From Patescibacteria group bacterium (GTDB lineage Bacteria; Patescibacteriota; Microgenomatia; Levybacterales; UBA12049), in NCBI GenBank assembly GCA_026004395.1, contig BPJB01000001.1, positions 649,226-713,225 on the forward strand: DNA of 64,000 nucleotides. Direction: 5' to 3'. Below are positions 1 to 64,000 of this stretch, in pieces (the stretch's first letter is position 1; each line of letters opens with the position of its first letter). The position numbers and the translations under genes were made by a program. The notes beneath the pieces were generated by a model that was not told the DNA's origin, did no database searches, and worked only from the letters and a program-made list of their open reading frames with translations.

Positions 1-357
1 GTAAAAAATATTTATGGATATTGAGCTTATCTGAGGGAATTGCAGTGAAAAGAGAAGGCAGAAAAGTTAATGGAATAGGATTATTTGAATTTATACGTCA
101 ACAAAGAAATTAAGTTATCCATTTTTCATTCGTGTTCTTTTCCTTTCCCATTTCAAACTTTTTAACAATCCATAGATATCTAAAAAATCATTTTAATAAG
201 TAAGTTGCATAAAAATGTCTTCAAATTATTATTCTTTAAGATCAGTTTCGCTGAATAAGACTTGCGGAGAAATTAAAAATAAAGTACAATATAATAGGAT
301 TTAGAACCAAATCAGAAGATACTGCAAAATTATTGTAATTATTTTTTTAAAAAGCAT

Positions 358-522
358 ATGCCACAAGAACCAAAGAAAAGACATTCTAGACAACGACAAG
401 GCAAAAGACGATCAAGTATAAAACTTAGTATTCCCAATACCGCACATCGTCTTGCTAAATTTTATAAGATGCTTGAGAAAGATAAGGCAGGATGGACAAA
501 AGGAAGTAATGAAAACGCCTAA
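358..522 (+). CDS. rpmF: 50S ribosomal protein L32 (bL32), 54 aa; below the ORF-track length cutoff
   Basis: ATG at 358 translates to MPQEPKKRHSRQRQGKRRSSIKLSIPN..., matching the conserved bL32 N-terminus ([23 protein letters not shown] pattern). It ends TAA at 520-522, immediately 5' of nusB. Confidence 0.55.
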   Translation: MPQEPKKRHSRQRQGKRRSSIKLSIPNTAHRLAKFYKMLEKDKAGWTKGSNENA

Positions 523-880
523 TGATCCTCGCCACATCAGAAGACAAAAAATTGTACAGGAACTTTTTAAATATAATTTTTTTCCTCAACCAGTCAGTGA
601 TCGTGCTAATTTGATTCTAAAACATAAAGCATTTCTGGATGAAAAAATTCAAAAAGCTGCACCAGAATTTCCAATAGAAAAAATAAATAAAGTTGACCTT
701 GCGATACTTAGACAGGCTGTTTTTGAACTTTTGGTTGAGAAAAAAGAACCTCCCAATGTGATCATAGATGAAGCAATAGAATTGGGTAAAGAATTTGGAG
801 GAGAATCAAGCCCTGCATTTATTAATGGGGCTTTAGGAAATATTATTAGCCATGAAAAAATTGCCGCAAATAACAAATAA
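509..880 (+). CDS. nusB: Transcription antitermination factor NusB
   Basis: NusB-like N-terminus RRQKIVQELF and conserved C-terminal region. The likely start is the ATG at 509, preceded by AAGGAAG, rather than the ORF-track start at 452. Confidence 0.75.
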   Translation: MKTPNDPRHIRRQKIVQELFKYNFFPQPVSDRANLILKHKAFLDEKIQKAAPEFPIEKINKVDLAILRQAVFELLVEKKEPPNVIIDEAIELGKEFGGESSPAFINGALGNIISHEKIAANNK

Positions 881-1517
881 AACTTTGCTGGAACAAGCTT
901 TTACACATCGGTCGTATCTGAATGAAGCGAAAGAACCTACTGAATCAAATGAACGTCTTGAATTTCTGGGAGATAGCATTATCTCATTTATCGTATCTGA
1001 ACATCTTTATAAAAATTACAAAGAGTTTGATGAAGGAGTACTCACAAATCTCAGATCACTTCTTGTAAATACTAAAAGCCTTGCACAGGCAGCGCGAGAA
1101 CTTAAATTTGGAGAAAAATTACGACTTTCAAAAGGTGAAGAGGAATCAAGAGGTCGTGAAAATGATACGCTTTTGGCAAATAGTTTTGAGGCTTTTATTG
1201 GAGCATTATATCTTGATCAAGGAATAGATGTTGTAAGAAAGTTTATTGCTGATATTCTTTTCTCCAAAATTGATGAATATGTACAAAGAAAAGCATTTAA
1301 AGATCCTAAAAGCTTACTGCAAGAATACGTTCAAGCAAGAAAACAGAGCTCGCCTATTTATAAGGTTTTACATGAAGAAGGTCCTCCTCATGCAAAAATA
1401 TTTACTGTTGGAGTTTTTGTAAATAATGAACTGCTTGGAGAAGGGGTGGGAAAATCTAAACAAGAAGCTGAGGAAAAAGCGGCACAAATTGCACTAAAAA
1501 AATTAGAAAATCAATAA
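852..1517 (+). CDS. rnc: Ribonuclease III
   Basis: RNase III signature ERLEFLGDS plus a C-terminal dsRBD. Overlaps the 3' end of nusB. Confidence 0.9.
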   Translation: MKKLPQITNKTLLEQAFTHRSYLNEAKEPTESNERLEFLGDSIISFIVSEHLYKNYKEFDEGVLTNLRSLLVNTKSLAQAARELKFGEKLRLSKGEEESRGRENDTLLANSFEAFIGALYLDQGIDVVRKFIADILFSKIDEYVQRKAFKDPKSLLQEYVQARKQSSPIYKVLHEEGPPHAKIFTVGVFVNNELLGEGVGKSKQEAEEKAAQIALKKLENQ

Positions 1518-1530
1518 TGCTCTTGCATAC

Positions 1531-1559
1531 TTGAGAAGAAATAATAATCATGGTACAAT
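1531..1559 (+). promoter_or_regulatory. Sigma70-like promoter candidate for the rpsP operon
   Basis: -35 TTGAGA at 1531-1536, a 17-nt spacer, and an extended -10 TGgTACAAT at 1551-1559. Confidence 0.35.
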
Positions 1560-1632
1560 ATGACAACGAAAGTATTGAAATTTCACTTAATAATTGAGAA
1601 ATTCTCTTTTAAGTGTCAACAATAAATATCTT

Positions 1633-1863
1633 ATGGCAGTAGTTATTCGATTAACCAGAACAGGAAAAAAAGGAGAAAGAAAGTTCCGTGTCGTTGTTAA
1701 AGAGAAAAGAAGCAGACGCGATGGCGATGCTATTGAAATTTTGGGGTGGTATGAAAAAGGTCCTCAACAAGGAAAAAAACATATTAATATGGAAAGATAC
1801 AAATATTGGATTTCTCAAGGAGCTATCCCTTCACCAACTGTTGCTAAACTAGTCGAAGCATGA
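1633..1863 (+). CDS. rpsP: 30S ribosomal protein S16
   Basis: MAVVIRLTRTGKKGERKFRVVV... is a canonical bS16 start. The internal ATG at 1633 is preferred over the ORF start at 1594. Confidence 0.9.
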   Translation: MAVVIRLTRTGKKGERKFRVVVKEKRSRRDGDAIEILGWYEKGPQQGKKHINMERYKYWISQGAIPSPTVAKLVEA

Positions 1864-2102
1864 AAGATACACTCTCATTTATAGTAAAATCTATCGTTGA
1901 TCACCCTGATTCAGTTTCAGTAGAGGAAAGAGAAGAAAATGGAATAACTATCCTTACTGTCTCAGTTGCCAAAGATGATATGGGTAAAGTTATTGGAAAA
2001 GAGGGTAAAGTTATTCGCAGCATTCGCAATATTATGAAAGTTAAAGCAATGAAACACAATAAAAGAATTACAGTAACACTAGCTGAGAACGAAAAACCCT
2101 AG
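1860..2102 (+). CDS. KH-domain RNA-binding protein (UPF0109/YlqC-like)
   Basis: VIGKEGKVIRSIR GxxG KH motif. It sits in the conserved position between rpsP and trmD, with an ATGA start/stop overlap with rpsP. Confidence 0.75.
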   Translation: MKDTLSFIVKSIVDHPDSVSVEEREENGITILTVSVAKDDMGKVIGKEGKVIRSIRNIMKVKAMKHNKRITVTLAENEKP

Positions 2103-2137
2103 TCCCCTCTATAACATTTGTTACAATAATAAAAAAT

Positions 2138-2854
2138 ATGAAAATTTCTATTCTCACACTCTTCCCAGAGATGTTTTCTGGTCCATTTGATGCATCCATA
2201 ATTAAAAAAGCCCGTGAACGAAATTTAGTAGATATACGCCTTATTAATATTCGAGATTTTGGTATTGGTAAGCATCATCTAGTAGACGATACACCCTATG
2301 GTGGAGGAGTAGGAATGGTAATGCGTGTAGATGTTCTTCATAAAGCAATACAGAAAGCTAAAGACCCCCAAATTCCTGAAGAAAAAGAAAAAGTTATTTT
2401 ATTAACACCAGATGGAACTCTTTACACGCAAAGGGTGGCTGAATCTTTTGCTCAATTTAAACATCTTATTCTTGTTTGCGGACATTATGAGGGAATAGAT
2501 GAACGAATAAAAGCCTTTGTTGATTACGAGATTTCCATAGGTGATTTTATTTTAACGGGAGGAGAGATACCTGCAATGGCAATAACTGATTCTGTTGTAA
2601 GACTTATTCCAGGAGTATTTAAGACTGGTGTAACAGAAAGCGAATCATTTTCTCTTCGAGGTGAAGGTGGTAAAATACTCCTTGAGTATCCACTGTATAC
2701 CAAACCTGCAGAGTATCTTGGTATGAAAGTACCTGATATTCTTTTGGGAGGAGACCATGCAAAAATAAAAGAGTGGAGATACGAACAAGCTCTTAAAAAA
2801 ACAAGACAAAAACGACCAGATCTTCTTCAGAAAGGAGTTAATTCAGCTGATTGA
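2138..2854 (+). CDS. trmD: tRNA (guanine37-N1)-methyltransferase TrmD
   Basis: N-terminus MKISILTLFPEMF and SPOUT-fold motifs such as GGGVGMVM. Confidence 0.9.
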   Translation: MKISILTLFPEMFSGPFDASIIKKARERNLVDIRLINIRDFGIGKHHLVDDTPYGGGVGMVMRVDVLHKAIQKAKDPQIPEEKEKVILLTPDGTLYTQRVAESFAQFKHLILVCGHYEGIDERIKAFVDYEISIGDFILTGGEIPAMAITDSVVRLIPGVFKTGVTESESFSLRGEGGKILLEYPLYTKPAEYLGMKVPDILLGGDHAKIKEWRYEQALKKTRQKRPDLLQKGVNSAD

Positions 2855-3537
2855 GAACTTGCAGGTCTTATAGCTTGTCTCGATGCTCTCCATTCTTCAA
2901 GCGTCTTAAGAAGTAGGAGATGATTTCCGCTTATACTCTTTATTGGCTGGACATATGATAACTGAATCTGCTCTGGTGCAATTTTATAAAAATAAATAAG
3001 ACTTACAGAACTTCCTCCTTTGGTATAGCTCGCTTTGATTACTTCTGCCAACGGAACTTTCTCATAAATTTCCTTTAAAAACTCCTCAATTCTTGCCAAT
3101 TCACCAATAAGTGAAAGTTGTATAGAGATTGCCGTCTGAGGTGATAGCTGGGCTGATTTGGTAGAAAGATCTCCAACTTGAAAAGAGAAATCATTTAAAA
3201 CCACTCCTGATTTAAGAGTTGCCGTATTGATAGCCTCAAGAATTCCAACAAAATCTTTTTCATACGGTAGTGCTGACTTGACAATATCAAATTGTTTGGA
3301 AAGAACATTATCTGAAGTAGAAGTCAACAAGCTTTGATTAGACTTCAAAATTGCTATTCTTGATCTTGTAGCATTAACTTCAGATTGAAGAGAGAACCAA
3401 CTTTGAATTTGTGGAAATACAATGAAAATAATAAGCCCAGCACTTACTAAAAAAATTACACCAATCACTCCAAGAGAAAACCAAAGCGAATCTTTATATC
3501 GGTAATAATACATCAAAAGTTGAGCTGAATTTTTCAT
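2827..3537 (-). CDS. pilO: Type IV pilus assembly protein PilO-like
   Basis: Single N-terminal transmembrane helix and a periplasmic coiled region. Sits downstream of pilM and pilN in an operon. Confidence 0.55.
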   Translation of the reverse strand: MKNSAQLLMYYYRYKDSLWFSLGVIGVIFLVSAGLIIFIVFPQIQSWFSLQSEVNATRSRIAILKSNQSLLTSTSDNVLSKQFDIVKSALPYEKDFVGILEAINTATLKSGVVLNDFSFQVGDLSTKSAQLSPQTAISIQLSLIGELARIEEFLKEIYEKVPLAEVIKASYTKGGSSVSLIYFYKIAPEQIQLSYVQPIKSISGNHLLLLKTLEEWRASRQAIRPASSQSAELTPF

Positions 3538-3549
3538 AACTGCTATCCT

Positions 3550-4083
3550 TCAGAGAAATTCAACTATAAATTCTGCTTGATAAAAATTTTTGCTAGTACC
3601 AAATGAATTCATAAATATACGTGCAACTCTTTTGTCTTCTTTTCCTATTCTGTTTAAGCTTTCAATATAAGCGCCTATGCTTGCTAAGTCTTTTGTTTCT
3701 ATAGTTATCTTCAGTGTTTTTTGTTCAACCTCCAGCAATGTAATTTCTAAATCTTGGGGTATATCTTTAGTGAAGGTAATTATAAAATCTCTAAATTTTG
3801 GCCTTTTGGTTACAATCTGAGATATATCATCAAGTCTATTTACAATAAGAGTTTGTTTGGTAATTTTTTCATGTTGTCGGGAAAGTGAATCCAAAAGTGC
3901 ATTTTCTTCATTTTTAAGACGAGGAAGAGGAGAGGCTAGGATTAACAAAAACACAGAAACTGACAAAACTCCAGCAAATAACAATAAAGCTATCGCAATG
4001 AACCTTAGAAGTTTTATTTTGCGAGTGAGTGCTCCAAGTGTACCTCTCCGTTTGCTATAAAGAAAATTGATATCGTTAGTCAT
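3550..4083 (-). CDS. pilN: Type IV pilus assembly protein PilN-like
   Basis: Short cytoplasmic N-terminus with an INFLY (INLLP-like) PilM-binding motif, then one transmembrane helix. Immediately follows pilM. Confidence 0.6.
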   Translation of the reverse strand: MTNDINFLYSKRRGTLGALTRKIKLLRFIAIALLLFAGVLSVSVFLLILASPLPRLKNEENALLDSLSRQHEKITKQTLIVNRLDDISQIVTKRPKFRDFIITFTKDIPQDLEITLLEVEQKTLKITIETKDLASIGAYIESLNRIGKEDKRVARIFMNSFGTSKNFYQAEFIVEFL

Positions 4084-5104
4084 TTTCTCTTAAAGCAAGA
4101 CCGACTGCGACTGTAAATCGCGGCCCTTGTTCCATCAAAATATCAGGAACTCCACTTATCGAACGTACCTTGAAGGGATTACCAATAACAGTCTCTATAC
4201 CACAATTTTTGGCAAAATACAGAGCAAGTCCAGGAAGAAGAGATGAACCACCGCTAATAATAATTTGAGATATTGGACTATCATTTTTGTATTTCTCCGT
4301 ATAATATGCAAGAGCTTTTTTAACTTCTGTAAGCATTGCCTCCAGAATAGGGGAGAGAGCAAGGCTGATTTTTCCTCCCAAGTTTTGATCATTCAGACCA
4401 TATGTTTTTTTATATTCTTCTGCTTGAGTAAGAGCAAATCCAAAATTAGAAGCAATTGCACGATCCATAGCAAGACCACCAAGCGGAATAGTATAGGTAA
4501 AAACAAGAGTATTATTCTGGATGATAGCCAAAGATGTACTCAGTGCTCCAATATTTACAATAAGTAATGCCTTATCTGATTCCTCAGGAACTAAGGAACG
4601 TATAACAGAAATAATTTCTGTTTCGATAGCATTTATTGAAAGTCCTGTCATCTCAATAATTGTTTGATAACGCCTAACAAGATTTGTAGGAGCCCCTACC
4701 AGAAGCACTTGCATTTTAGGACTTATCTCTGACATGGATCCACGCCTTAATACCTTATAGTCAAGTGTCAATGTTGATAACTGTGCTGGAATATGTTGTT
4801 CTGCCTCCCAATATATTGCTGATGATAGCTCTTTATCTGAAAGAACAGGCATATCAATTACTTTGGTAAAGACTTGATTCTCAGGTAAAGCAAGATTGAC
4901 ATTGCGTACAGTGATCTTAGAATCAACAACCAGCTGCTGTATTGCCTGCGCCATTGCCTCCTGATCAATTGCGGACTCTGAAAGCATACCTTTTGCAGGA
5001 GTAACAGTTGTCAGACATGCCTTTAGAGATGTCACTCCCTTATTCTTATCCAACCACACAATTTTCATTGATGTTGCTCCGATATCAAGTCCAAAAGTTT
5101 TCAT
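4076..5104 (-). CDS. pilM: Type IV pilus assembly ATPase-fold protein PilM
   Basis: Actin-like fold with N-terminus GLDIGATSMKIV and C-terminal IIISGGSSLLPGL. Confidence 0.85.
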   Translation of the reverse strand: MKTFGLDIGATSMKIVWLDKNKGVTSLKACLTTVTPAKGMLSESAIDQEAMAQAIQQLVVDSKITVRNVNLALPENQVFTKVIDMPVLSDKELSSAIYWEAEQHIPAQLSTLTLDYKVLRRGSMSEISPKMQVLLVGAPTNLVRRYQTIIEMTGLSINAIETEIISVIRSLVPEESDKALLIVNIGALSTSLAIIQNNTLVFTYTIPLGGLAMDRAIASNFGFALTQAEEYKKTYGLNDQNLGGKISLALSPILEAMLTEVKKALAYYTEKYKNDSPISQIIISGGSSLLPGLALYFAKNCGIETVIGNPFKVRSISGVPDILMEQGPRFTVAVGLALREND

Positions 5105-5107
5105 AAA

Positions 5108-5929
5108 TTAGGGTGAAAAAATACCATGTGGGAAAATCTCAACAGGAAGCGTAGGATACCCTTTATAGACTGTCAGCTTCCTTTCTGTATTAGACGCAAC
5201 CCCAGTTGACTCAATAATCTGTCCTTGAGCTGGAAGAGGTTGAGTGCTGCTTATCCCAAGCCGTGTGGGAGCATAAAGAGGAACTATTCTCATAAGCAAA
5301 CCATTAGTGACCGAAATAGTGTATGAATGAGTAAACTGTTTACCACCAATTATTCCTCCTGATTGAATATTCTGAGAAAAATTATTAACTGACGCTCGTG
5401 CTGAACACGGCTCAAGCATATAGTGTGTCATGGTCAAATTTTGAGGGGAGTTAATATTCCCTGAAATAACAACTATTTGTAGTGCAGACTCTGTATTGGT
5501 AGATTCATTATTTGTACATGTATCAGAAGGTGATCCCCAATAAACAGTAACTTGTGCATTCAACGGAGAAGTGTATGTGGGATAATTAGCTAGCCAAACA
5601 TCAGCACCATCGTCTTTGGGAATAAGATTATAATTATAAACAAGAAATGAACTGCTATTTTTTGCATAGGATGTTATCTTGGCATTAAAAGAAGCATTCG
5701 TTCCCACTTCATCGCTTAATGTTAAAGATTCAGCGCTTGAGTTAATTAGCCTCTCAATACCAGCCTCAGCTGCTGAAAAGGCTTTCTGTGAATTTTCCTC
5801 CTCTTCTGTTGTTCGAAGATTTACAATACTGCGGCTGACAACTGAAAGACCGATAGTTAAGGAAACTACCATTACTAAGATAATGATAAGTAGGATCTGT
5901 CCCTTCTGATAGGATGGTGAAAAATTCAT
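5108..5929 (-). CDS. PilX-N-domain minor pilin / pilus assembly protein
   Basis: N-terminus QKGQILLIIILVMVVSLTIGLSVVSRS matches the PilX_N hydrophobic segment. The C-terminal part is Ser/Thr/Asn-rich. Confidence 0.5.
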   Translation of the reverse strand: MNFSPSYQKGQILLIIILVMVVSLTIGLSVVSRSIVNLRTTEEEENSQKAFSAAEAGIERLINSSAESLTLSDEVGTNASFNAKITSYAKNSSSFLVYNYNLIPKDDGADVWLANYPTYTSPLNAQVTVYWGSPSDTCTNNESTNTESALQIVVISGNINSPQNLTMTHYMLEPCSARASVNNFSQNIQSGGIIGGKQFTHSYTISVTNGLLMRIVPLYAPTRLGISSTQPLPAQGQIIESTGVASNTERKLTVYKGYPTLPVEIFPHGIFSP

Positions 5930-5978
5930 ACTCTCAACTTATCGTAACAAGCACATTTGCTTGTGTCAACTGAAAAGA

Positions 5979-6614
5979 CTATTCTTTCAGGTTACGCATG
6001 ATTACTGTGGACTGGAAAGAAGAAGGTGTTGTCGCATCTACAACACCGCTACTATACTTTTTACTCAAGGTAAAAGAGATTGTAATTGTTGGAAAATTGT
6101 AAAGTGAATTTTGGGTACACGTAAAAGAACATGCTGTTACTACGACAGAAGAAGTATCAACAAGAGAAGCACTATTAGAGGAAATCGTACCATTGGGAAG
6201 ACTGTTACAAGAGAATGTAGTTCGTCCAGCGTCAGGATTCTCTATTATAATTGATGATGTTGTTGCTATATATCCAGTCTCGTTAAAACAAGGAGATGGA
6301 TACTCTAAAGAACGGGCATTACGTATCATTTTTGTTATTTGCGAAAGAGCATAGTTGCCATTTTGCTGGAGGATTGTGACATTTGTACTTTTATTTGAAC
6401 CGCGCAAAGATGCCAACAACACTCCAAAAACAATTCCGCTAACTGATGCTATAACAACAATTACAGCAAGAAGTTCAACAAGAGTAAAGCCTAAATTTTG
6501 CCAACGAAAAATTTTTAGTATCCAATCTTTTATAGTCAATTTCCACTGAAAATCCACTATCTTTACTTTTGAAATTTGAGATTTAAATTTTATACTTGGT
6601 AAATTTTTAATCAT
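5979..6614 (-). CDS. Type IV prepilin-like protein (minor pilin)
   Basis: Class III signal G|FTLVELLAVIVVIA with Glu at +5. The leader in the ORF track is long and the true start is unclear. Confidence 0.65.
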   Translation of the reverse strand: MIKNLPSIKFKSQISKVKIVDFQWKLTIKDWILKIFRWQNLGFTLVELLAVIVVIASVSGIVFGVLLASLRGSNKSTNVTILQQNGNYALSQITKMIRNARSLEYPSPCFNETGYIATTSSIIIENPDAGRTTFSCNSLPNGTISSNSASLVDTSSVVVTACSFTCTQNSLYNFPTITISFTLSKKYSSGVVDATTPSSFQSTVIMRNLKE

Positions 6615-7117
6615 GGTGATTTTTTGGTTGAGTAACTAGACAAGCATGTTTCAACAGTCGTTTTATGACAATAGAGATTATTCACATTTGTACAGGTATT
6701 ATCTCGCCAAGAAACAGTTACAGAAACCTTTGATTGTGTAAGAGTGGGATCATTAGTTGCTTCCTCACAAGAAGATGCATTATGTTGAAGCGTTACTTCA
6801 CGGATGTACCTGTTAGCTACGTTTAATCCACATTCAATACCTTTTGGTCCACAACTTCCTGAATCTGTTGAAAGAGAAGTACACGTATCAGCAAAACAAT
6901 ATGTGGTATTAGGTAAAGAAAAAAATGTACTATATTTATTTTCTTTCATAGTTCGAATGCTCTCTAAAGCATCCTGTGCGTATTGTGTTGCTTGCTGTTG
7001 AGAAGTACTATGAGTGGTATTTTTAAGTGCGGTAATCACTGCTAGTGTAATTGCTGAAAGAACAGCTATGCCTATTGCCAATGCAACTAAAACTTCAATT
7101 ATTGTTTCTCCCTTCAT
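6611..7117 (-). CDS. Type IV prepilin-like protein (PilV-like minor pilin)
   Basis: MKG|ETIIEVLVALAIGIAVL prepilin motif. The C-terminal domain is Cys-containing. Confidence 0.6.
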   Translation of the reverse strand: MKGETIIEVLVALAIGIAVLSAITLAVITALKNTTHSTSQQQATQYAQDALESIRTMKENKYSTFFSLPNTTYCFADTCTSLSTDSGSCGPKGIECGLNVANRYIREVTLQHNASSCEEATNDPTLTQSKVSVTVSWRDNTCTNVNNLYCHKTTVETCLSSYSTKKSP

Positions 7118-7119
7118 AA

Positions 7120-7698
7120 TTATTCAAGACTTATTGCTCCTTGTTGAGTAACAGTTACTCTTAGAGTATTACCATATCCAGTTATACCTATACTCCCAGC
7201 ACCATCTACTCCTCCAGATAAAACTTTAAAAATATATTGTGTTGATGTCGTAGTAGCTGAATCAAATGCTACGTTAGCAGGAAGTGTTTTTGTTGACAAC
7301 TTAGATGTAAGATTACCACAACGAACGTACAACTCATAAGTATTCTGAGTATTACATAGGGAGCCTGTCAATCCACAAATTCTTACCTCGTAGCCATCAA
7401 GGGTATTAGAGTTACATGCTGCAATAGATGGTTTGAGTTGCGATTGTGTACGCGACTTAGCATCCTGTAATAGAGAGATCACATCAAATGCCGCACTTTT
7501 TACAGTCTGAATTTTATTGTAAGAAACAAAAGCTGCCAAGGAAACTGTTGAGATGATGGCAATTATTACAAATACAACTAGCAACTCAAGAAGAGTAAAT
7601 CCATTTCTATTGTCAATATCGACAATTCTATAAATAAAATCAAATCGTTTCTTAATATTTTTTAATAAACTTTTATCAGTGGACAAATTTTTCTTCAT
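7120..7698 (-). CDS. Type IV prepilin-like protein (minor pilin)
   Basis: G|FTLLELLVVFVIIAII motif. Confidence 0.65.
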   Translation of the reverse strand: MKKNLSTDKSLLKNIKKRFDFIYRIVDIDNRNGFTLLELLVVFVIIAIISTVSLAAFVSYNKIQTVKSAAFDVISLLQDAKSRTQSQLKPSIAACNSNTLDGYEVRICGLTGSLCNTQNTYELYVRCGNLTSKLSTKTLPANVAFDSATTTSTQYIFKVLSGGVDGAGSIGITGYGNTLRVTVTQQGAISLE

Positions 7699-8225
7699 GG
7701 ATTATTGAGGACATAGTATTTTCCTGATATACATGATCCACTGGCTGCAGGACTTGGAGGTGTAGTAGTAGCATTTACATCATTATCATTTGCATTCTCA
7801 AGACATGCAGCAAGAGTATACGTTGAGCCATCGGAACTACTGTAATAATAGTAGTTGCCGCCATTATACGATCCAGAACCAGATCCCAATGGATCACATG
7901 GTACTTTACTCATATAAGTAACTCCATTATAAGAAAAACTCTCTGATGTAGGACATGCAGTAAGGTTTATCCTATAGGTATCCTGTCTGATAGGATAGCG
8001 ACCATTATCTGTATGAAAAAGTTGAACAGTGGCTTGCAATTGTCTAAGATCGGCTTTGCGTTGCGCATCTCGAGCTCGTTGTCTCACTCCTACAAAATTG
8101 GTCATCAAAAAAGTAGTCAGCACTCCAATTATTGCGATAACAATCAAAAGTTCGATAAGAGTAAATCCTCTTTTGCTTTTGAAGATGTAACTGATAGTTT
8201 TTATCTCTGAAAATATTTTTTTCAT
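7695..8225 (-). CDS. Type IV pilin
   Basis: KRG|FTLIELLIVIAIIGVL motif. The C-terminus is Ser/Gly/Tyr-rich and Thr/Pro-rich. Confidence 0.75.
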   Translation of the reverse strand: MKKIFSEIKTISYIFKSKRGFTLIELLIVIAIIGVLTTFLMTNFVGVRQRARDAQRKADLRQLQATVQLFHTDNGRYPIRQDTYRINLTACPTSESFSYNGVTYMSKVPCDPLGSGSGSYNGGNYYYYSSSDGSTYTLAACLENANDNDVNATTTPPSPAASGSCISGKYYVLNNP

Positions 8226-8782
8226 GGACTATAATCTGAGCTTGTTACACCATAATTACAGATAATATTCGGATCATTATTAACACTACAGGCAGTAGAT
8301 GGAATACCAAAACGTGCTGTCATATTAAGACACGGATTGCCTTGATTACACGCATCGGGATCTTTTCCCCCTCTCTCAAGACTAGCATAGAGAGCGTATG
8401 TCTGTCTATCTGGAGTTGAGTAATATACGTATCTTCTCTCACCTGTAGGATCAGCAGGAAGAATATTCATATAGGGCTGCCATGAAGATCCCCATTCTAT
8501 CGTGTTACCACCAATACGTATTTTTCTATCTGGTGATGACTCAGGATAACTGCCATAATCATGATAATAAGCTTCAAGGCTACGTTGAATTTGTGCAAGA
8601 TCTGATTTACGTCGCGCGTCATTCGCCTTAAGATATTGATTTCTAGGATCGGTAAGTGCAATTACCCCTGCGGCAAGAATACCAAAAATTGCTGCAACCA
8701 AAATAAGTTCTATAAGGGTAAATCCTTTCTTTTGTGATAAGAAAAATGAAGTAGTCATCTTTTTATAGCTTATAACTTTCAA
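8222..8782 (-). CDS. Type IV pilin
   Basis: KKG|FTLIELILVAAIFGILAAG motif. The probable start is the internal Met at 8758 (MTTSFFLSQKKG). The C-terminal domain contains Cys residues. Confidence 0.75.
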   Translation of the reverse strand: MKVISYKKMTTSFFLSQKKGFTLIELILVAAIFGILAAGVIALTDPRNQYLKANDARRKSDLAQIQRSLEAYYHDYGSYPESSPDRKIRIGGNTIEWGSSWQPYMNILPADPTGERRYVYYSTPDRQTYALYASLERGGKDPDACNQGNPCLNMTARFGIPSTACSVNNDPNIICNYGVTSSDYSP

Positions 8783-8797
8783 AAAAAAATTTCAAAA

Positions 8798-9295
8798 CTA
8801 CTTTGAACCATCAGAAAGCCTTATAGTTGAAAGATAAGAACAATCAATATTTCCTAAAGCAATACATGCCCACTGATTAGTAAAATCTAAAGGTTTACAG
8901 GATGGAAGAGTATTCAAAATACACGCTGATGCTGGCTGAGCTTTTGATAGTTTTGTAAACAAGATGCTCCATTGAGGACAGGATCCGTTTGTCTGGTATA
9001 TAAAACATTCTGTGGGATCAGAAGTACATGCAGAGCTCTGAGGCACTTTTATCATGTAAGTTGTTACTCCCTTTTTCCATTCAGATCCGAATGGTATAGT
9101 AGTAGGATAACAATTATTATCATTGTAATAAGTATCTAGTGCTGCTTTTATTTGCTGAAGACTATTTTTTTCTTCTTCATCACCAACCTTTGCCAAGTTT
9201 TTATATGGATTTAAAATAACAAATGTTAAAAGCAGCATGCTGCTTAAAATTACTATTGATACCAAAAGTTCAATAAGTGTCAAACCCTTCATCAT
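8798..9295 (-). CDS. Type IV pilin-like protein; paralog of the next gene
   Basis: MMKG|LTLIELLVSIVIL motif. The start is set at the internal Met pair at 9295 to avoid overlap with the upstream gene. Shares the YYNDxxCYPxTIPFGSEW block with the 9300-10073 protein. Confidence 0.65.
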   Translation of the reverse strand: MMKGLTLIELLVSIVILSSMLLLTFVILNPYKNLAKVGDEEEKNSLQQIKAALDTYYNDNNCYPTTIPFGSEWKKGVTTYMIKVPQSSACTSDPTECFIYQTNGSCPQWSILFTKLSKAQPASACILNTLPSCKPLDFTNQWACIALGNIDCSYLSTIRLSDGSK

Positions 9296-9299
9296 ATTT

Positions 9300-10073
9300 T
9301 TAACATGCACCATTACATGTAGGTGAACAATATGTGCCTGTACCTTGAGGGACAACATTACATCGCTGGATCGGATCACCGCGACATGCATAATTTCGCT
9401 GTTCAATCGGACAATCTTCAGGAGTCTTTTCAGGATTTACCTGTTGATTACCAGTTGGAGAAGGCGAAGAACCAGGAGGCACAGGAAGAGAAGAAAACAC
9501 CGGATTTGCAACAACAACAGAACAATCAATATTGCCTGATAAAGCACAAGACCATGAGGTGTCATAATTGGGAGGAATACAACTTGAGGAAAAAGACTTG
9601 AGAGGACATGAGACATTTTGTTCAAGATCATTTTTAACGTAGATAATATTCCACTGAGGGCAAGGATCGTTTTGATCTACCTGATAAAGATAGCAATTAG
9701 CAGGATTAGATTCACAGTCTGGAGCTTGAGGAACTTTGGACATATAAACTGTTGATCCCACACGCCATTCAGAACCAAAAGGTATAGTTTTTGGATAACA
9801 ACCAAAATCATTGTAATAGGCATCTAAAGAATTCTTAAGCTCGTTTAAATCATGGGCTCGCGTCGCATCTTTGGCTTTTTTAATCTGTGAAATTGGATCG
9901 ATCAAAATAACAACAAATACTAGTAAAATAGAAAGGATAGCAATCTCTATTATCATTTCCAGCAATGATAAACCTTTAACCGGGTATAAATATTGAGCAA
10001 AATTCTGATAGAAAGGATGTTTATCAACTGCAAAAAGTGGCACTCGTTCTGTTGTATTATCTTTCATGTTCAA
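9300..10073 (-). CDS. Type IV pilin-like protein with a Pro/Ser linker and a Cys-rich C-terminal module
   Basis: KG|LSLLEMIIEIAILSIL prepilin-like signal. A PVPPGSSPSPTG linker is followed by a 10-Cys C-terminal tail. Confidence 0.6.
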   Translation of the reverse strand: MNMKDNTTERVPLFAVDKHPFYQNFAQYLYPVKGLSLLEMIIEIAILSILLVFVVILIDPISQIKKAKDATRAHDLNELKNSLDAYYNDFGCYPKTIPFGSEWRVGSTVYMSKVPQAPDCESNPANCYLYQVDQNDPCPQWNIIYVKNDLEQNVSCPLKSFSSSCIPPNYDTSWSCALSGNIDCSVVVANPVFSSLPVPPGSSPSPTGNQQVNPEKTPEDCPIEQRNYACRGDPIQRCNVVPQGTGTYCSPTCNGAC

Positions 10074-10837
10074 AATAGGAAAAAATACTGCTTTGCAATT
10101 GACTCAAATATATTACCCCACAACATGACAAGTATTGTTCCAAAAACCAAAAATGGACCAAAAGGGATTGTATCTCCATGTAATTTCTTCTTTTTTAGTA
10201 AAACTAGTATGAGAGAAAGTATTGCACCTGTCAAGAAAGCAATATATAAACCTATGATAATTCCAGGAAAACCAAGAATAAATCCCATAACAAAAGAATA
10301 TAAAACATCTCCAAAACCCATACCTCTTCCTCTTGTCAAAAGGAAAACCGCCAAGAAAAATCCTCCTGCTGCAATTGCACTAACAACATGCGAAAAAAAT
10401 GAACTTTGATTGAGGATCAAAATCCCTATTCCTGAAATAAATGCCAAAAAAATACTTTGTACAGGAATAATGCCATAACGCCAATCTGTGACAAATATTA
10501 CAAAAAGTGATGCTAGCAAAAGAGTATAAAAAGATAATAAAAGGATAGAGGCATTTTTTAATGTTAAAAATATTATTGCAAAAATTATTCCCATTAATAC
10601 CTCGCTTACTGGATACCAAAATGACAGATTAGCATGACATGTTCTACATTTTCCTTGCAAAAAAATAAAAGAGAAAAGGGGGAAAAGCTCATACCACTTA
10701 AGAATACGCTGACAATTATCACAATGAGATCTTCCACTTATAAATGATTGATTTTTTGCAGATCTGTCTGCAACAACAAGAAAGAAACTTCCGAAAAATA
10801 ATCCTGCAAGAAAAGCAAATACCACTGACAGATCCAT
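10070..10837 (-). CDS. pilD: Prepilin leader peptidase / N-methyltransferase (A24 family)
   Basis: N-terminal CxxC...CxxC zinc motif (CDNCQRI...CRTC) and a multi-TM body containing GFGDVLY. Confidence 0.85.
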   Translation of the reverse strand: MDLSVVFAFLAGLFFGSFFLVVADRSAKNQSFISGRSHCDNCQRILKWYELFPLFSFIFLQGKCRTCHANLSFWYPVSEVLMGIIFAIIFLTLKNASILLLSFYTLLLASLFVIFVTDWRYGIIPVQSIFLAFISGIGILILNQSSFFSHVVSAIAAGGFFLAVFLLTRGRGMGFGDVLYSFVMGFILGFPGIIIGLYIAFLTGAILSLILVLLKKKKLHGDTIPFGPFLVFGTILVMLWGNIFESIAKQYFFLF

Positions 10838-10915
10838 AATAAAAGCATAACACAGACGATACTCATCATGTAAAGAGCTGTGTTATAATCTACTTCATTA
10901 CCATATAATTTATTT

Positions 10916-11956
10916 ATGGCTCTACCAAAAGTTGCAATTGTTGTACTTAATTACAATGGTTGGCGTGAAACAGTCCATTGTCTTAAGACTCTTCTATTGA
11001 CTGATTATCCTCAGTTCACAATTCATGTTCTTGATAATGGTTCACAACGTAATGAGCTTACTATATTAAAACGTCGTTTTAACGATCCAAGAATTGTTTT
11101 TCATCGTATTATAAAAAATATTGGTTATTCGGGAGGCAATAACTATCTTTTCAATAAAATTAATGAGAAATATATAGCACTTGTAAATAATGATGTAGAG
11201 GTACCAAGTAATTGGCTCAAACCACTTGTTAATGTACTTGAGAAAGATAAAACAATTGCAATCGTACAGCCAAAGATACTTTGGTTTAAGAATAAACGTT
11301 ATTTTGATTATTCAGGTGCTTGTGGGGGTTATATAGATATTTTTGGATATCCTTTTACTCGTGGACGAATTTTCAATACTATAGAAGAAGATAGGGGACA
11401 GTATGATAAGGAAGTAGATCTTTTTTGGGCGAGTGGTGCAACAATGCTTATGAGAATGAGTGCGCTACGAAAAGTTGGAGGATTTGATGAAAGATTCTTT
11501 AATTATATGGAAGAGATAGATCTTTGTTTTAGACTTCATCGAGCAGGATATAGGGTAGTCTTCACACCCAAATCCTATGTTTATCATAAAGTAGCAGCAA
11601 CTCTTTCACGAAAGCCTATGAAAAAACGTTTTTGGGAACACCGAAACAACATACTTATGATTATAAAAAATTATCCTTTAGGAAAACTCCTTTTGATTCT
11701 CCCTATAAGAATTTTATTGGAGTATCTTAGCTTTATATATTATCTAGGATCACAACAATTTGATTATGCACTGGCAGTTATCTACAGCCAAATTTCTCTT
11801 TTATACATGGGGCCGCTTTTTTTCATTCAAAGACTAAGTAAATCTGTTAAAGAAACCTCAAAAATGAAAAAAATTATCTACTCAAAGAGCATTGTAATCG
11901 ATTATTATTTATTTAAAAAACGCAACTATCATTCTCTTGAATGGAGAGAAAACTAA
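10916..11956 (+). CDS. Glycosyltransferase family 2
   Basis: VAIVVLNYNG...LDNGS...DxD-type GT-A motifs. Confidence 0.8.
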   Translation: MALPKVAIVVLNYNGWRETVHCLKTLLLTDYPQFTIHVLDNGSQRNELTILKRRFNDPRIVFHRIIKNIGYSGGNNYLFNKINEKYIALVNNDVEVPSNWLKPLVNVLEKDKTIAIVQPKILWFKNKRYFDYSGACGGYIDIFGYPFTRGRIFNTIEEDRGQYDKEVDLFWASGATMLMRMSALRKVGGFDERFFNYMEEIDLCFRLHRAGYRVVFTPKSYVYHKVAATLSRKPMKKRFWEHRNNILMIIKNYPLGKLLLILPIRILLEYLSFIYYLGSQQFDYALAVIYSQISLLYMGPLFFIQRLSKSVKETSKMKKIIYSKSIVIDYYLFKKRNYHSLEWREN

Positions 11957-12933
11957 TGCGAATTATTTATCTTCTATTTAATACAAAAAAAAATGGTGGT
12001 AATAAAGTAATTCTTGACCAAGTATCTCAATTAATTTCATTTGGACATAATGTTGAAGTTATCACTATTTTAGGAAAAAGTTTTCATTGGTACAATCAAA
12101 AAGTTATTACCAAAAAAATTTCCATAAAAAATTTTTTTACTAGATATGATTATCTCATCTGTACTTTCTGGCCAACAGCATATATTGGACTATTTTTACC
12201 AGCTAAAAAAAAATCTTATTTTATCCAAGCTCTTGAAGAAAACTTCTCCAATAACTATATTTATAAGTTTCTTGTTCGTTTAACTTATAAACTTCCTTAT
12301 AAATTTATTGTAACTACACAGTTTTTAAAAAAATCACTATTAACATATGGAATACCTAAAAAAAATATTTCCATCATCAATAATATTACTATCGATCCTC
12401 ATTTCTTCCAAAAAAAACATAGGCGAATAAACAAAAGGAGAATCAAAATATTAACAGTTATGTCTTACTATTTACCCTATAAAGGTCCTGATATTTATCT
12501 ACAGATTCTTAAAATGTTGAAACAAAATTACCCAATTTATACTACACTTGTCAGTATGGAAAGATATTCGCTGTCTCCGCTTGTTGATAAGTTTATTTCT
12601 AACCCTTCTGCGCAACAATTAGCTAGACTCTATTTATCACACGATATTTTACTTGTTACTAGTAGATCAGAAGGATTTTTCTTACCTGGAATTGAAGCAA
12701 TGGCTGCTGGATGCCTAGTAATTAGTACTAATAGTGGTGGAATTTTAACCTATGCCAAACACAACTACAATGCTTATATTTTTAAAGATATAGATCAAAT
12801 AATAAATATATTTGACGAACTACTACATAACCATCAACTAGAAACCAGGATACGCAACAATGCCTATAGAACAGCTGAAAAATATCGCACAATATCTTCT
12901 TCAGACGTACTAAAAAGGACTTTTTCTTTATGA
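11941..12933 (+). CDS. Glycosyltransferase family 1/4 (GT-B)
   Basis: C-terminal EGFFLPGIEAMAAGCLVISTNSGG motif, which is an EX7E-type motif. Confidence 0.7.
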   Translation: MERKLMRIIYLLFNTKKNGGNKVILDQVSQLISFGHNVEVITILGKSFHWYNQKVITKKISIKNFFTRYDYLICTFWPTAYIGLFLPAKKKSYFIQALEENFSNNYIYKFLVRLTYKLPYKFIVTTQFLKKSLLTYGIPKKNISIINNITIDPHFFQKKHRRINKRRIKILTVMSYYLPYKGPDIYLQILKMLKQNYPIYTTLVSMERYSLSPLVDKFISNPSAQQLARLYLSHDILLVTSRSEGFFLPGIEAMAAGCLVISTNSGGILTYAKHNYNAYIFKDIDQIINIFDELLHNHQLETRIRNNAYRTAEKYRTISSSDVLKRTFSL

Positions 12934-13742
12934 ACAGTTCATATTTCCAAAGAATCAAACAAAAAATGCAATACCTTATTCGTTATGCATATATTTCTCC
13001 TCAAAAAAATATCGTTACTTTATATAAAACATGGTTCTATGTAATTATGGATCTTTTCCCCTGGAAAAAGGGTAGAGTAGTAACTCACATCCTGAATAAC
13101 GGGACACGATTCCTAATCCGACTACATTCATTCGATATGATTATTCTTAATGAAATATATATTCTTAATCTTTACTTACCTTTCACTTCTTTAATTAAAA
13201 AAGGAGATGTAATAGATATTGGAGCACATATTGGTATTTTTTCAGTATTCGCTGTTCATACATTTAAACCTCATCGTGTTCTTGCCTTTGAACCATACAC
13301 TCCCAATTTTTCATTATTGAAAAAAAATATAGAGTATAATAAGCTCACGTCAATCATCTTACCCATCAAATTAGCAGTAGGGGAAAGAAATGGCAAAGGC
13401 AATCTTTTTATTGATGAAAAAAACACAGGGGGTCATTCACTACATACTAATCTCCTCTCAAAATCAGAACATAAAGAAATTATCTCCATCACCACTCTTG
13501 ATAATATCTTCACAACCCATTCAATTAAGAATTGTTCAATACTTAAACTAGATTGTGAAGGTGCAGAATACGATATTCTCAAAGCTGCATCAGACGAAAC
13601 ACTTAAAAAAATACAATTAATTATTCTCGAATATCATCCCAACTATTCACTTGAAAAACTGCAATCTTTTCTAAAAAACAAAGGATTTATTATTTCACCC
13701 GGAAGATCGGGTTTTCCTATTCTATTTGCTATTAAAAGATAA
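12930..13742 (+). CDS. FkbM-family SAM-dependent methyltransferase
   Basis: DIGAHIGIFSVFA glycine-rich SAM motif and FkbM-like architecture. Confidence 0.65.
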   Translation: MNSSYFQRIKQKMQYLIRYAYISPQKNIVTLYKTWFYVIMDLFPWKKGRVVTHILNNGTRFLIRLHSFDMIILNEIYILNLYLPFTSLIKKGDVIDIGAHIGIFSVFAVHTFKPHRVLAFEPYTPNFSLLKKNIEYNKLTSIILPIKLAVGERNGKGNLFIDEKNTGGHSLHTNLLSKSEHKEIISITTLDNIFTTHSIKNCSILKLDCEGAEYDILKAASDETLKKIQLIILEYHPNYSLEKLQSFLKNKGFIISPGRSGFPILFAIKR

Positions 13743-13756
13743 GTAAGAAATAATTT

Positions 13757-15766
13757 TTACTGCACAAGCGCTCTTACATCTTCCTTAAGTGGTTTACCAA
13801 ATTTTTGTTCATATACTCTTGCGATATCTTCAGCATGTTTTTCATTTTTAACACAAGAAGTATATGTTACATACAACAAAACATAACCCTGCGCATATGC
13901 AGGATCGCCTGCAACGACAGTTTGGAATGCTGAGAGAGCTTTTGCACAATCTCTCTTTGCCAAAAAATACGTTCCTTTACCAACAAGTGATGTTTTCTCC
14001 TCAGGATGTATTGCAAGTGCTTTATCATAAAATAAATTAGCAAGTTCCATGTCATTGTATTTCAAAAGAATATATTTCCCCGAAAAACCGTAAGCTACAG
14101 CATACAGAACAGGAAACTCTGCTATAGTAAGATTGCGCTCTGCAAGTGTAAGATCACTCTTTTTCTTATAGTTAAGATTTGATAGAAGTCGCATTTGTTG
14201 CTTGGCATATCTCTCTTTTTCCATCTCCTGTGTTGGTGACACAAGTTGATAAACAAGTCCGTATGGCCTCCAATGGTAACCCTTTTTTTTAAACTCTGAA
14301 CTGAGAATCTCAGTTAATGAAAAAACCTCTCTCTTTTTATGCATGGATATCAGTGCAGGAACAAGAGGATTTTTCTCCTTTGGATATTCTTTTTTTGCGT
14401 GTTTTATTTCGCTTTCAAGAAGTTGTGAAGTATTTAATCGTGCCAAATTAATAATATCTACATCCTCACGAATATGAAATGCTGTCTGCACAAATTTAGT
14501 ATTAAAAAAAATACTATCTCCATACAAAAAAAGAACACTTTTCTGAGGAAGATTGCTAATTATATCTCTCCCCAAATTTTCACCTATCATAATCCCTCGT
14601 AAATTTGTTTTGGGAAAATTGTTAATAAAAAGCGTTAATGGTATTATGCCAAAAAGTGTTATAATCGCCAAATTGTAAGATTTTATACGACTTTTTTCTG
14701 GAAGACGTGACAAGATAAATGCGTTGATTATTGTAATGAATTCTAAAAACCCAATTGGAAATAAAAGAAGTAACAATATAGCAGAATTTTGATAAAATCT
14801 CTCAATTACACCATGTTGAAAACTTGAATACATTGGTGTACTGACGTACATTACAAAAAATGGACCAAAAAGAAAAATCGCCAATAAAAAACTAAAAAAC
14901 AGTAAATAGTGTTTGCGCAAAATAAGAGAAATCAGACCAAGTAAGACAAAAAAAATGACAGGCGGAGTAAGCTCTACAAAAATATCAAATACATATTGTT
15001 TAAGAGATAAAAAACGATTTATTGTATCTATTGCTCCAGGCATATACCCATAATCTAAACGCAAAATATATCTTATAAAAGACTCAATGGAGTTAACTTT
15101 AGTCCACAGTGTCTCTCCACCAAAAAAAGAGGCAAATGGAATATACAAATACGGTAGAAGTCCAATCAAAGCAAACAAAACACCTCTTAAAATTACTTTA
15201 AATTGTCTTAATAATGAAAGATTTTTATAAAAAACTAGCAAAGCAAGACTTGGAAAAAGAAGAACAATAACTAAATGATGGGCGAGAGTAAGACCACCAA
15301 CAAAACAAAGAAGATAAAAAAGTCTAGTTGTTTTATACTTTTGATAAAGAAGTGTGATATACAACAAAAGTAAAAGAAAAAAACTATGCATAGCAAAAAC
15401 TTCAGATAGTTCAGCATATAGCCAAAAAGTTGAATATGTACCCAAAATTAATGCGGAAATAAAACCAATCAAAGTATTTTTAGTTAAAAAATAAGATATT
15501 TTATAAAATACTACGACAGCAAGTGCTGAAGAGACAGCCGATATCAAGCCCACTTTCCATGTAAATGATTGGGAGAGGGGAAAAAAAGAAAACAAAATTC
15601 CCAAAAGAGTATATAAAGGATAGCCAGGAGGATGTGGATAGGTAAAATTATAAATAGAATACAAAAAATCTCCTACATCACCACCAAAAACATGATCAGA
15701 AAGATTTAGTGTATAAACAAAAATAAAAAATAAAAAAAGAATTAAAGATGGTTTTATAAAACGCAT
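13757..15766 (-). CDS. DUF2723 (TMEM260/TMTC-like protein O-mannosyltransferase family) membrane protein with C-terminal TPR repeats
   Basis: N-terminal DHVFGGDVGDF...HPPGYPLYTLLG block, about 11 TM helices, and C-terminal TPR-like repeats. Sits 10 nt downstream of the pilin gene on the same strand. Confidence 0.55.
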   Translation of the reverse strand: MRFIKPSLILFLFFIFVYTLNLSDHVFGGDVGDFLYSIYNFTYPHPPGYPLYTLLGILFSFFPLSQSFTWKVGLISAVSSALAVVVFYKISYFLTKNTLIGFISALILGTYSTFWLYAELSEVFAMHSFFLLLLLYITLLYQKYKTTRLFYLLCFVGGLTLAHHLVIVLLFPSLALLVFYKNLSLLRQFKVILRGVLFALIGLLPYLYIPFASFFGGETLWTKVNSIESFIRYILRLDYGYMPGAIDTINRFLSLKQYVFDIFVELTPPVIFFVLLGLISLILRKHYLLFFSFLLAIFLFGPFFVMYVSTPMYSSFQHGVIERFYQNSAILLLLLFPIGFLEFITIINAFILSRLPEKSRIKSYNLAIITLFGIIPLTLFINNFPKTNLRGIMIGENLGRDIISNLPQKSVLFLYGDSIFFNTKFVQTAFHIREDVDIINLARLNTSQLLESEIKHAKKEYPKEKNPLVPALISMHKKREVFSLTEILSSEFKKKGYHWRPYGLVYQLVSPTQEMEKERYAKQQMRLLSNLNYKKKSDLTLAERNLTIAEFPVLYAVAYGFSGKYILLKYNDMELANLFYDKALAIHPEEKTSLVGKGTYFLAKRDCAKALSAFQTVVAGDPAYAQGYVLLYVTYTSCVKNEKHAEDIARVYEQKFGKPLKEDVRALVQ

Positions 15767-15776
15767 GTATTATTTA

Positions 15777-16331
15777 TTATAATACAGCGCACCAGTAGCA
15801 GTCAGCAGAGCCTCCTTTTGATTTGCACGTTGCTGATGTGGGAGTACCGTCAATACCGTAAATTGTATTGGCATCTCTCTGTTGTGCTTTTGATTGAGGT
15901 TTGTAGCAGGCTGTTACAGTATTTGTTGATCCTGTGAAATAAATCTCTTTGATAATATTTGTTGCTGTATTATAACCAGTTTTAAGCTCTCCATCACTTA
16001 TCAAAGCCTGAACACATGTAGTTCCACCATCAACAGAAGAGTTCAAATTAACCGAAACTGCATTATAATCATTACCTGAGCAACCCAAATAACCTCCCTC
16101 ATTAGTACTAGCCCATGGCATACCATTATGTGTAGTAAAGTAGCGAAGATTTGCATTGATAAACTCAACTGTACTATTTTTTACATTTGAATCTTGGGCT
16201 TTTTTCAGTTGCTCAAAAGGATCAATTGTGGCAATGAGAGCTGATGCAAGAATACCTAAAATTCCAATAACAACTAAAAGCTCTATAAGTGTGAATCCTT
16301 TTGAAAGTGATTGAATTCGGGCAGTTATCAT
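15777..16331 (-). CDS. pilA: Type IV pilin (major pilin candidate)
   Basis: Short leader MITARIQSLSKG|FTLIELLVVIGILGILA. It has its own AT-rich upstream region. Confidence 0.8.
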   Translation of the reverse strand: MITARIQSLSKGFTLIELLVVIGILGILASALIATIDPFEQLKKAQDSNVKNSTVEFINANLRYFTTHNGMPWASTNEGGYLGCSGNDYNAVSVNLNSSVDGGTTCVQALISDGELKTGYNTATNIIKEIYFTGSTNTVTACYKPQSKAQQRDANTIYGIDGTPTSATCKSKGGSADCYWCAVL

Positions 16332-16516
16332 ATTTGCTTAAAATTTATCTCTACATTAATTATTGACATGTATTTTAAAAGTTGTCAAGTAGTATTTTGG
16401 TCTAATTCTATTTTCTCTATCATTTTAGCTTAATCTAAATTACTAATAATTTACTTCTTTGTTCGCTGTCTATATAAAAATTTAATAAATTTGATATAAA
16501 ATTATTTAATTGAAAT
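16332..16516 (-). promoter_or_regulatory. AT-rich promoter region upstream of the pilA-like gene
   Basis: 185-nt intergenic stretch. The minus strand reads TTGACA, a 17-nt spacer, then CAATAAT (plus 16360-16388). Confidence 0.3.
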
Positions 16517-17914
16517 TTAATTCTTGCTTATAGGCAGAGAAAAAGTAACAGATGTCCCTCTACCGATACCATCTGAGTGTATCCAGATTTCTCCTCCATG
16601 CATCTGAACAATCGATTTACAGATATAAAGCCCCAGTCCTGTTCCTTGTGTTGCTGATTTGTTGACTGTATAAGAACCATGTAGAAAACCGAATTTTTGA
16701 AATAACCTTGGCATTTCCTCCTGTGGAATACCTGATCCAGTGTCCGAAATTACCGTATCAACTCTTTGATCTTTTGGAGAGTAGGAGAGAGTTATTGTAA
16801 TTTTTCCACCAACAGGTGTAAATTTAATTGCATTATCTAGCAGATTATTAAGTACCTCCTTTATTTTCTCAGGATCAGCAACCACATTGGGAATTTCTTG
16901 AGGAAAATTACAAGAAAGAATAAGACCTGCTTGTTCGATGCGCGGTTTCAGCTCATCAACCACTTCTGAGATGAGATTGGGAAGAGCTGTTGACTGAAGT
17001 GCGAGAGAGATTCTACCTGACTCAATCCGAGAAATATTGAGCATATCGCCAACAAGTTTTATCAGTCTATCAACTGATGTGTAAGCTCTATTCAAATAAT
17101 ACACCTGCTTCTCAGTCAAAGGACCGCCTCTGCCAGCAAGCGCCATCCACAAATACGACTTAATCGCTGTCATGGGTGTACGCAACTCATGTGAGGCTAA
17201 AGATACAAACTCGTCTTTTAATACATCTAACTCCTGAAGCTTCTGATTACTTTTTTGTAACTCTTGATAAAGAAGTGCATGATCCATCACAATTCCTACA
17301 ACACCAACCAGACGACCAATTAAATCCATTTGATACTCTGTAAGTTCTTTTTCTGTTGCCTGATGACCAACTACAATTGCTCCCAGAGTTTCCTCTCGAA
17401 CCCTCAAAGGAAAAATCAGATAGGTTTTTATTTGACTAAGCTGCTGAAGTTTATTTGCCTCCTCATCAGATAAATCATGAAGTGTCACCTCTTTTAGATT
17501 GTTGGTTGCTTTGTACCTGCCTTCGGTTACTACCTGCACAATTGCATTTTCTTTTTTAGCAAGAGAAATGGCTTCACCCGGTTGAGCATAATTTTTAAGT
17601 CTCTCTCTGCTTGCCTCAATATTGGAACTCTCTGCTATACCAAATCTCACAAGCATCTTTTTTTGTTTATCAATAACTAAAATACTCGCAAAAAGAAAAT
17701 CAGCTTCTGTAACTAAAATTCTGGCAACTTGTGTTGCGATCTCAATTGGATCATTGACAGAGCTAAAAATAATATCGTCTATTCTTCTAAAAAGAGTAAG
17801 TGTCTTATTGCGTTCTGCCAGCTCTATATTTTTTCTGAGCATTTCCTGATTAATATGTTCAAGATCTTTTGTTATATCGCTTTGTTGAGATTGAATTTGT
17901 GTAACATCTGACAT
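16517..17914 (-). CDS. Sensor histidine kinase (GAF-HisKA-HATPase), cytoplasmic
   Basis: H-box SHELRTPMTAIKSY and G-boxes GTGLGLYICKSIVQMHGG. No TM segment. Confidence 0.85.
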   Translation of the reverse strand: MSDVTQIQSQQSDITKDLEHINQEMLRKNIELAERNKTLTLFRRIDDIIFSSVNDPIEIATQVARILVTEADFLFASILVIDKQKKMLVRFGIAESSNIEASRERLKNYAQPGEAISLAKKENAIVQVVTEGRYKATNNLKEVTLHDLSDEEANKLQQLSQIKTYLIFPLRVREETLGAIVVGHQATEKELTEYQMDLIGRLVGVVGIVMDHALLYQELQKSNQKLQELDVLKDEFVSLASHELRTPMTAIKSYLWMALAGRGGPLTEKQVYYLNRAYTSVDRLIKLVGDMLNISRIESGRISLALQSTALPNLISEVVDELKPRIEQAGLILSCNFPQEIPNVVADPEKIKEVLNNLLDNAIKFTPVGGKITITLSYSPKDQRVDTVISDTGSGIPQEEMPRLFQKFGFLHGSYTVNKSATQGTGLGLYICKSIVQMHGGEIWIHSDGIGRGTSVTFSLPISKN

Positions 17915-17920
17915 ATTTCT

Positions 17921-19402
17921 TCAAAGAATTGTATGTTCTAATTCTTTTACCTCCTGATGTTTGTTTTGTGAGTTGGCAATGAATTCCCTATCTGAGTCTG
18001 CAAATTTTTTCAGTGTAAAGGAGAAAGTCGCCCCTTTGCCTATCCCATCAGAAAAAGCACTTATCTTACCTCCATGCATCTGAACAATTGATTTACAAAT
18101 ATAAAGCCCCAGTCCTGTTCCAACCGTTGCGTTTTTGTTTACTGTATAAGATCCTGGAAGAATACCAAACTTTTGGAAAAGCTTCGGCATATCCTCCTGT
18201 GGTATTCCAATACCATTATCAGATATACTAACAGTAACAAATTTCTGATCCGACGTAAAGGTAATAACAACTGATCCACCTCTAGGAGTAAACTTTAAAG
18301 AATTACCAATAAGATTGATCAAAACTTCTTTGATTTTGGTAGCGTCTGCAAGAACTGGAGGGATATTGATTCCGTGAGAAATAGTTATAGATATACCAAG
18401 TTCTTCTGCTCTTGGTAATACTTCTTCATAAACCTCGTGTGTAAGTTTTTCTATATCTACTTGTTCTAAATTGAGAGCAATCCTTCCTGACTCGATACGT
18501 GAGATATTCAGCATATCGTTTACTAATTTAATTAACCTATCTGAAGCATTATATGCTCGTTCCAAATAATAATGTTGCTTCTTGGTCAAAGAACCGCCTC
18601 TGCCAGCAAGCGCCATCCACAAATACGACTTAATCGCTGTCATGGGTGTACGCAACTCATGTGAGGCTAATGATACAAACTCGTCTTTTAGTTGATCTAG
18701 CTTCTGTAATTGATCATTTGCTTCCTTTAACTGTTTAGTTGCCGAGGTGAGATTACGATAAAGCAGTGCATGCTGAAGAGCGATAGATGAACCATCAACA
18801 AACATCTGAAAAATAGTATATTCATAACTAGTGATTTCAGATTCTTTTTTAGGAGTACTGGCAACAAACACTCCAATCGGTTCATTTTCCATATAAAGTG
18901 GATAAATAAGAGTAGTACGAGTCTTCATGATAGACTGAATTTTGAAAGCTTCTTCTGCTGACAGAACAGGGCAGAGGACATCATAAACTTGAGTCGTTGT
19001 ATAGTGTTTTTTTTCTCTAAGAGAACGCGCCATAAGATTATTGGGATCATTGATACTTATCTCAATCTGTGTAAAAGGTACTCGAAGTGCTTGGATTGCT
19101 TTTTCTGCTTCTTCAGTATGAGATGCAGCTATACGACGTAAAACTTTGCGATCTTTATCGTAAATGGCTAAAACACCAGTAGCAAATTTGAGCTCGCTAG
19201 GAATATAATCAGCAATCTTTTGTGCTACTGCCTCAAAATTGAGATCACCAAGAATTATTTTATTGATTTTTTGAGCTGCAAGAATAGCTTTCTTCTGATA
19301 GTTTAGCCTATTATGAGTAAATCTTACGAAAACAAAAAGAAATGCAAGTGTCAAAAAGATAACCAACCCATTTACCAAAAAAAAGGCAGTTTCAATACTC
19401 AT
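17921..19402 (-). CDS. Sensor histidine kinase (TM-GAF-HisKA-HATPase); paralog of the preceding gene
   Basis: One N-terminal TM helix and the same H-, N- and G-box blocks as its neighbour. Confidence 0.85.
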   Translation of the reverse strand: MSIETAFFLVNGLVIFLTLAFLFVFVRFTHNRLNYQKKAILAAQKINKIILGDLNFEAVAQKIADYIPSELKFATGVLAIYDKDRKVLRRIAASHTEEAEKAIQALRVPFTQIEISINDPNNLMARSLREKKHYTTTQVYDVLCPVLSAEEAFKIQSIMKTRTTLIYPLYMENEPIGVFVASTPKKESEITSYEYTIFQMFVDGSSIALQHALLYRNLTSATKQLKEANDQLQKLDQLKDEFVSLASHELRTPMTAIKSYLWMALAGRGGSLTKKQHYYLERAYNASDRLIKLVNDMLNISRIESGRIALNLEQVDIEKLTHEVYEEVLPRAEELGISITISHGINIPPVLADATKIKEVLINLIGNSLKFTPRGGSVVITFTSDQKFVTVSISDNGIGIPQEDMPKLFQKFGILPGSYTVNKNATVGTGLGLYICKSIVQMHGGKISAFSDGIGKGATFSFTLKKFADSDREFIANSQNKHQEVKELEHTIL

Positions 19403-19465
19403 TATTAATGAGTATATATCGGAGATGAAATTATGTAAAATAAATTCAAAAAAAAAGTCAAGATA

Positions 19466-20245
19466 TTAAGTACGCTGCCTCACATAAAGTACATCTTCAT
19501 TCACAATTAATTCTTTAAGACCACAATATCTTAAAGCAGTATTTATCTCATCAACTGTCACATTACCTGCACGGTGAAGTCGTGGCTTCTCTCCTGTAAG
19601 ATCTATTATTGATGTAGATTTTCCTCGAGATTCATCAAGATGACTAAAATCTCCAAGTACTATTCCATCTACAAGATACTGAAATTCTGCCCAAACTTCC
19701 TGCATGTATCTATGCGTTGCTTGACCACTTCTATTGGCTGATGTCCCAACAAGTGCAGTTTTGTTATAAGACTCTCTAAGTTCATTAATAATATATCTTA
19801 TGGCAGGATACTCTGTCCAAATTGAAAGGATTGTTTTCTTCTCTCCATTATGAGAGACTACATAATCGGGTATCTCATCACGAGAGGGAAGTATAACACC
19901 AAGTGCATGTAGACGTTGTTGAAGTGTTATGACATGTTCATGAGTAACTTCATTCTTAAGTTGTGAGAAATCCGCAAGCTCATCAAGATTTTCTGGAGCA
20001 CTCACTGCTACTAGTTTTTTATCCTGAGGCCTATTTTTGACTTTAACTATGCGCTCAGCGGCTTGAGCATTGTACAGATCTCCAAATATTCCGTAAATTC
20101 CATTGAATGCCACAACAGCTATACCACCATTATTTATAATCTTTGCAGCTTTGGATAAATGATCTGACTTATATATTGTAAGCAGTTCTGCTTGAGTTTG
20201 CTGCAGATTATTTTCTCTGTGATTGGATATTCTTTGCTCAACCAT
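19466..20245 (-). CDS. YrdC/Sua5-family (threonylcarbamoyl-AMP synthase-like) protein
   Basis: GGIAVVAFNGIYGIFGDLYNAQAAERIVKVKNRPQDKKL resembles the YrdC-domain core. Confidence 0.5.
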   Translation of the reverse strand: MVEQRISNHRENNLQQTQAELLTIYKSDHLSKAAKIINNGGIAVVAFNGIYGIFGDLYNAQAAERIVKVKNRPQDKKLVAVSAPENLDELADFSQLKNEVTHEHVITLQQRLHALGVILPSRDEIPDYVVSHNGEKKTILSIWTEYPAIRYIINELRESYNKTALVGTSANRSGQATHRYMQEVWAEFQYLVDGIVLGDFSHLDESRGKSTSIIDLTGEKPRLHRAGNVTVDEINTALRYCGLKELIVNEDVLYVRQRT

Positions 20246-20578
20246 AAATAAATTATAATATATTAAAAACTTTAAATCAAACTATAGGATATCTATATCA
20301 CTTTCTTTAACAATATCTTTTAGATAGCCTTCTTACTCTTAATAGATTTTTATACTAATAACAGTAGAGTATTATAAAAAGACTCGCAATATATGTTATC
20401 GTGTCCAGGACATACTATACACTTTATGCGGTCTGGGTATGAGGAGTATAGTATATCTAAATAAATACTTTAATGACTTTTGTTAAAAAACTACATTTAT
20501 CTGGATACTGAAGAATTTTAAAATCTTAATCATGTGATCGTAGATTATTTAGGAAACAGTGAACACTGACTTTAAATC

Positions 20579-21241
20579 TTATGGAACATATACATATCCA
20601 TTCATCTCTTTGCCATCACATGTATAAGTGGTAAGTTCTCCTTTTTTGAATTTAGAAAGAGGTATAATTGTTGTGATATCTGGTTTGAGAGTATATGTCT
20701 CCTGTTGTCCAAAAGAGATAACATGTTCTGTAGTATCCTCATTGATAATTTTTACTTGATCTACTCCTACAATTTTTGCCACTGTTGGCACTGTCTCACA
20801 ATCCTTCTCAATAAAGATAATTGCTGTTTCTTGTGCATTATCTTTAAGAAGTGTCTCTTGTTTTTGTCTATCCTCAAGAGTAGTATCTGACGGCAATTTC
20901 TTTAACAATTCTTCTTTCTGAATGCGTGGTCTTTGTCCGTCAGCTTTAGGTGGAGAGGACACTCTGGATCGTTTCTGATCTACATTCAATGCAGATGTTC
21001 TCTCTTCTAGATTTTTGTTTGGTTTGTTCTTAGATAAAAGGTACGCAAACAAAAGACTATTAAGTAGCAAAAGAAAAATAAATACAACCAAAAGTTGATA
21101 TGTTTTAAATTGCATATAATAATTATAACAAACAAACTTGGCATAAACCTTTGCAAAAATTTTATAATGCAAATACCTAAAAATCATAGAAGTTGTAAAA
21201 ATAAATCTTTGTACTATCCAATTGTTTTTGATGAACTTCAT
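20579..21241 (-). CDS. Hypothetical membrane-anchored/secreted protein
   Basis: N-terminal TM helix, Pro/Lys-rich linker, and a C-terminal domain of unknown function. Confidence 0.4.
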   Translation of the reverse strand: MKFIKNNWIVQRFIFTTSMIFRYLHYKIFAKVYAKFVCYNYYMQFKTYQLLVVFIFLLLLNSLLFAYLLSKNKPNKNLEERTSALNVDQKRSRVSSPPKADGQRPRIQKEELLKKLPSDTTLEDRQKQETLLKDNAQETAIIFIEKDCETVPTVAKIVGVDQVKIINEDTTEHVISFGQQETYTLKPDITTIIPLSKFKKGELTTYTCDGKEMNGYVYVP

Positions 21242-21441
21242 TTTGAAGGATAGGTGACTGAGAAATCTTCTAGAGATTTTTTCAGAATTCTCTCATTCCG
21301 TTGAGATGACAAAAAGGAAGGAACATAAATAGAAAGAGTAAAAATGATAAGAAAGGGTTTTAGACGATAATCTTACTGATAAAAATGAATACTTTTAATT
21401 TTTTTGTTGACTTTATTGAAACGATCTGTTAAAGATTAAGT

Positions 21442-21864
21442 ATGCAATCAAATGAAGATAATACAATTCAGGGTAGGACAGTACAGGGGACATCCGCAAA
21501 CCGTAAAATTCTTATTATTGATGATGATCTCTATATCCGTGATCTCTATGAAGAAGTATTAAGAGATGATGGTTTTAATGTTGAAACAGCTGTAGATGGT
21601 GAAGAGGGACTGATGAAACTCCAAAAAGGAGGATATGATCTTGTACTTCTTGATGTAATGATGCCCAAACGAGATGGATTAGGAGTGTTAACAGAGCTTG
21701 CACTTCATCCACCTCAAACACCAAACGGACCAATCATCGTTCTAACCAATCTTGGACATGATCCTATTATTAAGGAAGCTATGAGCAAAGGAGCAGCATC
21801 GTATCTAAATAAAGCTGATATGACACCTGATCAGCTATTGGCGAATATCAAGAAGTTTCTTTAG
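21442..21864 (+). CDS. Single-domain response regulator (CheY-like receiver)
   Basis: KILIIDDD...DLVLLDVMMPKRDG...K receiver motifs with no output domain. Confidence 0.8.
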   Translation: MQSNEDNTIQGRTVQGTSANRKILIIDDDLYIRDLYEEVLRDDGFNVETAVDGEEGLMKLQKGGYDLVLLDVMMPKRDGLGVLTELALHPPQTPNGPIIVLTNLGHDPIIKEAMSKGAASYLNKADMTPDQLLANIKKFL

Positions 21865-22741
21865 ATATATTTTTTGTAGTCCGCAACACTGTTCTCCCTG
21901 TTGTTTCTAGTTCAAACGTATCAAGAATATGAAGTGCTTTTTCACTTGAGTTGACAATCCTTTCCCTATATTTCTCTCGCTCTTTTTTAGATGAAAGATT
22001 CGGATAATATAAAGCTAGTTGTTTAATATCATTAATTGGCTCCCTAAGTTCAGCACCAATCTTGGTTATTCTATTTGCCAAAAGTTCATCAACTTTTGAT
22101 TTATACTCTTTTTTCTCATGTTCCAAAATTAAGATTTTTTTCTCTTTTTCTTTTAATTTGAGATATACATGACTTAAAAAATAAGACAAGGGAATAATCA
22201 AAAGAAGAGAAAAAACTGTGACAAAATCAAAGCGGCTATGAATGTTAGAAAAATTGGGAAGAAGTATGGCAATTAAAACAAGGACAAATGAAAAAGTAAC
22301 AGATGTGCTAAAAAGAAAGGCAACAGAGATTGCTACAATATATAAAAGGTAGAAGAAAGGAGATAGAAACCAACCAGTATTACCAACCCAAAGTAATATT
22401 GCTGTGATAAATGTAAAGAGAAGAATTTTTAGTAATTTACCATTGAGCTTCCAGTTATGATCATCTCCTTTATAAAGACTAACAATGTAAAGTGCGCTAA
22501 AAAATACAAGACAAAGTATTAGTGCATATACTGAATAATCTTTTGTTATAGGATTAATCGTAAAAAGATATACGACAAGCGTCAAAAGAGCTAAAATAAG
22601 TCCTTCGATAATCTGCTGAAATTTCATATAAACGAGATTAACTCCAGTGTAAGGAAGTAATCTTCCTCTGTCAACAGTTACTGCTAGTAAGTCTAAATTA
22701 AGGTAGTCATAAAAGAAGAAAAAAGAAAACTTTAACATCAA
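21848..22741 (-). CDS. Multi-TM membrane protein with a degenerate HisKA-like (DHp) domain; no HATPase domain
   Basis: About 6 TM helices followed by LANRITKIGAELREPINDIK. This is an H-box-like sequence with Ala where the phospho-acceptor His normally sits. Confidence 0.45.
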   Translation of the reverse strand: MMLKFSFFFFYDYLNLDLLAVTVDRGRLLPYTGVNLVYMKFQQIIEGLILALLTLVVYLFTINPITKDYSVYALILCLVFFSALYIVSLYKGDDHNWKLNGKLLKILLFTFITAILLWVGNTGWFLSPFFYLLYIVAISVAFLFSTSVTFSFVLVLIAILLPNFSNIHSRFDFVTVFSLLLIIPLSYFLSHVYLKLKEKEKKILILEHEKKEYKSKVDELLANRITKIGAELREPINDIKQLALYYPNLSSKKEREKYRERIVNSSEKALHILDTFELETTGRTVLRTTKNISKETS

Positions 22742-22961
22742 GCTAATATCTCATAGTGAGGAGTAGTCTAATTAATTAAAATTCTATCTAGCATTCAATT
22801 TGCAATGTTGTTATTATCTAGACTAATTGTCAGAATTTATAAAACAATTTTCATGTTAAAATATGTACTTCGTGCTTGTAGAGAGTGTCACTAAGATTCC
22901 ATTATTAATGGTTACTAAAATTGATAACTAGAAACAAATTAAATGATGTAAGATTTAAATT

Positions 22962-24038
22962 ATGAAAATATTGTTTCTAACTCGTTTTTTCTATCCTCAC
23001 ATAGGTGGAGTAGAGAAGCATGTTTATGAAGTTGGGAAAAGACTTTTAGAGAAAGGTCACACTGTTACTATTCTGACGGAGCAAATTCCCCTGACAAGTA
23101 TACAGGTATATCAGTCAAATGATGAAAGTGCTAAGTTAATGGACAAAACTGAAAAATTTAGAATATATTGGGTACCCGTAGGAGAGGAGAATTGGTTCAA
23201 AAAATTTCGGATCTGGAAATGGTTATGGCAAAATAGACATCTTCTCAAGGATGCTGATATAATTCACTGTCATGATGTTTTTTTCTGGTATCTTCCCTTT
23301 AAATTCCTCTATCCCAACAAAAAAGTTTTTTTAACTTTTCATGGATATGAAGGAAATACTATTCCCGGTTTGAAAGCAAAATTTTGGCACAAAATAGGTG
23401 AAATTCTCACTAATGCCAATATTTGTGTTGGCAGTTTTTATAAAAAATGGTATGGAACAAAAGCCACCAAAATCATTTATGGAGGAACAAATCTTCCATT
23501 TCAAAGGCAATATATTTCCGAGAGTATAAAAAAAGCTGTTTTCATCGGAAGACTCGAAGAGGAGACAAGTATCATGCAGTATCTCCAGGCATTGAATCTA
23601 TTAAAGAAAGAGAAGAATATAGTAAGACTTACTATACTTGGTGATGGATCATTAAGAAAAAAAGCAGAAGAATTTGTAAAGAAAAATAATCTACCAGTAA
23701 CCTTTCAAGGATTTGTTAATGATACTGAACAGTATATAACTAAATCTGATATTGTTTTTGCTTCGAGATATCTAGCTATATTGGAAGCATTCGCTCATAA
23801 GAAATATGTTATTGCTCATTATAATTCACCCATTAAAAAAGATTATTTGCAGGCAACACCTTTTGCCAAATGGATAACGATTGCTAGTAACAGTAAGGAA
23901 ATTGCTCAACAAATTAGAGAATATACAAAAAATCTTGATCAGATAAAAAAGAAAATTAACCTTGCATATGAATGGGTAGAAAACCAAAAATGGGATGATG
24001 TTGTATCTATCTACGAAAATCTTTGGAGAGGAAAGTAG
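22962..24038 (+). CDS. Glycosyltransferase family 1/4 (GT-B)
   Basis: N-terminus MKILFLTRFFYPHIGGVEKHV is typical of GT4. Confidence 0.7.
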   Translation: MKILFLTRFFYPHIGGVEKHVYEVGKRLLEKGHTVTILTEQIPLTSIQVYQSNDESAKLMDKTEKFRIYWVPVGEENWFKKFRIWKWLWQNRHLLKDADIIHCHDVFFWYLPFKFLYPNKKVFLTFHGYEGNTIPGLKAKFWHKIGEILTNANICVGSFYKKWYGTKATKIIYGGTNLPFQRQYISESIKKAVFIGRLEEETSIMQYLQALNLLKKEKNIVRLTILGDGSLRKKAEEFVKKNNLPVTFQGFVNDTEQYITKSDIVFASRYLAILEAFAHKKYVIAHYNSPIKKDYLQATPFAKWITIASNSKEIAQQIREYTKNLDQIKKKINLAYEWVENQKWDDVVSIYENLWRGK

Positions 24039-24040
24039 TC

Positions 24041-25177
24041 TTATTTTTGTGTAATTGTGTTAATAGTATTTATAATGTAATCTATCTCCTCAGATGTCAA
24101 TTTAGGATATAAAGGAATTGTTATTGTAGATGCACCAATTTTTTCAGCAATCGGAAAGTCACCTTTTTTGTATCCGTATTTCTTTTTATAGTAACTCATA
24201 AGGTGAATGGGTCTGAAGTTGACTGCTACTCCTATCATTCTCTCTTGCAGTGAACGGAGGATATTATCACGTTTTTTCGGGTCAACCCATATTGTATAAA
24301 TATGACGGGCATGCTTGGTGCTGGGAAGTACAGATGGGATTGATATAAAAGGATTTTTTTTAAATGCTTTATCGTATCGTTTAGCTATTTTTTCTTTCTT
24401 TTTTAGCAATTCTTCTATCCTGTCTAGCTGATTAAGAAGCAGAGCAGCTTGAATATTGTTCATATTGGCTTTGAATCCTAGAAATTCCATATCGTAATGT
24501 TCATATTTTTTGGTATAGCGCTCACTTGCGCTCTTAGACATGCCATGTTGTCTTGCACGAAGAAGCCAACTGTAGAAATCTTTATTATTGGTAACTACTG
24601 CTCCTCCTTCTCCTGATGTGATATTCTTGGTTGCGTAAAAACTAAAACACGCCGCATCAGAAAGTTGACCAGGTCGTATACCATCTCGAACACCCTCAAT
24701 ACAATGTGCAGCGTCTTCTATCAATTTAAGAGAGTGTTTTTTAGCAATTGCTGCTATCTTCTGCATATCGCACATTTGACCATATAAGTGAACTACTACC
24801 AACGCTTTTGTTTTTGGCGTAATGGCTTTTTCAATCTTATCTGCGTCAATATTGCCCGTTGTTGATTCAACATCAACAAATACAGGTTTGGCACCACAAT
24901 ATTCGATAACATTTGCAGTTGCTATAAAAGAAAGAGGAGTTGTAATCACCTCGTCTCCTTCTTTAACTCCTAATCCTTTTAGCGCTAAAAAAAGTGCATC
25001 TGTGCAAGAAGTGACCCCTACTGCATAACGTATGTCAAGATAGTCAGCTAATTTTTCTTCAAATTCCTTGACTATGGATCCAGTTGTCAGGAAAAGCGAG
25101 TTCAAAACCTCTACACATTCTTTAATATCAATTGAAGAAATATTGTGTCTATAAAATTCAATTTTTTTATTTCTCAT
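24041..25177 (-). CDS. DegT/DnrJ/EryC1/StrS-family PLP-dependent sugar aminotransferase
   Basis: Fold-type I aminotransferase with ...FSFYATKNITSGEGGAV..., which includes the catalytic Lys context. Confidence 0.85.
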   Translation of the reverse strand: MRNKKIEFYRHNISSIDIKECVEVLNSLFLTTGSIVKEFEEKLADYLDIRYAVGVTSCTDALFLALKGLGVKEGDEVITTPLSFIATANVIEYCGAKPVFVDVESTTGNIDADKIEKAITPKTKALVVVHLYGQMCDMQKIAAIAKKHSLKLIEDAAHCIEGVRDGIRPGQLSDAACFSFYATKNITSGEGGAVVTNNKDFYSWLLRARQHGMSKSASERYTKKYEHYDMEFLGFKANMNNIQAALLLNQLDRIEELLKKKEKIAKRYDKAFKKNPFISIPSVLPSTKHARHIYTIWVDPKKRDNILRSLQERMIGVAVNFRPIHLMSYYKKKYGYKKGDFPIAEKIGASTITIPLYPKLTSEEIDYIINTINTITQK

Positions 25178-25178
25178 A

Positions 25179-26204
25179 TCAAAACAAGCGATTGCGAATT
25201 TTTACTGATGACAAAATCGAGTCTGCTTCTAAAAGGTAGCGATAATACCACATTGTGTTTGTTTTGATGTCTTCTGTAATTTCTCCTTTTTCCAGAGCTT
25301 CTTTAACCTCAAGAATTCCCTCATCTACTGATACTTTGGGATGAAATGCAAGCGTTTGTTTAATCTTATCAAAACTTACCTTATAACTTCTTTGATCAGG
25401 ATCATCAGGTGTCTCCTCAATAATAAGATCTTGAAAATGGCTTTTAATTTTAGTTGCAATCTGACGAACTTGATAATTCTGTTCATTTGATCCAACGTTG
25501 AAGATCTGTTTATTAATTTTTTTAATATCCTCTTCAACCATTATTCGATGAAACGCTTCGATAACATCACTTATATGAATAAGTGGACGCCATTGTCTTC
25601 CTCCTCCCATAATAAAAATTTTATTGTTTTTCCATGCATGAAGAGTCATAATATTAATTAGAAGATCAAATCTCATTCTACGCTTAGATACACCAAAAAC
25701 TGTAGAAATTCTAGGAATAGTTACGATAAAATTATTATCCGCTAAAAGAAGTAGTTTTTTTTCCGCTGAAATTTTTGATTTGGCATATTCTGAGAGTGGC
25801 GAAGTAGGAGATTGCTCAGAGAGAGTTCCTTGCCCTGCTCCATACACACTGCATGAAGATGCAAAAATATAGCGTTTTACACCTGCTTCTTTTGCAACTC
25901 TTGCTAATTTTACCGCACCAAAATCATTAATTGATTTAGTAATCTTTGGATTTAAAGCTGCTGAAGGATCATTGGAAATTGATGCTAGATTAATAACAAC
26001 GTCAACTCCTTTTAGAAGTTCTGTATTTAAAAACCTAATATCACCTTTGATAATTTTAAGCCGTTTATTTTTTGAGAGATCCTGCAGAGTGCTGCCGAAA
26101 AAGAAGCGATCAAGAGCTACGATATAGTATCCTCTCTTAAGAAAGTCTTCTACCATCTCTGTACCGATATATCCACCTGCTCCTGCAACAAAAACAGTCT
26201 TCAT
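25179..26204 (-). CDS. NAD-dependent nucleotide-sugar epimerase/dehydratase (extended SDR)
   Basis: GAGGYIG Rossmann motif and a YxxxK context. Confidence 0.8.
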   Translation of the reverse strand: MKTVFVAGAGGYIGTEMVEDFLKRGYYIVALDRFFFGSTLQDLSKNKRLKIIKGDIRFLNTELLKGVDVVINLASISNDPSAALNPKITKSINDFGAVKLARVAKEAGVKRYIFASSCSVYGAGQGTLSEQSPTSPLSEYAKSKISAEKKLLLLADNNFIVTIPRISTVFGVSKRRMRFDLLINIMTLHAWKNNKIFIMGGGRQWRPLIHISDVIEAFHRIMVEEDIKKINKQIFNVGSNEQNYQVRQIATKIKSHFQDLIIEETPDDPDQRSYKVSFDKIKQTLAFHPKVSVDEGILEVKEALEKGEITEDIKTNTMWYYRYLLEADSILSSVKIRNRLF

Positions 26205-27040
26205 AAGGAAATGCTTCTTTTTCTTAAAACATAAAGTTTTTGAATTCCAAAATCTCCAGAGTTTTCTGTTTCTGAGAAAGTAGCAAAAAAATTATTTATA
26301 TCATTAATATATGTGTCTTTATCCTGTTTTGTCATTGTCAAATACCTGAGAAATCGTGATGCCACGTAATAAATACTGGAGAATTTTTTGATTTCCACTA
26401 TATCAAAATACTTTTGCAGAAATTTTTCTGTTTTTCTTTCTTCCAGATACAGATTAAAATCATGAACTGTTAATGGGGGAAGATTCGCTAACACTCGCAA
26501 TTTATTTAAATTCCTTAGGCTTCCCATAAAAGCCTCTGACATGAGGAACAAACCACCTGGTTTAAGAACTCTATGCATTTCTTTTATTGCTCTTTTTTGA
26601 AGATTCCAGGATAGAAGATTTATAATAACTCGAATCGTATAAACTTTATCAAATGTATTATCGGATTCATCAATATTAAGGATATTTCCATGATAAAATT
26701 TGATTTTTCTTTCCTTATCTTTCTCATGTTGTGCAGAGATTGCATACTTAATTGATTTTTTACTATAATCAAAAGCTCTTACTTTTATATTGCGAGCTGA
26801 TGCTATTGCAAATGTCGAATATCCATTTGAACAACCGGCATCCAAAACATAATCTCCGTCATCAATATAGTTGAGAATATTTTTTATTTCGAGTTGAATC
26901 ATATTGGCGTCTCCCCAAGATACAGAATGAGAGGTTTTGTATTTAGCAGCGTTCTTTTCCCAATATGAATGGTTGAATTTTGAACGTTGAAGATCTTTTT
27001 GTTTGAGTGTCATTTTAAGTGCTAGTTGATTTTGACCCAT
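26201..27040 (-). CDS. Class I SAM-dependent methyltransferase
   Basis: VLDAGCSNGYST motif I. Confidence 0.7.
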   Translation of the reverse strand: MGQNQLALKMTLKQKDLQRSKFNHSYWEKNAAKYKTSHSVSWGDANMIQLEIKNILNYIDDGDYVLDAGCSNGYSTFAIASARNIKVRAFDYSKKSIKYAISAQHEKDKERKIKFYHGNILNIDESDNTFDKVYTIRVIINLLSWNLQKRAIKEMHRVLKPGGLFLMSEAFMGSLRNLNKLRVLANLPPLTVHDFNLYLEERKTEKFLQKYFDIVEIKKFSSIYYVASRFLRYLTMTKQDKDTYINDINNFFATFSETENSGDFGIQKLYVLRKRSISL

Positions 27041-27045
27041 AGTAT

Positions 27046-27966
27046 TTAAAGCTCTGATTTAATTATATAGAGTGGTCTATTTTTATTCTCAATATAAAGC
27101 CTACCCACATATTCACCAATAATAGCAAGTATTATAATTTGCATGCCTCCAAGAATTACTAGTATTGCTGCAAATATTTCTAAAGGATTTATTAAACCAT
27201 TATATGCAATTTTGCGAAAAATAATAAATACAATAAAAAGAAAATCTAATAAGAGAATAGCTCCACCTACTTTCAAAAAAAAATGCAAGGGATAAGCAGA
27301 GTATGCAAAAATTGCATCAAGAGCCAAATTTAGCTGTTGCGATAGTGTATATTTGGTCTTACCTTTATATCGTTTTCCGTGTTCAACAGGTTGGGGTGCA
27401 TGATTAAATCCTACCCAGCCAATAATACCAACTAAATACCTATTACTTTCTCTCAAACTTCTAACTTCCTGTATTACTTGTTTAGTTGCTATACGGAAAA
27501 TTGTCGAGTTAATGACTATTTTTTCTTTAATTAAACGACGCATCAATACATTGAAGAGGTATGATGAAAACCTTTTGAAAAAACCAAATTTTTTATTTTT
27601 TCTTATTGCGTATACTACGTCATATCCTTCTTGGAGTTTTTTATACAATTTTATAATCTCTTCTGGCTGATCCTGAAGATCTCCATCCATCATTACGATG
27701 ATATCTCCTGTTGTTTTATCTAATCCAGCTGAAATAGCAATCTGATGACCAAAATTACGAGATAATTGGATAACTTTTACACTAGGATCTTTTTTGTGAA
27801 GCTTCTTAAGTTCATTAAAAGTGTTATCCGTACTACCATCATCAATAAAAATAATTTCTCTTTGAAATTTGGGAAAATCTTTTTTGAGAGCTTTATCAAT
27901 TCTGGAATATAATACTGTTATAACTTCAGATTCATTAAAAACAGGAATTACAAGAGATATTTTCAT
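27046..27966 (-). CDS. GT2 polyprenol-phosphate glycosyltransferase (ArnC/DPM1-like)
   Basis: N-terminal GT-A domain (IPVFNE...IDDGSTD...DGD) and C-terminal TM helices. Confidence 0.8.
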   Translation of the reverse strand: MKISLVIPVFNESEVITVLYSRIDKALKKDFPKFQREIIFIDDGSTDNTFNELKKLHKKDPSVKVIQLSRNFGHQIAISAGLDKTTGDIIVMMDGDLQDQPEEIIKLYKKLQEGYDVVYAIRKNKKFGFFKRFSSYLFNVLMRRLIKEKIVINSTIFRIATKQVIQEVRSLRESNRYLVGIIGWVGFNHAPQPVEHGKRYKGKTKYTLSQQLNLALDAIFAYSAYPLHFFLKVGGAILLLDFLFIVFIIFRKIAYNGLINPLEIFAAILVILGGMQIIILAIIGEYVGRLYIENKNRPLYIIKSEL

Positions 27967-29720
27967 ATTTTAAAGAAATATTTTACTCTATTTGCCAATA
28001 AAATATAAAGAATTATAAAACAAGCGGTGATCCAAGCAATTATTGATATGATTTGACTTATTTGTTGAATTTTTAGCGGTATATACAAAACATCTAATTT
28101 ATATAAACCTTTTACGAGATTAAATGTCATTATTCCTTGATATTTGGGATCATTATAATCTACTCTGATGGGTCTATTATTAGCATAAACATACCATCCA
28201 GGAAAGTAAAGAGTATTTTCTTTAAAGCGAGTAGGCATATGAACACTAACAACATATTCGCGTTTTGTTGATGTATTTGACAGCTCGACAATAGACGCAT
28301 TACCTTCTATAACCTCAAGATTTTTGGCTGGGATTTCTTTTTGCCAGAGGTTCTTAGGATCAAGCCACTTTGGTGCAGCTGGTCCACCGCCTTCACCTGC
28401 AAAAGTACTCAAGGAAAGTTGATTTTCAAAATATAAATCTGATGCTATCTCGGGAATAGTCCTTCTATTGCCCCAATTAAGAATTGTTGAAAGCACTGCA
28501 AATGCTATTAAACTAATAAACAATATCTTATTTTTGATTTTCATTGTTACAATTCCTGCAATGCCCGCTGTTATAAAACTCATTAGTAAAAGCATTCTAT
28601 ATGAAAACTGCAGATTTTCAATAAGAGGAATCAGCGACCATAACGGCTTTGATATTGACTGCATGAGGAAAAAAATAATCAAAAAGAACACTAAGAAAAA
28701 ATATACTATTAGCTTATTACTTGCAAATGATCTTTTCTTGATTAGAAATATAACAAGAAGTATGACAACAGTTAGTTGTGCATAACCAATAATAAATGAT
28801 AGTTCGCCTTTGCTACCTTGAAAAAGTAATCCATATCGCCACGGTGAATAAATAAATTCTTGTATTTGTGGAAAAAGAACTTCATGATGAAAATATTTTT
28901 GCAAAGTGTATTTTCCCAAAGTTATTTCTGGAAGCCAATAAAAAAGAGAGAGAAGAAGACCAAAGATGAAAGAAAAAAGAAGCTTAATAATATTTTTCCA
29001 ATACTTATTTTCTTTGTATAAAAGTAATATGCTATAACAGATGACAAATGGTAAAAGTATAAGAGCGATAGGATGAGAAAGAATGAGTAATCCTATTGAT
29101 ATAGCCAAGGTTAAAATCCAGATTAGATTTGATTTGTGGATAACTTTTTTGGTCGCTAACATACTTAATGGAAAAAACATAAATGCAATAACTTCTCCTG
29201 GATTAGCGCGGAAATGCAAATCAACAAGATGATAAGGGCTATAAAGATAAAAAACAGACGCAATAAATCCGGGTAATTTTCCAAATTCTTCCTTTGCCCA
29301 ATAGTACATTGTTATCCCAGATCCTATGAATGATAACGCAAGTAATAATTTTAAGCTATTTAAAAAAGAAACCCCTAAAAAATGAAAGAAAGAGGTAATA
29401 TAATAGGGGAGAGGAGGAGCAAAAATAAAAAGGGGGTATCCATAAGTTGCATTCAACTTACCTGCCCATTGTGGAAAGAATATTCCCTCTTGAAGGCTAT
29501 GAAAAAATGCAATAGCCCTATACGTATGGAGCGACAAATCTCCACTCTCATAAGTTCCTTTTCTAAAAATACTGATAATAGGTGGAAGAGAGAAAATAAT
29601 CACGAGAAACAAGAAATTAATCTTTTGTTTCTTGCGTAATTTTAAATAAAAGTATGAAATTGTTGCTAAGATAATAACTGCTATAAGATTAACAACAATC
29701 ATCTTGTATGGCTGATACAT
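27963..29720 (-). CDS. Multi-pass membrane protein, putative GT-C-fold glycosyltransferase (ArnT/PMT/YfhO-like)
   Basis: More than 12 TM helices, an N-terminal loop with the DLSLHTYR motif, and a C-terminal soluble domain. Translationally coupled to the GT2 gene. Confidence 0.45.
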   Translation of the reverse strand: MYQPYKMIVVNLIAVIILATISYFYLKLRKKQKINFLFLVIIFSLPPIISIFRKGTYESGDLSLHTYRAIAFFHSLQEGIFFPQWAGKLNATYGYPLFIFAPPLPYYITSFFHFLGVSFLNSLKLLLALSFIGSGITMYYWAKEEFGKLPGFIASVFYLYSPYHLVDLHFRANPGEVIAFMFFPLSMLATKKVIHKSNLIWILTLAISIGLLILSHPIALILLPFVICYSILLLYKENKYWKNIIKLLFSFIFGLLLSLFYWLPEITLGKYTLQKYFHHEVLFPQIQEFIYSPWRYGLLFQGSKGELSFIIGYAQLTVVILLVIFLIKKRSFASNKLIVYFFLVFFLIIFFLMQSISKPLWSLIPLIENLQFSYRMLLLMSFITAGIAGIVTMKIKNKILFISLIAFAVLSTILNWGNRRTIPEIASDLYFENQLSLSTFAGEGGGPAAPKWLDPKNLWQKEIPAKNLEVIEGNASIVELSNTSTKREYVVSVHMPTRFKENTLYFPGWYVYANNRPIRVDYNDPKYQGIMTFNLVKGLYKLDVLYIPLKIQQISQIISIIAWITACFIILYILLANRVKYFFKI

Positions 29721-29763
29721 ATTTCTTATTGTAGATTGAGATTATAGTTGAGCGCAAGAAAAT

Positions 29764-30726
29764 ATGAAATATATATCCTTTGTTACTACTGTCTATAACG
29801 AAGAGAATACTATCTCATCTCTCTTAGAATCGCTTTTTAATCAAACCCGTCTTCCAGATGAGGTCATAATTGTTGATGGCGATTCTCAAGACAATACTGT
29901 CAAAAGAATACGCAACTTTTTATCAACTCTTCCTAAAAATAAAAACCTTCCTAGAGTACATCTTATTAGTAAACCATGTAATCGCTCTGAAGGAAGGAAT
30001 TTGGGTATTAAAATGGCAAAAGGTGAAATAATTGCGTTGACTGATGCCGGATGTATACTTGATAAACATTGGATTGAAAGAATAATTAAACCATTTGCAA
30101 ATAACTCAGTTGATGCAGTTGCTGGATATTACGCAGGAAGGTATCAGACTATTTTTCAGCAATGCCAAATTCCTTACTTTTTAGTTATGCCAGACAAGGT
30201 CAATCCACAAAATTTTCTTCCCGCTACACGATCTATGGCAATAAAAAAACAAGTATGGAAGGAACTTGGAGGATTTCCAGAAGAATATTCTCACAATGAA
30301 GACTATGTGTTTGCAAAGAAATTAAAAAAGATGGGTAAAAAGATCGCTTTTGCAGGGGATGCAATTGTTTATTGGCTTCCTAAAAAGACACTTAAGGATT
30401 GTTTTCTTATGTTTTTCAGACACGCATATGGTGATGCTGAAGCACGGATATTACGGCCAAAAGTTGTCATACTTTTTATCCGATATGTTTTTATCATAAG
30501 TATCTTTATCGTTGGACTTATAAAGTACAACCAAGCACTTCTATTAGGAGCTGGAGCAATTCTGATCTATATTGTCTGGTCAATTCAGAAAAATATTCGC
30601 TACTGTTATCGGATAAAGTCTCTGCTTTATCTTCCAATACTCCAGTTTACTGCAGATTTTGCTGTTATAACAGCAACTATTGCAGGCATTTTCTTAAAAA
30701 GAAAAATAAAAAGAGGACGTATATAG
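29764..30726 (+). CDS. Glycosyltransferase family 2
   Basis: VYNEENTIS...IVDGDSQDNT...TDAG GT-A motifs. Confidence 0.8.
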   Translation: MKYISFVTTVYNEENTISSLLESLFNQTRLPDEVIIVDGDSQDNTVKRIRNFLSTLPKNKNLPRVHLISKPCNRSEGRNLGIKMAKGEIIALTDAGCILDKHWIERIIKPFANNSVDAVAGYYAGRYQTIFQQCQIPYFLVMPDKVNPQNFLPATRSMAIKKQVWKELGGFPEEYSHNEDYVFAKKLKKMGKKIAFAGDAIVYWLPKKTLKDCFLMFFRHAYGDAEARILRPKVVILFIRYVFIISIFIVGLIKYNQALLLGAGAILIYIVWSIQKNIRYCYRIKSLLYLPILQFTADFAVITATIAGIFLKRKIKRGRI

Positions 30727-30752
30727 GATTTAAGTAGAGTATAATTACCTGT

Positions 30753-31973
30753 ATGGGATATCGTTTTCAGGCTGTAAAAGGAATATCGTGGATAGGAACA
30801 CTGCGTATTACAACAAGAATCTTAGCGTTTTTCCGTTATGCCATACTGGGGCGTATCCTCACACCATATGATTTTGGTCTTTTTGGAATAGCATCACTTT
30901 TATTATCTTTCCTAGAAATCATTACTGAAACGGGAGTCAACATTGTTCTTATTCAGCAAAAAAGTGATATAAAAAAGTATTTTCATTCAGCATGGATTGT
31001 CTCAATTGTGAGAGGGATTGTGCTATCTCTACTTATAATTTTATGTGCTCCTCTAATTGCAAATTTTTTTAATGCAACAGCTTCCTATCCGATTATTATT
31101 GCAATCGCACTCGTTCCTTTTATTAGGGGATTTATCAACCCGGCGATTGTACTTTTCCATAAAGAGCTACAATTTCAAAAAGAGTTTTGGTTTAGATTTA
31201 TACTATTTGCCGTTGATACTTCTACAGCAATTATTATCGCATTTTTAACTAAGAGTGCACTGAGTTTCGTAGGTGGACTTATTGCATCTGCAGTTGTTGA
31301 AGTTATAGGTTCATTTTTAATTGTAAAACTTCGTCCGAAGTTAAGATTTGAAGTAAAGAAAATAAAATACATTTTACAGAGAGGATGGTGGGTAACAATA
31401 ACGGGAGTATTTTCTTATATTGCAGATCAAGGAGATAATATTATTGTCGGAAGGTTGTTGGGTACGAGTGCTTTGGGTATTTATCAAATAGCATATAAAA
31501 TTTCAACACTTACTATTACTGAAATTACTGATGTTGTAAACAAAGTCGTTTTCCCAGTTTATGTCAAATTCGCAAATGACAGAAAACGCTTGCTCACAGC
31601 TTTCTTAAAGGTGACAGGCGTGACATCATTGGGTGCGCTGGTAATTGCGTCAGGTTTATTCATTTTCGCTCATGAGATTATTCTTCTACTTATGGGACAG
31701 CAATGGCTTGAGGCTGTTCCAGTTATCAAAATCTTAGCAATCTACGGATTTCTGAGAACACTTTTCGGTAATTTAGCACCAGTATTCTTAGCAATTGAAA
31801 GACAAGATTATATAGCTAAAATGACCTTTTTTAGAGTTATGGGTTTGTTGATTACAATTATACCATTTGTTATATTTTATGGATTAGCCGGAGCGGGTTT
31901 TTCAGCTCTTGCTTCCATAATTGCTGAAATACCAATAGCATTATACTTTTTGGTAAAAACATTTCATAAATAA
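30753..31973 (+). CDS. Polysaccharide/oligosaccharide flippase (MOP superfamily, Wzx-like)
   Basis: About 12 TM helices with the typical Wzx/RfbX layout. Confidence 0.7.
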   Translation: MGYRFQAVKGISWIGTLRITTRILAFFRYAILGRILTPYDFGLFGIASLLLSFLEIITETGVNIVLIQQKSDIKKYFHSAWIVSIVRGIVLSLLIILCAPLIANFFNATASYPIIIAIALVPFIRGFINPAIVLFHKELQFQKEFWFRFILFAVDTSTAIIIAFLTKSALSFVGGLIASAVVEVIGSFLIVKLRPKLRFEVKKIKYILQRGWWVTITGVFSYIADQGDNIIVGRLLGTSALGIYQIAYKISTLTITEITDVVNKVVFPVYVKFANDRKRLLTAFLKVTGVTSLGALVIASGLFIFAHEIILLLMGQQWLEAVPVIKILAIYGFLRTLFGNLAPVFLAIERQDYIAKMTFFRVMGLLITIIPFVIFYGLAGAGFSALASIIAEIPIALYFLVKTFHK

Positions 31974-31975
31974 CT

Positions 31976-33082
31976 ATGAATATAGCATTTTTTCACGAAC
32001 TGCATTTTGGTGGAGCTAGAAGAGTAGTTGGTGAATATGGAAAAGTAATGCGTAAGAATCATAGAGTTGATTTATTTTACTCAACAGCAGGAAGGGAAGA
32101 AGATTTTGAAAAAATATTTCATAATACCTATTGGTATAAGTATGTCTCTCCGACTTATTCAGGAAATAATTTTTTAACAAAACTTTATAAAGACTTTATC
32201 GAACCTATAAAATTATATTTTCACCACAAAAAAATTGCCCAGGAGATTGATAAAAAAAAGTACGATTTTGTTTTTGTTCATTTATCTCAATATACACATG
32301 CGCCTTTTATACTCAGATTTTTAAAAACTCCATCAGTTTATTTTTGTCATGAACCTTTAAGAATTGCTCATGATTCAATAGTAAGTATTCCAAAAGACAT
32401 ATCATTCATAAAAAGAGTTTATGAACAGATAATAAGAAGAGTTCGAAAAGAAATAGATGCTTCAAATATTAAACATGCAAATCTTGTTCTTGCAAATTGT
32501 ATATATTCACAAAAAAATATTCAAAAAGCATACGGTATAAAATCGTTTGTCTGTTATTTGGGAGTTAATAATCATCTTTTCAAACCGATAAAAATAAAAA
32601 AAGAATACGATTTACTCTTTGTTGGATCTGACGTATGGATGGAAGGATTTGATACTCTTCAAGAAATAAATAAAATTTTTAATTATTCACTGAAGATAAA
32701 GATTATAAAAAAACAAAAAGGAAAATATATTTCAGATGCTGAATTAGTTAATGAGTATAACAAAGCAAAACTTGTTATTGTATTAGGTCGATTTGACCCC
32801 TTCAGCATGATCCCGCTGGAAGCAATGGCTTGTAAAGTCCCTCCTCTTGTTGTTAAAGAAGGCGGACCAGTTGAAGCCGTAGAAAATGGTATAGATGGAT
32901 TTCTGATTGAGCGAGATCCACAACAATTTGCTAAAAAAATTAAAGAATTACTTGAAAACGACACTAAAAGAAAGATTATTGGAAACAATGGTCGTCAAAA
33001 GATTGAATCATTTTGGAATTGGGAGAAAAGTACTGAAAGACTGCTAAATATATTAAGAACACAAGGATTAATTTCAGTATAA
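31976..33082 (+). CDS. Glycosyltransferase family 1/4 (GT-B)
   Basis: C-terminal ...MIPLEAMACKVPPLVV..G motif. Confidence 0.75.
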   Translation: MNIAFFHELHFGGARRVVGEYGKVMRKNHRVDLFYSTAGREEDFEKIFHNTYWYKYVSPTYSGNNFLTKLYKDFIEPIKLYFHHKKIAQEIDKKKYDFVFVHLSQYTHAPFILRFLKTPSVYFCHEPLRIAHDSIVSIPKDISFIKRVYEQIIRRVRKEIDASNIKHANLVLANCIYSQKNIQKAYGIKSFVCYLGVNNHLFKPIKIKKEYDLLFVGSDVWMEGFDTLQEINKIFNYSLKIKIIKKQKGKYISDAELVNEYNKAKLVIVLGRFDPFSMIPLEAMACKVPPLVVKEGGPVEAVENGIDGFLIERDPQQFAKKIKELLENDTKRKIIGNNGRQKIESFWNWEKSTERLLNILRTQGLISV

Positions 33083-33083
33083 A

Positions 33084-34235
33084 ATGAATAAATCACTCCA
33101 CATTGCTGTTATTCAACAATCACCTGATATTGGAGGAGCCGAAACATTTATGTGTTCCCTTGTTACGGAATTTTTAAAACAAGGACATACAGTTTGTCTT
33201 GCAACAGATTCTGAAAAGTATGCTAAGTTGTATAAGAATCTTAAAGTAACAATAAATAAAATTCCTTTCATTTTAGATATTAGCGGAAATTGGAAAGGTT
33301 TAGTCAAGTCAATTTTACGTTTGCCTATTGCTATTGCTTACTACAGTTCTCTGTTGAGATCCTACAAAAATAACAATGTTCATCTTATTCTAATGAGTGG
33401 CTTCAGCGAAAAACTTTTAGTATCTTTCCTTACATTATTTATAAAAATCCCCGTTGTCTGGATAGAATACGGTCCGTTAGCACCGATAATCAAAAGGAAT
33501 TTTTCATTACCATTCGTTTTGTATACACTAATATCCAAAATACCAAAGAGAATTATTGTTCCAACAGAGAATACCAAAAAAAGTCTTCTCAATGATATTT
33601 ATATTGCACCTTCTAAAATAATTGTTATTCCTTGTGGAATAGTTCTGCACAAAAAGAAACATAATCGAAAGAAGCCAAAGTACCTAAAAAATAAAATTGT
33701 TATAGGAAATGTATCACGACTGACACGAGAGAAAGGACAACAGCTTCTCATCAATGCAATGCCTGATATATTGAGTAAAAATCCTCAAGTACATCTTTTA
33801 TTAGTTGGTGATGGTCCTGATAAAGAGTATTTTTCAGAGTTAATAAAGAAGTTGAATATTAGTAAGTCGGTAACTCTTACCGGATTTGTAAAAAATACTG
33901 ATGACTACTATAGACAGATGGATATTTTTGTTTTTCCAACTATTTGGCCGCTAGAAGGGTTTGGGTTGGTAATGGTTGAGGCAATGGATTATGGACTTCC
34001 TATTATTGCACATAATAGTGGTCCTGTTCCGGAAATAGTGAAGAACAATAATACCGGACTATTAGTACCTTTGGATGATAAAAATGCTCTAATATATGCA
34101 ATTCTTTCTTTGGTAACTAATCAAGCGTTGCGTGAAAGATTGGGGGGTGCAGGGAGACGAAGAGCTGTGAATCTGTTTGATATTGAAAAAATTTCAAAAA
34201 AATATGAAAAAGTTTTCTATGAAGCAATTTCTTAA
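33084..34235 (+). CDS. Glycosyltransferase family 1/4 (GT-B)
   Basis: EGFGLVMVEAMDYGLPIIAHNSGP EX7E motif. Confidence 0.8.
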   Translation: MNKSLHIAVIQQSPDIGGAETFMCSLVTEFLKQGHTVCLATDSEKYAKLYKNLKVTINKIPFILDISGNWKGLVKSILRLPIAIAYYSSLLRSYKNNNVHLILMSGFSEKLLVSFLTLFIKIPVVWIEYGPLAPIIKRNFSLPFVLYTLISKIPKRIIVPTENTKKSLLNDIYIAPSKIIVIPCGIVLHKKKHNRKKPKYLKNKIVIGNVSRLTREKGQQLLINAMPDILSKNPQVHLLLVGDGPDKEYFSELIKKLNISKSVTLTGFVKNTDDYYRQMDIFVFPTIWPLEGFGLVMVEAMDYGLPIIAHNSGPVPEIVKNNNTGLLVPLDDKNALIYAILSLVTNQALRERLGGAGRRRAVNLFDIEKISKKYEKVFYEAIS

Positions 34236-35658
34236 TTTTCGTCAAAGCTTTAATGTTTTGCAGATTAGCGTATATATTCTTCTGTTTGGATTTTACTCAG
34301 TTAATTTGGCATCGCAGATGGTATTTATCGGTGATCAAGGCTGGTTCTATCTATCAGCTAAAGATCTGCTTCTTGGTAAAGAATTTCCCCTTGTGGGAAT
34401 ACCCTCTAGCCATCCTTGGCTGCATCAAGGAGCTTATTGGACATATCTGCTGGCGATTGCCTTAGCAATTGGGCGATTTGATCCAATAGCAGGCGGATAT
34501 ATGGGGATACTTTTTGGGATACTAGGAGTAGCTGCAGTATACTTTGTGACAAAAAAGTTTTTTACGAGAAAAGCAGCTTTTATTGCAACACTTCTCTATG
34601 CCACATCTCCATTAGTTGTAGCTCATGCTAGGATGCCATATCATACAACACCAATTCCATTTTTTACGACTCTTTATATTTACTCTCTTTTACAATGGAT
34701 AAAAGGAAAAGTAATTTTTTTCCCTATCTCCTTATCACTTTTAGCAATACTTTATAATTTTGAAATTGCAACAGTATTGTTAGTTTTCCCTTTTCTTTTA
34801 ATTGCTGCTTATGGTTTGATTAAAAAAACTAAATGGTTTATTCCTATTTTAAATAAAAAAATAATCTTCACTTCATATGGAGCAATTATTTTGCCTATGA
34901 TTCCGATGCTACTTTTTGATCTAGAACATGGCTTTCCACAAACTTTAAAATTTATCGCTTGGGTAGGCTATAGAATATTAGTATTACTTGGTTATCCTCC
35001 TTTGCATCCGGAAATACCATCACCTAGTAAAGAGTTTTTTTATATTTTTAGCCTTGATAAATTAACTTATTATTTTTTACCCAGTAATACTTACTTAGCA
35101 ATTTTAATTTTTTTAGGTATTATCATCGGCTCAACTGTTTATACAATAAAATCGCTTTTTGCAAGTAAAATAAATACATCTTTTTTAATTATTTATTTGA
35201 TCACAATTTGCTCATTATTAGGATATGTTATCAACCAAACTCCTTCTGAAGCATATCTGCCAATTCTTTTTTCTCCACTGATGATGCTTGCTGGATTTTT
35301 GGCAAATGTAATTATTAAAAAAAGGGGGTTTTTTTATCCTACTTTGGTTGCTGTTTCAATAATCGTTATAACCAATATTATTTTTATTTGGAAAGTTCAT
35401 TCAATAGAGAATCAAGCAGGTATCACTTTTAGACAAAGAATGGAGGTTGTTGAAAAAATAATAAAAAAAATTGGCAAAAGACCCTACTCACTGCATGCGA
35501 TAGGGGAGGGTAGTCAGTTTGAATCGTTTCTGGATAATTATAGATATTTGCTATGGTGGAAAAAATATCCTCCCTTACCTAATCCACAAAAAATACAAGT
35601 TGTTTTAAAAGAAGAGAAAAATAAAATACAAATTATTTATAAAGGTATAAAAGAGTAA
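34177..35658 (+). CDS. Multi-pass membrane GT-C-fold glycosyltransferase (ArnT/PMT_2-like)
   Basis: N-terminal loop DQGWFYLSAKDL and about 12 TM helices. The true start is probably the Met at 34204 or 34219. Confidence 0.5.
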   Translation: MILKKFQKNMKKFSMKQFLNFRQSFNVLQISVYILLFGFYSVNLASQMVFIGDQGWFYLSAKDLLLGKEFPLVGIPSSHPWLHQGAYWTYLLAIALAIGRFDPIAGGYMGILFGILGVAAVYFVTKKFFTRKAAFIATLLYATSPLVVAHARMPYHTTPIPFFTTLYIYSLLQWIKGKVIFFPISLSLLAILYNFEIATVLLVFPFLLIAAYGLIKKTKWFIPILNKKIIFTSYGAIILPMIPMLLFDLEHGFPQTLKFIAWVGYRILVLLGYPPLHPEIPSPSKEFFYIFSLDKLTYYFLPSNTYLAILIFLGIIIGSTVYTIKSLFASKINTSFLIIYLITICSLLGYVINQTPSEAYLPILFSPLMMLAGFLANVIIKKRGFFYPTLVAVSIIVITNIIFIWKVHSIENQAGITFRQRMEVVEKIIKKIGKRPYSLHAIGEGSQFESFLDNYRYLLWWKKYPPLPNPQKIQVVLKEEKNKIQIIYKGIKE

Positions 35659-35686
35659 TATCCTTAATTTGATACAATAGAAGCAA

Positions 35687-36469
35687 ATGCAAACAAGTAT
35701 ATCAGCGGTAGTTCTCACAAAAAACAGTGAAAATACTTTATCTACATGTCTGGATTCACTACAATGGTGCAAAGAAATAATTATTATTGATGATAACTCA
35801 TCTGATAAGACGATAGAAATTGCAAAAAAGTATAATACAAAAATATTTATTCATCCACTCAATAAGAATTTTTCAGAACAGAGAAATTTTGGATTATCGA
35901 AAGCATCATTTGACTGGGTTTTCTTCGTTGACTCTGATGAAGTTATTTCTAAAGAACTAGCAGATGAAATTCATCAGCAGATTGAACAGTTTTATCCCCA
36001 GTTTCAAGCTTTTGCTATACAAAGACAAGATTTTTTGTGGGGAAAAAGATTGAGATTTGGTGATACTCAAGAAAAATATTTCATCAGATTAGGAAGAAAA
36101 GAAAAAGGTAAATGGAGCGGTAAAGTACATGAGGTATGGAATATAATGGGTAAAATCGGTCGTTTGAAAAATCCAATTTACCATTATCCACATCCAAACA
36201 TTTCAGAGTTTTTATCAGACATTAATTACTATTCCTCCTTGAGAGCTGAAGAGCTGTATGAAAAAAAAATAAAATCTTCATCTATTGATATTGTTTTTTT
36301 TCCACTTATCAAGTTAATCTATCTTCTCGTTATAAGACAAGGAGTAAGAGATGGTGTTGCGGGCATAGTACATGCACTTATGATGAGTTTCTATTCATTT
36401 TTAGTCCGAGGAAAGCTCTATCTTTTATGGAAAAATCAACGCCAATCTCTGAACTGGGAAGTCAGTTAA
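35687..36469 (+). CDS. Glycosyltransferase family 2
   Basis: VVLTKNSENTL...IIDDNSSDKT...DSDE GT-A motifs. Confidence 0.8.
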   Translation: MQTSISAVVLTKNSENTLSTCLDSLQWCKEIIIIDDNSSDKTIEIAKKYNTKIFIHPLNKNFSEQRNFGLSKASFDWVFFVDSDEVISKELADEIHQQIEQFYPQFQAFAIQRQDFLWGKRLRFGDTQEKYFIRLGRKEKGKWSGKVHEVWNIMGKIGRLKNPIYHYPHPNISEFLSDINYYSSLRAEELYEKKIKSSSIDIVFFPLIKLIYLLVIRQGVRDGVAGIVHALMMSFYSFLVRGKLYLLWKNQRQSLNWEVS

Positions 36470-36588
36470 ATAAGATTTTTTCTCTATGAAACAGTGGATT
36501 TCAATAGTTACTTTTCTCTGGTCAATACTTTTAGTGCTAATTTATATTAGTCATCTTGTTATAAAAAATATTCGTTAGATAACAAAAT

Positions 36589-38193
36589 ATGTTTGGTATT
36601 GCTATTTCTATAGGTATTTATTCATATATAATTTTTCTTTTAGCACTCTTAGGATTTTTAAACAAAAAGATTATTTTTCTAACAACTATTCTTTATTTAG
36701 TTATACTCATATTATTAAGAAAAAAAATTTATAGAAAGAAAGTTCCTTCAAAAGAGAAAAAATATTCATCATTAGGAGTTGTAGAAAAATCAATGCTCCT
36801 GATTACACTTGCATCCGCTGCTGTTGTCTTACCGGGAATACTATCTCCAGAAATCGCTTTTGATGCATTATGGTACCATCTAACACTACCCAAAATTTAC
36901 ATTAATAATTCTCACATGGTTTTTATTCCGGGAGGTCTTCTGTATTACTCAACAATGCCCAAATTAACTGAGATGCTCTACACTGCTGCTCTCTCTTTTT
37001 CAGATGAACGTCTAGCAAAAGCTATTCATGCTGGTTTTGGAGTACTCACTGTAGTTGCTACCTACATGCTAACTCGTGAATATTTAGAGAAACGTTTTGC
37101 TCTTCTAGCAGTTATTATCCTATTGGGCAACATTGTTCTTCTTTGGGAGGCAACAACAGCCTATATTGATCTTGCTAGAACGTTTTTTGAGTTGATGTCT
37201 TTTTGGGCTTTCTTAAAATGGTACAAGACTAGAGAAAAAAAGTGGTTTATTGAATCAGCGATTTTAATGGGACTTGCGATATCAACCAAACTTATAGCGA
37301 TAAGCTCTCTGATAATTATCAGTTGTATGATTTGGTTTTTATCTAAAAATGCAACTTACTGGACTAGAATGAAGATGATTGCGCAATATTCAACAATTGC
37401 AATTTTTATTGCCAGCCCCTGGTTTGTTTTCTCTTTTCTTCACACAGGAAATCCATTCTATCCTCTATTTTCTCAGTATTATCAAGTCAATTTTTCTTTA
37501 AGTCTTATTAATCCATTTTATTTTTTAAAGGATGTGCTATTGCTCTTCACGCAGTCACCAGATCCTATATCACCAATTTATCTTATTCTATTCCCGCTAA
37601 TCATCGTTAAAAGAAAATCATTTAATAACGAAAAAGCAATTTTATTAGTTTATAGCCTTGTATCTCTTTTTGTCTGGTATTTATTGCCGCGTACAGGGGG
37701 TGGTAGATTTTCATTACCGTATCTTCCAGTCTATTCTCTTGTTGCTGCCATGACAATTTCATTACTCCCTCCGAAAAGTTTTTTATCAAAATATATGATC
37801 GGTATTGCAATCTTTCTTTTAATTGTGGCAATTTCATATAGAGGAATGGCTAGCACGCGTTATATTCCCTATATACTCAGACAAGAATCAAAACATGAGT
37901 TCTTAATTAAAAATTTAAACTATTCGTTTGGTGATTTTTATGATGTTGATCGGTTTTTTGCAAGAAATATTAACCGATTTGATAAAGTACTCCTTTATGG
38001 TTTTCACAACTTGTATTATGTCAATTTTCCTTTCATACATGCTACGTGGGTGAGGAAAGGAGATCTGTTTAACTATATTGCAACGCAAAATACCACACTT
38101 CCTGATCGTTTCCAAGATTGGAATTTAGTTTACTCAAATTCCCTAACTCGTGTCAATCTTTATTCAAAAAACGGTAAATTTGCGAGGTATTGA
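36589..38193 (+). CDS. Multi-pass membrane GT-C-fold glycosyltransferase (GT39/PMT-like)
   Basis: FDALWYH loop motif and 12-13 TM helices. Confidence 0.5.
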   Translation: MFGIAISIGIYSYIIFLLALLGFLNKKIIFLTTILYLVILILLRKKIYRKKVPSKEKKYSSLGVVEKSMLLITLASAAVVLPGILSPEIAFDALWYHLTLPKIYINNSHMVFIPGGLLYYSTMPKLTEMLYTAALSFSDERLAKAIHAGFGVLTVVATYMLTREYLEKRFALLAVIILLGNIVLLWEATTAYIDLARTFFELMSFWAFLKWYKTREKKWFIESAILMGLAISTKLIAISSLIIISCMIWFLSKNATYWTRMKMIAQYSTIAIFIASPWFVFSFLHTGNPFYPLFSQYYQVNFSLSLINPFYFLKDVLLLFTQSPDPISPIYLILFPLIIVKRKSFNNEKAILLVYSLVSLFVWYLLPRTGGGRFSLPYLPVYSLVAAMTISLLPPKSFLSKYMIGIAIFLLIVAISYRGMASTRYIPYILRQESKHEFLIKNLNYSFGDFYDVDRFFARNINRFDKVLLYGFHNLYYVNFPFIHATWVRKGDLFNYIATQNTTLPDRFQDWNLVYSNSLTRVNLYSKNGKFARY

Positions 38194-38200
38194 TCAAATT

Positions 38201-39397
38201 ATGCAAAAGGTGATTTTTTTTATTTTATCTTTATCATTGGTTATTTATCAATTTGGAAGGATAAATATCTCTTCGAATATTTCATTTACTATATTGGATG
38301 TTGTAGTTTTTATTATCATCACTAGCTCTTTTTTCCGATTAATCAATCAAAGAAGATTGAATGAGATTTTTTTGAATCCCATTTTCAAACCTTTTGTTGT
38401 TTTTTCTTTTGTTGCCTTTATTTCTCTTATTTTTTCTCCCTTATCACTCAATCAGGAAGAGTTTTTTATTTCATTTTTATACCTTTTGCGCTGGTTGATG
38501 TATAACTTACTCCTCTTTGTTCTCAAACCTGCAAATAGCAATGATCACCAATATCTTGAATTTTTTCTTGTATCAAGTGGATTAGCTCTTGTTGTAACTG
38601 GGTATATCCAGTTCCTCTGGTACCCGGATCTTAGAAATCTTTATTATCTTGGATGGGATGATCATCTCTGGAGAATGTTTGGAACATTTCTAGATCCGAA
38701 TTTTTTTGGAGCATTTTTGGTATTAATAGTTCTTCTATTCTTTGATAAAGTTTTTGATGCGATAAGTAGAACAAAGAAGTTAAGTATTGCTCTCTGGAGT
38801 ATTTGCTTATTTGCCTCAATGATAGCAGTTGTTCTGACATATTCACGAACTGCATTGATTATGTTAAGTTTGGGAACAATAATATATTTTTTCTTAAAGG
38901 GTATGCAAAAATATAGTTTTCTTTTTATCTTTATTGTCGCCTCAGCTATCATCTTTTTTTCCAATATGACTATCGAAGGACAGAATTTATTACGTACTGC
39001 ATCTAGTAAAGCAAGAATTGAGTCTGCTCAACACGCAATTCAAATCGCATCAACATATCCTCTTTTGGGTGTAGGTTTTAATGCTTATCGTTATGCACAG
39101 ATCGATTTTGGCTTTCGTAAAACTTCTCCTCAGATCCCAAATCATGCCGATTCCGGTACTGATAATAGTTATCTTTTTGTTCTTGCAACGACTGGGATTG
39201 TGGGCTTTATTGGTTATGTTTTCTATCTTTACTCAATTATGCGTGAAGTATGGATTCATAAAAATAGGAAGGGTAGAGAAGTGGTAATAGCATCTTTCTT
39301 TGCAGTAGCTGTTGGCACGCTGTTTATCAACTTACTTTTTTATCCTGCAATTATCCTATGGCTGATGATTCTTTTGAATACTACTCAGAGTAAGTAA
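38201..39397 (+). CDS. O-antigen ligase (Wzy_C)-family membrane protein; candidate O-oligosaccharyltransferase
   Basis: Multi-TM protein with a central periplasmic loop and an RTALIMLSLG Wzy_C-like region. The probable start is the ATG at 38201. Confidence 0.6.
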   Translation: MQKVIFFILSLSLVIYQFGRINISSNISFTILDVVVFIIITSSFFRLINQRRLNEIFLNPIFKPFVVFSFVAFISLIFSPLSLNQEEFFISFLYLLRWLMYNLLLFVLKPANSNDHQYLEFFLVSSGLALVVTGYIQFLWYPDLRNLYYLGWDDHLWRMFGTFLDPNFFGAFLVLIVLLFFDKVFDAISRTKKLSIALWSICLFASMIAVVLTYSRTALIMLSLGTIIYFFLKGMQKYSFLFIFIVASAIIFFSNMTIEGQNLLRTASSKARIESAQHAIQIASTYPLLGVGFNAYRYAQIDFGFRKTSPQIPNHADSGTDNSYLFVLATTGIVGFIGYVFYLYSIMREVWIHKNRKGREVVIASFFAVAVGTLFINLLFYPAIILWLMILLNTTQSK

Positions 39398-40091
39398 CTT
39401 TTATCTCTTTCTCAGTTGTGTTACCGGCTTTATCAACGGCTTTGACTTTTATATAGTTTTCTCCCCCTTTTAGAAGTAGAGTATAGTGATAGTTGCCATC
39501 ATCATCCACTATTGCCCAGAAATCGTTCACTGTAACTTTTGCACTCTGAGATGTTTTTCCGCTAACTCGTATCGGATTATTTTCTTTCGTGAAGGATTGA
39601 CCATCTGAAGGAAAATAAATACTTAACTCTGGCGGATCGCTTAAATAATGAATCGATATTGAATCGGAGTATCTACTCAGTTTTCCATCTTGAAGAACTG
39701 TTCTTGCTTTAATGGTATTTGCTCCTTTCTCTAACCTGACATTGGTAAAGGTAAATGAGTTATTTGCAGTAATATCAGTCTCTTTAAATTTTTTCCCATT
39801 TACAAACAGCTGAACTTTATCTCCATTAACTGCAGAACCTTTAACAGTAATCTCTGCACTGTTTGTAGCATCTGGGAGAGAATCTAACTGCGGAGGAGGG
39901 ACAAAAACTGCGTTTTGATCATCTGCTGAAGTAGTCTCGCCTTTTTTTTCAACAAGAAGACTAAATTGCACTAAAAGTCTAGTACCAAAGAATGTAAAAA
40001 GAATGAAAATAAGTATTAAACCAAAAGTTACTAGAAAAAAATTACGTCGAGTCTCTTTTTCAAGAGTTTTGTTTAATCGTGATCTATACAT
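39381..40091 (-). CDS. Membrane-anchored protein with tandem Ig-like (Big-type) domains
   Basis: N-terminal TM helix, then beta-rich repeats such as KVTVNDF...GNYHYTLLLKGGENYIKVKAVDKAGN. Confidence 0.4.
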   Translation of the reverse strand: MYRSRLNKTLEKETRRNFFLVTFGLILIFILFTFFGTRLLVQFSLLVEKKGETTSADDQNAVFVPPPQLDSLPDATNSAEITVKGSAVNGDKVQLFVNGKKFKETDITANNSFTFTNVRLEKGANTIKARTVLQDGKLSRYSDSISIHYLSDPPELSIYFPSDGQSFTKENNPIRVSGKTSQSAKVTVNDFWAIVDDDGNYHYTLLLKGGENYIKVKAVDKAGNTTEKEIKVTYSE

Positions 40092-40140
40092 ATGATATCT
40101 TTTAGATAGATCTAGTAAAAAAATTTTATATGATCTTTTG

Positions 40141-40213
40141 AGCCAACGGTGGGAATCGAACCCACGACCTCTGCTTTACGAAAGCATTGCTCTACCGACT
40201 GAGCTACGCTGGC
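40141..40213 (-). tRNA. tRNA-Thr (anticodon CGU)
   Basis: The minus strand reads GCCAGCGTAGCTCAGTCGGTAGAGCAATGCTTTCGTAAAGCAGAGGTCGTGGGTTCGATTCCCACCGTTGGCT. The cloverleaf has a 7-bp acceptor stem, a GTTCGATTCC T-loop and a TTCGTAA anticodon loop. CCA is not encoded. Confidence 0.85.
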
Positions 40214-40398
40214 CCAATACTATAGTAATTTCAAATCATTAATCAGTTTAAATTTCTTCTTGAGTTTATATACACTTCCTTAGAAAATCTTGTACTTGAT
40301 AAGCTGACAATAACACCAATAATTGTATGAGATTTCACTCGGAAAGGCAAATAATTAAAAAAATAAAATTGATTTTAAAATTATTGGAATTTAGTTGA

Positions 40399-41598
40399 TT
40401 ATTGGATTTGCGAAATGAGGTTATAAATAGGAGTAATGATGGAGATAATCAAAAAACCTACTCCTATAGCAAGAAGTACCATTATAAAAGGTTCCATAGC
40501 AGTTGTTAGTGTCTTAATTGTTTGTTCCACCTCGCGTTCAAAATACTCTGAAACTCTCAGCAATGACTCATCAAGTTTACCTGTCTGCTCACCAATCTTA
40601 ACCATCTCAACAACAATTGGAGGAAAAAGAGGGTCCGTAAGCATGGCATCTCCTATTGTAACTCCTTTCTCAACCTTTCTTCCAACCTCAAGGATTGCCT
40701 TACGATAATGGTAATTACCAACAACATCAGAACTCTGATTGAGAGATTCAACAACCAGAGATCCTGTTCCCACCAAAAGACCAAATGTTCTAGTGAACTC
40801 AACCATAGCAGATTGAGCAATCAGCTTACCAAAGATAGGCACTTTTAATAAAAATCCATCAATAAGCATCTTGCCAGTTGGGGTTTTGCCCCAGCGACGC
40901 AAATAATACATGCTAATAACACTACCACCTACTATAAATGGCCAAAATTTGATGGTGAAATTAGATAATCCAACAACCACTCTTGTTGCTAGCGGTAACT
41001 CAATATTAAGATTTTCATACAGAACGCTTAGTTGAGGTATCACAAAAATCATCATTACTGCTATCACTGCAATCATCATAATAATCACAATAATTGGATA
41101 AAGAAGTGCCGATTTAATCATACTTTTTAATTTTTGTTGTTTCTCAAGATTATCTGCTAGGCGCAGGAGTACCTTATCGAGAAGACCGGCTGACTCAGCA
41201 GCTTTTACAAGAGACACATAGATAGGAGAGAAGACTTTGGGATACTTAGCAATTGAATCTGAAAATGATTTACCTTCCTGAATTGTAGATATGATCCCTT
41301 GAACAACTTCCTGCATAGCGGGATTTTGTATTTGATTGCGCAAAATATCAAGAGATTGCATCAGAGTGAGGCCTGAGGTGAGCATGGAAGAAAGCTGTCT
41401 CGTAAAAAAAACAATTTCAGACTTGGCAGACTTTCGTCTCAAACTTAGTAAAAATCCTTTTGATGTCTGTTCTTTAATATGTATAGGAATAAAATTCTGA
41501 CTTCGAAGATACGCTGCAGCATCAGGAATATCCTTAGCTTCAATAATCCCATGAACAATTTTCCCCTGTTGATTAACTGCACGATAGAGAAGCTTCAT
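40399..41598 (-). CDS. pilC: Type IV pilus platform protein PilC (GspF family)
   Basis: Two GspF repeats and 3 TM segments. Confidence 0.85.
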   Translation of the reverse strand: MKLLYRAVNQQGKIVHGIIEAKDIPDAAAYLRSQNFIPIHIKEQTSKGFLLSLRRKSAKSEIVFFTRQLSSMLTSGLTLMQSLDILRNQIQNPAMQEVVQGIISTIQEGKSFSDSIAKYPKVFSPIYVSLVKAAESAGLLDKVLLRLADNLEKQQKLKSMIKSALLYPIIVIIMMIAVIAVMMIFVIPQLSVLYENLNIELPLATRVVVGLSNFTIKFWPFIVGGSVISMYYLRRWGKTPTGKMLIDGFLLKVPIFGKLIAQSAMVEFTRTFGLLVGTGSLVVESLNQSSDVVGNYHYRKAILEVGRKVEKGVTIGDAMLTDPLFPPIVVEMVKIGEQTGKLDESLLRVSEYFEREVEQTIKTLTTAMEPFIMVLLAIGVGFLIISIITPIYNLISQIQ

Positions 41599-41609
41599 AC
41601 TGCATTAAA

Positions 41610-42698
41610 TTATCCGAGCAATCGAGTAAGCTCTTCGGGATGATTGGCAAAACTGCGTGCAGTCTCAAGAGTGACTTGTCCTTCGCGAACAAGTTGTGCA
41701 AGAGATTCTTCAATAGTTATCATGCCAAGATCTTTTGAAGTTTGGATAATTGAATCTATAAGATGCGTCTTTCCATCTCTGATGTTGCTTGCCACTGCTG
41801 GTGTACCTACTAAAATTTCAACAGCAGGTATTCGTCCTCCAGTAATTTTAGGAAGAAGCCGTTGCGAGATTATACCTTTCAAAGAGGCGGCTAGTTGAAT
41901 TCTAATTTGAGATCGTTGATGATCAGGAAAAGCATCAACAATTCGATCAATACTTTGCGCTGCAGAATTAGTATGCAAGGTAGCAAAAACTAGATGTCCT
42001 GTCTCAGCAATAGTAAGAGCAGCGCTAATGGTCTCTGGATCGCGCATTTCCCCAATAAGGACGACATCCGGATCCTCACGTAAAGCGGAGCGAAGAGCCA
42101 TAGCCCAAGAATGTGTATCTGTTCCCATCTCTCTTTGAGAAATAATACTATTCCCCTGAGGATACACATACTCAATTGGATCCTCAATAGTAATGATATG
42201 ACTGGATTTATTGAGATTTATCTCATTGATCATTGCTGCCAGTGTACTTGATTTTCCATGACCTGTCGGACCTGTTACCAAGACAAATCCTTGACGCAAA
42301 TCAGCAAATGAGTGACAAACTCTAGGAAGTTGCAATTGCTCAATGGTGCGAATACTAGGAGGTAAGAAACGAAAAGCTGCTGCTAAATATCCTCTTTGAA
42401 AGTAAGCATTGATTCTAAAACGTCCCAAATCTCCATAGGGACCATCACCAAAACCAAAAGAAAAGTCAAGTTCTTTATTTGCAAGTAATAACTCTTTTTG
42501 CTCTGGAGTCATAAGAGAATAGACAAGAGATTCAAGTGTTTCTCGAGAAAGAGCATCAAAATGAGTTAAATATCTTAGCGAACCATCTACTCTAATAACT
42601 GGTGGAATACCCACTAGTAAATGTAGATCTGAGGCATTGTTCTTGATTGTAAGTTGTAAAAGCTCTTGTATTGATGGTCCCATATTATTCCTGTGCAA
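41610..42698 (-). CDS. pilT: Twitching-motility retraction ATPase PilT
   Basis: Walker A GPTGHGKSST, the Asp box, Walker B and His box, plus a PilT-type AIRNLIRE-like C-terminus. Confidence 0.85.
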   Translation of the reverse strand: MHRNNMGPSIQELLQLTIKNNASDLHLLVGIPPVIRVDGSLRYLTHFDALSRETLESLVYSLMTPEQKELLLANKELDFSFGFGDGPYGDLGRFRINAYFQRGYLAAAFRFLPPSIRTIEQLQLPRVCHSFADLRQGFVLVTGPTGHGKSSTLAAMINEINLNKSSHIITIEDPIEYVYPQGNSIISQREMGTDTHSWAMALRSALREDPDVVLIGEMRDPETISAALTIAETGHLVFATLHTNSAAQSIDRIVDAFPDHQRSQIRIQLAASLKGIISQRLLPKITGGRIPAVEILVGTPAVASNIRDGKTHLIDSIIQTSKDLGMITIEESLAQLVREGQVTLETARSFANHPEELTRLLG

Positions 42699-44556
42699 CT
42701 CTCAATACTTCCTCAATCGTTGTTATGCCTTGCAAAGCTTTAAGATATCCATCTTGCATCATAGTAATCATACCTTCTGCAACAGCCTGTTTTTCAACAG
42801 TTGCACTATCTGGATGTTGTAAAATAAGTTGGGCAATTTTTTCTGTAACTGGAAGCACCTCGTAAATACCAATTCTACCTTGATATCCTGAACCTCCGCA
42901 TTCGCTACAACCTTTACCTCTGTAGAGTCTTACTTCTTCATCTTTATATTTATATAGATTACCTAGTACAGATTTTATTTGTGCAAGAATTTGCGGTGTG
43001 GGAACATAGGATTCTTTACAATATTTACAGATACGCCTTGTAATACGCTGACCCACAATAGCATTCATTGTTGATGCAAGAAGAAAAGGCTCAGCACCAA
43101 GATCAATAAGACGCGGCAGCGCTCCTGCTGCACTGGAAGTATGAATTGTTGAAAAAACTAAATGGCCAGTAAGAGAAGCTTGGAGAGCAAGATCTGTAGT
43201 CTCTTTGTCTCTAATTTCCCCAACAAGAATAATATTAGGATCTTGGCGGAGGAAGGCTCTAAGACCTGAGGCAAATGTAAGTCCTACTGCAGGATTGACC
43301 TGCACCTGATTTACTCCAGGAATTTGATACTCAACAGGATCTTCCAAAGACATAATGTTCACCTTTGGAGTATTCAATTTCGATAAAATTGCATAAAGAG
43401 TCGTCGTTTTTCCGCTACCTGTTGGACCACATACGAGAATAATTCCATGTGGTCTTGCAATCGCATTTTCTAAATTCTTTAATGCTGTTCCTCCAAGTCC
43501 CAGATCGGGAAGAGTTGGAATACCACCTGATTTTCTCAAAAGACGCATAACAATTTTCTCTCCATTAACTGTAGGGAGGATGGAGACACGCAGATCTACC
43601 TCTTGATCTCCTGTCTTAAAGTTGAATCGTCCATCCTGCGGCGTCCTATGTTCATCAATTTTAAGATCAGAGAGAATCTTAATTCTAGAGATCAGTGCTT
43701 CTTGGACGTTTTTGGGAAGACTAAGCTTATCATAAAGAATACCATCAATACGATACCTAACTCGCACTCTATCTTCTTGAGGTTCAATATGAACGTCAGA
43801 GGAACGACTAGTAACAGCGTATTCTAATATCGTAGATACTATTTTGGCAATTGGAGCTTCTTTGATAATCTGAGAAATTTGTGTACTGTCTACTGTCTTT
43901 TTTTTACTAAATTCCTCTGACTCTTTTATAGCTGCTCCAACTTCTCCTACTAATTCTTGTCTATACTCCTGATTAATAGCAGCTTGTACTTCTGAGGGAG
44001 CAGCAGCAAATGTTTTAATATTAAGTCCTGTTTTCTTTTTGACAAACTCTATTGCCTCAAGATCAACAGGATTAGCCATTGCTACGTATAGAACCTGAGC
44101 TTTTTCATCATAGAAAAAGGGGATAAGTGAAAAACGCTCCACAACAGCTCGAGGCAAAAAACCTATTGCCTGAGGAGCAAAAGAGGTAGAAGTTAGAGAA
44201 ATATAAGGAACCCCTAAGAGCTTAGCCTTTGCTTCAGCTAGCTTTGCCTCAGGAACAATCCCCATCTCCTCGATGACTTTCTCAACTGGTTTACCCTCCA
44301 GAGCACTTTTTACTTTTATATCACTCGCTTGCTTAAAAGAAAGCGCATTTTCTGCAAGAAGAATATCAAGAAGAGATGAAGAGCTATCATCATTTACAGA
44401 AGAAGACGCAGAGGCAGAGGGTGATGATACATTCTGAGGCGTTGCAACAGAAGACGTCTGCTGAGTGGAAGGTGCAGTTTGTACATTCTGAAGATTAGTT
44501 TGAGTTGATGAATTATTGATCTGGACAGAATCAGACATTATTACCATAGTAGTCAA
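42685..44556 (-). CDS. pilB: Type IV pilus assembly ATPase PilB (GspE family) with an N-terminal Ser/Thr/Gln-rich extension
   Basis: Walker A GPTGSGKTTT and a tetracysteine CxxC...CxxC. The first roughly 60 aa are low-complexity. Confidence 0.85.
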   Translation of the reverse strand: MTTMVIMSDSVQINNSSTQTNLQNVQTAPSTQQTSSVATPQNVSSPSASASSSVNDDSSSSLLDILLAENALSFKQASDIKVKSALEGKPVEKVIEEMGIVPEAKLAEAKAKLLGVPYISLTSTSFAPQAIGFLPRAVVERFSLIPFFYDEKAQVLYVAMANPVDLEAIEFVKKKTGLNIKTFAAAPSEVQAAINQEYRQELVGEVGAAIKESEEFSKKKTVDSTQISQIIKEAPIAKIVSTILEYAVTSRSSDVHIEPQEDRVRVRYRIDGILYDKLSLPKNVQEALISRIKILSDLKIDEHRTPQDGRFNFKTGDQEVDLRVSILPTVNGEKIVMRLLRKSGGIPTLPDLGLGGTALKNLENAIARPHGIILVCGPTGSGKTTTLYAILSKLNTPKVNIMSLEDPVEYQIPGVNQVQVNPAVGLTFASGLRAFLRQDPNIILVGEIRDKETTDLALQASLTGHLVFSTIHTSSAAGALPRLIDLGAEPFLLASTMNAIVGQRITRRICKYCKESYVPTPQILAQIKSVLGNLYKYKDEEVRLYRGKGCSECGGSGYQGRIGIYEVLPVTEKIAQLILQHPDSATVEKQAVAEGMITMMQDGYLKALQGITTIEEVLRVAQE

Positions 44557-44607
44557 CCAGGTAATCCCCTGTCAAGAAAAGTTTTATAAATAGTATAATA
44601 AGAATCA

Positions 44608-45297
44608 ATGAATAGTTTTCTTTATGTCTTAGAGGATGAGGATCTTTTCTCCTCCTCAATATCTGATTTTTGTAAGAATCATAAGATTCAAACTATTGAT
44701 TGCAGAATCTTTAGTTTGTCCTCTTTTCTTAAAGAAGGAAAAAAAGATAAAGCATTATCATTAGGTATTGAAGACATTAAAGCAATTCAACAAGCAGTAT
44801 TTCTTAAACCTATCAAAAGTAAAAATAAAGTAATTGTTATTCAACAGGCAGAACTTCTAACAATACCCGCTCAGAATGCACTTCTTAAATTATTGGAAGA
44901 ACCTCCAGATAATACCTATATTATTCTCACAACAACAAACTCTAATATACTACTGCCAACAATTCATTCTCGTTGTCAAATTGTTAAAATAAAAGCTCAC
45001 AAAAAAGTAACAATAACCAAGTCATCAGAAGCAGTTGATTTTGCAAAAATAACGCAGTTAGAAATACGAGAAGCACTGAAGCATGCGGAAGAATTAGCAA
45101 AGGATAAAGAGCAAACCTTAAATTATTTGAAGAATGCAATTTTATATTTTCGTGAAAGTATGATAAGTCCAAACCAAAGAAAATATTATCTTTGCTCAAC
45201 TGTCAAAAAACTTCAGGAAGCATACACAATCATTCAAACGACCAATACCAATCCAAGAATTGTCTTAGAAGATTTATTTCTCACACTTTCCCAATAA
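44608..45297 (+). CDS. holB: DNA polymerase III delta-prime subunit-like (clamp-loader AAA+)
   Basis: QNALLKLLEEPP and SRCQ (sensor-1) motifs. Short form. Confidence 0.65.
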   Translation: MNSFLYVLEDEDLFSSSISDFCKNHKIQTIDCRIFSLSSFLKEGKKDKALSLGIEDIKAIQQAVFLKPIKSKNKVIVIQQAELLTIPAQNALLKLLEEPPDNTYIILTTTNSNILLPTIHSRCQIVKIKAHKKVTITKSSEAVDFAKITQLEIREALKHAEELAKDKEQTLNYLKNAILYFRESMISPNQRKYYLCSTVKKLQEAYTIIQTTNTNPRIVLEDLFLTLSQ

Positions 45298-45375
45298 GCA
45301 AAATAATAATTGTTGCATTATTCTTACTAAAATTCTCACTTTTTCTTAAACAATAATGATATTGTAGTAAACACT

Positions 45376-45618
45376 ATGCCACTTCTAGAAATAGATAGGA
45401 GAAAAAATATCCCTCAAAATGCTATTTCAAGTAAACAAGAAATAAATCCTTTCTCTTATCCTCCTGTTGGAGGCTTTGAAGATGTTTTATTACGATCTAT
45501 TACCTATAAAGATAATGAAGAAGAAGTATCCTCTATGGATACTATACCCTCTGATCTTCCTGATGCCATCAAACATATCCGAGAGGAGATAAGAAACCGT
45601 TCTCCTACTAGGAAGTAA
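45376..45618 (+). CDS. Hypothetical small acidic protein
   Basis: ORF only; no recognisable motif. Confidence 0.3.
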   Translation: MPLLEIDRRKNIPQNAISSKQEINPFSYPPVGGFEDVLLRSITYKDNEEEVSSMDTIPSDLPDAIKHIREEIRNRSPTRK

Positions 45619-45711
45619 TCAAAATGGATACTTTGAAAAAATAGTTTTTTTAGCCTTAAATGAATGTGAAAAAGCTGCGCAAAAAATGAATTTTCTGAGG
45701 GTATCAAACGC

Positions 45712-47707
<1,996 letters not shown>

Positions 47708-47813
47708 CACAGATATGAGAAGATTAGAATCACAAATTAATTGCCAAAATTATCTCAAATGCTAAGTATTTTAACTTTTGTTTTTTATTCTGAACATTGA
47801 AGGAGGTGAATAT

Positions 47814-48329
47814 ATGAACATCAAACAATTATCATCAGGAAAAAATCCAGAAGAAGGACAGATAAATGTTCTTGTTGAGATTCCCAAAGACAGCAGTATC
47901 AAATATGAATTAGACAAAGAATCAGGAATTATTTTAGTTGATCGATTTCTTCATACAGCTATGAAATTCCCCACAAATTATGGATTTGTCCCTAATACCC
48001 AAGCTGATGATGGTGATCCGTTAGATGTCATGGTACTCTCTGAGTATCCTGTAGCTCCTGGTACCATCCTACCATCAGTTGTTATCGGAATGCTTGAGAT
48101 GGAAGATGAAGCAGGAATAGATACCAAAATCTTAGCTGTTCCCACAGAGAAAATTGATCCCTTTTTTGGGGCATACAAAGATATCAACGATATTCCTGAA
48201 GCAATTAAAAATAAATTAAAACATTTTTATGAAAATTACAAATCACTTGAACCTGGAAAATGGGTCAAGTTGAAAGAGTGGAAGAATAAACAGAATGCGC
48301 TTGAAGCTGTTAAAAAAGCTCTGAAATGA
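47814..48329 (+). CDS. ppa: Inorganic pyrophosphatase (family I)
   Basis: [10 protein letters not shown] and YELDKESG motifs. Strong Shine-Dalgarno GAAGGAGGTGA 6 nt upstream of the ATG at 47814. Confidence 0.9.
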
Positions 48330-48343
48330 ACGTTTAGACTTTC

Positions 48344-48372
48344 TCTTCTCGTCCTCAAAGAGGATGAGAAGA
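48344..48372 (+). terminator. Strong hairpin (13-bp stem, AAA loop) between ppa and gyrA; no U-tract
   Basis: tcttctcgtcctc-aaa-gaggatgagaaga with one G-U pair. Confidence 0.3.
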
Positions 48373-48399
48373 AATAGCCTAAGCGTATTTTTATTGATT

Positions 48400-50952
48400 A
48401 TGAGTAAAAATATAGGCAAACTACAACCAGTTGATATCTCAGATGAGATGAAAAAAGCGTATCTTAATTACGCTATGTCCGTTATTGTCGCCAGAGCGCT
48501 TCCTGATGTGAGAGATGGACTCAAACCAGTCCATAGAAGAATTCTCTATGCAATGCACGAGATGAATCTCACTCATCAAGCAAAGTATGTAAAAAGTGCA
48601 AAAGTAGCAGGTGAAGTAATGGGTAATTATCATCCACATGGGGATGCTCCTATTTACGATGCGATGGTAAGACTTGCACAAGACTTTTCTATGCGCTATC
48701 CACTAATAGATGGGCAGGGAAATTTTGGATCAATTGATGGAGATCCGCCTGCTGCAATGCGTTACACCGAAGTACGAATGACCGCAATAGCATCCGAACT
48801 GCTTGTTGATATTGATAAAGAGACAGTTGATTTTATTCCCACATTTGATGCCACACGATCAGAGCCTGTCTATCTTCCAGCCAAACTTCCCAATCTCTTA
48901 CTCATGGGGTCAGAAGGAATAGCAGTAGGCATGGCAACAAAAATTCCACCTCACAATTTAGGAGAAGTTGTTGATGCAATTCTCTACATGATTGATAAAA
49001 CCAAAATTACCTTATCTGATAATCTATCCCATAAAGAAAACCAAAATAGTCCTGTTATTGTCCAAGGGACAACAGCTGTCCCTCTGGCGTCACCAACAAA
49101 CATTGAACTTGTATCAGAGGTCACTATTGATGAACTGCTCACATTTATAAAAGGTCCTGACTTTCCAACAGCGGGAGCTATTTTTGATATTACAGAAATT
49201 AGAAATGCATACATAACAGGAAGAGGAAAAATTCTCATTAGAGGAAAAGCGGAAATTGAAGAAATCGGACAAGGTAAATCTGCAATTATTATTACTGAAA
49301 TTCCCTATCAGGTTAACAAAGCACTTCTTATCAGTAGAATTGCCGACCTTGCAAAAGAGAAAAAAATTGAAGGGATATCAGATCTTCGCGATGAATCAGA
49401 TAGAAGAGGATTAAGAGTTGTTATCGAATTAAAACGAGACGCAACTCCCAAAAAAGTACTTAACAATCTTTTCAAATACACCGCTTTGCAAACATCATTT
49501 CCAGTAAATATGGTGGCACTAGTCAACGGAACGCCTCAAACACTCAATCTAAAAGTTGTTCTTGAAGAATATCTCAAACATCGTTACATCGTCATACGCA
49601 GAAGATCTGAATTTGAGCTCAAACAAGCAAAAGCCCGACTGCATATACTGGAAGGACTCAAAATTGCAGTTGATAATATAGACGCTGTTATTCAAACGAT
49701 TCGCAACTCCAAAGATCAGGAAGAAGCGAAAAAAAATTTGATGACCAAATTCAAATTATCAGATCTACAAGCAACTGCTATTCTTGATATGCAACTGCGT
49801 CGATTAGCAGCACTTGAGAGACAAAAGATCGAAGAAGAACTCCAGCTAGTTATAAAAATGATTGCCTATTTGACTGATCTTCTTGAAAATCCGGAGAAGA
49901 TACTAATCGTCATCAAAGATGAGCTACAAAAATTAAAAGAAAAATACGCGGATCCCAGACGAACAAAAGTATTTAAAGGTAAAGTAGGGGAGTTCTCAGA
50001 GGAAGATCTCATACCCAACGAACCAACGGTCATTACACTCACACAAACTGGCTATATCAAAAGACAATCAATGAATAGCTTCCATACGCAACAGAGAGGA
50101 GGAAAAGGTATTCGAGGCATGATCACCAAAGAAGAGGATGCTATATCACATATTCGCTCAGCAATGACACACGATAATATACTTTTTTTCACCAATAAAG
50201 GAAAAGTTTATCAACTAAAAGCATACGAGATTGCTGAAAGTAGCCGTGTCAGTAAAGGAACAGCTATAGTTAATCTTCTCAATATCGAACAAGGTGAAAG
50301 AGTAGAGTCATTCGTAATCGTAAAAAAAGATGAAAAAGGGTTTGTTTTTCTTACTACACGCAAAGGTACTGTGAAAAAGACTTCCCTTTCTGAGTTTGAG
50401 AGTATTCGACGCAATGGGATGATTGCCATCAAACTGGAAAACGGAGATGAACTTGTATGGAGTAATATATCAACCGGAGCTGATGATGTCTTGATAGTAA
50501 CTCGTCAAGGAAAAGCCATTAGATTTTCTGAAACCTCCGTACGCCCACTTGGAAGAGCAACAACAGGTGTAAGAGGGATAAAACTTGCACCGGGTGATGA
50601 AGTCATCAGTATGGACGTAATCAACAAAGACGACAACACAGCTGAACTTCTAACAATTATGGCAAATGGACTGGGGAAAAAGACCTTTGTTTCTCAATTT
50701 CCACGACAGGAGCGGGGAGGTCAAGGAGTGAAGGTAGCAAAAGTTACAGAAAAAACAGGTCATGTTGTTGTTTCACAAATTATTCCGAAAGACTGCGAAG
50801 AATTAATAATTACCTCTAAAAAAGGCCAGGTAGTAAAACTCGACATAGCTTCTATTCCAAGACTCCAGCGGGATACGCAAGGAGTTATACTCATGCGTTT
50901 TTCCGACACTAATGATGGAATTGCCGCTGCTACCCCTGTTGAAAAATCCTAA
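48400..50952 (+). CDS. gyrA: DNA gyrase subunit A
   Basis: Catalytic Tyr context [10 protein letters not shown], a GyrA-box-like region, and C-terminal beta-pinwheel repeats. The start is most likely the ATG at 48400 (MSKNIGK...). Confidence 0.95.
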
Positions 50953-51032
50953 TATAATTTGCTATAAGCCAAGATATATCCTATAATATTTAGGTTATTT
51001 CTTCTCTAAATGAGAACAACTAAACTAAAAAT

Positions 51033-51869
51033 ATGAAAATCAATGGCAAACAGATTGCTGAATCCATATTTGAATCTTTAAGAAGAGAAGTTGAATTACT
51101 TAAGAGTCAGGGAATAATTCCACACCTAGCAGTAATTTTAGTTGGAGATAATCAATCATCTGCTATCTATGTACGGCAAAAAGAACTTAAGGCAAAATCA
51201 ATTGGGGCTAAGATTTCTGTATATAGACTTAAAGAAGATATTTCACAAGCTGAGATTCTTTCACTTATCAACCAATTAAATGCTGATCCCAATGTTCATG
51301 GTATCATTATCCAAAGACCACTTCCACCTCATATTGACGATCAGGTAATCACCTATAGTACTGACGCTAATAAAGATGTTGATGGATTTAGACATGATTC
51401 ACCTTTTTCTCCTCCTGTTGCATTAGCAGTACATCGAATTCTTGAGGAAATCAAAAAGAAAGAACATTCTCAAAAATCTTTTGATGCGTGGATAAAAAAT
51501 AAAAAAATAGTTCTTATTGGCAAAGGACAAACCGCTGGCAGACCAATGATGAATTATTTTGCAAAATTAGATATTCCCTTTACAGTAATTGATAGTAAAA
51601 CAAAAGATAAAGAAAACATATTAAGAAATGCTGATATTCTCATCAGCGCAGTAGGGAAGAGGGAAGTTATAAGACCAAAATTTATCAAAAAAGGAGCAAT
51701 TTTAATAGGAGTTGGTATGCATCCTGAGAAAGGCAAAATGCACGCTGATTATGAACAAAATCTTATTGCTGAAAAAGCAAGCTATTTTACTCCTGTTCCA
51801 AAAGGTGTCGGACCTGTAAATGTAGCTATGCTACTTCACAATTTAATAAAAGCTGCAAAACGTCATTAA
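51033..51869 (+). CDS. folD: Bifunctional methylenetetrahydrofolate dehydrogenase/cyclohydrolase
   Basis: Conserved HLAVILVGDNQSSAIYVRQK and C-terminal PVPKGVGPVNVAMLL. Confidence 0.9.
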   Translation: MKINGKQIAESIFESLRREVELLKSQGIIPHLAVILVGDNQSSAIYVRQKELKAKSIGAKISVYRLKEDISQAEILSLINQLNADPNVHGIIIQRPLPPHIDDQVITYSTDANKDVDGFRHDSPFSPPVALAVHRILEEIKKKEHSQKSFDAWIKNKKIVLIGKGQTAGRPMMNYFAKLDIPFTVIDSKTKDKENILRNADILISAVGKREVIRPKFIKKGAILIGVGMHPEKGKMHADYEQNLIAEKASYFTPVPKGVGPVNVAMLLHNLIKAAKRH

Positions 51870-51912
51870 AATTGTCATTGACATTTTCATCTGTTACCAC
51901 TAGACTAGAATC

Positions 51913-51935
51913 CCAGGAGCAATCCTGGTTTTTTT
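51913..51935 (+). terminator. Rho-independent terminator-like hairpin (CCAGGA-GCAA-TCCTGG + T7) downstream of folD
   Basis: 6-bp GC-rich stem and tetraloop followed by TTTTTTT. It abuts the ATG at 51936. A TTGACA-17-TAGACT motif (51878-51906) lies just upstream. Confidence 0.5.
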
Positions 51936-52523
51936 ATGCCTGAAAGATTAAAAATAGTGACACCGGAAAAAAATGATGGCTTCTACCTATCTCCCAATTC
52001 AGCGAATAATAATGAACCCAATTCGGATCTTATTTCTACTCCTTTATACAAGGCAAAACAATTCAGCACACTCTGCTACGAACTTGATAGCTGCAATGAT
52101 TTCGATAGGTCAAAAAAGATTAGCCAATTAAAGCATCTTATTATTACATCAATAACTTCAACCTCCTACTTCCAGAAATATCTTCTAGATTTAACAAGAC
52201 AGATAGAGAATGGAGAAAGTGTTCTTTATTTCTCATCGCTTTTTGAGCTAGCAGGAGTTGATCTTGAAAATCATCATTTAGGAGCTTTTACGAAAGAGGG
52301 AGCACAAAAAGTTGAAGAGCGACAACTAAGGATATTTCTTCCTGCAGAAATTATGTGGGCTCGCAGAAATGGTCAGTTTCAAAGAACTGAACAGCTAACT
52401 AACTTGTATAATAGTTGGCTGAATGCTTATCAGAAATATTATGATCCAGATCCAAAAGATATAGAGTCAATTAAAGCAAACCTCTCATCTGTTATGCAAA
52501 GAGACAATAAGTTCAGAAGATAA
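51936..52523 (+). CDS. Hypothetical protein
   Basis: ORF only. Confidence 0.35.
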   Translation: MPERLKIVTPEKNDGFYLSPNSANNNEPNSDLISTPLYKAKQFSTLCYELDSCNDFDRSKKISQLKHLIITSITSTSYFQKYLLDLTRQIENGESVLYFSSLFELAGVDLENHHLGAFTKEGAQKVEERQLRIFLPAEIMWARRNGQFQRTEQLTNLYNSWLNAYQKYYDPDPKDIESIKANLSSVMQRDNKFRR

Positions 52524-52526
52524 ATA

Positions 52527-52614
52527 TTTAGAGGTGAAACCTCTAATTCAAATAGTGGTATAAAAATAATGTTTATATTGAATAATCAATCTTTTTAGAG
52601 GTGAAACCTCTAAT
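52527..52614 (+). repeat. Two identical 21-nt palindromic elements (TTTAGAGGTgaaACCTCTAAT) 67 nt apart
   Basis: The copies at 52527-52547 and 52594-52614 each form an 8-bp stem with a GAA loop. The second abuts a TTGACA(52618)-16-TACAAT promoter for the 52664 gene. Confidence 0.5.
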
Positions 52615-52663
52615 GATTTGACAAAAAAATAAAAATCTTTACAATAGATTTATATCCTCATTT

Positions 52664-53410
52664 ATGGATCAACTGAAAGTTCTTACTCTAAAAGTTTTAA
52701 TTGCAATCATCTCATTCTTTATAATCACCAAAATATTTGGACCCATCCCTTTAAATGTAAATAGTATACAGACAACCAAAAATGATCTTTTTACTGTGGA
52801 GGGGGTAGGGGAGGCAACAGGGATACCCAAAACAGCACAATTTACCGTCGGAGTAACAGAAACAGCAGCAACAGTTGAACAAGCACAAAGCAAAGTCAAT
52901 ACATCAATAAACAGAATAATCAATGAACTCAAAAAACTAGGAATTAGTGACAAAAAGATTAAAACAATAAATTACAATATAAGTCCTAATATTGATTACA
53001 CGAAGGGGCCACAACAAACAACTGGATATACAGTAAATGCTTTACTCGAGGTAAAATTAGACGATACATCAAAAGCAAATCAGGCAGTTGATACTGCTAC
53101 TAGAAATGGTGCAAATATAGTTAATGGAGTCACATTTGTCCTATCAGATGCTGATCGAGAAAAACTAGAAAAAGAAGCAAGAGCAAAAGCTATAAAAGAT
53201 GCAAAAGAAAAAGCACAAGAACTAAGTAGAGAAGTGGGACTAAAGATTGGACGTGTAATAAGCGTCAATATTAATCCAGAACCTAGTCCTATAATATATA
53301 AAACGACTACTAGTTTAGAAGCTAGAGGAGGATTGGATACTTCAACCAACCTGCAACCTGGAGAAAACACCATCCGAGTGACAGTAACCATCTCATATGA
53401 AACTCTTTAA
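52664..53410 (+). CDS. SIMPL/DUF541-like secreted or periplasmic protein
   Basis: N-terminal signal/TM helix. Overall composition and length fit SIMPL (BP26-like) proteins. Confidence 0.4.
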   Translation: MDQLKVLTLKVLIAIISFFIITKIFGPIPLNVNSIQTTKNDLFTVEGVGEATGIPKTAQFTVGVTETAATVEQAQSKVNTSINRIINELKKLGISDKKIKTINYNISPNIDYTKGPQQTTGYTVNALLEVKLDDTSKANQAVDTATRNGANIVNGVTFVLSDADREKLEKEARAKAIKDAKEKAQELSREVGLKIGRVISVNINPEPSPIIYKTTTSLEARGGLDTSTNLQPGENTIRVTVTISYETL

Positions 53411-53469
53411 AAGATTCTGATTTGTCAAGTTATCTAATCAATTATGATCTAAAATATTTCTTTTAAGGT

Positions 53470-54123
53470 ATGCTTTTAGAAAAAGATCATATTGAAATAC
53501 CACAACTGTCCTTGGAATATCAAGCTCGCAAAAGCCTAGAACAGTTGCAAGAGTGGGTCATACTTTTATCAAATGGTCCTTATCATCCACATGAGCTAAG
53601 ACAGCCTCTTCATGCATTAGCTGAGCGATATAATGCCCAACACATACACCCACTCATAGATGCGGCATTCTATATAGATGATGCACAACGTGGATTACCC
53701 ACTGAAGCCATAGAAGCATTTTCTGCATGCGAACGTTTATTTATAGGACAAGAACTTATGAATAGTACTCCAGACGTTTCTTCTTTACGAGGGGGAGCTA
53801 TGCTTTCTTTGATTGATCAAGATAAGGAAAGAGTCCAAACAATGAGAAGATTAGTTATTACAGAGAATGGCAAGCTCAAAATTGCTGATCTATGGTCAGA
53901 TATTGTTAGGTATCATACTCTAGAGGAACTTGAAAATTTACAAAAATGTGATATCAATGCCTGTGAAGTAACTCGAGCTAAAAATCTAATCTCTTTTATC
54001 AATAAAAAAGAATATAAATATCCTTCAGAAAATTTTGTTATTCGAGGATGGGTACCAATTCATGAAGCCAAAATAGGAAAAATTCCAGAGTATTCCTCTT
54101 TTAATAAAAAATACAACAATTAA
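53470..54123 (+). CDS. Hypothetical protein
   Basis: ORF only. Confidence 0.35.
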   Translation: MLLEKDHIEIPQLSLEYQARKSLEQLQEWVILLSNGPYHPHELRQPLHALAERYNAQHIHPLIDAAFYIDDAQRGLPTEAIEAFSACERLFIGQELMNSTPDVSSLRGGAMLSLIDQDKERVQTMRRLVITENGKLKIADLWSDIVRYHTLEELENLQKCDINACEVTRAKNLISFINKKEYKYPSENFVIRGWVPIHEAKIGKIPEYSSFNKKYNN

Positions 54124-54137
54124 CTCGTTGCAACTGA

Positions 54138-55079
54138 TTAAGAAGTTTTGCGATTCCCACTGTGAAAAGAATTATGAATTTCTCTCAATTTTTTATTTGT
54201 AATATGTGTATATATTTGTGTTGTAGCAATATTCTTATGTCCAAGCATCTCTTGAACAGAACGAATATCTGCTCCATTGGTAAGAAGGTCTGTTGCAAAA
54301 GAATGCCTTAGGGTATGAACAGTCGCGTCCACTGGAAGCCTAGCTAATCTTACATACTTTTTAATCATGCGTTCGACACTTCGAGGTGTAAGCCGCATTT
54401 TTTCACCATGATCAGATGGATCTTCTCGACCAGAATAACGAATAAATAAAGGCTTATAGGTATCTGTGCGCTCTGATAAATAGCGGCTCAACCACTCAGC
54501 AGCTCTTTCTGATATAAAAACGATTCTAGAGCGACCACCTTTGCCTATTACACCAAATTCACGACGCTCAAGATTAATCTGATCGTGATTAAGCTTGACA
54601 AGTTCAGAGACACGCAGGCCTGTTGAGAAGAGTAGTTCCATGATAGCGCGATCTCTCAATCCATCTATCTTTGAAGTATCTGCCATTGTTACCAAACGAT
54701 CAACCTGATCTCTTTCAAGGAATTTAAGACTTCGACTTTCAGTTTTAGGAAGATCAATTTTTGACGGCTCTAGTGTTTTGACATCATGCTTGATAAGGTA
54801 ACGCAGAAAAGAACGCAAGGCTATTACATAATAATTTTGCGTCACTTTTTTTAATGTCTGTCCTTTTGGATCGGTTTTATTGGAGAGGAAAACACGATAT
54901 CTTCTGATGATGTCAAGATTAAGATCTTGAATTGATTTTTCAGGATAATTCTTCTGAAACCACTGAGCAAAAGTTTTAAGATAATGATGATAATCACGAA
55001 TTGTTAACTTTGAAGAATTTTTTTCTATCTCTAAATATTCAAGAAATTGATTTATCAAATCGGGTAAATAGGCAGACAT
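54138..55079 (-). CDS. xerC: Tyrosine site-specific recombinase XerC/XerD family
   Basis: R...HxxR...Y catalytic set, including HTLRHSFATDLL and LGHKNIATTQIYTHI. Confidence 0.85.
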   Translation of the reverse strand: MSAYLPDLINQFLEYLEIEKNSSKLTIRDYHHYLKTFAQWFQKNYPEKSIQDLNLDIIRRYRVFLSNKTDPKGQTLKKVTQNYYVIALRSFLRYLIKHDVKTLEPSKIDLPKTESRSLKFLERDQVDRLVTMADTSKIDGLRDRAIMELLFSTGLRVSELVKLNHDQINLERREFGVIGKGGRSRIVFISERAAEWLSRYLSERTDTYKPLFIRYSGREDPSDHGEKMRLTPRSVERMIKKYVRLARLPVDATVHTLRHSFATDLLTNGADIRSVQEMLGHKNIATTQIYTHITNKKLREIHNSFHSGNRKTS

Positions 55080-55137
55080 ATATCAACTGTACTAAAATAG
55101 AGTGGAGAAGTCAACAATGTGCGACGTATAAAATATT

Positions 55138-56484
55138 TTACAGATTCTCCTGATTATCTTTCTCCATTTCTTGATGAAAAACTGCTTCTCTTGCTTGATA
55201 GATTAAATTAGTTATTGTTGAACTATATTCATCATCTTTTTGCAACAAATCAACTATATTTTTTTGCGCTGTACCAACAGAAACAGACTCATCCATTGGT
55301 AAAATTTGTTTTATTGAGATTCTTCCCACTACTGCAATCAGCATCTTGCAAATAAAATCTATATATTCAGGAGCAAGTGTTATCCCATCCTGTTCAGCTT
55401 GCAACTTTATTTGAGAAAAAAATTCAGTAAAACGCATCTTTAAAATTTCCTCTTGCTTTTCAGGATTGTTTAAGAGATGTTGTGTTTTAGCCTCATGTAA
55501 GGGGATAAGAGCAAATGTTTTCCCTTGAAGAAGATTTCTGCATGCTAAGTACTCTTGGGCTTCCCTGATTTTCACCCCCATTAGTGAATGCTGAAAATCA
55601 AGATCGTGTGTAGGGAAAAAAAGATGTCCAACTCGATGAGAAAAATGTGTAGCTCCTGCAGGCATTCGAAGATGTGCTCGTTTGGCTATTTCTTTTCCAA
55701 GGAATGGAAGAGGGGGAAGAAATGGGAGAGATTTAAATCGCAAAATACGGTATCCCCATTTTACAACACCCCAAATAAGCTGAGGAGAACCAGGTCCTTT
55801 AATAAGATTTTCAAATTTTGTCTTCCAATACTCATGTCTTGGATCATCCCAATCAAAAGATAATCCTTCACGAAATTGTAGAAAAGCTTTTCTAAAAAGT
55901 TCATCATTGCCCAAATCTCTGGTGAAATCAGTGCCTAAAATGAAAAGATTCTTACCGACAGCATCTCTGAGTGATCCGGGATTATCCGGAAGATTGTAGA
56001 TCAACTCAGCAAGAGAAGCATCAGGAGACAGCCCACGAATAGCAATAACCGCAGGCTTCTCTCTAACAATTACCTCAGTAATTGCCGGATGCCATCTAGT
56101 ATATTCTCTTCTGCCAATTACTCTGTGTTCTTCTATATCATGCTCAATCTTTGCTATCTTCTCACGTGAATCAGATGTTGAGTCAACAGAACCATAAAGA
56201 TAATGTATCCTAGCATAAGGATTCACTAAATCCTCGTATCTTCTCCCACGCCTCTCGCGCAGGCTAACGCGTACTGCGTTAATATCAGAAATTTCTTGAG
56301 GGCTTTGACGAAGCAATGAAATTTTGTTGGAATTGATTGGTGAAGAAGATGACTCATTGTGTGTAGAAGAGGCGTTCGTATTAGCTATATTAGAGAAAGA
56401 TGCATGATCATTACTCTCATGAGCATTTACTTTTGGAGGAGGCAACTCATGTTCTACTAAAAATTGTGCATCTTTATGATCCAT
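55138..56484 (-). CDS. Hypothetical protein (448 aa), N-terminal Ser/Asn-rich
   Basis: ORF only. Confidence 0.4.
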   Translation of the reverse strand: MDHKDAQFLVEHELPPPKVNAHESNDHASFSNIANTNASSTHNESSSSPINSNKISLLRQSPQEISDINAVRVSLRERRGRRYEDLVNPYARIHYLYGSVDSTSDSREKIAKIEHDIEEHRVIGRREYTRWHPAITEVIVREKPAVIAIRGLSPDASLAELIYNLPDNPGSLRDAVGKNLFILGTDFTRDLGNDELFRKAFLQFREGLSFDWDDPRHEYWKTKFENLIKGPGSPQLIWGVVKWGYRILRFKSLPFLPPLPFLGKEIAKRAHLRMPAGATHFSHRVGHLFFPTHDLDFQHSLMGVKIREAQEYLACRNLLQGKTFALIPLHEAKTQHLLNNPEKQEEILKMRFTEFFSQIKLQAEQDGITLAPEYIDFICKMLIAVVGRISIKQILPMDESVSVGTAQKNIVDLLQKDDEYSSTITNLIYQAREAVFHQEMEKDNQENL

Positions 56485-56573
56485 TAATCTTATATTAATC
56501 TAATTCTGCAGAAGAGTTCAACAAATATAACTTTCAGTTGTAAAATCCATACAGCTTGCTACAATAGTAGCAA

Positions 56574-57467
56574 ATGACTCGCTTAATACTCGATTCAGGC
56601 GATCCTGAAGAGTATAAAATCACTGCCAAAATTGCCAATGATAACAATCAAGAACTTTGGGGAGGAACGACCAATCCATCTCTTATTGCCAAAAAACTGG
56701 CAATGAAAGGTAAAAAGTTAACAAAAGAAGAGGCTTTTGAACTACAAAAAAAAATTGTTCTGCAAATACTTGATATTGTTCCAGGAGCTGTATCTGTTGA
56801 AGTGTATGCAGACTCTAATACTACTGCGGAGGAGATGATTGCCCAAGGAGAAAAAATTGCCCACTGGCACGAAAGAGTAGTGATTAAACTTCCTACAACA
56901 ATTGAAGGTTTTAAAGCTCGAACAGTACTACGGAAAGAGTCTATCACCACCAACAACACACTTGTATTCTCACAACCACAAATTGTTGCTATCTGCATCC
57001 ATGAAAACTTAGTGCAAAAAGAATATGGTGTACAAGGACAATGGCCATCGTTTATATCTCCATTTATAGGCAGACTTGATGATATTGGCGAGGATGGTCT
57101 CTCTCTTCTAAAAAATGGTCTAGAATTAAAAAAGCAGCTTCAGTCAAATCTATGGATGCTTGCAGCTTCGATACGCAACACTTATCATTTATCAGAAAGT
57201 ATTACTCTTGGAAGCGAACTGGTAACAGCACCATTAAAGGTATTTGAGGAATGGTTCTCCAAAAAAAACACTACTAAACATCAAACTAGACTGAAAATCT
57301 CTAAGTTATGGGACATCCCTGATGAGGTAAAAAATATCGATTCTCTCGCATCATTTATGCAGGCGATTGAAACTGATATTCTCAATATTTCTCACCCGCT
57401 TACAGATAAAGGTCTAGAACGATTTGCTAACGATTGGAATGCGCTTATCAGTGATAAGAATAAATAA
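56574..57467 (+). CDS. Transaldolase-family protein (TalB/FSA-like)
   Basis: LDSGDPEE and GGTTNPSLI motifs of the transaldolase fold. Confidence 0.7.
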   Translation: MTRLILDSGDPEEYKITAKIANDNNQELWGGTTNPSLIAKKLAMKGKKLTKEEAFELQKKIVLQILDIVPGAVSVEVYADSNTTAEEMIAQGEKIAHWHERVVIKLPTTIEGFKARTVLRKESITTNNTLVFSQPQIVAICIHENLVQKEYGVQGQWPSFISPFIGRLDDIGEDGLSLLKNGLELKKQLQSNLWMLAASIRNTYHLSESITLGSELVTAPLKVFEEWFSKKNTTKHQTRLKISKLWDIPDEVKNIDSLASFMQAIETDILNISHPLTDKGLERFANDWNALISDKNK

Positions 57468-57479
57468 TTCAAATTATCA

Positions 57480-58307
57480 TTGACACAATATCTCTCTTTG
57501 TTTATAGTGAGTGTAATGTCAGAAAATAGAGAGATTTTAGAATCAGATACACATAATAGATTGAGAGGTCCACAAAATGAAGATCTAAGACCCACACTTG
57601 GACAAAAGATAAATGATAGAGTTGTCGATGCTGACTTGAGGAAAATCACTCGCAGAGCATTTTTGGCTGCTGGAATATTAGGAGTATTGCGTTTATTACG
57701 TAGAAATAGAGGAGAAAATAAACATCCAAATCTATCTCAGCCAGTACCAACAGCAGTACCAACAGAATCTCATCCTGAAGTTTTTCATCTAAAGACTATA
57801 GATGCTCCCATAGATCCTCAGATAAGTTTTCAACAGCTTAAAAAAGAAGGAATTGAATTTGTAGCTGACACAGAAAGTGGTGATCTAACTGTGACTGATA
57901 TTCCTGATGTTGAAATAATGGAACTTGCCGATATAAAAGGCAAGATTATTGTGCGACGTGGAGCAAGTTCTAATAATGAAGGGATAGAATTAACACTCTC
58001 AGAGCTTAAAAAAATCAATCCAGAAGGAAAATATAAAGTTGTAAGAATAATTGGTGGCGAATATGCGCCGGGATTTTCACACCTTGGTAGCACATACGTA
58101 GCCAATAGCGCTGAAAATACTGCTCATGGTATATGGTACGCAATTGTTAATGAAAAATTAGATCCTGAAAAAGGAATTAAAAAATATTTTTTTGCAGATC
58201 TTTATGGAAAAGAGCTTCCTAGCTCTGAAAACCCTTTATGTGTATCTGCGAACTTTGGGACAATTATCAAGGATACCAAAGACAATCCTCAATCGCCAAA
58301 TAGTTAA
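57480..58307 (+). CDS. Hypothetical protein with a twin-arginine-like signal (RRAFLAAGILGVL)
   Basis: ORF with an RRxFLxxG motif followed by a hydrophobic helix. A hairpin aggtcat-gta-atgacct sits just after the stop. Confidence 0.4.
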   Translation: MTQYLSLFIVSVMSENREILESDTHNRLRGPQNEDLRPTLGQKINDRVVDADLRKITRRAFLAAGILGVLRLLRRNRGENKHPNLSQPVPTAVPTESHPEVFHLKTIDAPIDPQISFQQLKKEGIEFVADTESGDLTVTDIPDVEIMELADIKGKIIVRRGASSNNEGIELTLSELKKINPEGKYKVVRIIGGEYAPGFSHLGSTYVANSAENTAHGIWYAIVNEKLDPEKGIKKYFFADLYGKELPSSENPLCVSANFGTIIKDTKDNPQSPNS

Positions 58308-59180
58308 TACCTCTTATAATGTAAGGTCATGTAATGACCTACAAGGCCTCTGAAAAATAAAATCTATATAAATAATAATAATTCCAAAAATTCCAAAAGG
58401 GATAAAAAGATACTTGTGCTATAAAAGTCACTACTCTACAGCATAAAATTGGAGGAGGGCATTTACACCTTAAATTAGCTTCAAAATATTAATATAAAAG
58501 CACAATTTATCCTATAGTGGAAAAAATGGACGTTTAATTTTATTTAATGCGCCTAAAAAGAGCACATTGATTTCACAAAACTAAGCTAAAATTTAAAAAA
58601 TTAAATGAATATAAAATAACGTACGCTGGATATAGCTTCTCCACCGTCAAAACTTATTTACGTCGTAAAAGTATTATTGTACGACGTTAATATTTTATTC
58701 TCTCTAGCATGTAGAGGAGTTCAATCCAAGGTCGTGGTTGCTAATTTAAAAATAATAACTAATAAAGAATACTTTAAAGACAGAATAATATGACGTGTTC
58801 TATCACCTGTTGGGTATCTACTGACGAACGTAACTTCTGTGAAAACTGAGAGTAAAATAGCGACTAATATTATTTTTTCACCCTATAATAAAGAGAATAT
58901 TTCTGTGAAAATTCGCCTCCACTCTATGTAATTCTATGCATAAATTATTTATATTTAGATTGATTTATCAATCTAAATATATTGTTTTAGCCTCAAATTA
59001 TTGTTTTCGTATTTTTTTCATTCTTACATTTACTATATCAAACTATATCAGGTATCAAAATATACTATAGGACTTCTCTGCTCTCTATTTTGTTAACTCT
59101 CCTACTTTCCCCATGAAGTAAATACTAATAAAGTAAAAAATACAGCAACTCCTACCCAGACATATTCCCACAACACACCT

Positions 59181-59972
59181 CTAAAAAGCCTCTTCTCTAG
59201 CCACACATGAGAAAGACCTACAAGAGTATAAAAAAAATCCTGTGACAAATAAGGCAATAACTGTTGGACTTGTCGGCCAAAACCAAAGCGCAGATGCTAC
59301 CTCTATCAAGCAAAGCGTTATTACTCCTGACCAAAGAATAAGAGGATATTCGGTTTTTTGAAGCACATATGTCCATAACGATTGATAGACTAAGGGATAA
59401 GAATATAACGCTATCAAGAATATTGTCGGAAGAATATGTAAATGAAGAGTGTAAACAATATTAGTTAAGAAGAAAATCGAAAGAAGCGTAAGAACAAATG
59501 AAACTATCCGCGCTCCGGATAAAAGCGCAATAGTTCGAATTGCAGAAACAGTAAAAATGTTTTGACTTAAAAAAAGAGAATATAAACCAAATGCATAAAA
59601 GCTTGTTAAAGCAAGTCTAAAAAGAAGCCGTGCCGGGATAAGAAAATAAAAAAGTGCAAAAGCTAGACTATAAAAGAATGGTAAAATGAAAAGATTAAAA
59701 GAAAAATTATCCTTTAGATCGTATCTTATTGCCCAATAAAGAAATAAATTTGTTAATAAAGAAAGAAATGCTGCAATAAGAAATCCAGATTTCCCGAATT
59801 GAAGCTCTGTAATAAACAAAATTAAGCTTAAAAAAGCAACACCTATAACAAATTTTTTTCTTTTATCAATGTGGATAAAAAGAGTTTTCTTTTCTCTTTT
59901 GGTTGGTAGTGATTGTGAACTAATTTTCTTATCAAGCAGATGAAAAATTCCTTTTTTATCCATCATGAACAA
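59181..59972 (-). CDS. Hypothetical polytopic membrane protein
   Basis: 6-7 predicted TM helices. Confidence 0.45.
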   Translation of the reverse strand: MFMMDKKGIFHLLDKKISSQSLPTKREKKTLFIHIDKRKKFVIGVAFLSLILFITELQFGKSGFLIAAFLSLLTNLFLYWAIRYDLKDNFSFNLFILPFFYSLAFALFYFLIPARLLFRLALTSFYAFGLYSLFLSQNIFTVSAIRTIALLSGARIVSFVLTLLSIFFLTNIVYTLHLHILPTIFLIALYSYPLVYQSLWTYVLQKTEYPLILWSGVITLCLIEVASALWFWPTSPTVIALFVTGFFLYSCRSFSCVAREEAF

Positions 59973-59999
59973 TTTTACTTACTTTTTGAACAAGTCTAA

Positions 60000-60749
60000 C
60001 TACTCTGTCTTCTTATCTGTTTCGGAAATATCATAGTTAGCGTACACTTTCTGAACATCATCTAAGCTCTCTAATTTCTCCATGAAAGGGACTATCTTTT
60101 CAATGATTGCAGGATCAGTAATTGGTGTATATACTATAGGTCTTCTTGTAAGCTCGGCACGCAAAACTGTAATTCCTGCTTGCTGTAAAGTATCTCTTAC
60201 CTGTGCAAGTTTTTCAGGTGTAGTATAGACAATAATCTCCTCTTCCCTCTCCTCGACGTCTTCTGCGCCTGCATCTGCTGCAAGCAAAAAAATTTCATCA
60301 AGAGATCTTCCATTTTTACCTATGCTTATCTCCCCTTTCTGTACAAATTGATAACTTACACTTCCTGGAACACCTAGACTACCGCCGTTTTTATCAAAAA
60401 TACTTTTAATCTCAGGTGTTGTTCGCTGCTTATTATCAGTAATAGCCTCAATTATCACACTAAACCCTCCGGGTCCAAAACCTTCGTAGATTACTTCTGT
60501 GACCTCATTGGCTGTTTTACCAAGTGCTCTCTCGATAGCACGTTCGATATTTTCTTTTGGCATATTTGCGCTACGTGCCGCATCAATAGCTAATCGAAGT
60601 CTTGGATTTCCATTAGGATCAGATATCCCTCCACCCTCTTTTACGGCTAACATAATAGCATTGGAGAGTTTGGTAAAAAGTTGCCCTCTCTTTGCATCAT
60701 TTGCACCTTTTTGTCTTTTAATTGTTGACCATTTTGAATGTCCACTCAT
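60000..60749 (-). CDS. yebC: YebC/PmpR-family transcriptional regulator
   Basis: MSGHSKWSTIKRQKGANDAKRG N-terminus, which is diagnostic. Confidence 0.9.
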   Translation of the reverse strand: MSGHSKWSTIKRQKGANDAKRGQLFTKLSNAIMLAVKEGGGISDPNGNPRLRLAIDAARSANMPKENIERAIERALGKTANEVTEVIYEGFGPGGFSVIIEAITDNKQRTTPEIKSIFDKNGGSLGVPGSVSYQFVQKGEISIGKNGRSLDEIFLLAADAGAEDVEEREEEIIVYTTPEKLAQVRDTLQQAGITVLRAELTRRPIVYTPITDPAIIEKIVPFMEKLESLDDVQKVYANYDISETDKKTE

Positions 60750-60943
60750 ATTATTTAATAAAAATTAAAAGTACTAAAGTATTTAGGTATCACGGTAAAA
60801 CAAGCTATAATCTATCGTAGTACCGTTATACCTATAGTACTTCTACTAAACTAATTATACCTTGTTTTAAGGGTAGATAACAAGAGATGTTATCCACCAA
60901 ACAATTTTTTATTGAACTTACGCTCACTAATAAGAAGAAACTC

Positions 60944-60972
60944 GTCCTATTGACTTTTGCAAAAAACTTAAG
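60944..60972 (+). promoter_or_regulatory. Sigma70 promoter candidate for the TPR gene
   Basis: TTGACT, an exact 17-nt spacer, then TAGAAT. Confidence 0.4.
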
Positions 60973-61014
60973 TAGAATTTCATTTTAATTCAGATATAAA
61001 GGATTTATACCCAA

Positions 61015-61707
61015 ATGACACCCTTAAAAGCGCAAGCTATACAAACTGCCCTCATGGGAGATTGGGAAAACGCAATTCTTCTAAATCAGTCTCTACTCGA
61101 AGAAAATCCAAACGATATTGACACACTCAACAGACTAGCGTACGCCTTGGCTAGTGTAGGCAATATACAAGAAGCTAAAGCAATCTATCAAAAAGTACTT
61201 GATCTTGATACACAAAATCCTATTGCACTTCGCAATTTAAAACGACTCAATTCTTATAATGCCTCTCATACCAATAACAGAACGCACGTTTTTTATCCGA
61301 ATCTTACCAACCTTTTCATCGAGGAACCAGGTAAAACAAAAGTACTTGATCTGCTAAATGTCGCTAACAAAAAAATACTCACTCTTCTTAGATCTGGAGA
61401 GCCTCTTACCCTTTGTATTAAACGAATGAAGATTTTTATGCTTGATCAAAATAAACAATATATTGGAATGCTTCCCGATGATGTAGGACGACGTCTCATA
61501 CGCTTCATTAAGGGTGGAAATCAGTACGATGCGTATATCAAATCAGTTGATAATAATAAAGTTACTATTTTCATTCGTGAAATTAAGCGGGTTGCGCGGT
61601 TTAAAAATCAACCATCATTTCCATCTATTGATAAAACACGCTTATTTATAAAACAAAAACCTTTTGAAGTTAACGATTATGATGAAGCTGCGGTATCAGA
61701 AGATTGA
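61015..61707 (+). CDS. TPR-repeat protein with a C-terminal domain of unknown function
   Basis: N-terminal TPR-like helices (ALMGDWENAILLNQSLLEENPNDIDTLNRLAYALASVGNIQEAKAIYQKVLDLD). Confidence 0.5.
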   Translation: MTPLKAQAIQTALMGDWENAILLNQSLLEENPNDIDTLNRLAYALASVGNIQEAKAIYQKVLDLDTQNPIALRNLKRLNSYNASHTNNRTHVFYPNLTNLFIEEPGKTKVLDLLNVANKKILTLLRSGEPLTLCIKRMKIFMLDQNKQYIGMLPDDVGRRLIRFIKGGNQYDAYIKSVDNNKVTIFIREIKRVARFKNQPSFPSIDKTRLFIKQKPFEVNDYDEAAVSED

Positions 61708-61852
61708 TTGTGAAAAATTATCTTCCCTTTTTTTAACTCTTTTCTTACTTCCTTGACCTCATCCATCTTTGTAATATTCCTCAAAGATCGCAATGCTAAA
61801 ACTACTGATAATAAAGCAATAATTATAACTATAATCCAAAACATAAAATCAA

Positions 61853-62668
61853 CTAATAATTAATCTCTTTTACCCTGTCTTTCCCTATTGTGATAATTAT
61901 ATCAGAGAGAGTGGGAGACGATAATGGGATTGCAGGCATTAAAAGAAGACGCTGCAATCTTTTTAGTGTATCACTATTCTTCTTTTCTTCTCTATATTCA
62001 ATTTGTGACGTTGTAACAATTTTATCCGCATTAGTAACAGAAATTACTGTGCCCCCCATGGTTGTAATCGCCCTTTCTAAGCGTTTTCCCAAACCTGGAA
62101 TACTAGTCCCATTGCGAATTTCTATTGTTACGTTATCCTCTACAATTTTTGGATCAACAAAAAAAGATCTTGTAACATCATCTATTTTTGTTTCATTTTG
62201 AGGCAGGCTGATTGTTTGCTGAGAAATATTAGCCTTGGGAATTCCTTTTACTACCAAAAAAAGGCGTAAAAGATCGTAGAATGTAAGGCTGGTTGAAACA
62301 CCGCGCTTTTTCAATAATGCATCTGATATATGAGAATCCACTTCCCTTGCACCTTGAAATGGTTGCGCAAGGTTAATTTGACCATCAATAAAAATACCCA
62401 AAAGTTGTTTTGCCTGTGTTAAATCTTTCACACCTTTTAATTGTAGATGTGAAAGTTTTTTATCACGTGCATTTATTCCAACTATATCTAAATCTCTATC
62501 TTTTACAAACGCTATTGTAAATAAATAATCACTATCAAAAACACTATTTTGTGTTAACGCAATAAAACGATAAATTATAGAAATCGTGATAAGCAAAAAA
62601 ACCACGATCAAAAAAAACATGAGAAGACGTAGAGAATTTTTGGAAGTACTTACTTTTTTATTTCTCAT
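61853..62668 (-). CDS. LytR-CpsA-Psr (LCP)-family protein with a LytR_C domain
   Basis: N-terminal TM helix and a C-terminal IEIRNGTSIPGLGKRL...TVISVTNADKIVTTSQIEY LytR_C-like block. Confidence 0.5.
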   Translation of the reverse strand: MRNKKVSTSKNSLRLLMFFLIVVFLLITISIIYRFIALTQNSVFDSDYLFTIAFVKDRDLDIVGINARDKKLSHLQLKGVKDLTQAKQLLGIFIDGQINLAQPFQGAREVDSHISDALLKKRGVSTSLTFYDLLRLFLVVKGIPKANISQQTISLPQNETKIDDVTRSFFVDPKIVEDNVTIEIRNGTSIPGLGKRLERAITTMGGTVISVTNADKIVTTSQIEYREEKKNSDTLKRLQRLLLMPAIPLSSPTLSDIIITIGKDRVKEINY

Positions 62669-62680
62669 GGGCAGAAAAAC

Positions 62681-62824
62681 TTATTCTGTTTTTTTCTTTT
62701 TGGAAATTACCTCAGGTAAAGAATACGACAATGGACTACCTAAAGATAGATTACTTGCATGTTTCTCTTTTTCTTTTTTTTGTTTCTTTTTTTCACCTTT
62801 AAAGTAACCTGATCCCTTTGCCAT
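62681..62824 (-). CDS. Unannotated small Lys-rich protein (47 aa) with a strong Shine-Dalgarno sequence
   Basis: cAGGAGGTGAttctctATG on the minus strand. Translation: MAKGSGYFKGEKKKQKKEKEKHASNLSLGSPLSYSLPEVISKKKKTE*. Lies between rluA and the LCP gene on the same strand. Confidence 0.4.
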   Translation of the reverse strand: MAKGSGYFKGEKKKQKKEKEKHASNLSLGSPLSYSLPEVISKKKKTE

Positions 62825-62858
62825 AGAGAATCACCTCCTGAAACAGAGTTTTAATTAA

Positions 62859-63638
62859 TTATACACTACCATCATCATTAATTTTCTTCAAAAGCTGTAA
62901 AATATTTCTAAGTTCCGGAGGGAGTGGAGCCTCAAAAGTGAGAAGATTATTTGTCAGCGGATGATGAAAGGAGATACGATCTGCATGAAGAAACACTCGA
63001 GAAAGTAATTTTCTATCTTCACGCTGTGTTTTTCTACCAGCATAGAGAAAGTCAGCAAAAAGCGGATGACCTAGATACTGAAAATGTACTCTAATTTGGT
63101 GAGTCCTTCCGGTCACCGGATTAACTTCCAAAAGAGAAAGAATCTCCTTTTTTTTATTTGGTAACTGATAATAAGCTATTACTTTATACAAAGTTTTTGA
63201 TTCTCTACCCCCTGCCACTACTCCAAAATGTTTTCTCTTCCAAGGCAAACGTCCAACAGGAACATTAATCTCTCCTTCTTTTGGTACAACCTTACCATGT
63301 GCCAACGCACTATATGTTTTCTTTACTGTGCGAGCTTTAAATTGTGCTTGAAGAGCCATAAACGATTCAAGATTTTTGGCAATAAGCAAAATACCTGATG
63401 TTTCTTTATCTATACGATGAACTATCCCTGAACGACTAAAAAATGCTTTCTCACTATCAGAATCTTCTTCTACCTCTGATGGATATGATATCTTTTTTAT
63501 TCCAAGATACTCCTCTACCCAGTCTTGAAGAGTATATTCACTGCGTGTTGTTTCTGAGCGATTTACAGTCATGCCAGATGGTTTATTAATTACAAGAATA
63601 TGTTCATCTTCAAAAATAATTTGAGGTTTTCTGTCCAT
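62859..63638 (-). CDS. RluA-family pseudouridine synthase
   Basis: GIVHRIDKETSGILLIAK catalytic-Asp motif. Confidence 0.85.
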   Translation of the reverse strand: MDRKPQIIFEDEHILVINKPSGMTVNRSETTRSEYTLQDWVEEYLGIKKISYPSEVEEDSDSEKAFFSRSGIVHRIDKETSGILLIAKNLESFMALQAQFKARTVKKTYSALAHGKVVPKEGEINVPVGRLPWKRKHFGVVAGGRESKTLYKVIAYYQLPNKKKEILSLLEVNPVTGRTHQIRVHFQYLGHPLFADFLYAGRKTQREDRKLLSRVFLHADRISFHHPLTNNLLTFEAPLPPELRNILQLLKKINDDGSV

Positions 63639-63646
63639 AAAGGTAT

Positions 63647-63979
63647 TTATCTATCACGAAGCTGCAACTTAATGCGTATTTCTCCTTTTTCAAGAAGAAG
63701 CACCATGGCTAATGCAAAGAAAAACAAAATAAGAAGAAGAACATTTTCAATATTCAACCACATGGAATTAATATTCTCTGCACGCACAACATTTATCATT
63801 ATTGATGAAAATGAAAATACGAGTATAAATAAGAATCCAAGAGTCCCATCCTTAATCTCTCCTCGTATGTTAAGAGGAAGTAAAAGTTTTACAAAAAAAA
63901 TTAAAATTACCAAATAAAGAATCGGTAAAAAGATGCCCAAAAAATAATCTTCTATGCCATTTAACAACTGAACACCCAA
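63647..63979 (-). CDS. Membrane protein fragment (runs off the window edge)
   Basis: Hydrophobic ORF, partial. Confidence 0.3.
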   Translation of the reverse strand: MGVQLLNGIEDYFLGIFLPILYLVILIFFVKLLLPLNIRGEIKDGTLGFLFILVFSFSSIMINVVRAENINSMWLNIENVLLLILFFFALAMVLLLEKGEIRIKLQLRDR

Positions 63980-64000
63980 ATAACCAAAAGGCAGAGACGC

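Follow-up and report, generated by a model that had tools for sequence, protein, structure and literature searches.

Extracytoplasmic glycosylation by a three-component scheme is well established, with Gtr, Arn and related systems as examples (PMC11127046). In GtrA/GtrB/Gtr* of Shigella and Salmonella, CsbB-GtcA-YfhO and GtlA/GtlB of Firmicutes and PgfS/PgfM of Streptococcus mutans, a GtrB-type GT2 glycosyltransferase with two C-terminal transmembrane (TM) helices stands beside a GT-C-fold transferase, and the sugar is unmodified Glc, GlcNAc or Gal from the general pool. The Arn pathway (ArnB, ArnA, ArnC, ArnD, ArnE/F, ArnT), which places 4-amino-4-deoxy-L-arabinose (Ara4N) on lipid A, oxidises, transaminates and N-modifies its sugar, loads it on undecaprenyl phosphate, flips it and transfers it with a GT-C enzyme. 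In Pseudomonas aeruginosa, the GT-C enzyme TfpW glycosylates type IV pilin from polyprenol-phosphate-arabinofuranose (bioRxiv 10.1101/2020.04.19.049825).

Our analysis concerns an operon of an uncultured bacterium with a Levybacteria-like (CPR/Patescibacteria) genome, within a 64-kb stretch of DNA that we refer to as the window. Judging from its sequence, it is probably an extracytoplasmic glycosylation module of the three-component type, by which a methylated amino sugar would most likely be made, loaded on a membrane lipid carrier and attached to a cell-surface molecule. The scheme as such is already well known, but the variant seen here is built from uncharacterised enzyme families. According to the ORF listing, five intact minus-strand ORFs fill positions 24041-29720 (Table 1), and the Pfam and NCBIfam matches agree with the product classes given in the preliminary description for every domain. 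The stop/start overlaps described there as running throughout are present as ATGA at two of the four junctions (GT-C to GT2 and methyltransferase to SDR), whereas the other two are gaps of 5 nt (GT2 to methyltransferase) and 1 nt (SDR to aminotransferase). No terminator-like site was found on the minus strand within the five-gene block. The 43-bp intergenic region upstream is presumed to be the promoter region of both divergent operons; it overlaps a single minus-strand promoter-like site (29768-29741), though such sites are no commoner than chance. The five-gene set recurs in identical order in five further lineages (L001/L002/L086, L014, L090, L166, L167), and hence the genes have not come together by chance.

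Table 1. Features of the operon and its immediate surroundings in the window.
Feature	Position	Strand	Basis or remark
GT4 glycosyltransferase, convergent with the operon	22962..24038	+	Pfam; right-hand boundary of variable slot
DegT/DnrJ/EryC1 PLP-dependent nucleotide-sugar aminotransferase (AT), 378 aa	24041..25177	-	Pfam
Extended SDR, 341 aa	25179..26204	-	Pfam Epimerase/SDR, PDB match
Class I SAM-dependent methyltransferase (MT), 279 aa	26201..27040	-	Pfam
Polyprenol-phosphate GT2, GtrB/ArnC/PgfS type, 306 aa	27046..27966	-	PDB and NCBIfam matches
GT-C-fold glycosyltransferase, 585 aa	27963..29720	-	Pfam PF10131 (PTPS_related)
Divergent intergenic region, 43 bp, between GT-C operon and GT2/Wzx operon	29721..29763		Coordinates
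Conserved divergent glycan operon	29764..39397	+	Pfam, synteny across loci

Two C-terminal TM helices are a hallmark of polyprenol-phosphate-sugar synthases, and the GT2 (Glycos_transf_2, 110 bits) has two such hydrophobic helices, at residues 226-244 and 253-271, as well as an intact catalytic D94xD96 motif (D94-G-D96). Its best NCBIfam matches are PgfS (224 bits) and ArnC (171 bits). In the PDB search, residues 2-303 align end to end with GtrB (5EKP, E 1e-60) and ArnC (9HWJ, E 5.6e-44), membrane helices included; for soluble and processive GT2 enzymes, by contrast, the match is limited to the first ~100-150 residues, with E values of 1e-8 or worse. The enzyme had been described as ArnC/DPM1-like with a C-terminal membrane anchor, a description that these data bear out; the grouping with soluble processive synthases that had been named as counter-evidence is not what we found.

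We know of no characterised member of PF10131. The 585-aa protein matches this family at 61 bits (cutoff 26.4), along with PMT_2 and, weakly, YfhO, all of them in the GT-C clan, in which PF10131 is listed with unknown function (PMC7801869). Besides ~13 TM helices it has a C-terminal beta-sandwich outside the membrane (~467-545) and a last TM helix at 549-583. Its AlphaFold model is confident (pLDDT 87.2, pTM 0.89), and the significant Foldseek matches to the PDB are GT-C enzymes exclusively (AglB, STT3, ALG12, AftD, ArnT, Pmt4, Emb, PglB, DPY19). The first extracytoplasmic loop (EL1) carries an acidic motif, R53-x-G55-x-Y57-E58-S59-G60-D61, which is invariant across the family and forms a putative catalytic loop. 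The preliminary description had made its reading depend on GT-C-like catalytic loops in this protein, and both the fold matches and the EL1 motif support their presence. Homologues number more than 490, the named ones coming from Levybacteria and other CPR.

The SDR (Pfam Epimerase/SDR, 132 bits) has intact GAGGYIG and YAKSK motifs and a Ser-Tyr-Lys triad (SSCSVYG ... YAKSK). In a motif alignment, the window-type motif SSCS[V/I]YG goes along with the lack of both the Asp-Glu pair typical of 4,6-dehydratases and the Glu that UXS/ArnA decarboxylases have, which refines the earlier label "epimerase/dehydratase". Its best PDB match by far is 6VO6 (E 1.4e-38, 136 bits, residues 2-308); the next ones reach 89 bits or less, and this second tier consists of UDP-GlcA and UDP-GlcNAc 4-epimerases (MoeE5, 6ZL6, 6WJB). 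The 6VO6 chain maps at 96% to the cluster of a C. jejuni SDR of 313 aa, and that cluster's representative (P0238) shares 34% identity with the window SDR over 314 residues. We take 6VO6 to be Cj1427, with which organism and length agree, and the C. jejuni relative is probably this C4 oxidase. Recycling of the C4 oxidase Cj1427 by alpha-ketoglutarate has been described (PMC7949155, PMC10680097). Sister cassettes (62% identity in the methyltransferase, 65% in the aminotransferase) have an RmlB-like, keto-sugar-forming SDR in the same position. We thus infer that the enzyme provides a keto-sugar by dehydrogenating an NDP-sugar at C4 (or C3), though with 4-epimerases as the next-best PDB matches the enzyme could also be a 4-epimerase. 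Because the decarboxylation signature is missing, a hexose and not a pentose would be expected. The aminotransferase is a clear DegT_DnrJ_EryC1 protein (404 bits) with its catalytic Lys in SFYATKN; NCBIfam returns PseC (371 bits, under the cutoff of 423.5) and ArnB (269 bits), and its PDB matches are QdtB, ArnB and perosamine synthase.

The methyltransferase (class I, Methyltransf_31/25/11) has an intact LDAGCSNG motif and belongs to a small, distinct family of ~117 clusters whose C-terminal half is conserved and family-specific. Of 39 loci with a member of this family, 37 have a DegT sugar aminotransferase next to it and 25 an ArnC-like GT2. Because of the former linkage, N-methylation is favoured, and the sugar amino group would most likely be the methyl acceptor. 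Furthermore, the partner aminotransferase varies in subfamily (PseC/ArnB-like or WecE-like), as would be expected if the amino group accepts the methyl. The proposal that the sugar is possibly N-methylated therefore draws on gene association and gains nothing from homology: profile and fold searches match nothing beyond the generic methyltransferase core, sugar N-methyltransferases are absent from the sequence and fold matches, which return O-, N- and C-methyltransferases alike, and neither TylM1 nor DesVI is found in the 21 sequence matches, the best 60 of 110 profile matches or the best 50 fold matches. Two sugar O-methyltransferases, RebM and AtmM, rank with the best sequence and fold matches.

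Within a glycan locus that is conserved in Levybacteria (Wzx, GT2, GT-C, GT4), the GT-C belongs to the core genes, a point missed in the preliminary description. The divergent operon encodes a soluble-type GT2 of 320 aa (GT2_320), a Wzx-type flippase, two GT4s, a PMT_2 GT-C (493 aa), a further GT2, a second PMT_2 GT-C (534 aa) and a Wzy_C-domain protein, and in most of 78 loci a convergent GT4 homologue is found downstream of this gene's counterpart. The other four genes (GT2-MT-SDR-AT) form an accessory cassette, which occupies the variable slot between GT-C and GT4, is seen in six lineages only and there always directly follows the GT-C. About 90% of the surveyed PF10131 GT-C loci have neither the cassette nor an adjacent polyprenol-phosphate GT2, and hence the GT-C is in general independent of the cassette's donor. 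In a distance tree of 96 family members, the cassette-linked GT-Cs of the six lineages form one clade (bootstrap 56/100), whereas monophyly does not hold at these loci for the flanking genes (GT4, GT2_320 and Wzx), and so GT-C and cassette were apparently co-inherited. Two residues are specific to this clade, as against 0-7 in clades of comparable size. The cassette builds on a GT2-MT-aminotransferase unit that is widespread in many other bacteria, often without any SDR, and in 3 of 10 non-CPR loci tested this unit is directly followed by a PMT_2 GT-C. The glycan island of the window is embedded in a cluster of type IV pilus genes, which lie more than 10 kb from the operon; flanks differ at other cassette-bearing loci (L166). 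A gene for a TMEM260-like protein lies beside a pilin gene.

In the pathway that we propose, the SDR would oxidise an available NDP-hexose at C4 (C3 being less likely) to an NDP-keto-hexose, with neither dehydration nor decarboxylation, and the aminotransferase, whose family is clear, would presumably convert this to an NDP-amino-deoxy-hexose. The methyltransferase would then methylate the sugar, most likely at the new amino group, to go by the near-obligate gene linkage. From its family and architecture, the GT2 is predicted to load the product on polyprenol phosphate on the cytoplasmic side of the membrane. A flippase would move the lipid-linked sugar across the membrane; a crude scan of the 64-kb window gave no flippase candidate for a polyprenol-phosphate-monosaccharide. 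Finally, the translationally coupled PF10131 GT-C, with its GT-C fold and loop, may pass the sugar to an extracytoplasmic acceptor, most likely a glycopolymer or glycoprotein of the surrounding locus.

The window holds three further GT-C genes, and the cassette's lipid-linked sugar might be used by another GT-C (the 493-aa or 534-aa PMT_2 protein or the TMEM260-like one), with the 585-aa enzyme having a separate conserved job on a housekeeping lipid-linked donor, e.g., as polymerase, ligase or side-chain transferase of a Wzx-dependent glycan. This would fit the occurrence of its family in ~78 loci, mostly without cassette or adjacent polyprenol-phosphate GT2, the lack of a residue signature above background in the cassette-linked clade, and the pairing of the GT2-MT-AT unit with PMT_2-type GT-Cs outside CPR. 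We nonetheless regard it as unlikely, given that the GT-C stop overlaps the GT2 start, that the cassette directly follows the 585-aa-type GT-C in all six lineages, and that only the cassette-linked GT-Cs, not their flanking genes, are monophyletic. A different chemistry within the same scheme also has a rather low probability in our estimate: the SDR would be a 4-epimerase (or act after transamination), enzymes encoded elsewhere would supply the keto-sugar, and the methyltransferase would act on oxygen, so that polyprenol phosphate would carry an O-methylated amino sugar. The second-tier epimerase matches, the resemblance of SSCSVYG to epimerase motifs, the standing of RebM and AtmM and the many SDR-less units are in its favour, but 6VO6 is far ahead as SDR match, the sister cassettes have a keto-sugar-forming SDR in the same place, and the partner that the methyltransferase retains is an aminotransferase of varying subfamily.

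That the methyltransferase-SDR-aminotransferase trio also occurs in O-antigen-like loci without ArnC-like GT2 or GT-C (L083, L084), and that Wzx and several GT4/GT2 genes are nearby, could point to an ordinary cytoplasmic GT2 that attaches the amino sugar to a repeat unit carried on undecaprenyl diphosphate and flipped by Wzx, with no polyprenol-phosphate-monosaccharide and no GT-C transfer of that sugar. The full-length GtrB/ArnC match with its two C-terminal helices, set against the partial coverage by soluble enzymes, makes this very improbable. A genuine Arn pathway, which would put 4-amino-4-deoxy-L-arabinose onto lipid A, is effectively refuted: the models for ArnB, ArnC and the ArnA C-terminus do match, at 269, 171 and 54 bits, but far under their curated cutoffs of 631, 529 and 777; Pfam/NCBIfam profiles and a window scan found no formyltransferase, ArnD/deformylase, ArnE/F or ArnT; the SDR lacks the decarboxylase Glu; ArnT resembles the GT-C, a PF10131 protein, only remotely in fold (TM 0.36); and the host lineage, Levybacteria/CPR, has to our knowledge no lipid A.

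Of the known systems, the Gtr/CsbB/Pgf group shares with the operon its pair of GtrB-type GT2 and GT-C-fold transferase, the window GT2 being most similar to GtrB and PgfS and the GT-C retaining its weak YfhO match. Unlike these systems, the operon has a built-in SDR-aminotransferase-methyltransferase tailoring unit, its GT-C is PF10131, and no GtrA/GtcA-type flippase was found in the window. With Arn it has in common the order of steps and an aminotransferase and GT2 homologous to ArnB and ArnC, but the place of the formyltransferase is taken by a methyltransferase. The analogy to the Arn and PMT pathways drawn in the preliminary description thus holds as logic and not as membership. The homology shown between TfpW and the window GT-C is that of the GT-C fold. 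TfpW uses a lipid-monophosphate sugar donor, as the window GT-C would, and acts on a protein acceptor outside the membrane; the pilus setting of the island recalls TfpW, and the distance of the pilus genes and the differing flanks are points of difference. The GDP-heptose C4 dehydrogenase Cj1427 (MlghA), presumably the closest solved relative of the SDR, likewise lacks the dehydratase acid/base pair; it differs in sequence and in the ~35-residue C-terminal extension of the window SDR, and the enzymes that follow it are epimerases and reductases instead of a transaminase. By analogy to the WbpB/WbpE oxidase-transaminase couple, pairing with the aminotransferase would supply alpha-ketoglutarate to recycle the NADH of the SDR. 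The window methyltransferase stands in a separate family from the macrolide amino-sugar N,N-dimethyltransferases TylM1 and DesVI, with a conserved C-terminal half of its own; like them, it is a class I SAM methyltransferase encoded beside a DegT-family aminotransferase, a neighbourhood that hints at the sugar's amino group as the site of methylation.

The ORF listing places five minus-strand genes exactly where the preliminary description had put them, and Pfam and NCBIfam bear out its domain calls for all five products (see the table). In the order of transcription, these are a polytopic membrane protein (GT-C), a glycosyltransferase (GT2), a class I SAM methyltransferase (MT), an extended SDR protein (SDR) and a DegT aminotransferase (AT), and the catalytic motifs are intact in each of them. 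The overlapping stop and start codons that had been reported exist for GT-C/GT2 and MT/SDR (ATGA), but not for GT2/MT and SDR/AT, where gaps of 5 nt and 1 nt, respectively, are found. The block is delimited by a 43-bp divergent intergenic region on one side and by a convergent glycosyltransferase gene (GT4) that ends 2 nt away on the other, and the scan revealed no terminator-like site on the minus strand inside it. Neither promoter nor terminator signals rose above the level expected from shuffled sequence, promoter-like matches being no commoner than there. In its layout, the five-gene block behaves as one operon.

Features of the window discussed in the text, in order of position
Feature	Position	Strand	Length	Assignment
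Type IV pilus genes, left half	4076-10837			PilM, five or six pilin-like genes, PilD (prepilin peptidase)
TMEM260-like/PMT_2 GT-C	13757-15766	-	669 aa	Pfam
Pilin gene	15777-16331	-		N_methyl motif
Two tandem histidine kinases	16517-19402			GAF-HisKA-HATPase
Response regulator, stand-alone	21442-21864
AT	24041-25177	-	378 aa	DegT/DnrJ/EryC1, PF01041, 404 bits
SDR	25179-26204	-	341 aa	extended, 'Epimerase', Pfam 132 bits
MT	26201-27040	-	279 aa	class I SAM methyltransferase, Pfam
GT2	27046-27966	-	306 aa	best NCBIfam models PgfS 224 bits, ArnC 171 bits
GT-C	27963-29720	-	585 aa	polytopic, PF10131 (PTPS_related), 61.2 bits
Divergent intergenic region	29721-29763		43 bp
GT-C-type and Wzy_C proteins together	13757-15766, 27963-29720, 34177-35658, 36589-38193, 38150-39397			Pfam
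Ig-domain protein	39381-40091	-	236 aa	Glucodextranase-B/Big-like
tRNA-Thr(CGU)	40140-40213	-
Type IV pilus genes, right half	40399-44556			PilC, PilT, PilB
XerC/D-type tyrosine recombinase	54138-55079	-		Phage_integrase, 151 bits

GT-C matches Pfam family PF10131 over residues 102-411 (gathering cutoff 26.4 bits), with weaker matches to PMT_2 and YfhO, and its homologues carry PF10131 as precomputed annotation. This family is a member of the GT-C clan CL0111 with unknown function (PMC7801869). The homologues of GT-C, about 580 aa long, number more than 490, and the informative names among them all belong to Levybacteria and other Microgenomates/CPR. The protein has no match at all in NCBIfam, an exact-sequence look-up returned no record, and a phmmer search of the PDB gave nothing, such that structure prediction and a fold search were needed. 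With 25 homologues as input, AlphaFold gave a confident model (pLDDT 87.2, pTM 0.89), and its significant Foldseek matches in the PDB (AglB, STT3, ALG12, AftD, ArnT, Pmt4, EmbA/B, PglB and DPY19) are all GT-C enzymes. With TM-scores of only 0.36-0.47, GT-C is distant from all solved subfamilies. The model furthermore predicts a C-terminal extracytoplasmic beta-sandwich (residues ~467-545) that is tethered by the last TM helix.

Across the family, the motif R53-x-G55-x-Y57-E58-S59-G60-D61 (numbering including Met1) is almost invariant. It comes after a TM helix that is itself preceded by a Lys/Arg-rich loop, KLRKKQK, and by the positive-inside rule the motif thus faces outward. In GT-C enzymes, the catalytic acidic residues lie in the first extracytoplasmic loop (PMC11127046, PMC7801869). 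GT-C therefore has both the fold and the conserved acidic residues in this loop, in line with the GT-C features that had been expected of the 585-aa protein.

The GT2 protein has the architecture of a polyprenol-phosphate glycosyltransferase of the GtrB/ArnC/DPM1 type, namely a GT2 domain with a DxD motif followed by two C-terminal hydrophobic TM helices. In the PDB search, its residues 2-303 align with the polyprenol-phosphate glucosyltransferase GtrB (5EKP, E 1e-60), and the alignment with ArnC (9HWJ, E 5.6e-44) is likewise full-length, whereas DPM1 and synthase-type GT2 enzymes cover just the N-terminal ~100-150 residues. Hence, it falls outside the soluble and processive synthases, a grouping with which would have refuted the preliminary description. 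The GT2 and GT-C genes are linked genetically by their ATGA overlap, and their adjacency is kept in six lineages. GT2_320, a 320-aa glycosyltransferase that is the conserved divergent neighbor of GT-C, was also considered as the donor synthase, and we rejected it because it is a soluble-type GT2 and not GtrB-like in the PDB search.

With respect to the sugar that is made, the best PDB match of SDR by a wide margin is 6VO6, with 136 bits end to end (the next match has 89 bits). The 6VO6 chain maps to a 313-aa Campylobacter jejuni SDR cluster at 96% identity, and SDR is 34% identical to the representative of this cluster over 314 residues. 6VO6 is probably Cj1427, with which the match to the 313-aa C. 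jejuni cluster fits. Cj1427 oxidizes GDP-heptose at C4 and depends on alpha-ketoglutarate (PMC7949155, PMC10680097). The Ser/Tyr/Lys triad is present in SDR, which carries neither the Asp-Glu pair of 4,6-dehydratases nor the Glu of UXS/ArnA. From the 6VO6 match, the missing dehydratase and decarboxylase residues and the presence of a keto-sugar-forming SDR in sister cassettes, we infer that SDR is a non-dehydrating C4 (or C3) dehydrogenase that would feed AT. It is possible that it is a 4-epimerase instead, because 4-epimerases share with it both the triad and the missing Asp-Glu pair, and on account of these common features the activity is not assignable from sequence. If SDR is a dehydrogenase, its NADH could possibly be recycled by alpha-ketoglutarate from AT, by analogy to Cj1427 and to WbpB/WbpE. 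AT itself belongs to the DegT/DnrJ/EryC1 nucleotide-sugar aminotransferases and has the PLP-binding Lys in the sequence SFYATKN. It scores 371 bits against PseC, which is below the cutoff of 423.5, and comparably against ArnB, QdtB and perosamine synthase; its top PDB matches mix C3- and C4-aminotransferases.

MT belongs to a small family of ~117 clusters, and identities of 55-70% are kept in proteins whose source labels name other phyla. Its matches in phmmer, in a family-profile hmmsearch and in Foldseek were all of the generic class I kind, with O-, N- and C-methyltransferases alike, so the atom that accepts the methyl group is not assignable from homology. The sugar N,N-dimethyltransferases TylM1 and DesVI were absent from the 21 phmmer matches, the best 60 of 110 profile matches and the best 50 fold matches. 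In 39 metagenome loci with enough flank around MT, partners on the same strand within 2.5 kb were scored: a DegT aminotransferase accompanies MT in all but two of them (37/39), and an ArnC-like GT2 in 25. What favors a sugar N-methyltransferase is this near-obligate linkage to aminotransferases of different subfamilies, and such a function is possible by analogy.

The keto-sugar-forming partner of MT and AT varies between these loci. In window-type cassettes, the SDR motif is SSCS[V/I]YG. In another type (L083, L084 and similar loci), where MT is 58-62% and AT 64-65% identical to the proteins of the window, an RmlB-like SDR that has kept the catalytic Glu lies between the two genes (321 bits, cutoff 365), and L119-type loci lack an SDR, and their AT is a WecE-type dTDP-4-amino-4,6-dideoxygalactose transaminase (553 bits, cutoff 375). 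In L083 and L084, the MT-SDR-AT trio is situated among genes for a sulfotransferase, an APS kinase and large radical-SAM proteins, a setting that hints at sulfated, heavily tailored polysaccharides; a protein of L083 is labeled Omnitrophota. Many loci have a large polytopic protein directly after AT, and among ten of these that were tested, three turned out to be PMT_2 GT-C proteins and two MBOAT acyltransferases; the other five lack a significant match in Pfam. The GT2-MT-AT combination is thus widespread as a unit, and in some loci, though not in all, it is coupled to a GT-C enzyme.

How the unit sits beside GT-C was followed in 78 genome loci, which were retrieved with the GT-C alignment and scored with the proteins of the window. 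Their conserved layout has a Wzx-type flippase and GT2_320 divergent from GT-C, and GT4 convergent downstream. Besides the window, the GT2-MT-SDR-AT cassette lies between GT-C and GT4 only in L001/L002/L086, a close relative with 83-90% identity, and in L014, L090, L166 and L167, of which L090, L166 and L167 were found by routes other than the GT-C survey. In the remaining loci, this position is empty or taken by a different convergent DegT gene or by a second paralogue of GT-C. L166, which has the cassette, and L003 and L004, which do not, have a common chromosomal neighborhood (signal peptidase, ParB, L27, L21, FtsW), so the slot is variable and the cassette an accessory unit. In a neighbor-joining tree of 96 family members, the GT-Cs of the six cassette lineages form one clade, albeit with a modest bootstrap of 56/100, whereas no single clade is formed by the GT4, GT2_320 or Wzx proteins that flank them. 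The trees suggest joint inheritance of GT-C subtype and cassette within a mosaic locus, and a specialization of the cassette-linked GT-Cs is likewise suggested. At the level of residues there is no sign of donor specialization, since these GT-Cs have only two clade-specific residues, which is no excess over the 0-7 in clades of similar size.

A comparison of L001 (GCA_900174565.1, FWPU01000390.1) with the window shows 80-90% identity for GT-C, the cassette, the flanking GT4, GT2_320 and two PMT_2 GT-Cs, but, within 29764-35658, only 56% for Wzx and 37% for the next GT4. This mosaic pattern suggests that a segment was replaced by recombination. L001 furthermore has an extra Methyltransf_13/14 gene, and its counterpart of the 493-aa-type GT-C forms a 745-aa fusion with a GT2. 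In many Levybacteria loci (L007, L009, L011, L023, L026, L036 and others), the homologue of GT2_320 is encoded by a fused ORF of ~2.6 kb (up to ~870 aa), and two PF10131 GT-C paralogues occur in tandem or nearby. Many of the TPA MAG records among L005-L080 are titled 'uncultured Gammaproteobacteria bacterium'; the loci are otherwise typical of Levybacteria/CPR, and these titles look taxonomically unreliable.

The operon is part of a ~29-kb glycan island that lies between two halves of a set of type IV pilus genes, in a window with a GC content of about 33%. The plus-strand part of the island, which starts at 29764, encodes the soluble-type GT2, a Wzx-type flippase, two GT4s, a PMT_2 GT-C, a GT2, a second PMT_2 GT-C and a Wzy_C protein, and further left there are a GT2, a GT4, an FkbM methyltransferase, a TMEM260-like GT-C and a pilin gene. 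Altogether, the 64-kb window has four proteins of GT-C type, which belong to at least three Pfam families, and in addition the Wzy_C (O-antigen ligase/PglL-like) protein, presumably in a small CPR genome. The pilin gene and the TMEM260-like gene, which is 10 nt downstream of it, look like a candidate pilin O-glycosyltransferase pair that is separate from the operon. Between this pair and the glycan locus are the genes for the histidine kinases and the response regulator, the latter also kept beside the locus in L001. The Ig-domain protein is encoded between the Wzy_C gene and PilC, with the tRNA-Thr(CGU) gene adjoining, and the tyrosine recombinase gene lies among the housekeeping genes gyrB, gyrA, ppa, folD and that for transaldolase.

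As to what is decorated, the most economical candidate for the acceptor is the product of the surrounding glycan locus, because Wzx, GT2, GT4, the other GT-Cs and Wzy_C are the conserved neighbors of the operon. The Ig-domain protein may be secreted or surface-exposed and is hence another candidate acceptor. Pilin is a possibility as well, given the pilus genes in the window, with pilins at 5979-9406 and 15777-16331, and the precedent of TfpW (bioRxiv 10.1101/2020.04.19.049825), but these genes are more than 10 kb from the operon, and the left flank differs in other loci that bear the cassette. Type IV pilus synteny was found around GT-C homologues in none of 83 loci, with 10-kb flanks that are shorter than the pilus distance in the window itself.

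CPR/Patescibacteria are ultrasmall episymbionts whose surface chemistry presumably governs attachment to the host, and to our knowledge almost nothing is known about their glycans. In this context, the locus pairs, as a testable candidate, an uncharacterized GT-C family with hundreds of CPR members, PF10131, with a defined donor-synthesis cassette. This cassette is accessory and exchangeable within a surface-glycan locus of mosaic make-up, and such patterns are usually tied to antigenic or phage-receptor diversification. The GT2-MT-AT unit was seen in dozens of unrelated metagenome contigs; outside the CPR it is widespread and appears to be uncharacterized. A more far-reaching reading, which we regard as speculative and on balance improbable in its entirety, is that GT2-MT-AT constitutes a widespread, uncharacterized route to polyprenol-phosphate-linked N-methylamino sugars that was captured in Levybacteria by the PF10131 GT-C family. 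In that case, N-methylation may take the role that N-formylation has in the Arn pathway, pulling an unfavorable transamination forward and marking the sugar for GT2, and this family may have captured, for surface decoration, the unit together with a Cj1427-like, alpha-ketoglutarate-recycled oxidase. If true, PF10131 would thereby receive its first assigned donor, and the glycobiology of CPR surfaces would become more accessible. All five enzymes of the operon are small and open to heterologous study.

It remains to place the module among known systems. The preliminary description had called it Arn-like, and as pathway logic this holds: its interpretation is supported at this level and refined in several respects. 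Membership in the Arn family does not hold, since models, signatures, partner genes and ArnT all fail. Against the NCBIfam equivalogs, AT scores 269 bits for ArnB (cutoff 631), GT2 reaches its 171 bits for ArnC against a cutoff of 529, and SDR has 54 bits for the ArnA model (cutoff 777), with the motif SSCSVYG, which has no Glu, as compared to the STSEVYG type (Ser/Glu, Arg) of the C-terminal oxidative decarboxylase of ArnA, which acts on UDP-GlcA. The five proteins and those ORFs of the window that were scanned with Pfam contain neither an N-formyltransferase (ArnA N-terminus) nor a deformylase (ArnD), and a methyltransferase stands at the position of N-modification instead. ArnT is a distant fold match only (TMq 0.36). 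We thus rejected a genuine Arn/lipid A pathway, in which the transferase would be ArnT and not a PF10131 protein. A crude, ATG-only hydropathy scan of the 64-kb window for a small flippase (GtrA/GtcA or ArnE/F-EmrE) yielded no ORF of 60-200 aa with at least three hydrophobic helices. The flippase gene may lie elsewhere in the genome; in Firmicutes genomes, gtcA lies away from its partner genes. That a sugar is made, loaded on polyprenol phosphate, flipped and transferred by a GT-C enzyme is textbook logic, and our finding is therefore an extension of a familiar theme rather than a challenge to it. What we propose from the sequence is a concrete donor hypothesis for an uncharacterized CPR GT-C family within a conventional overall mechanism, in which the module would work like the Arn pathway and like the three-component systems GtrB/GtrA/Gtr*, CsbB/GtcA/YfhO and PgfS/PgfM.
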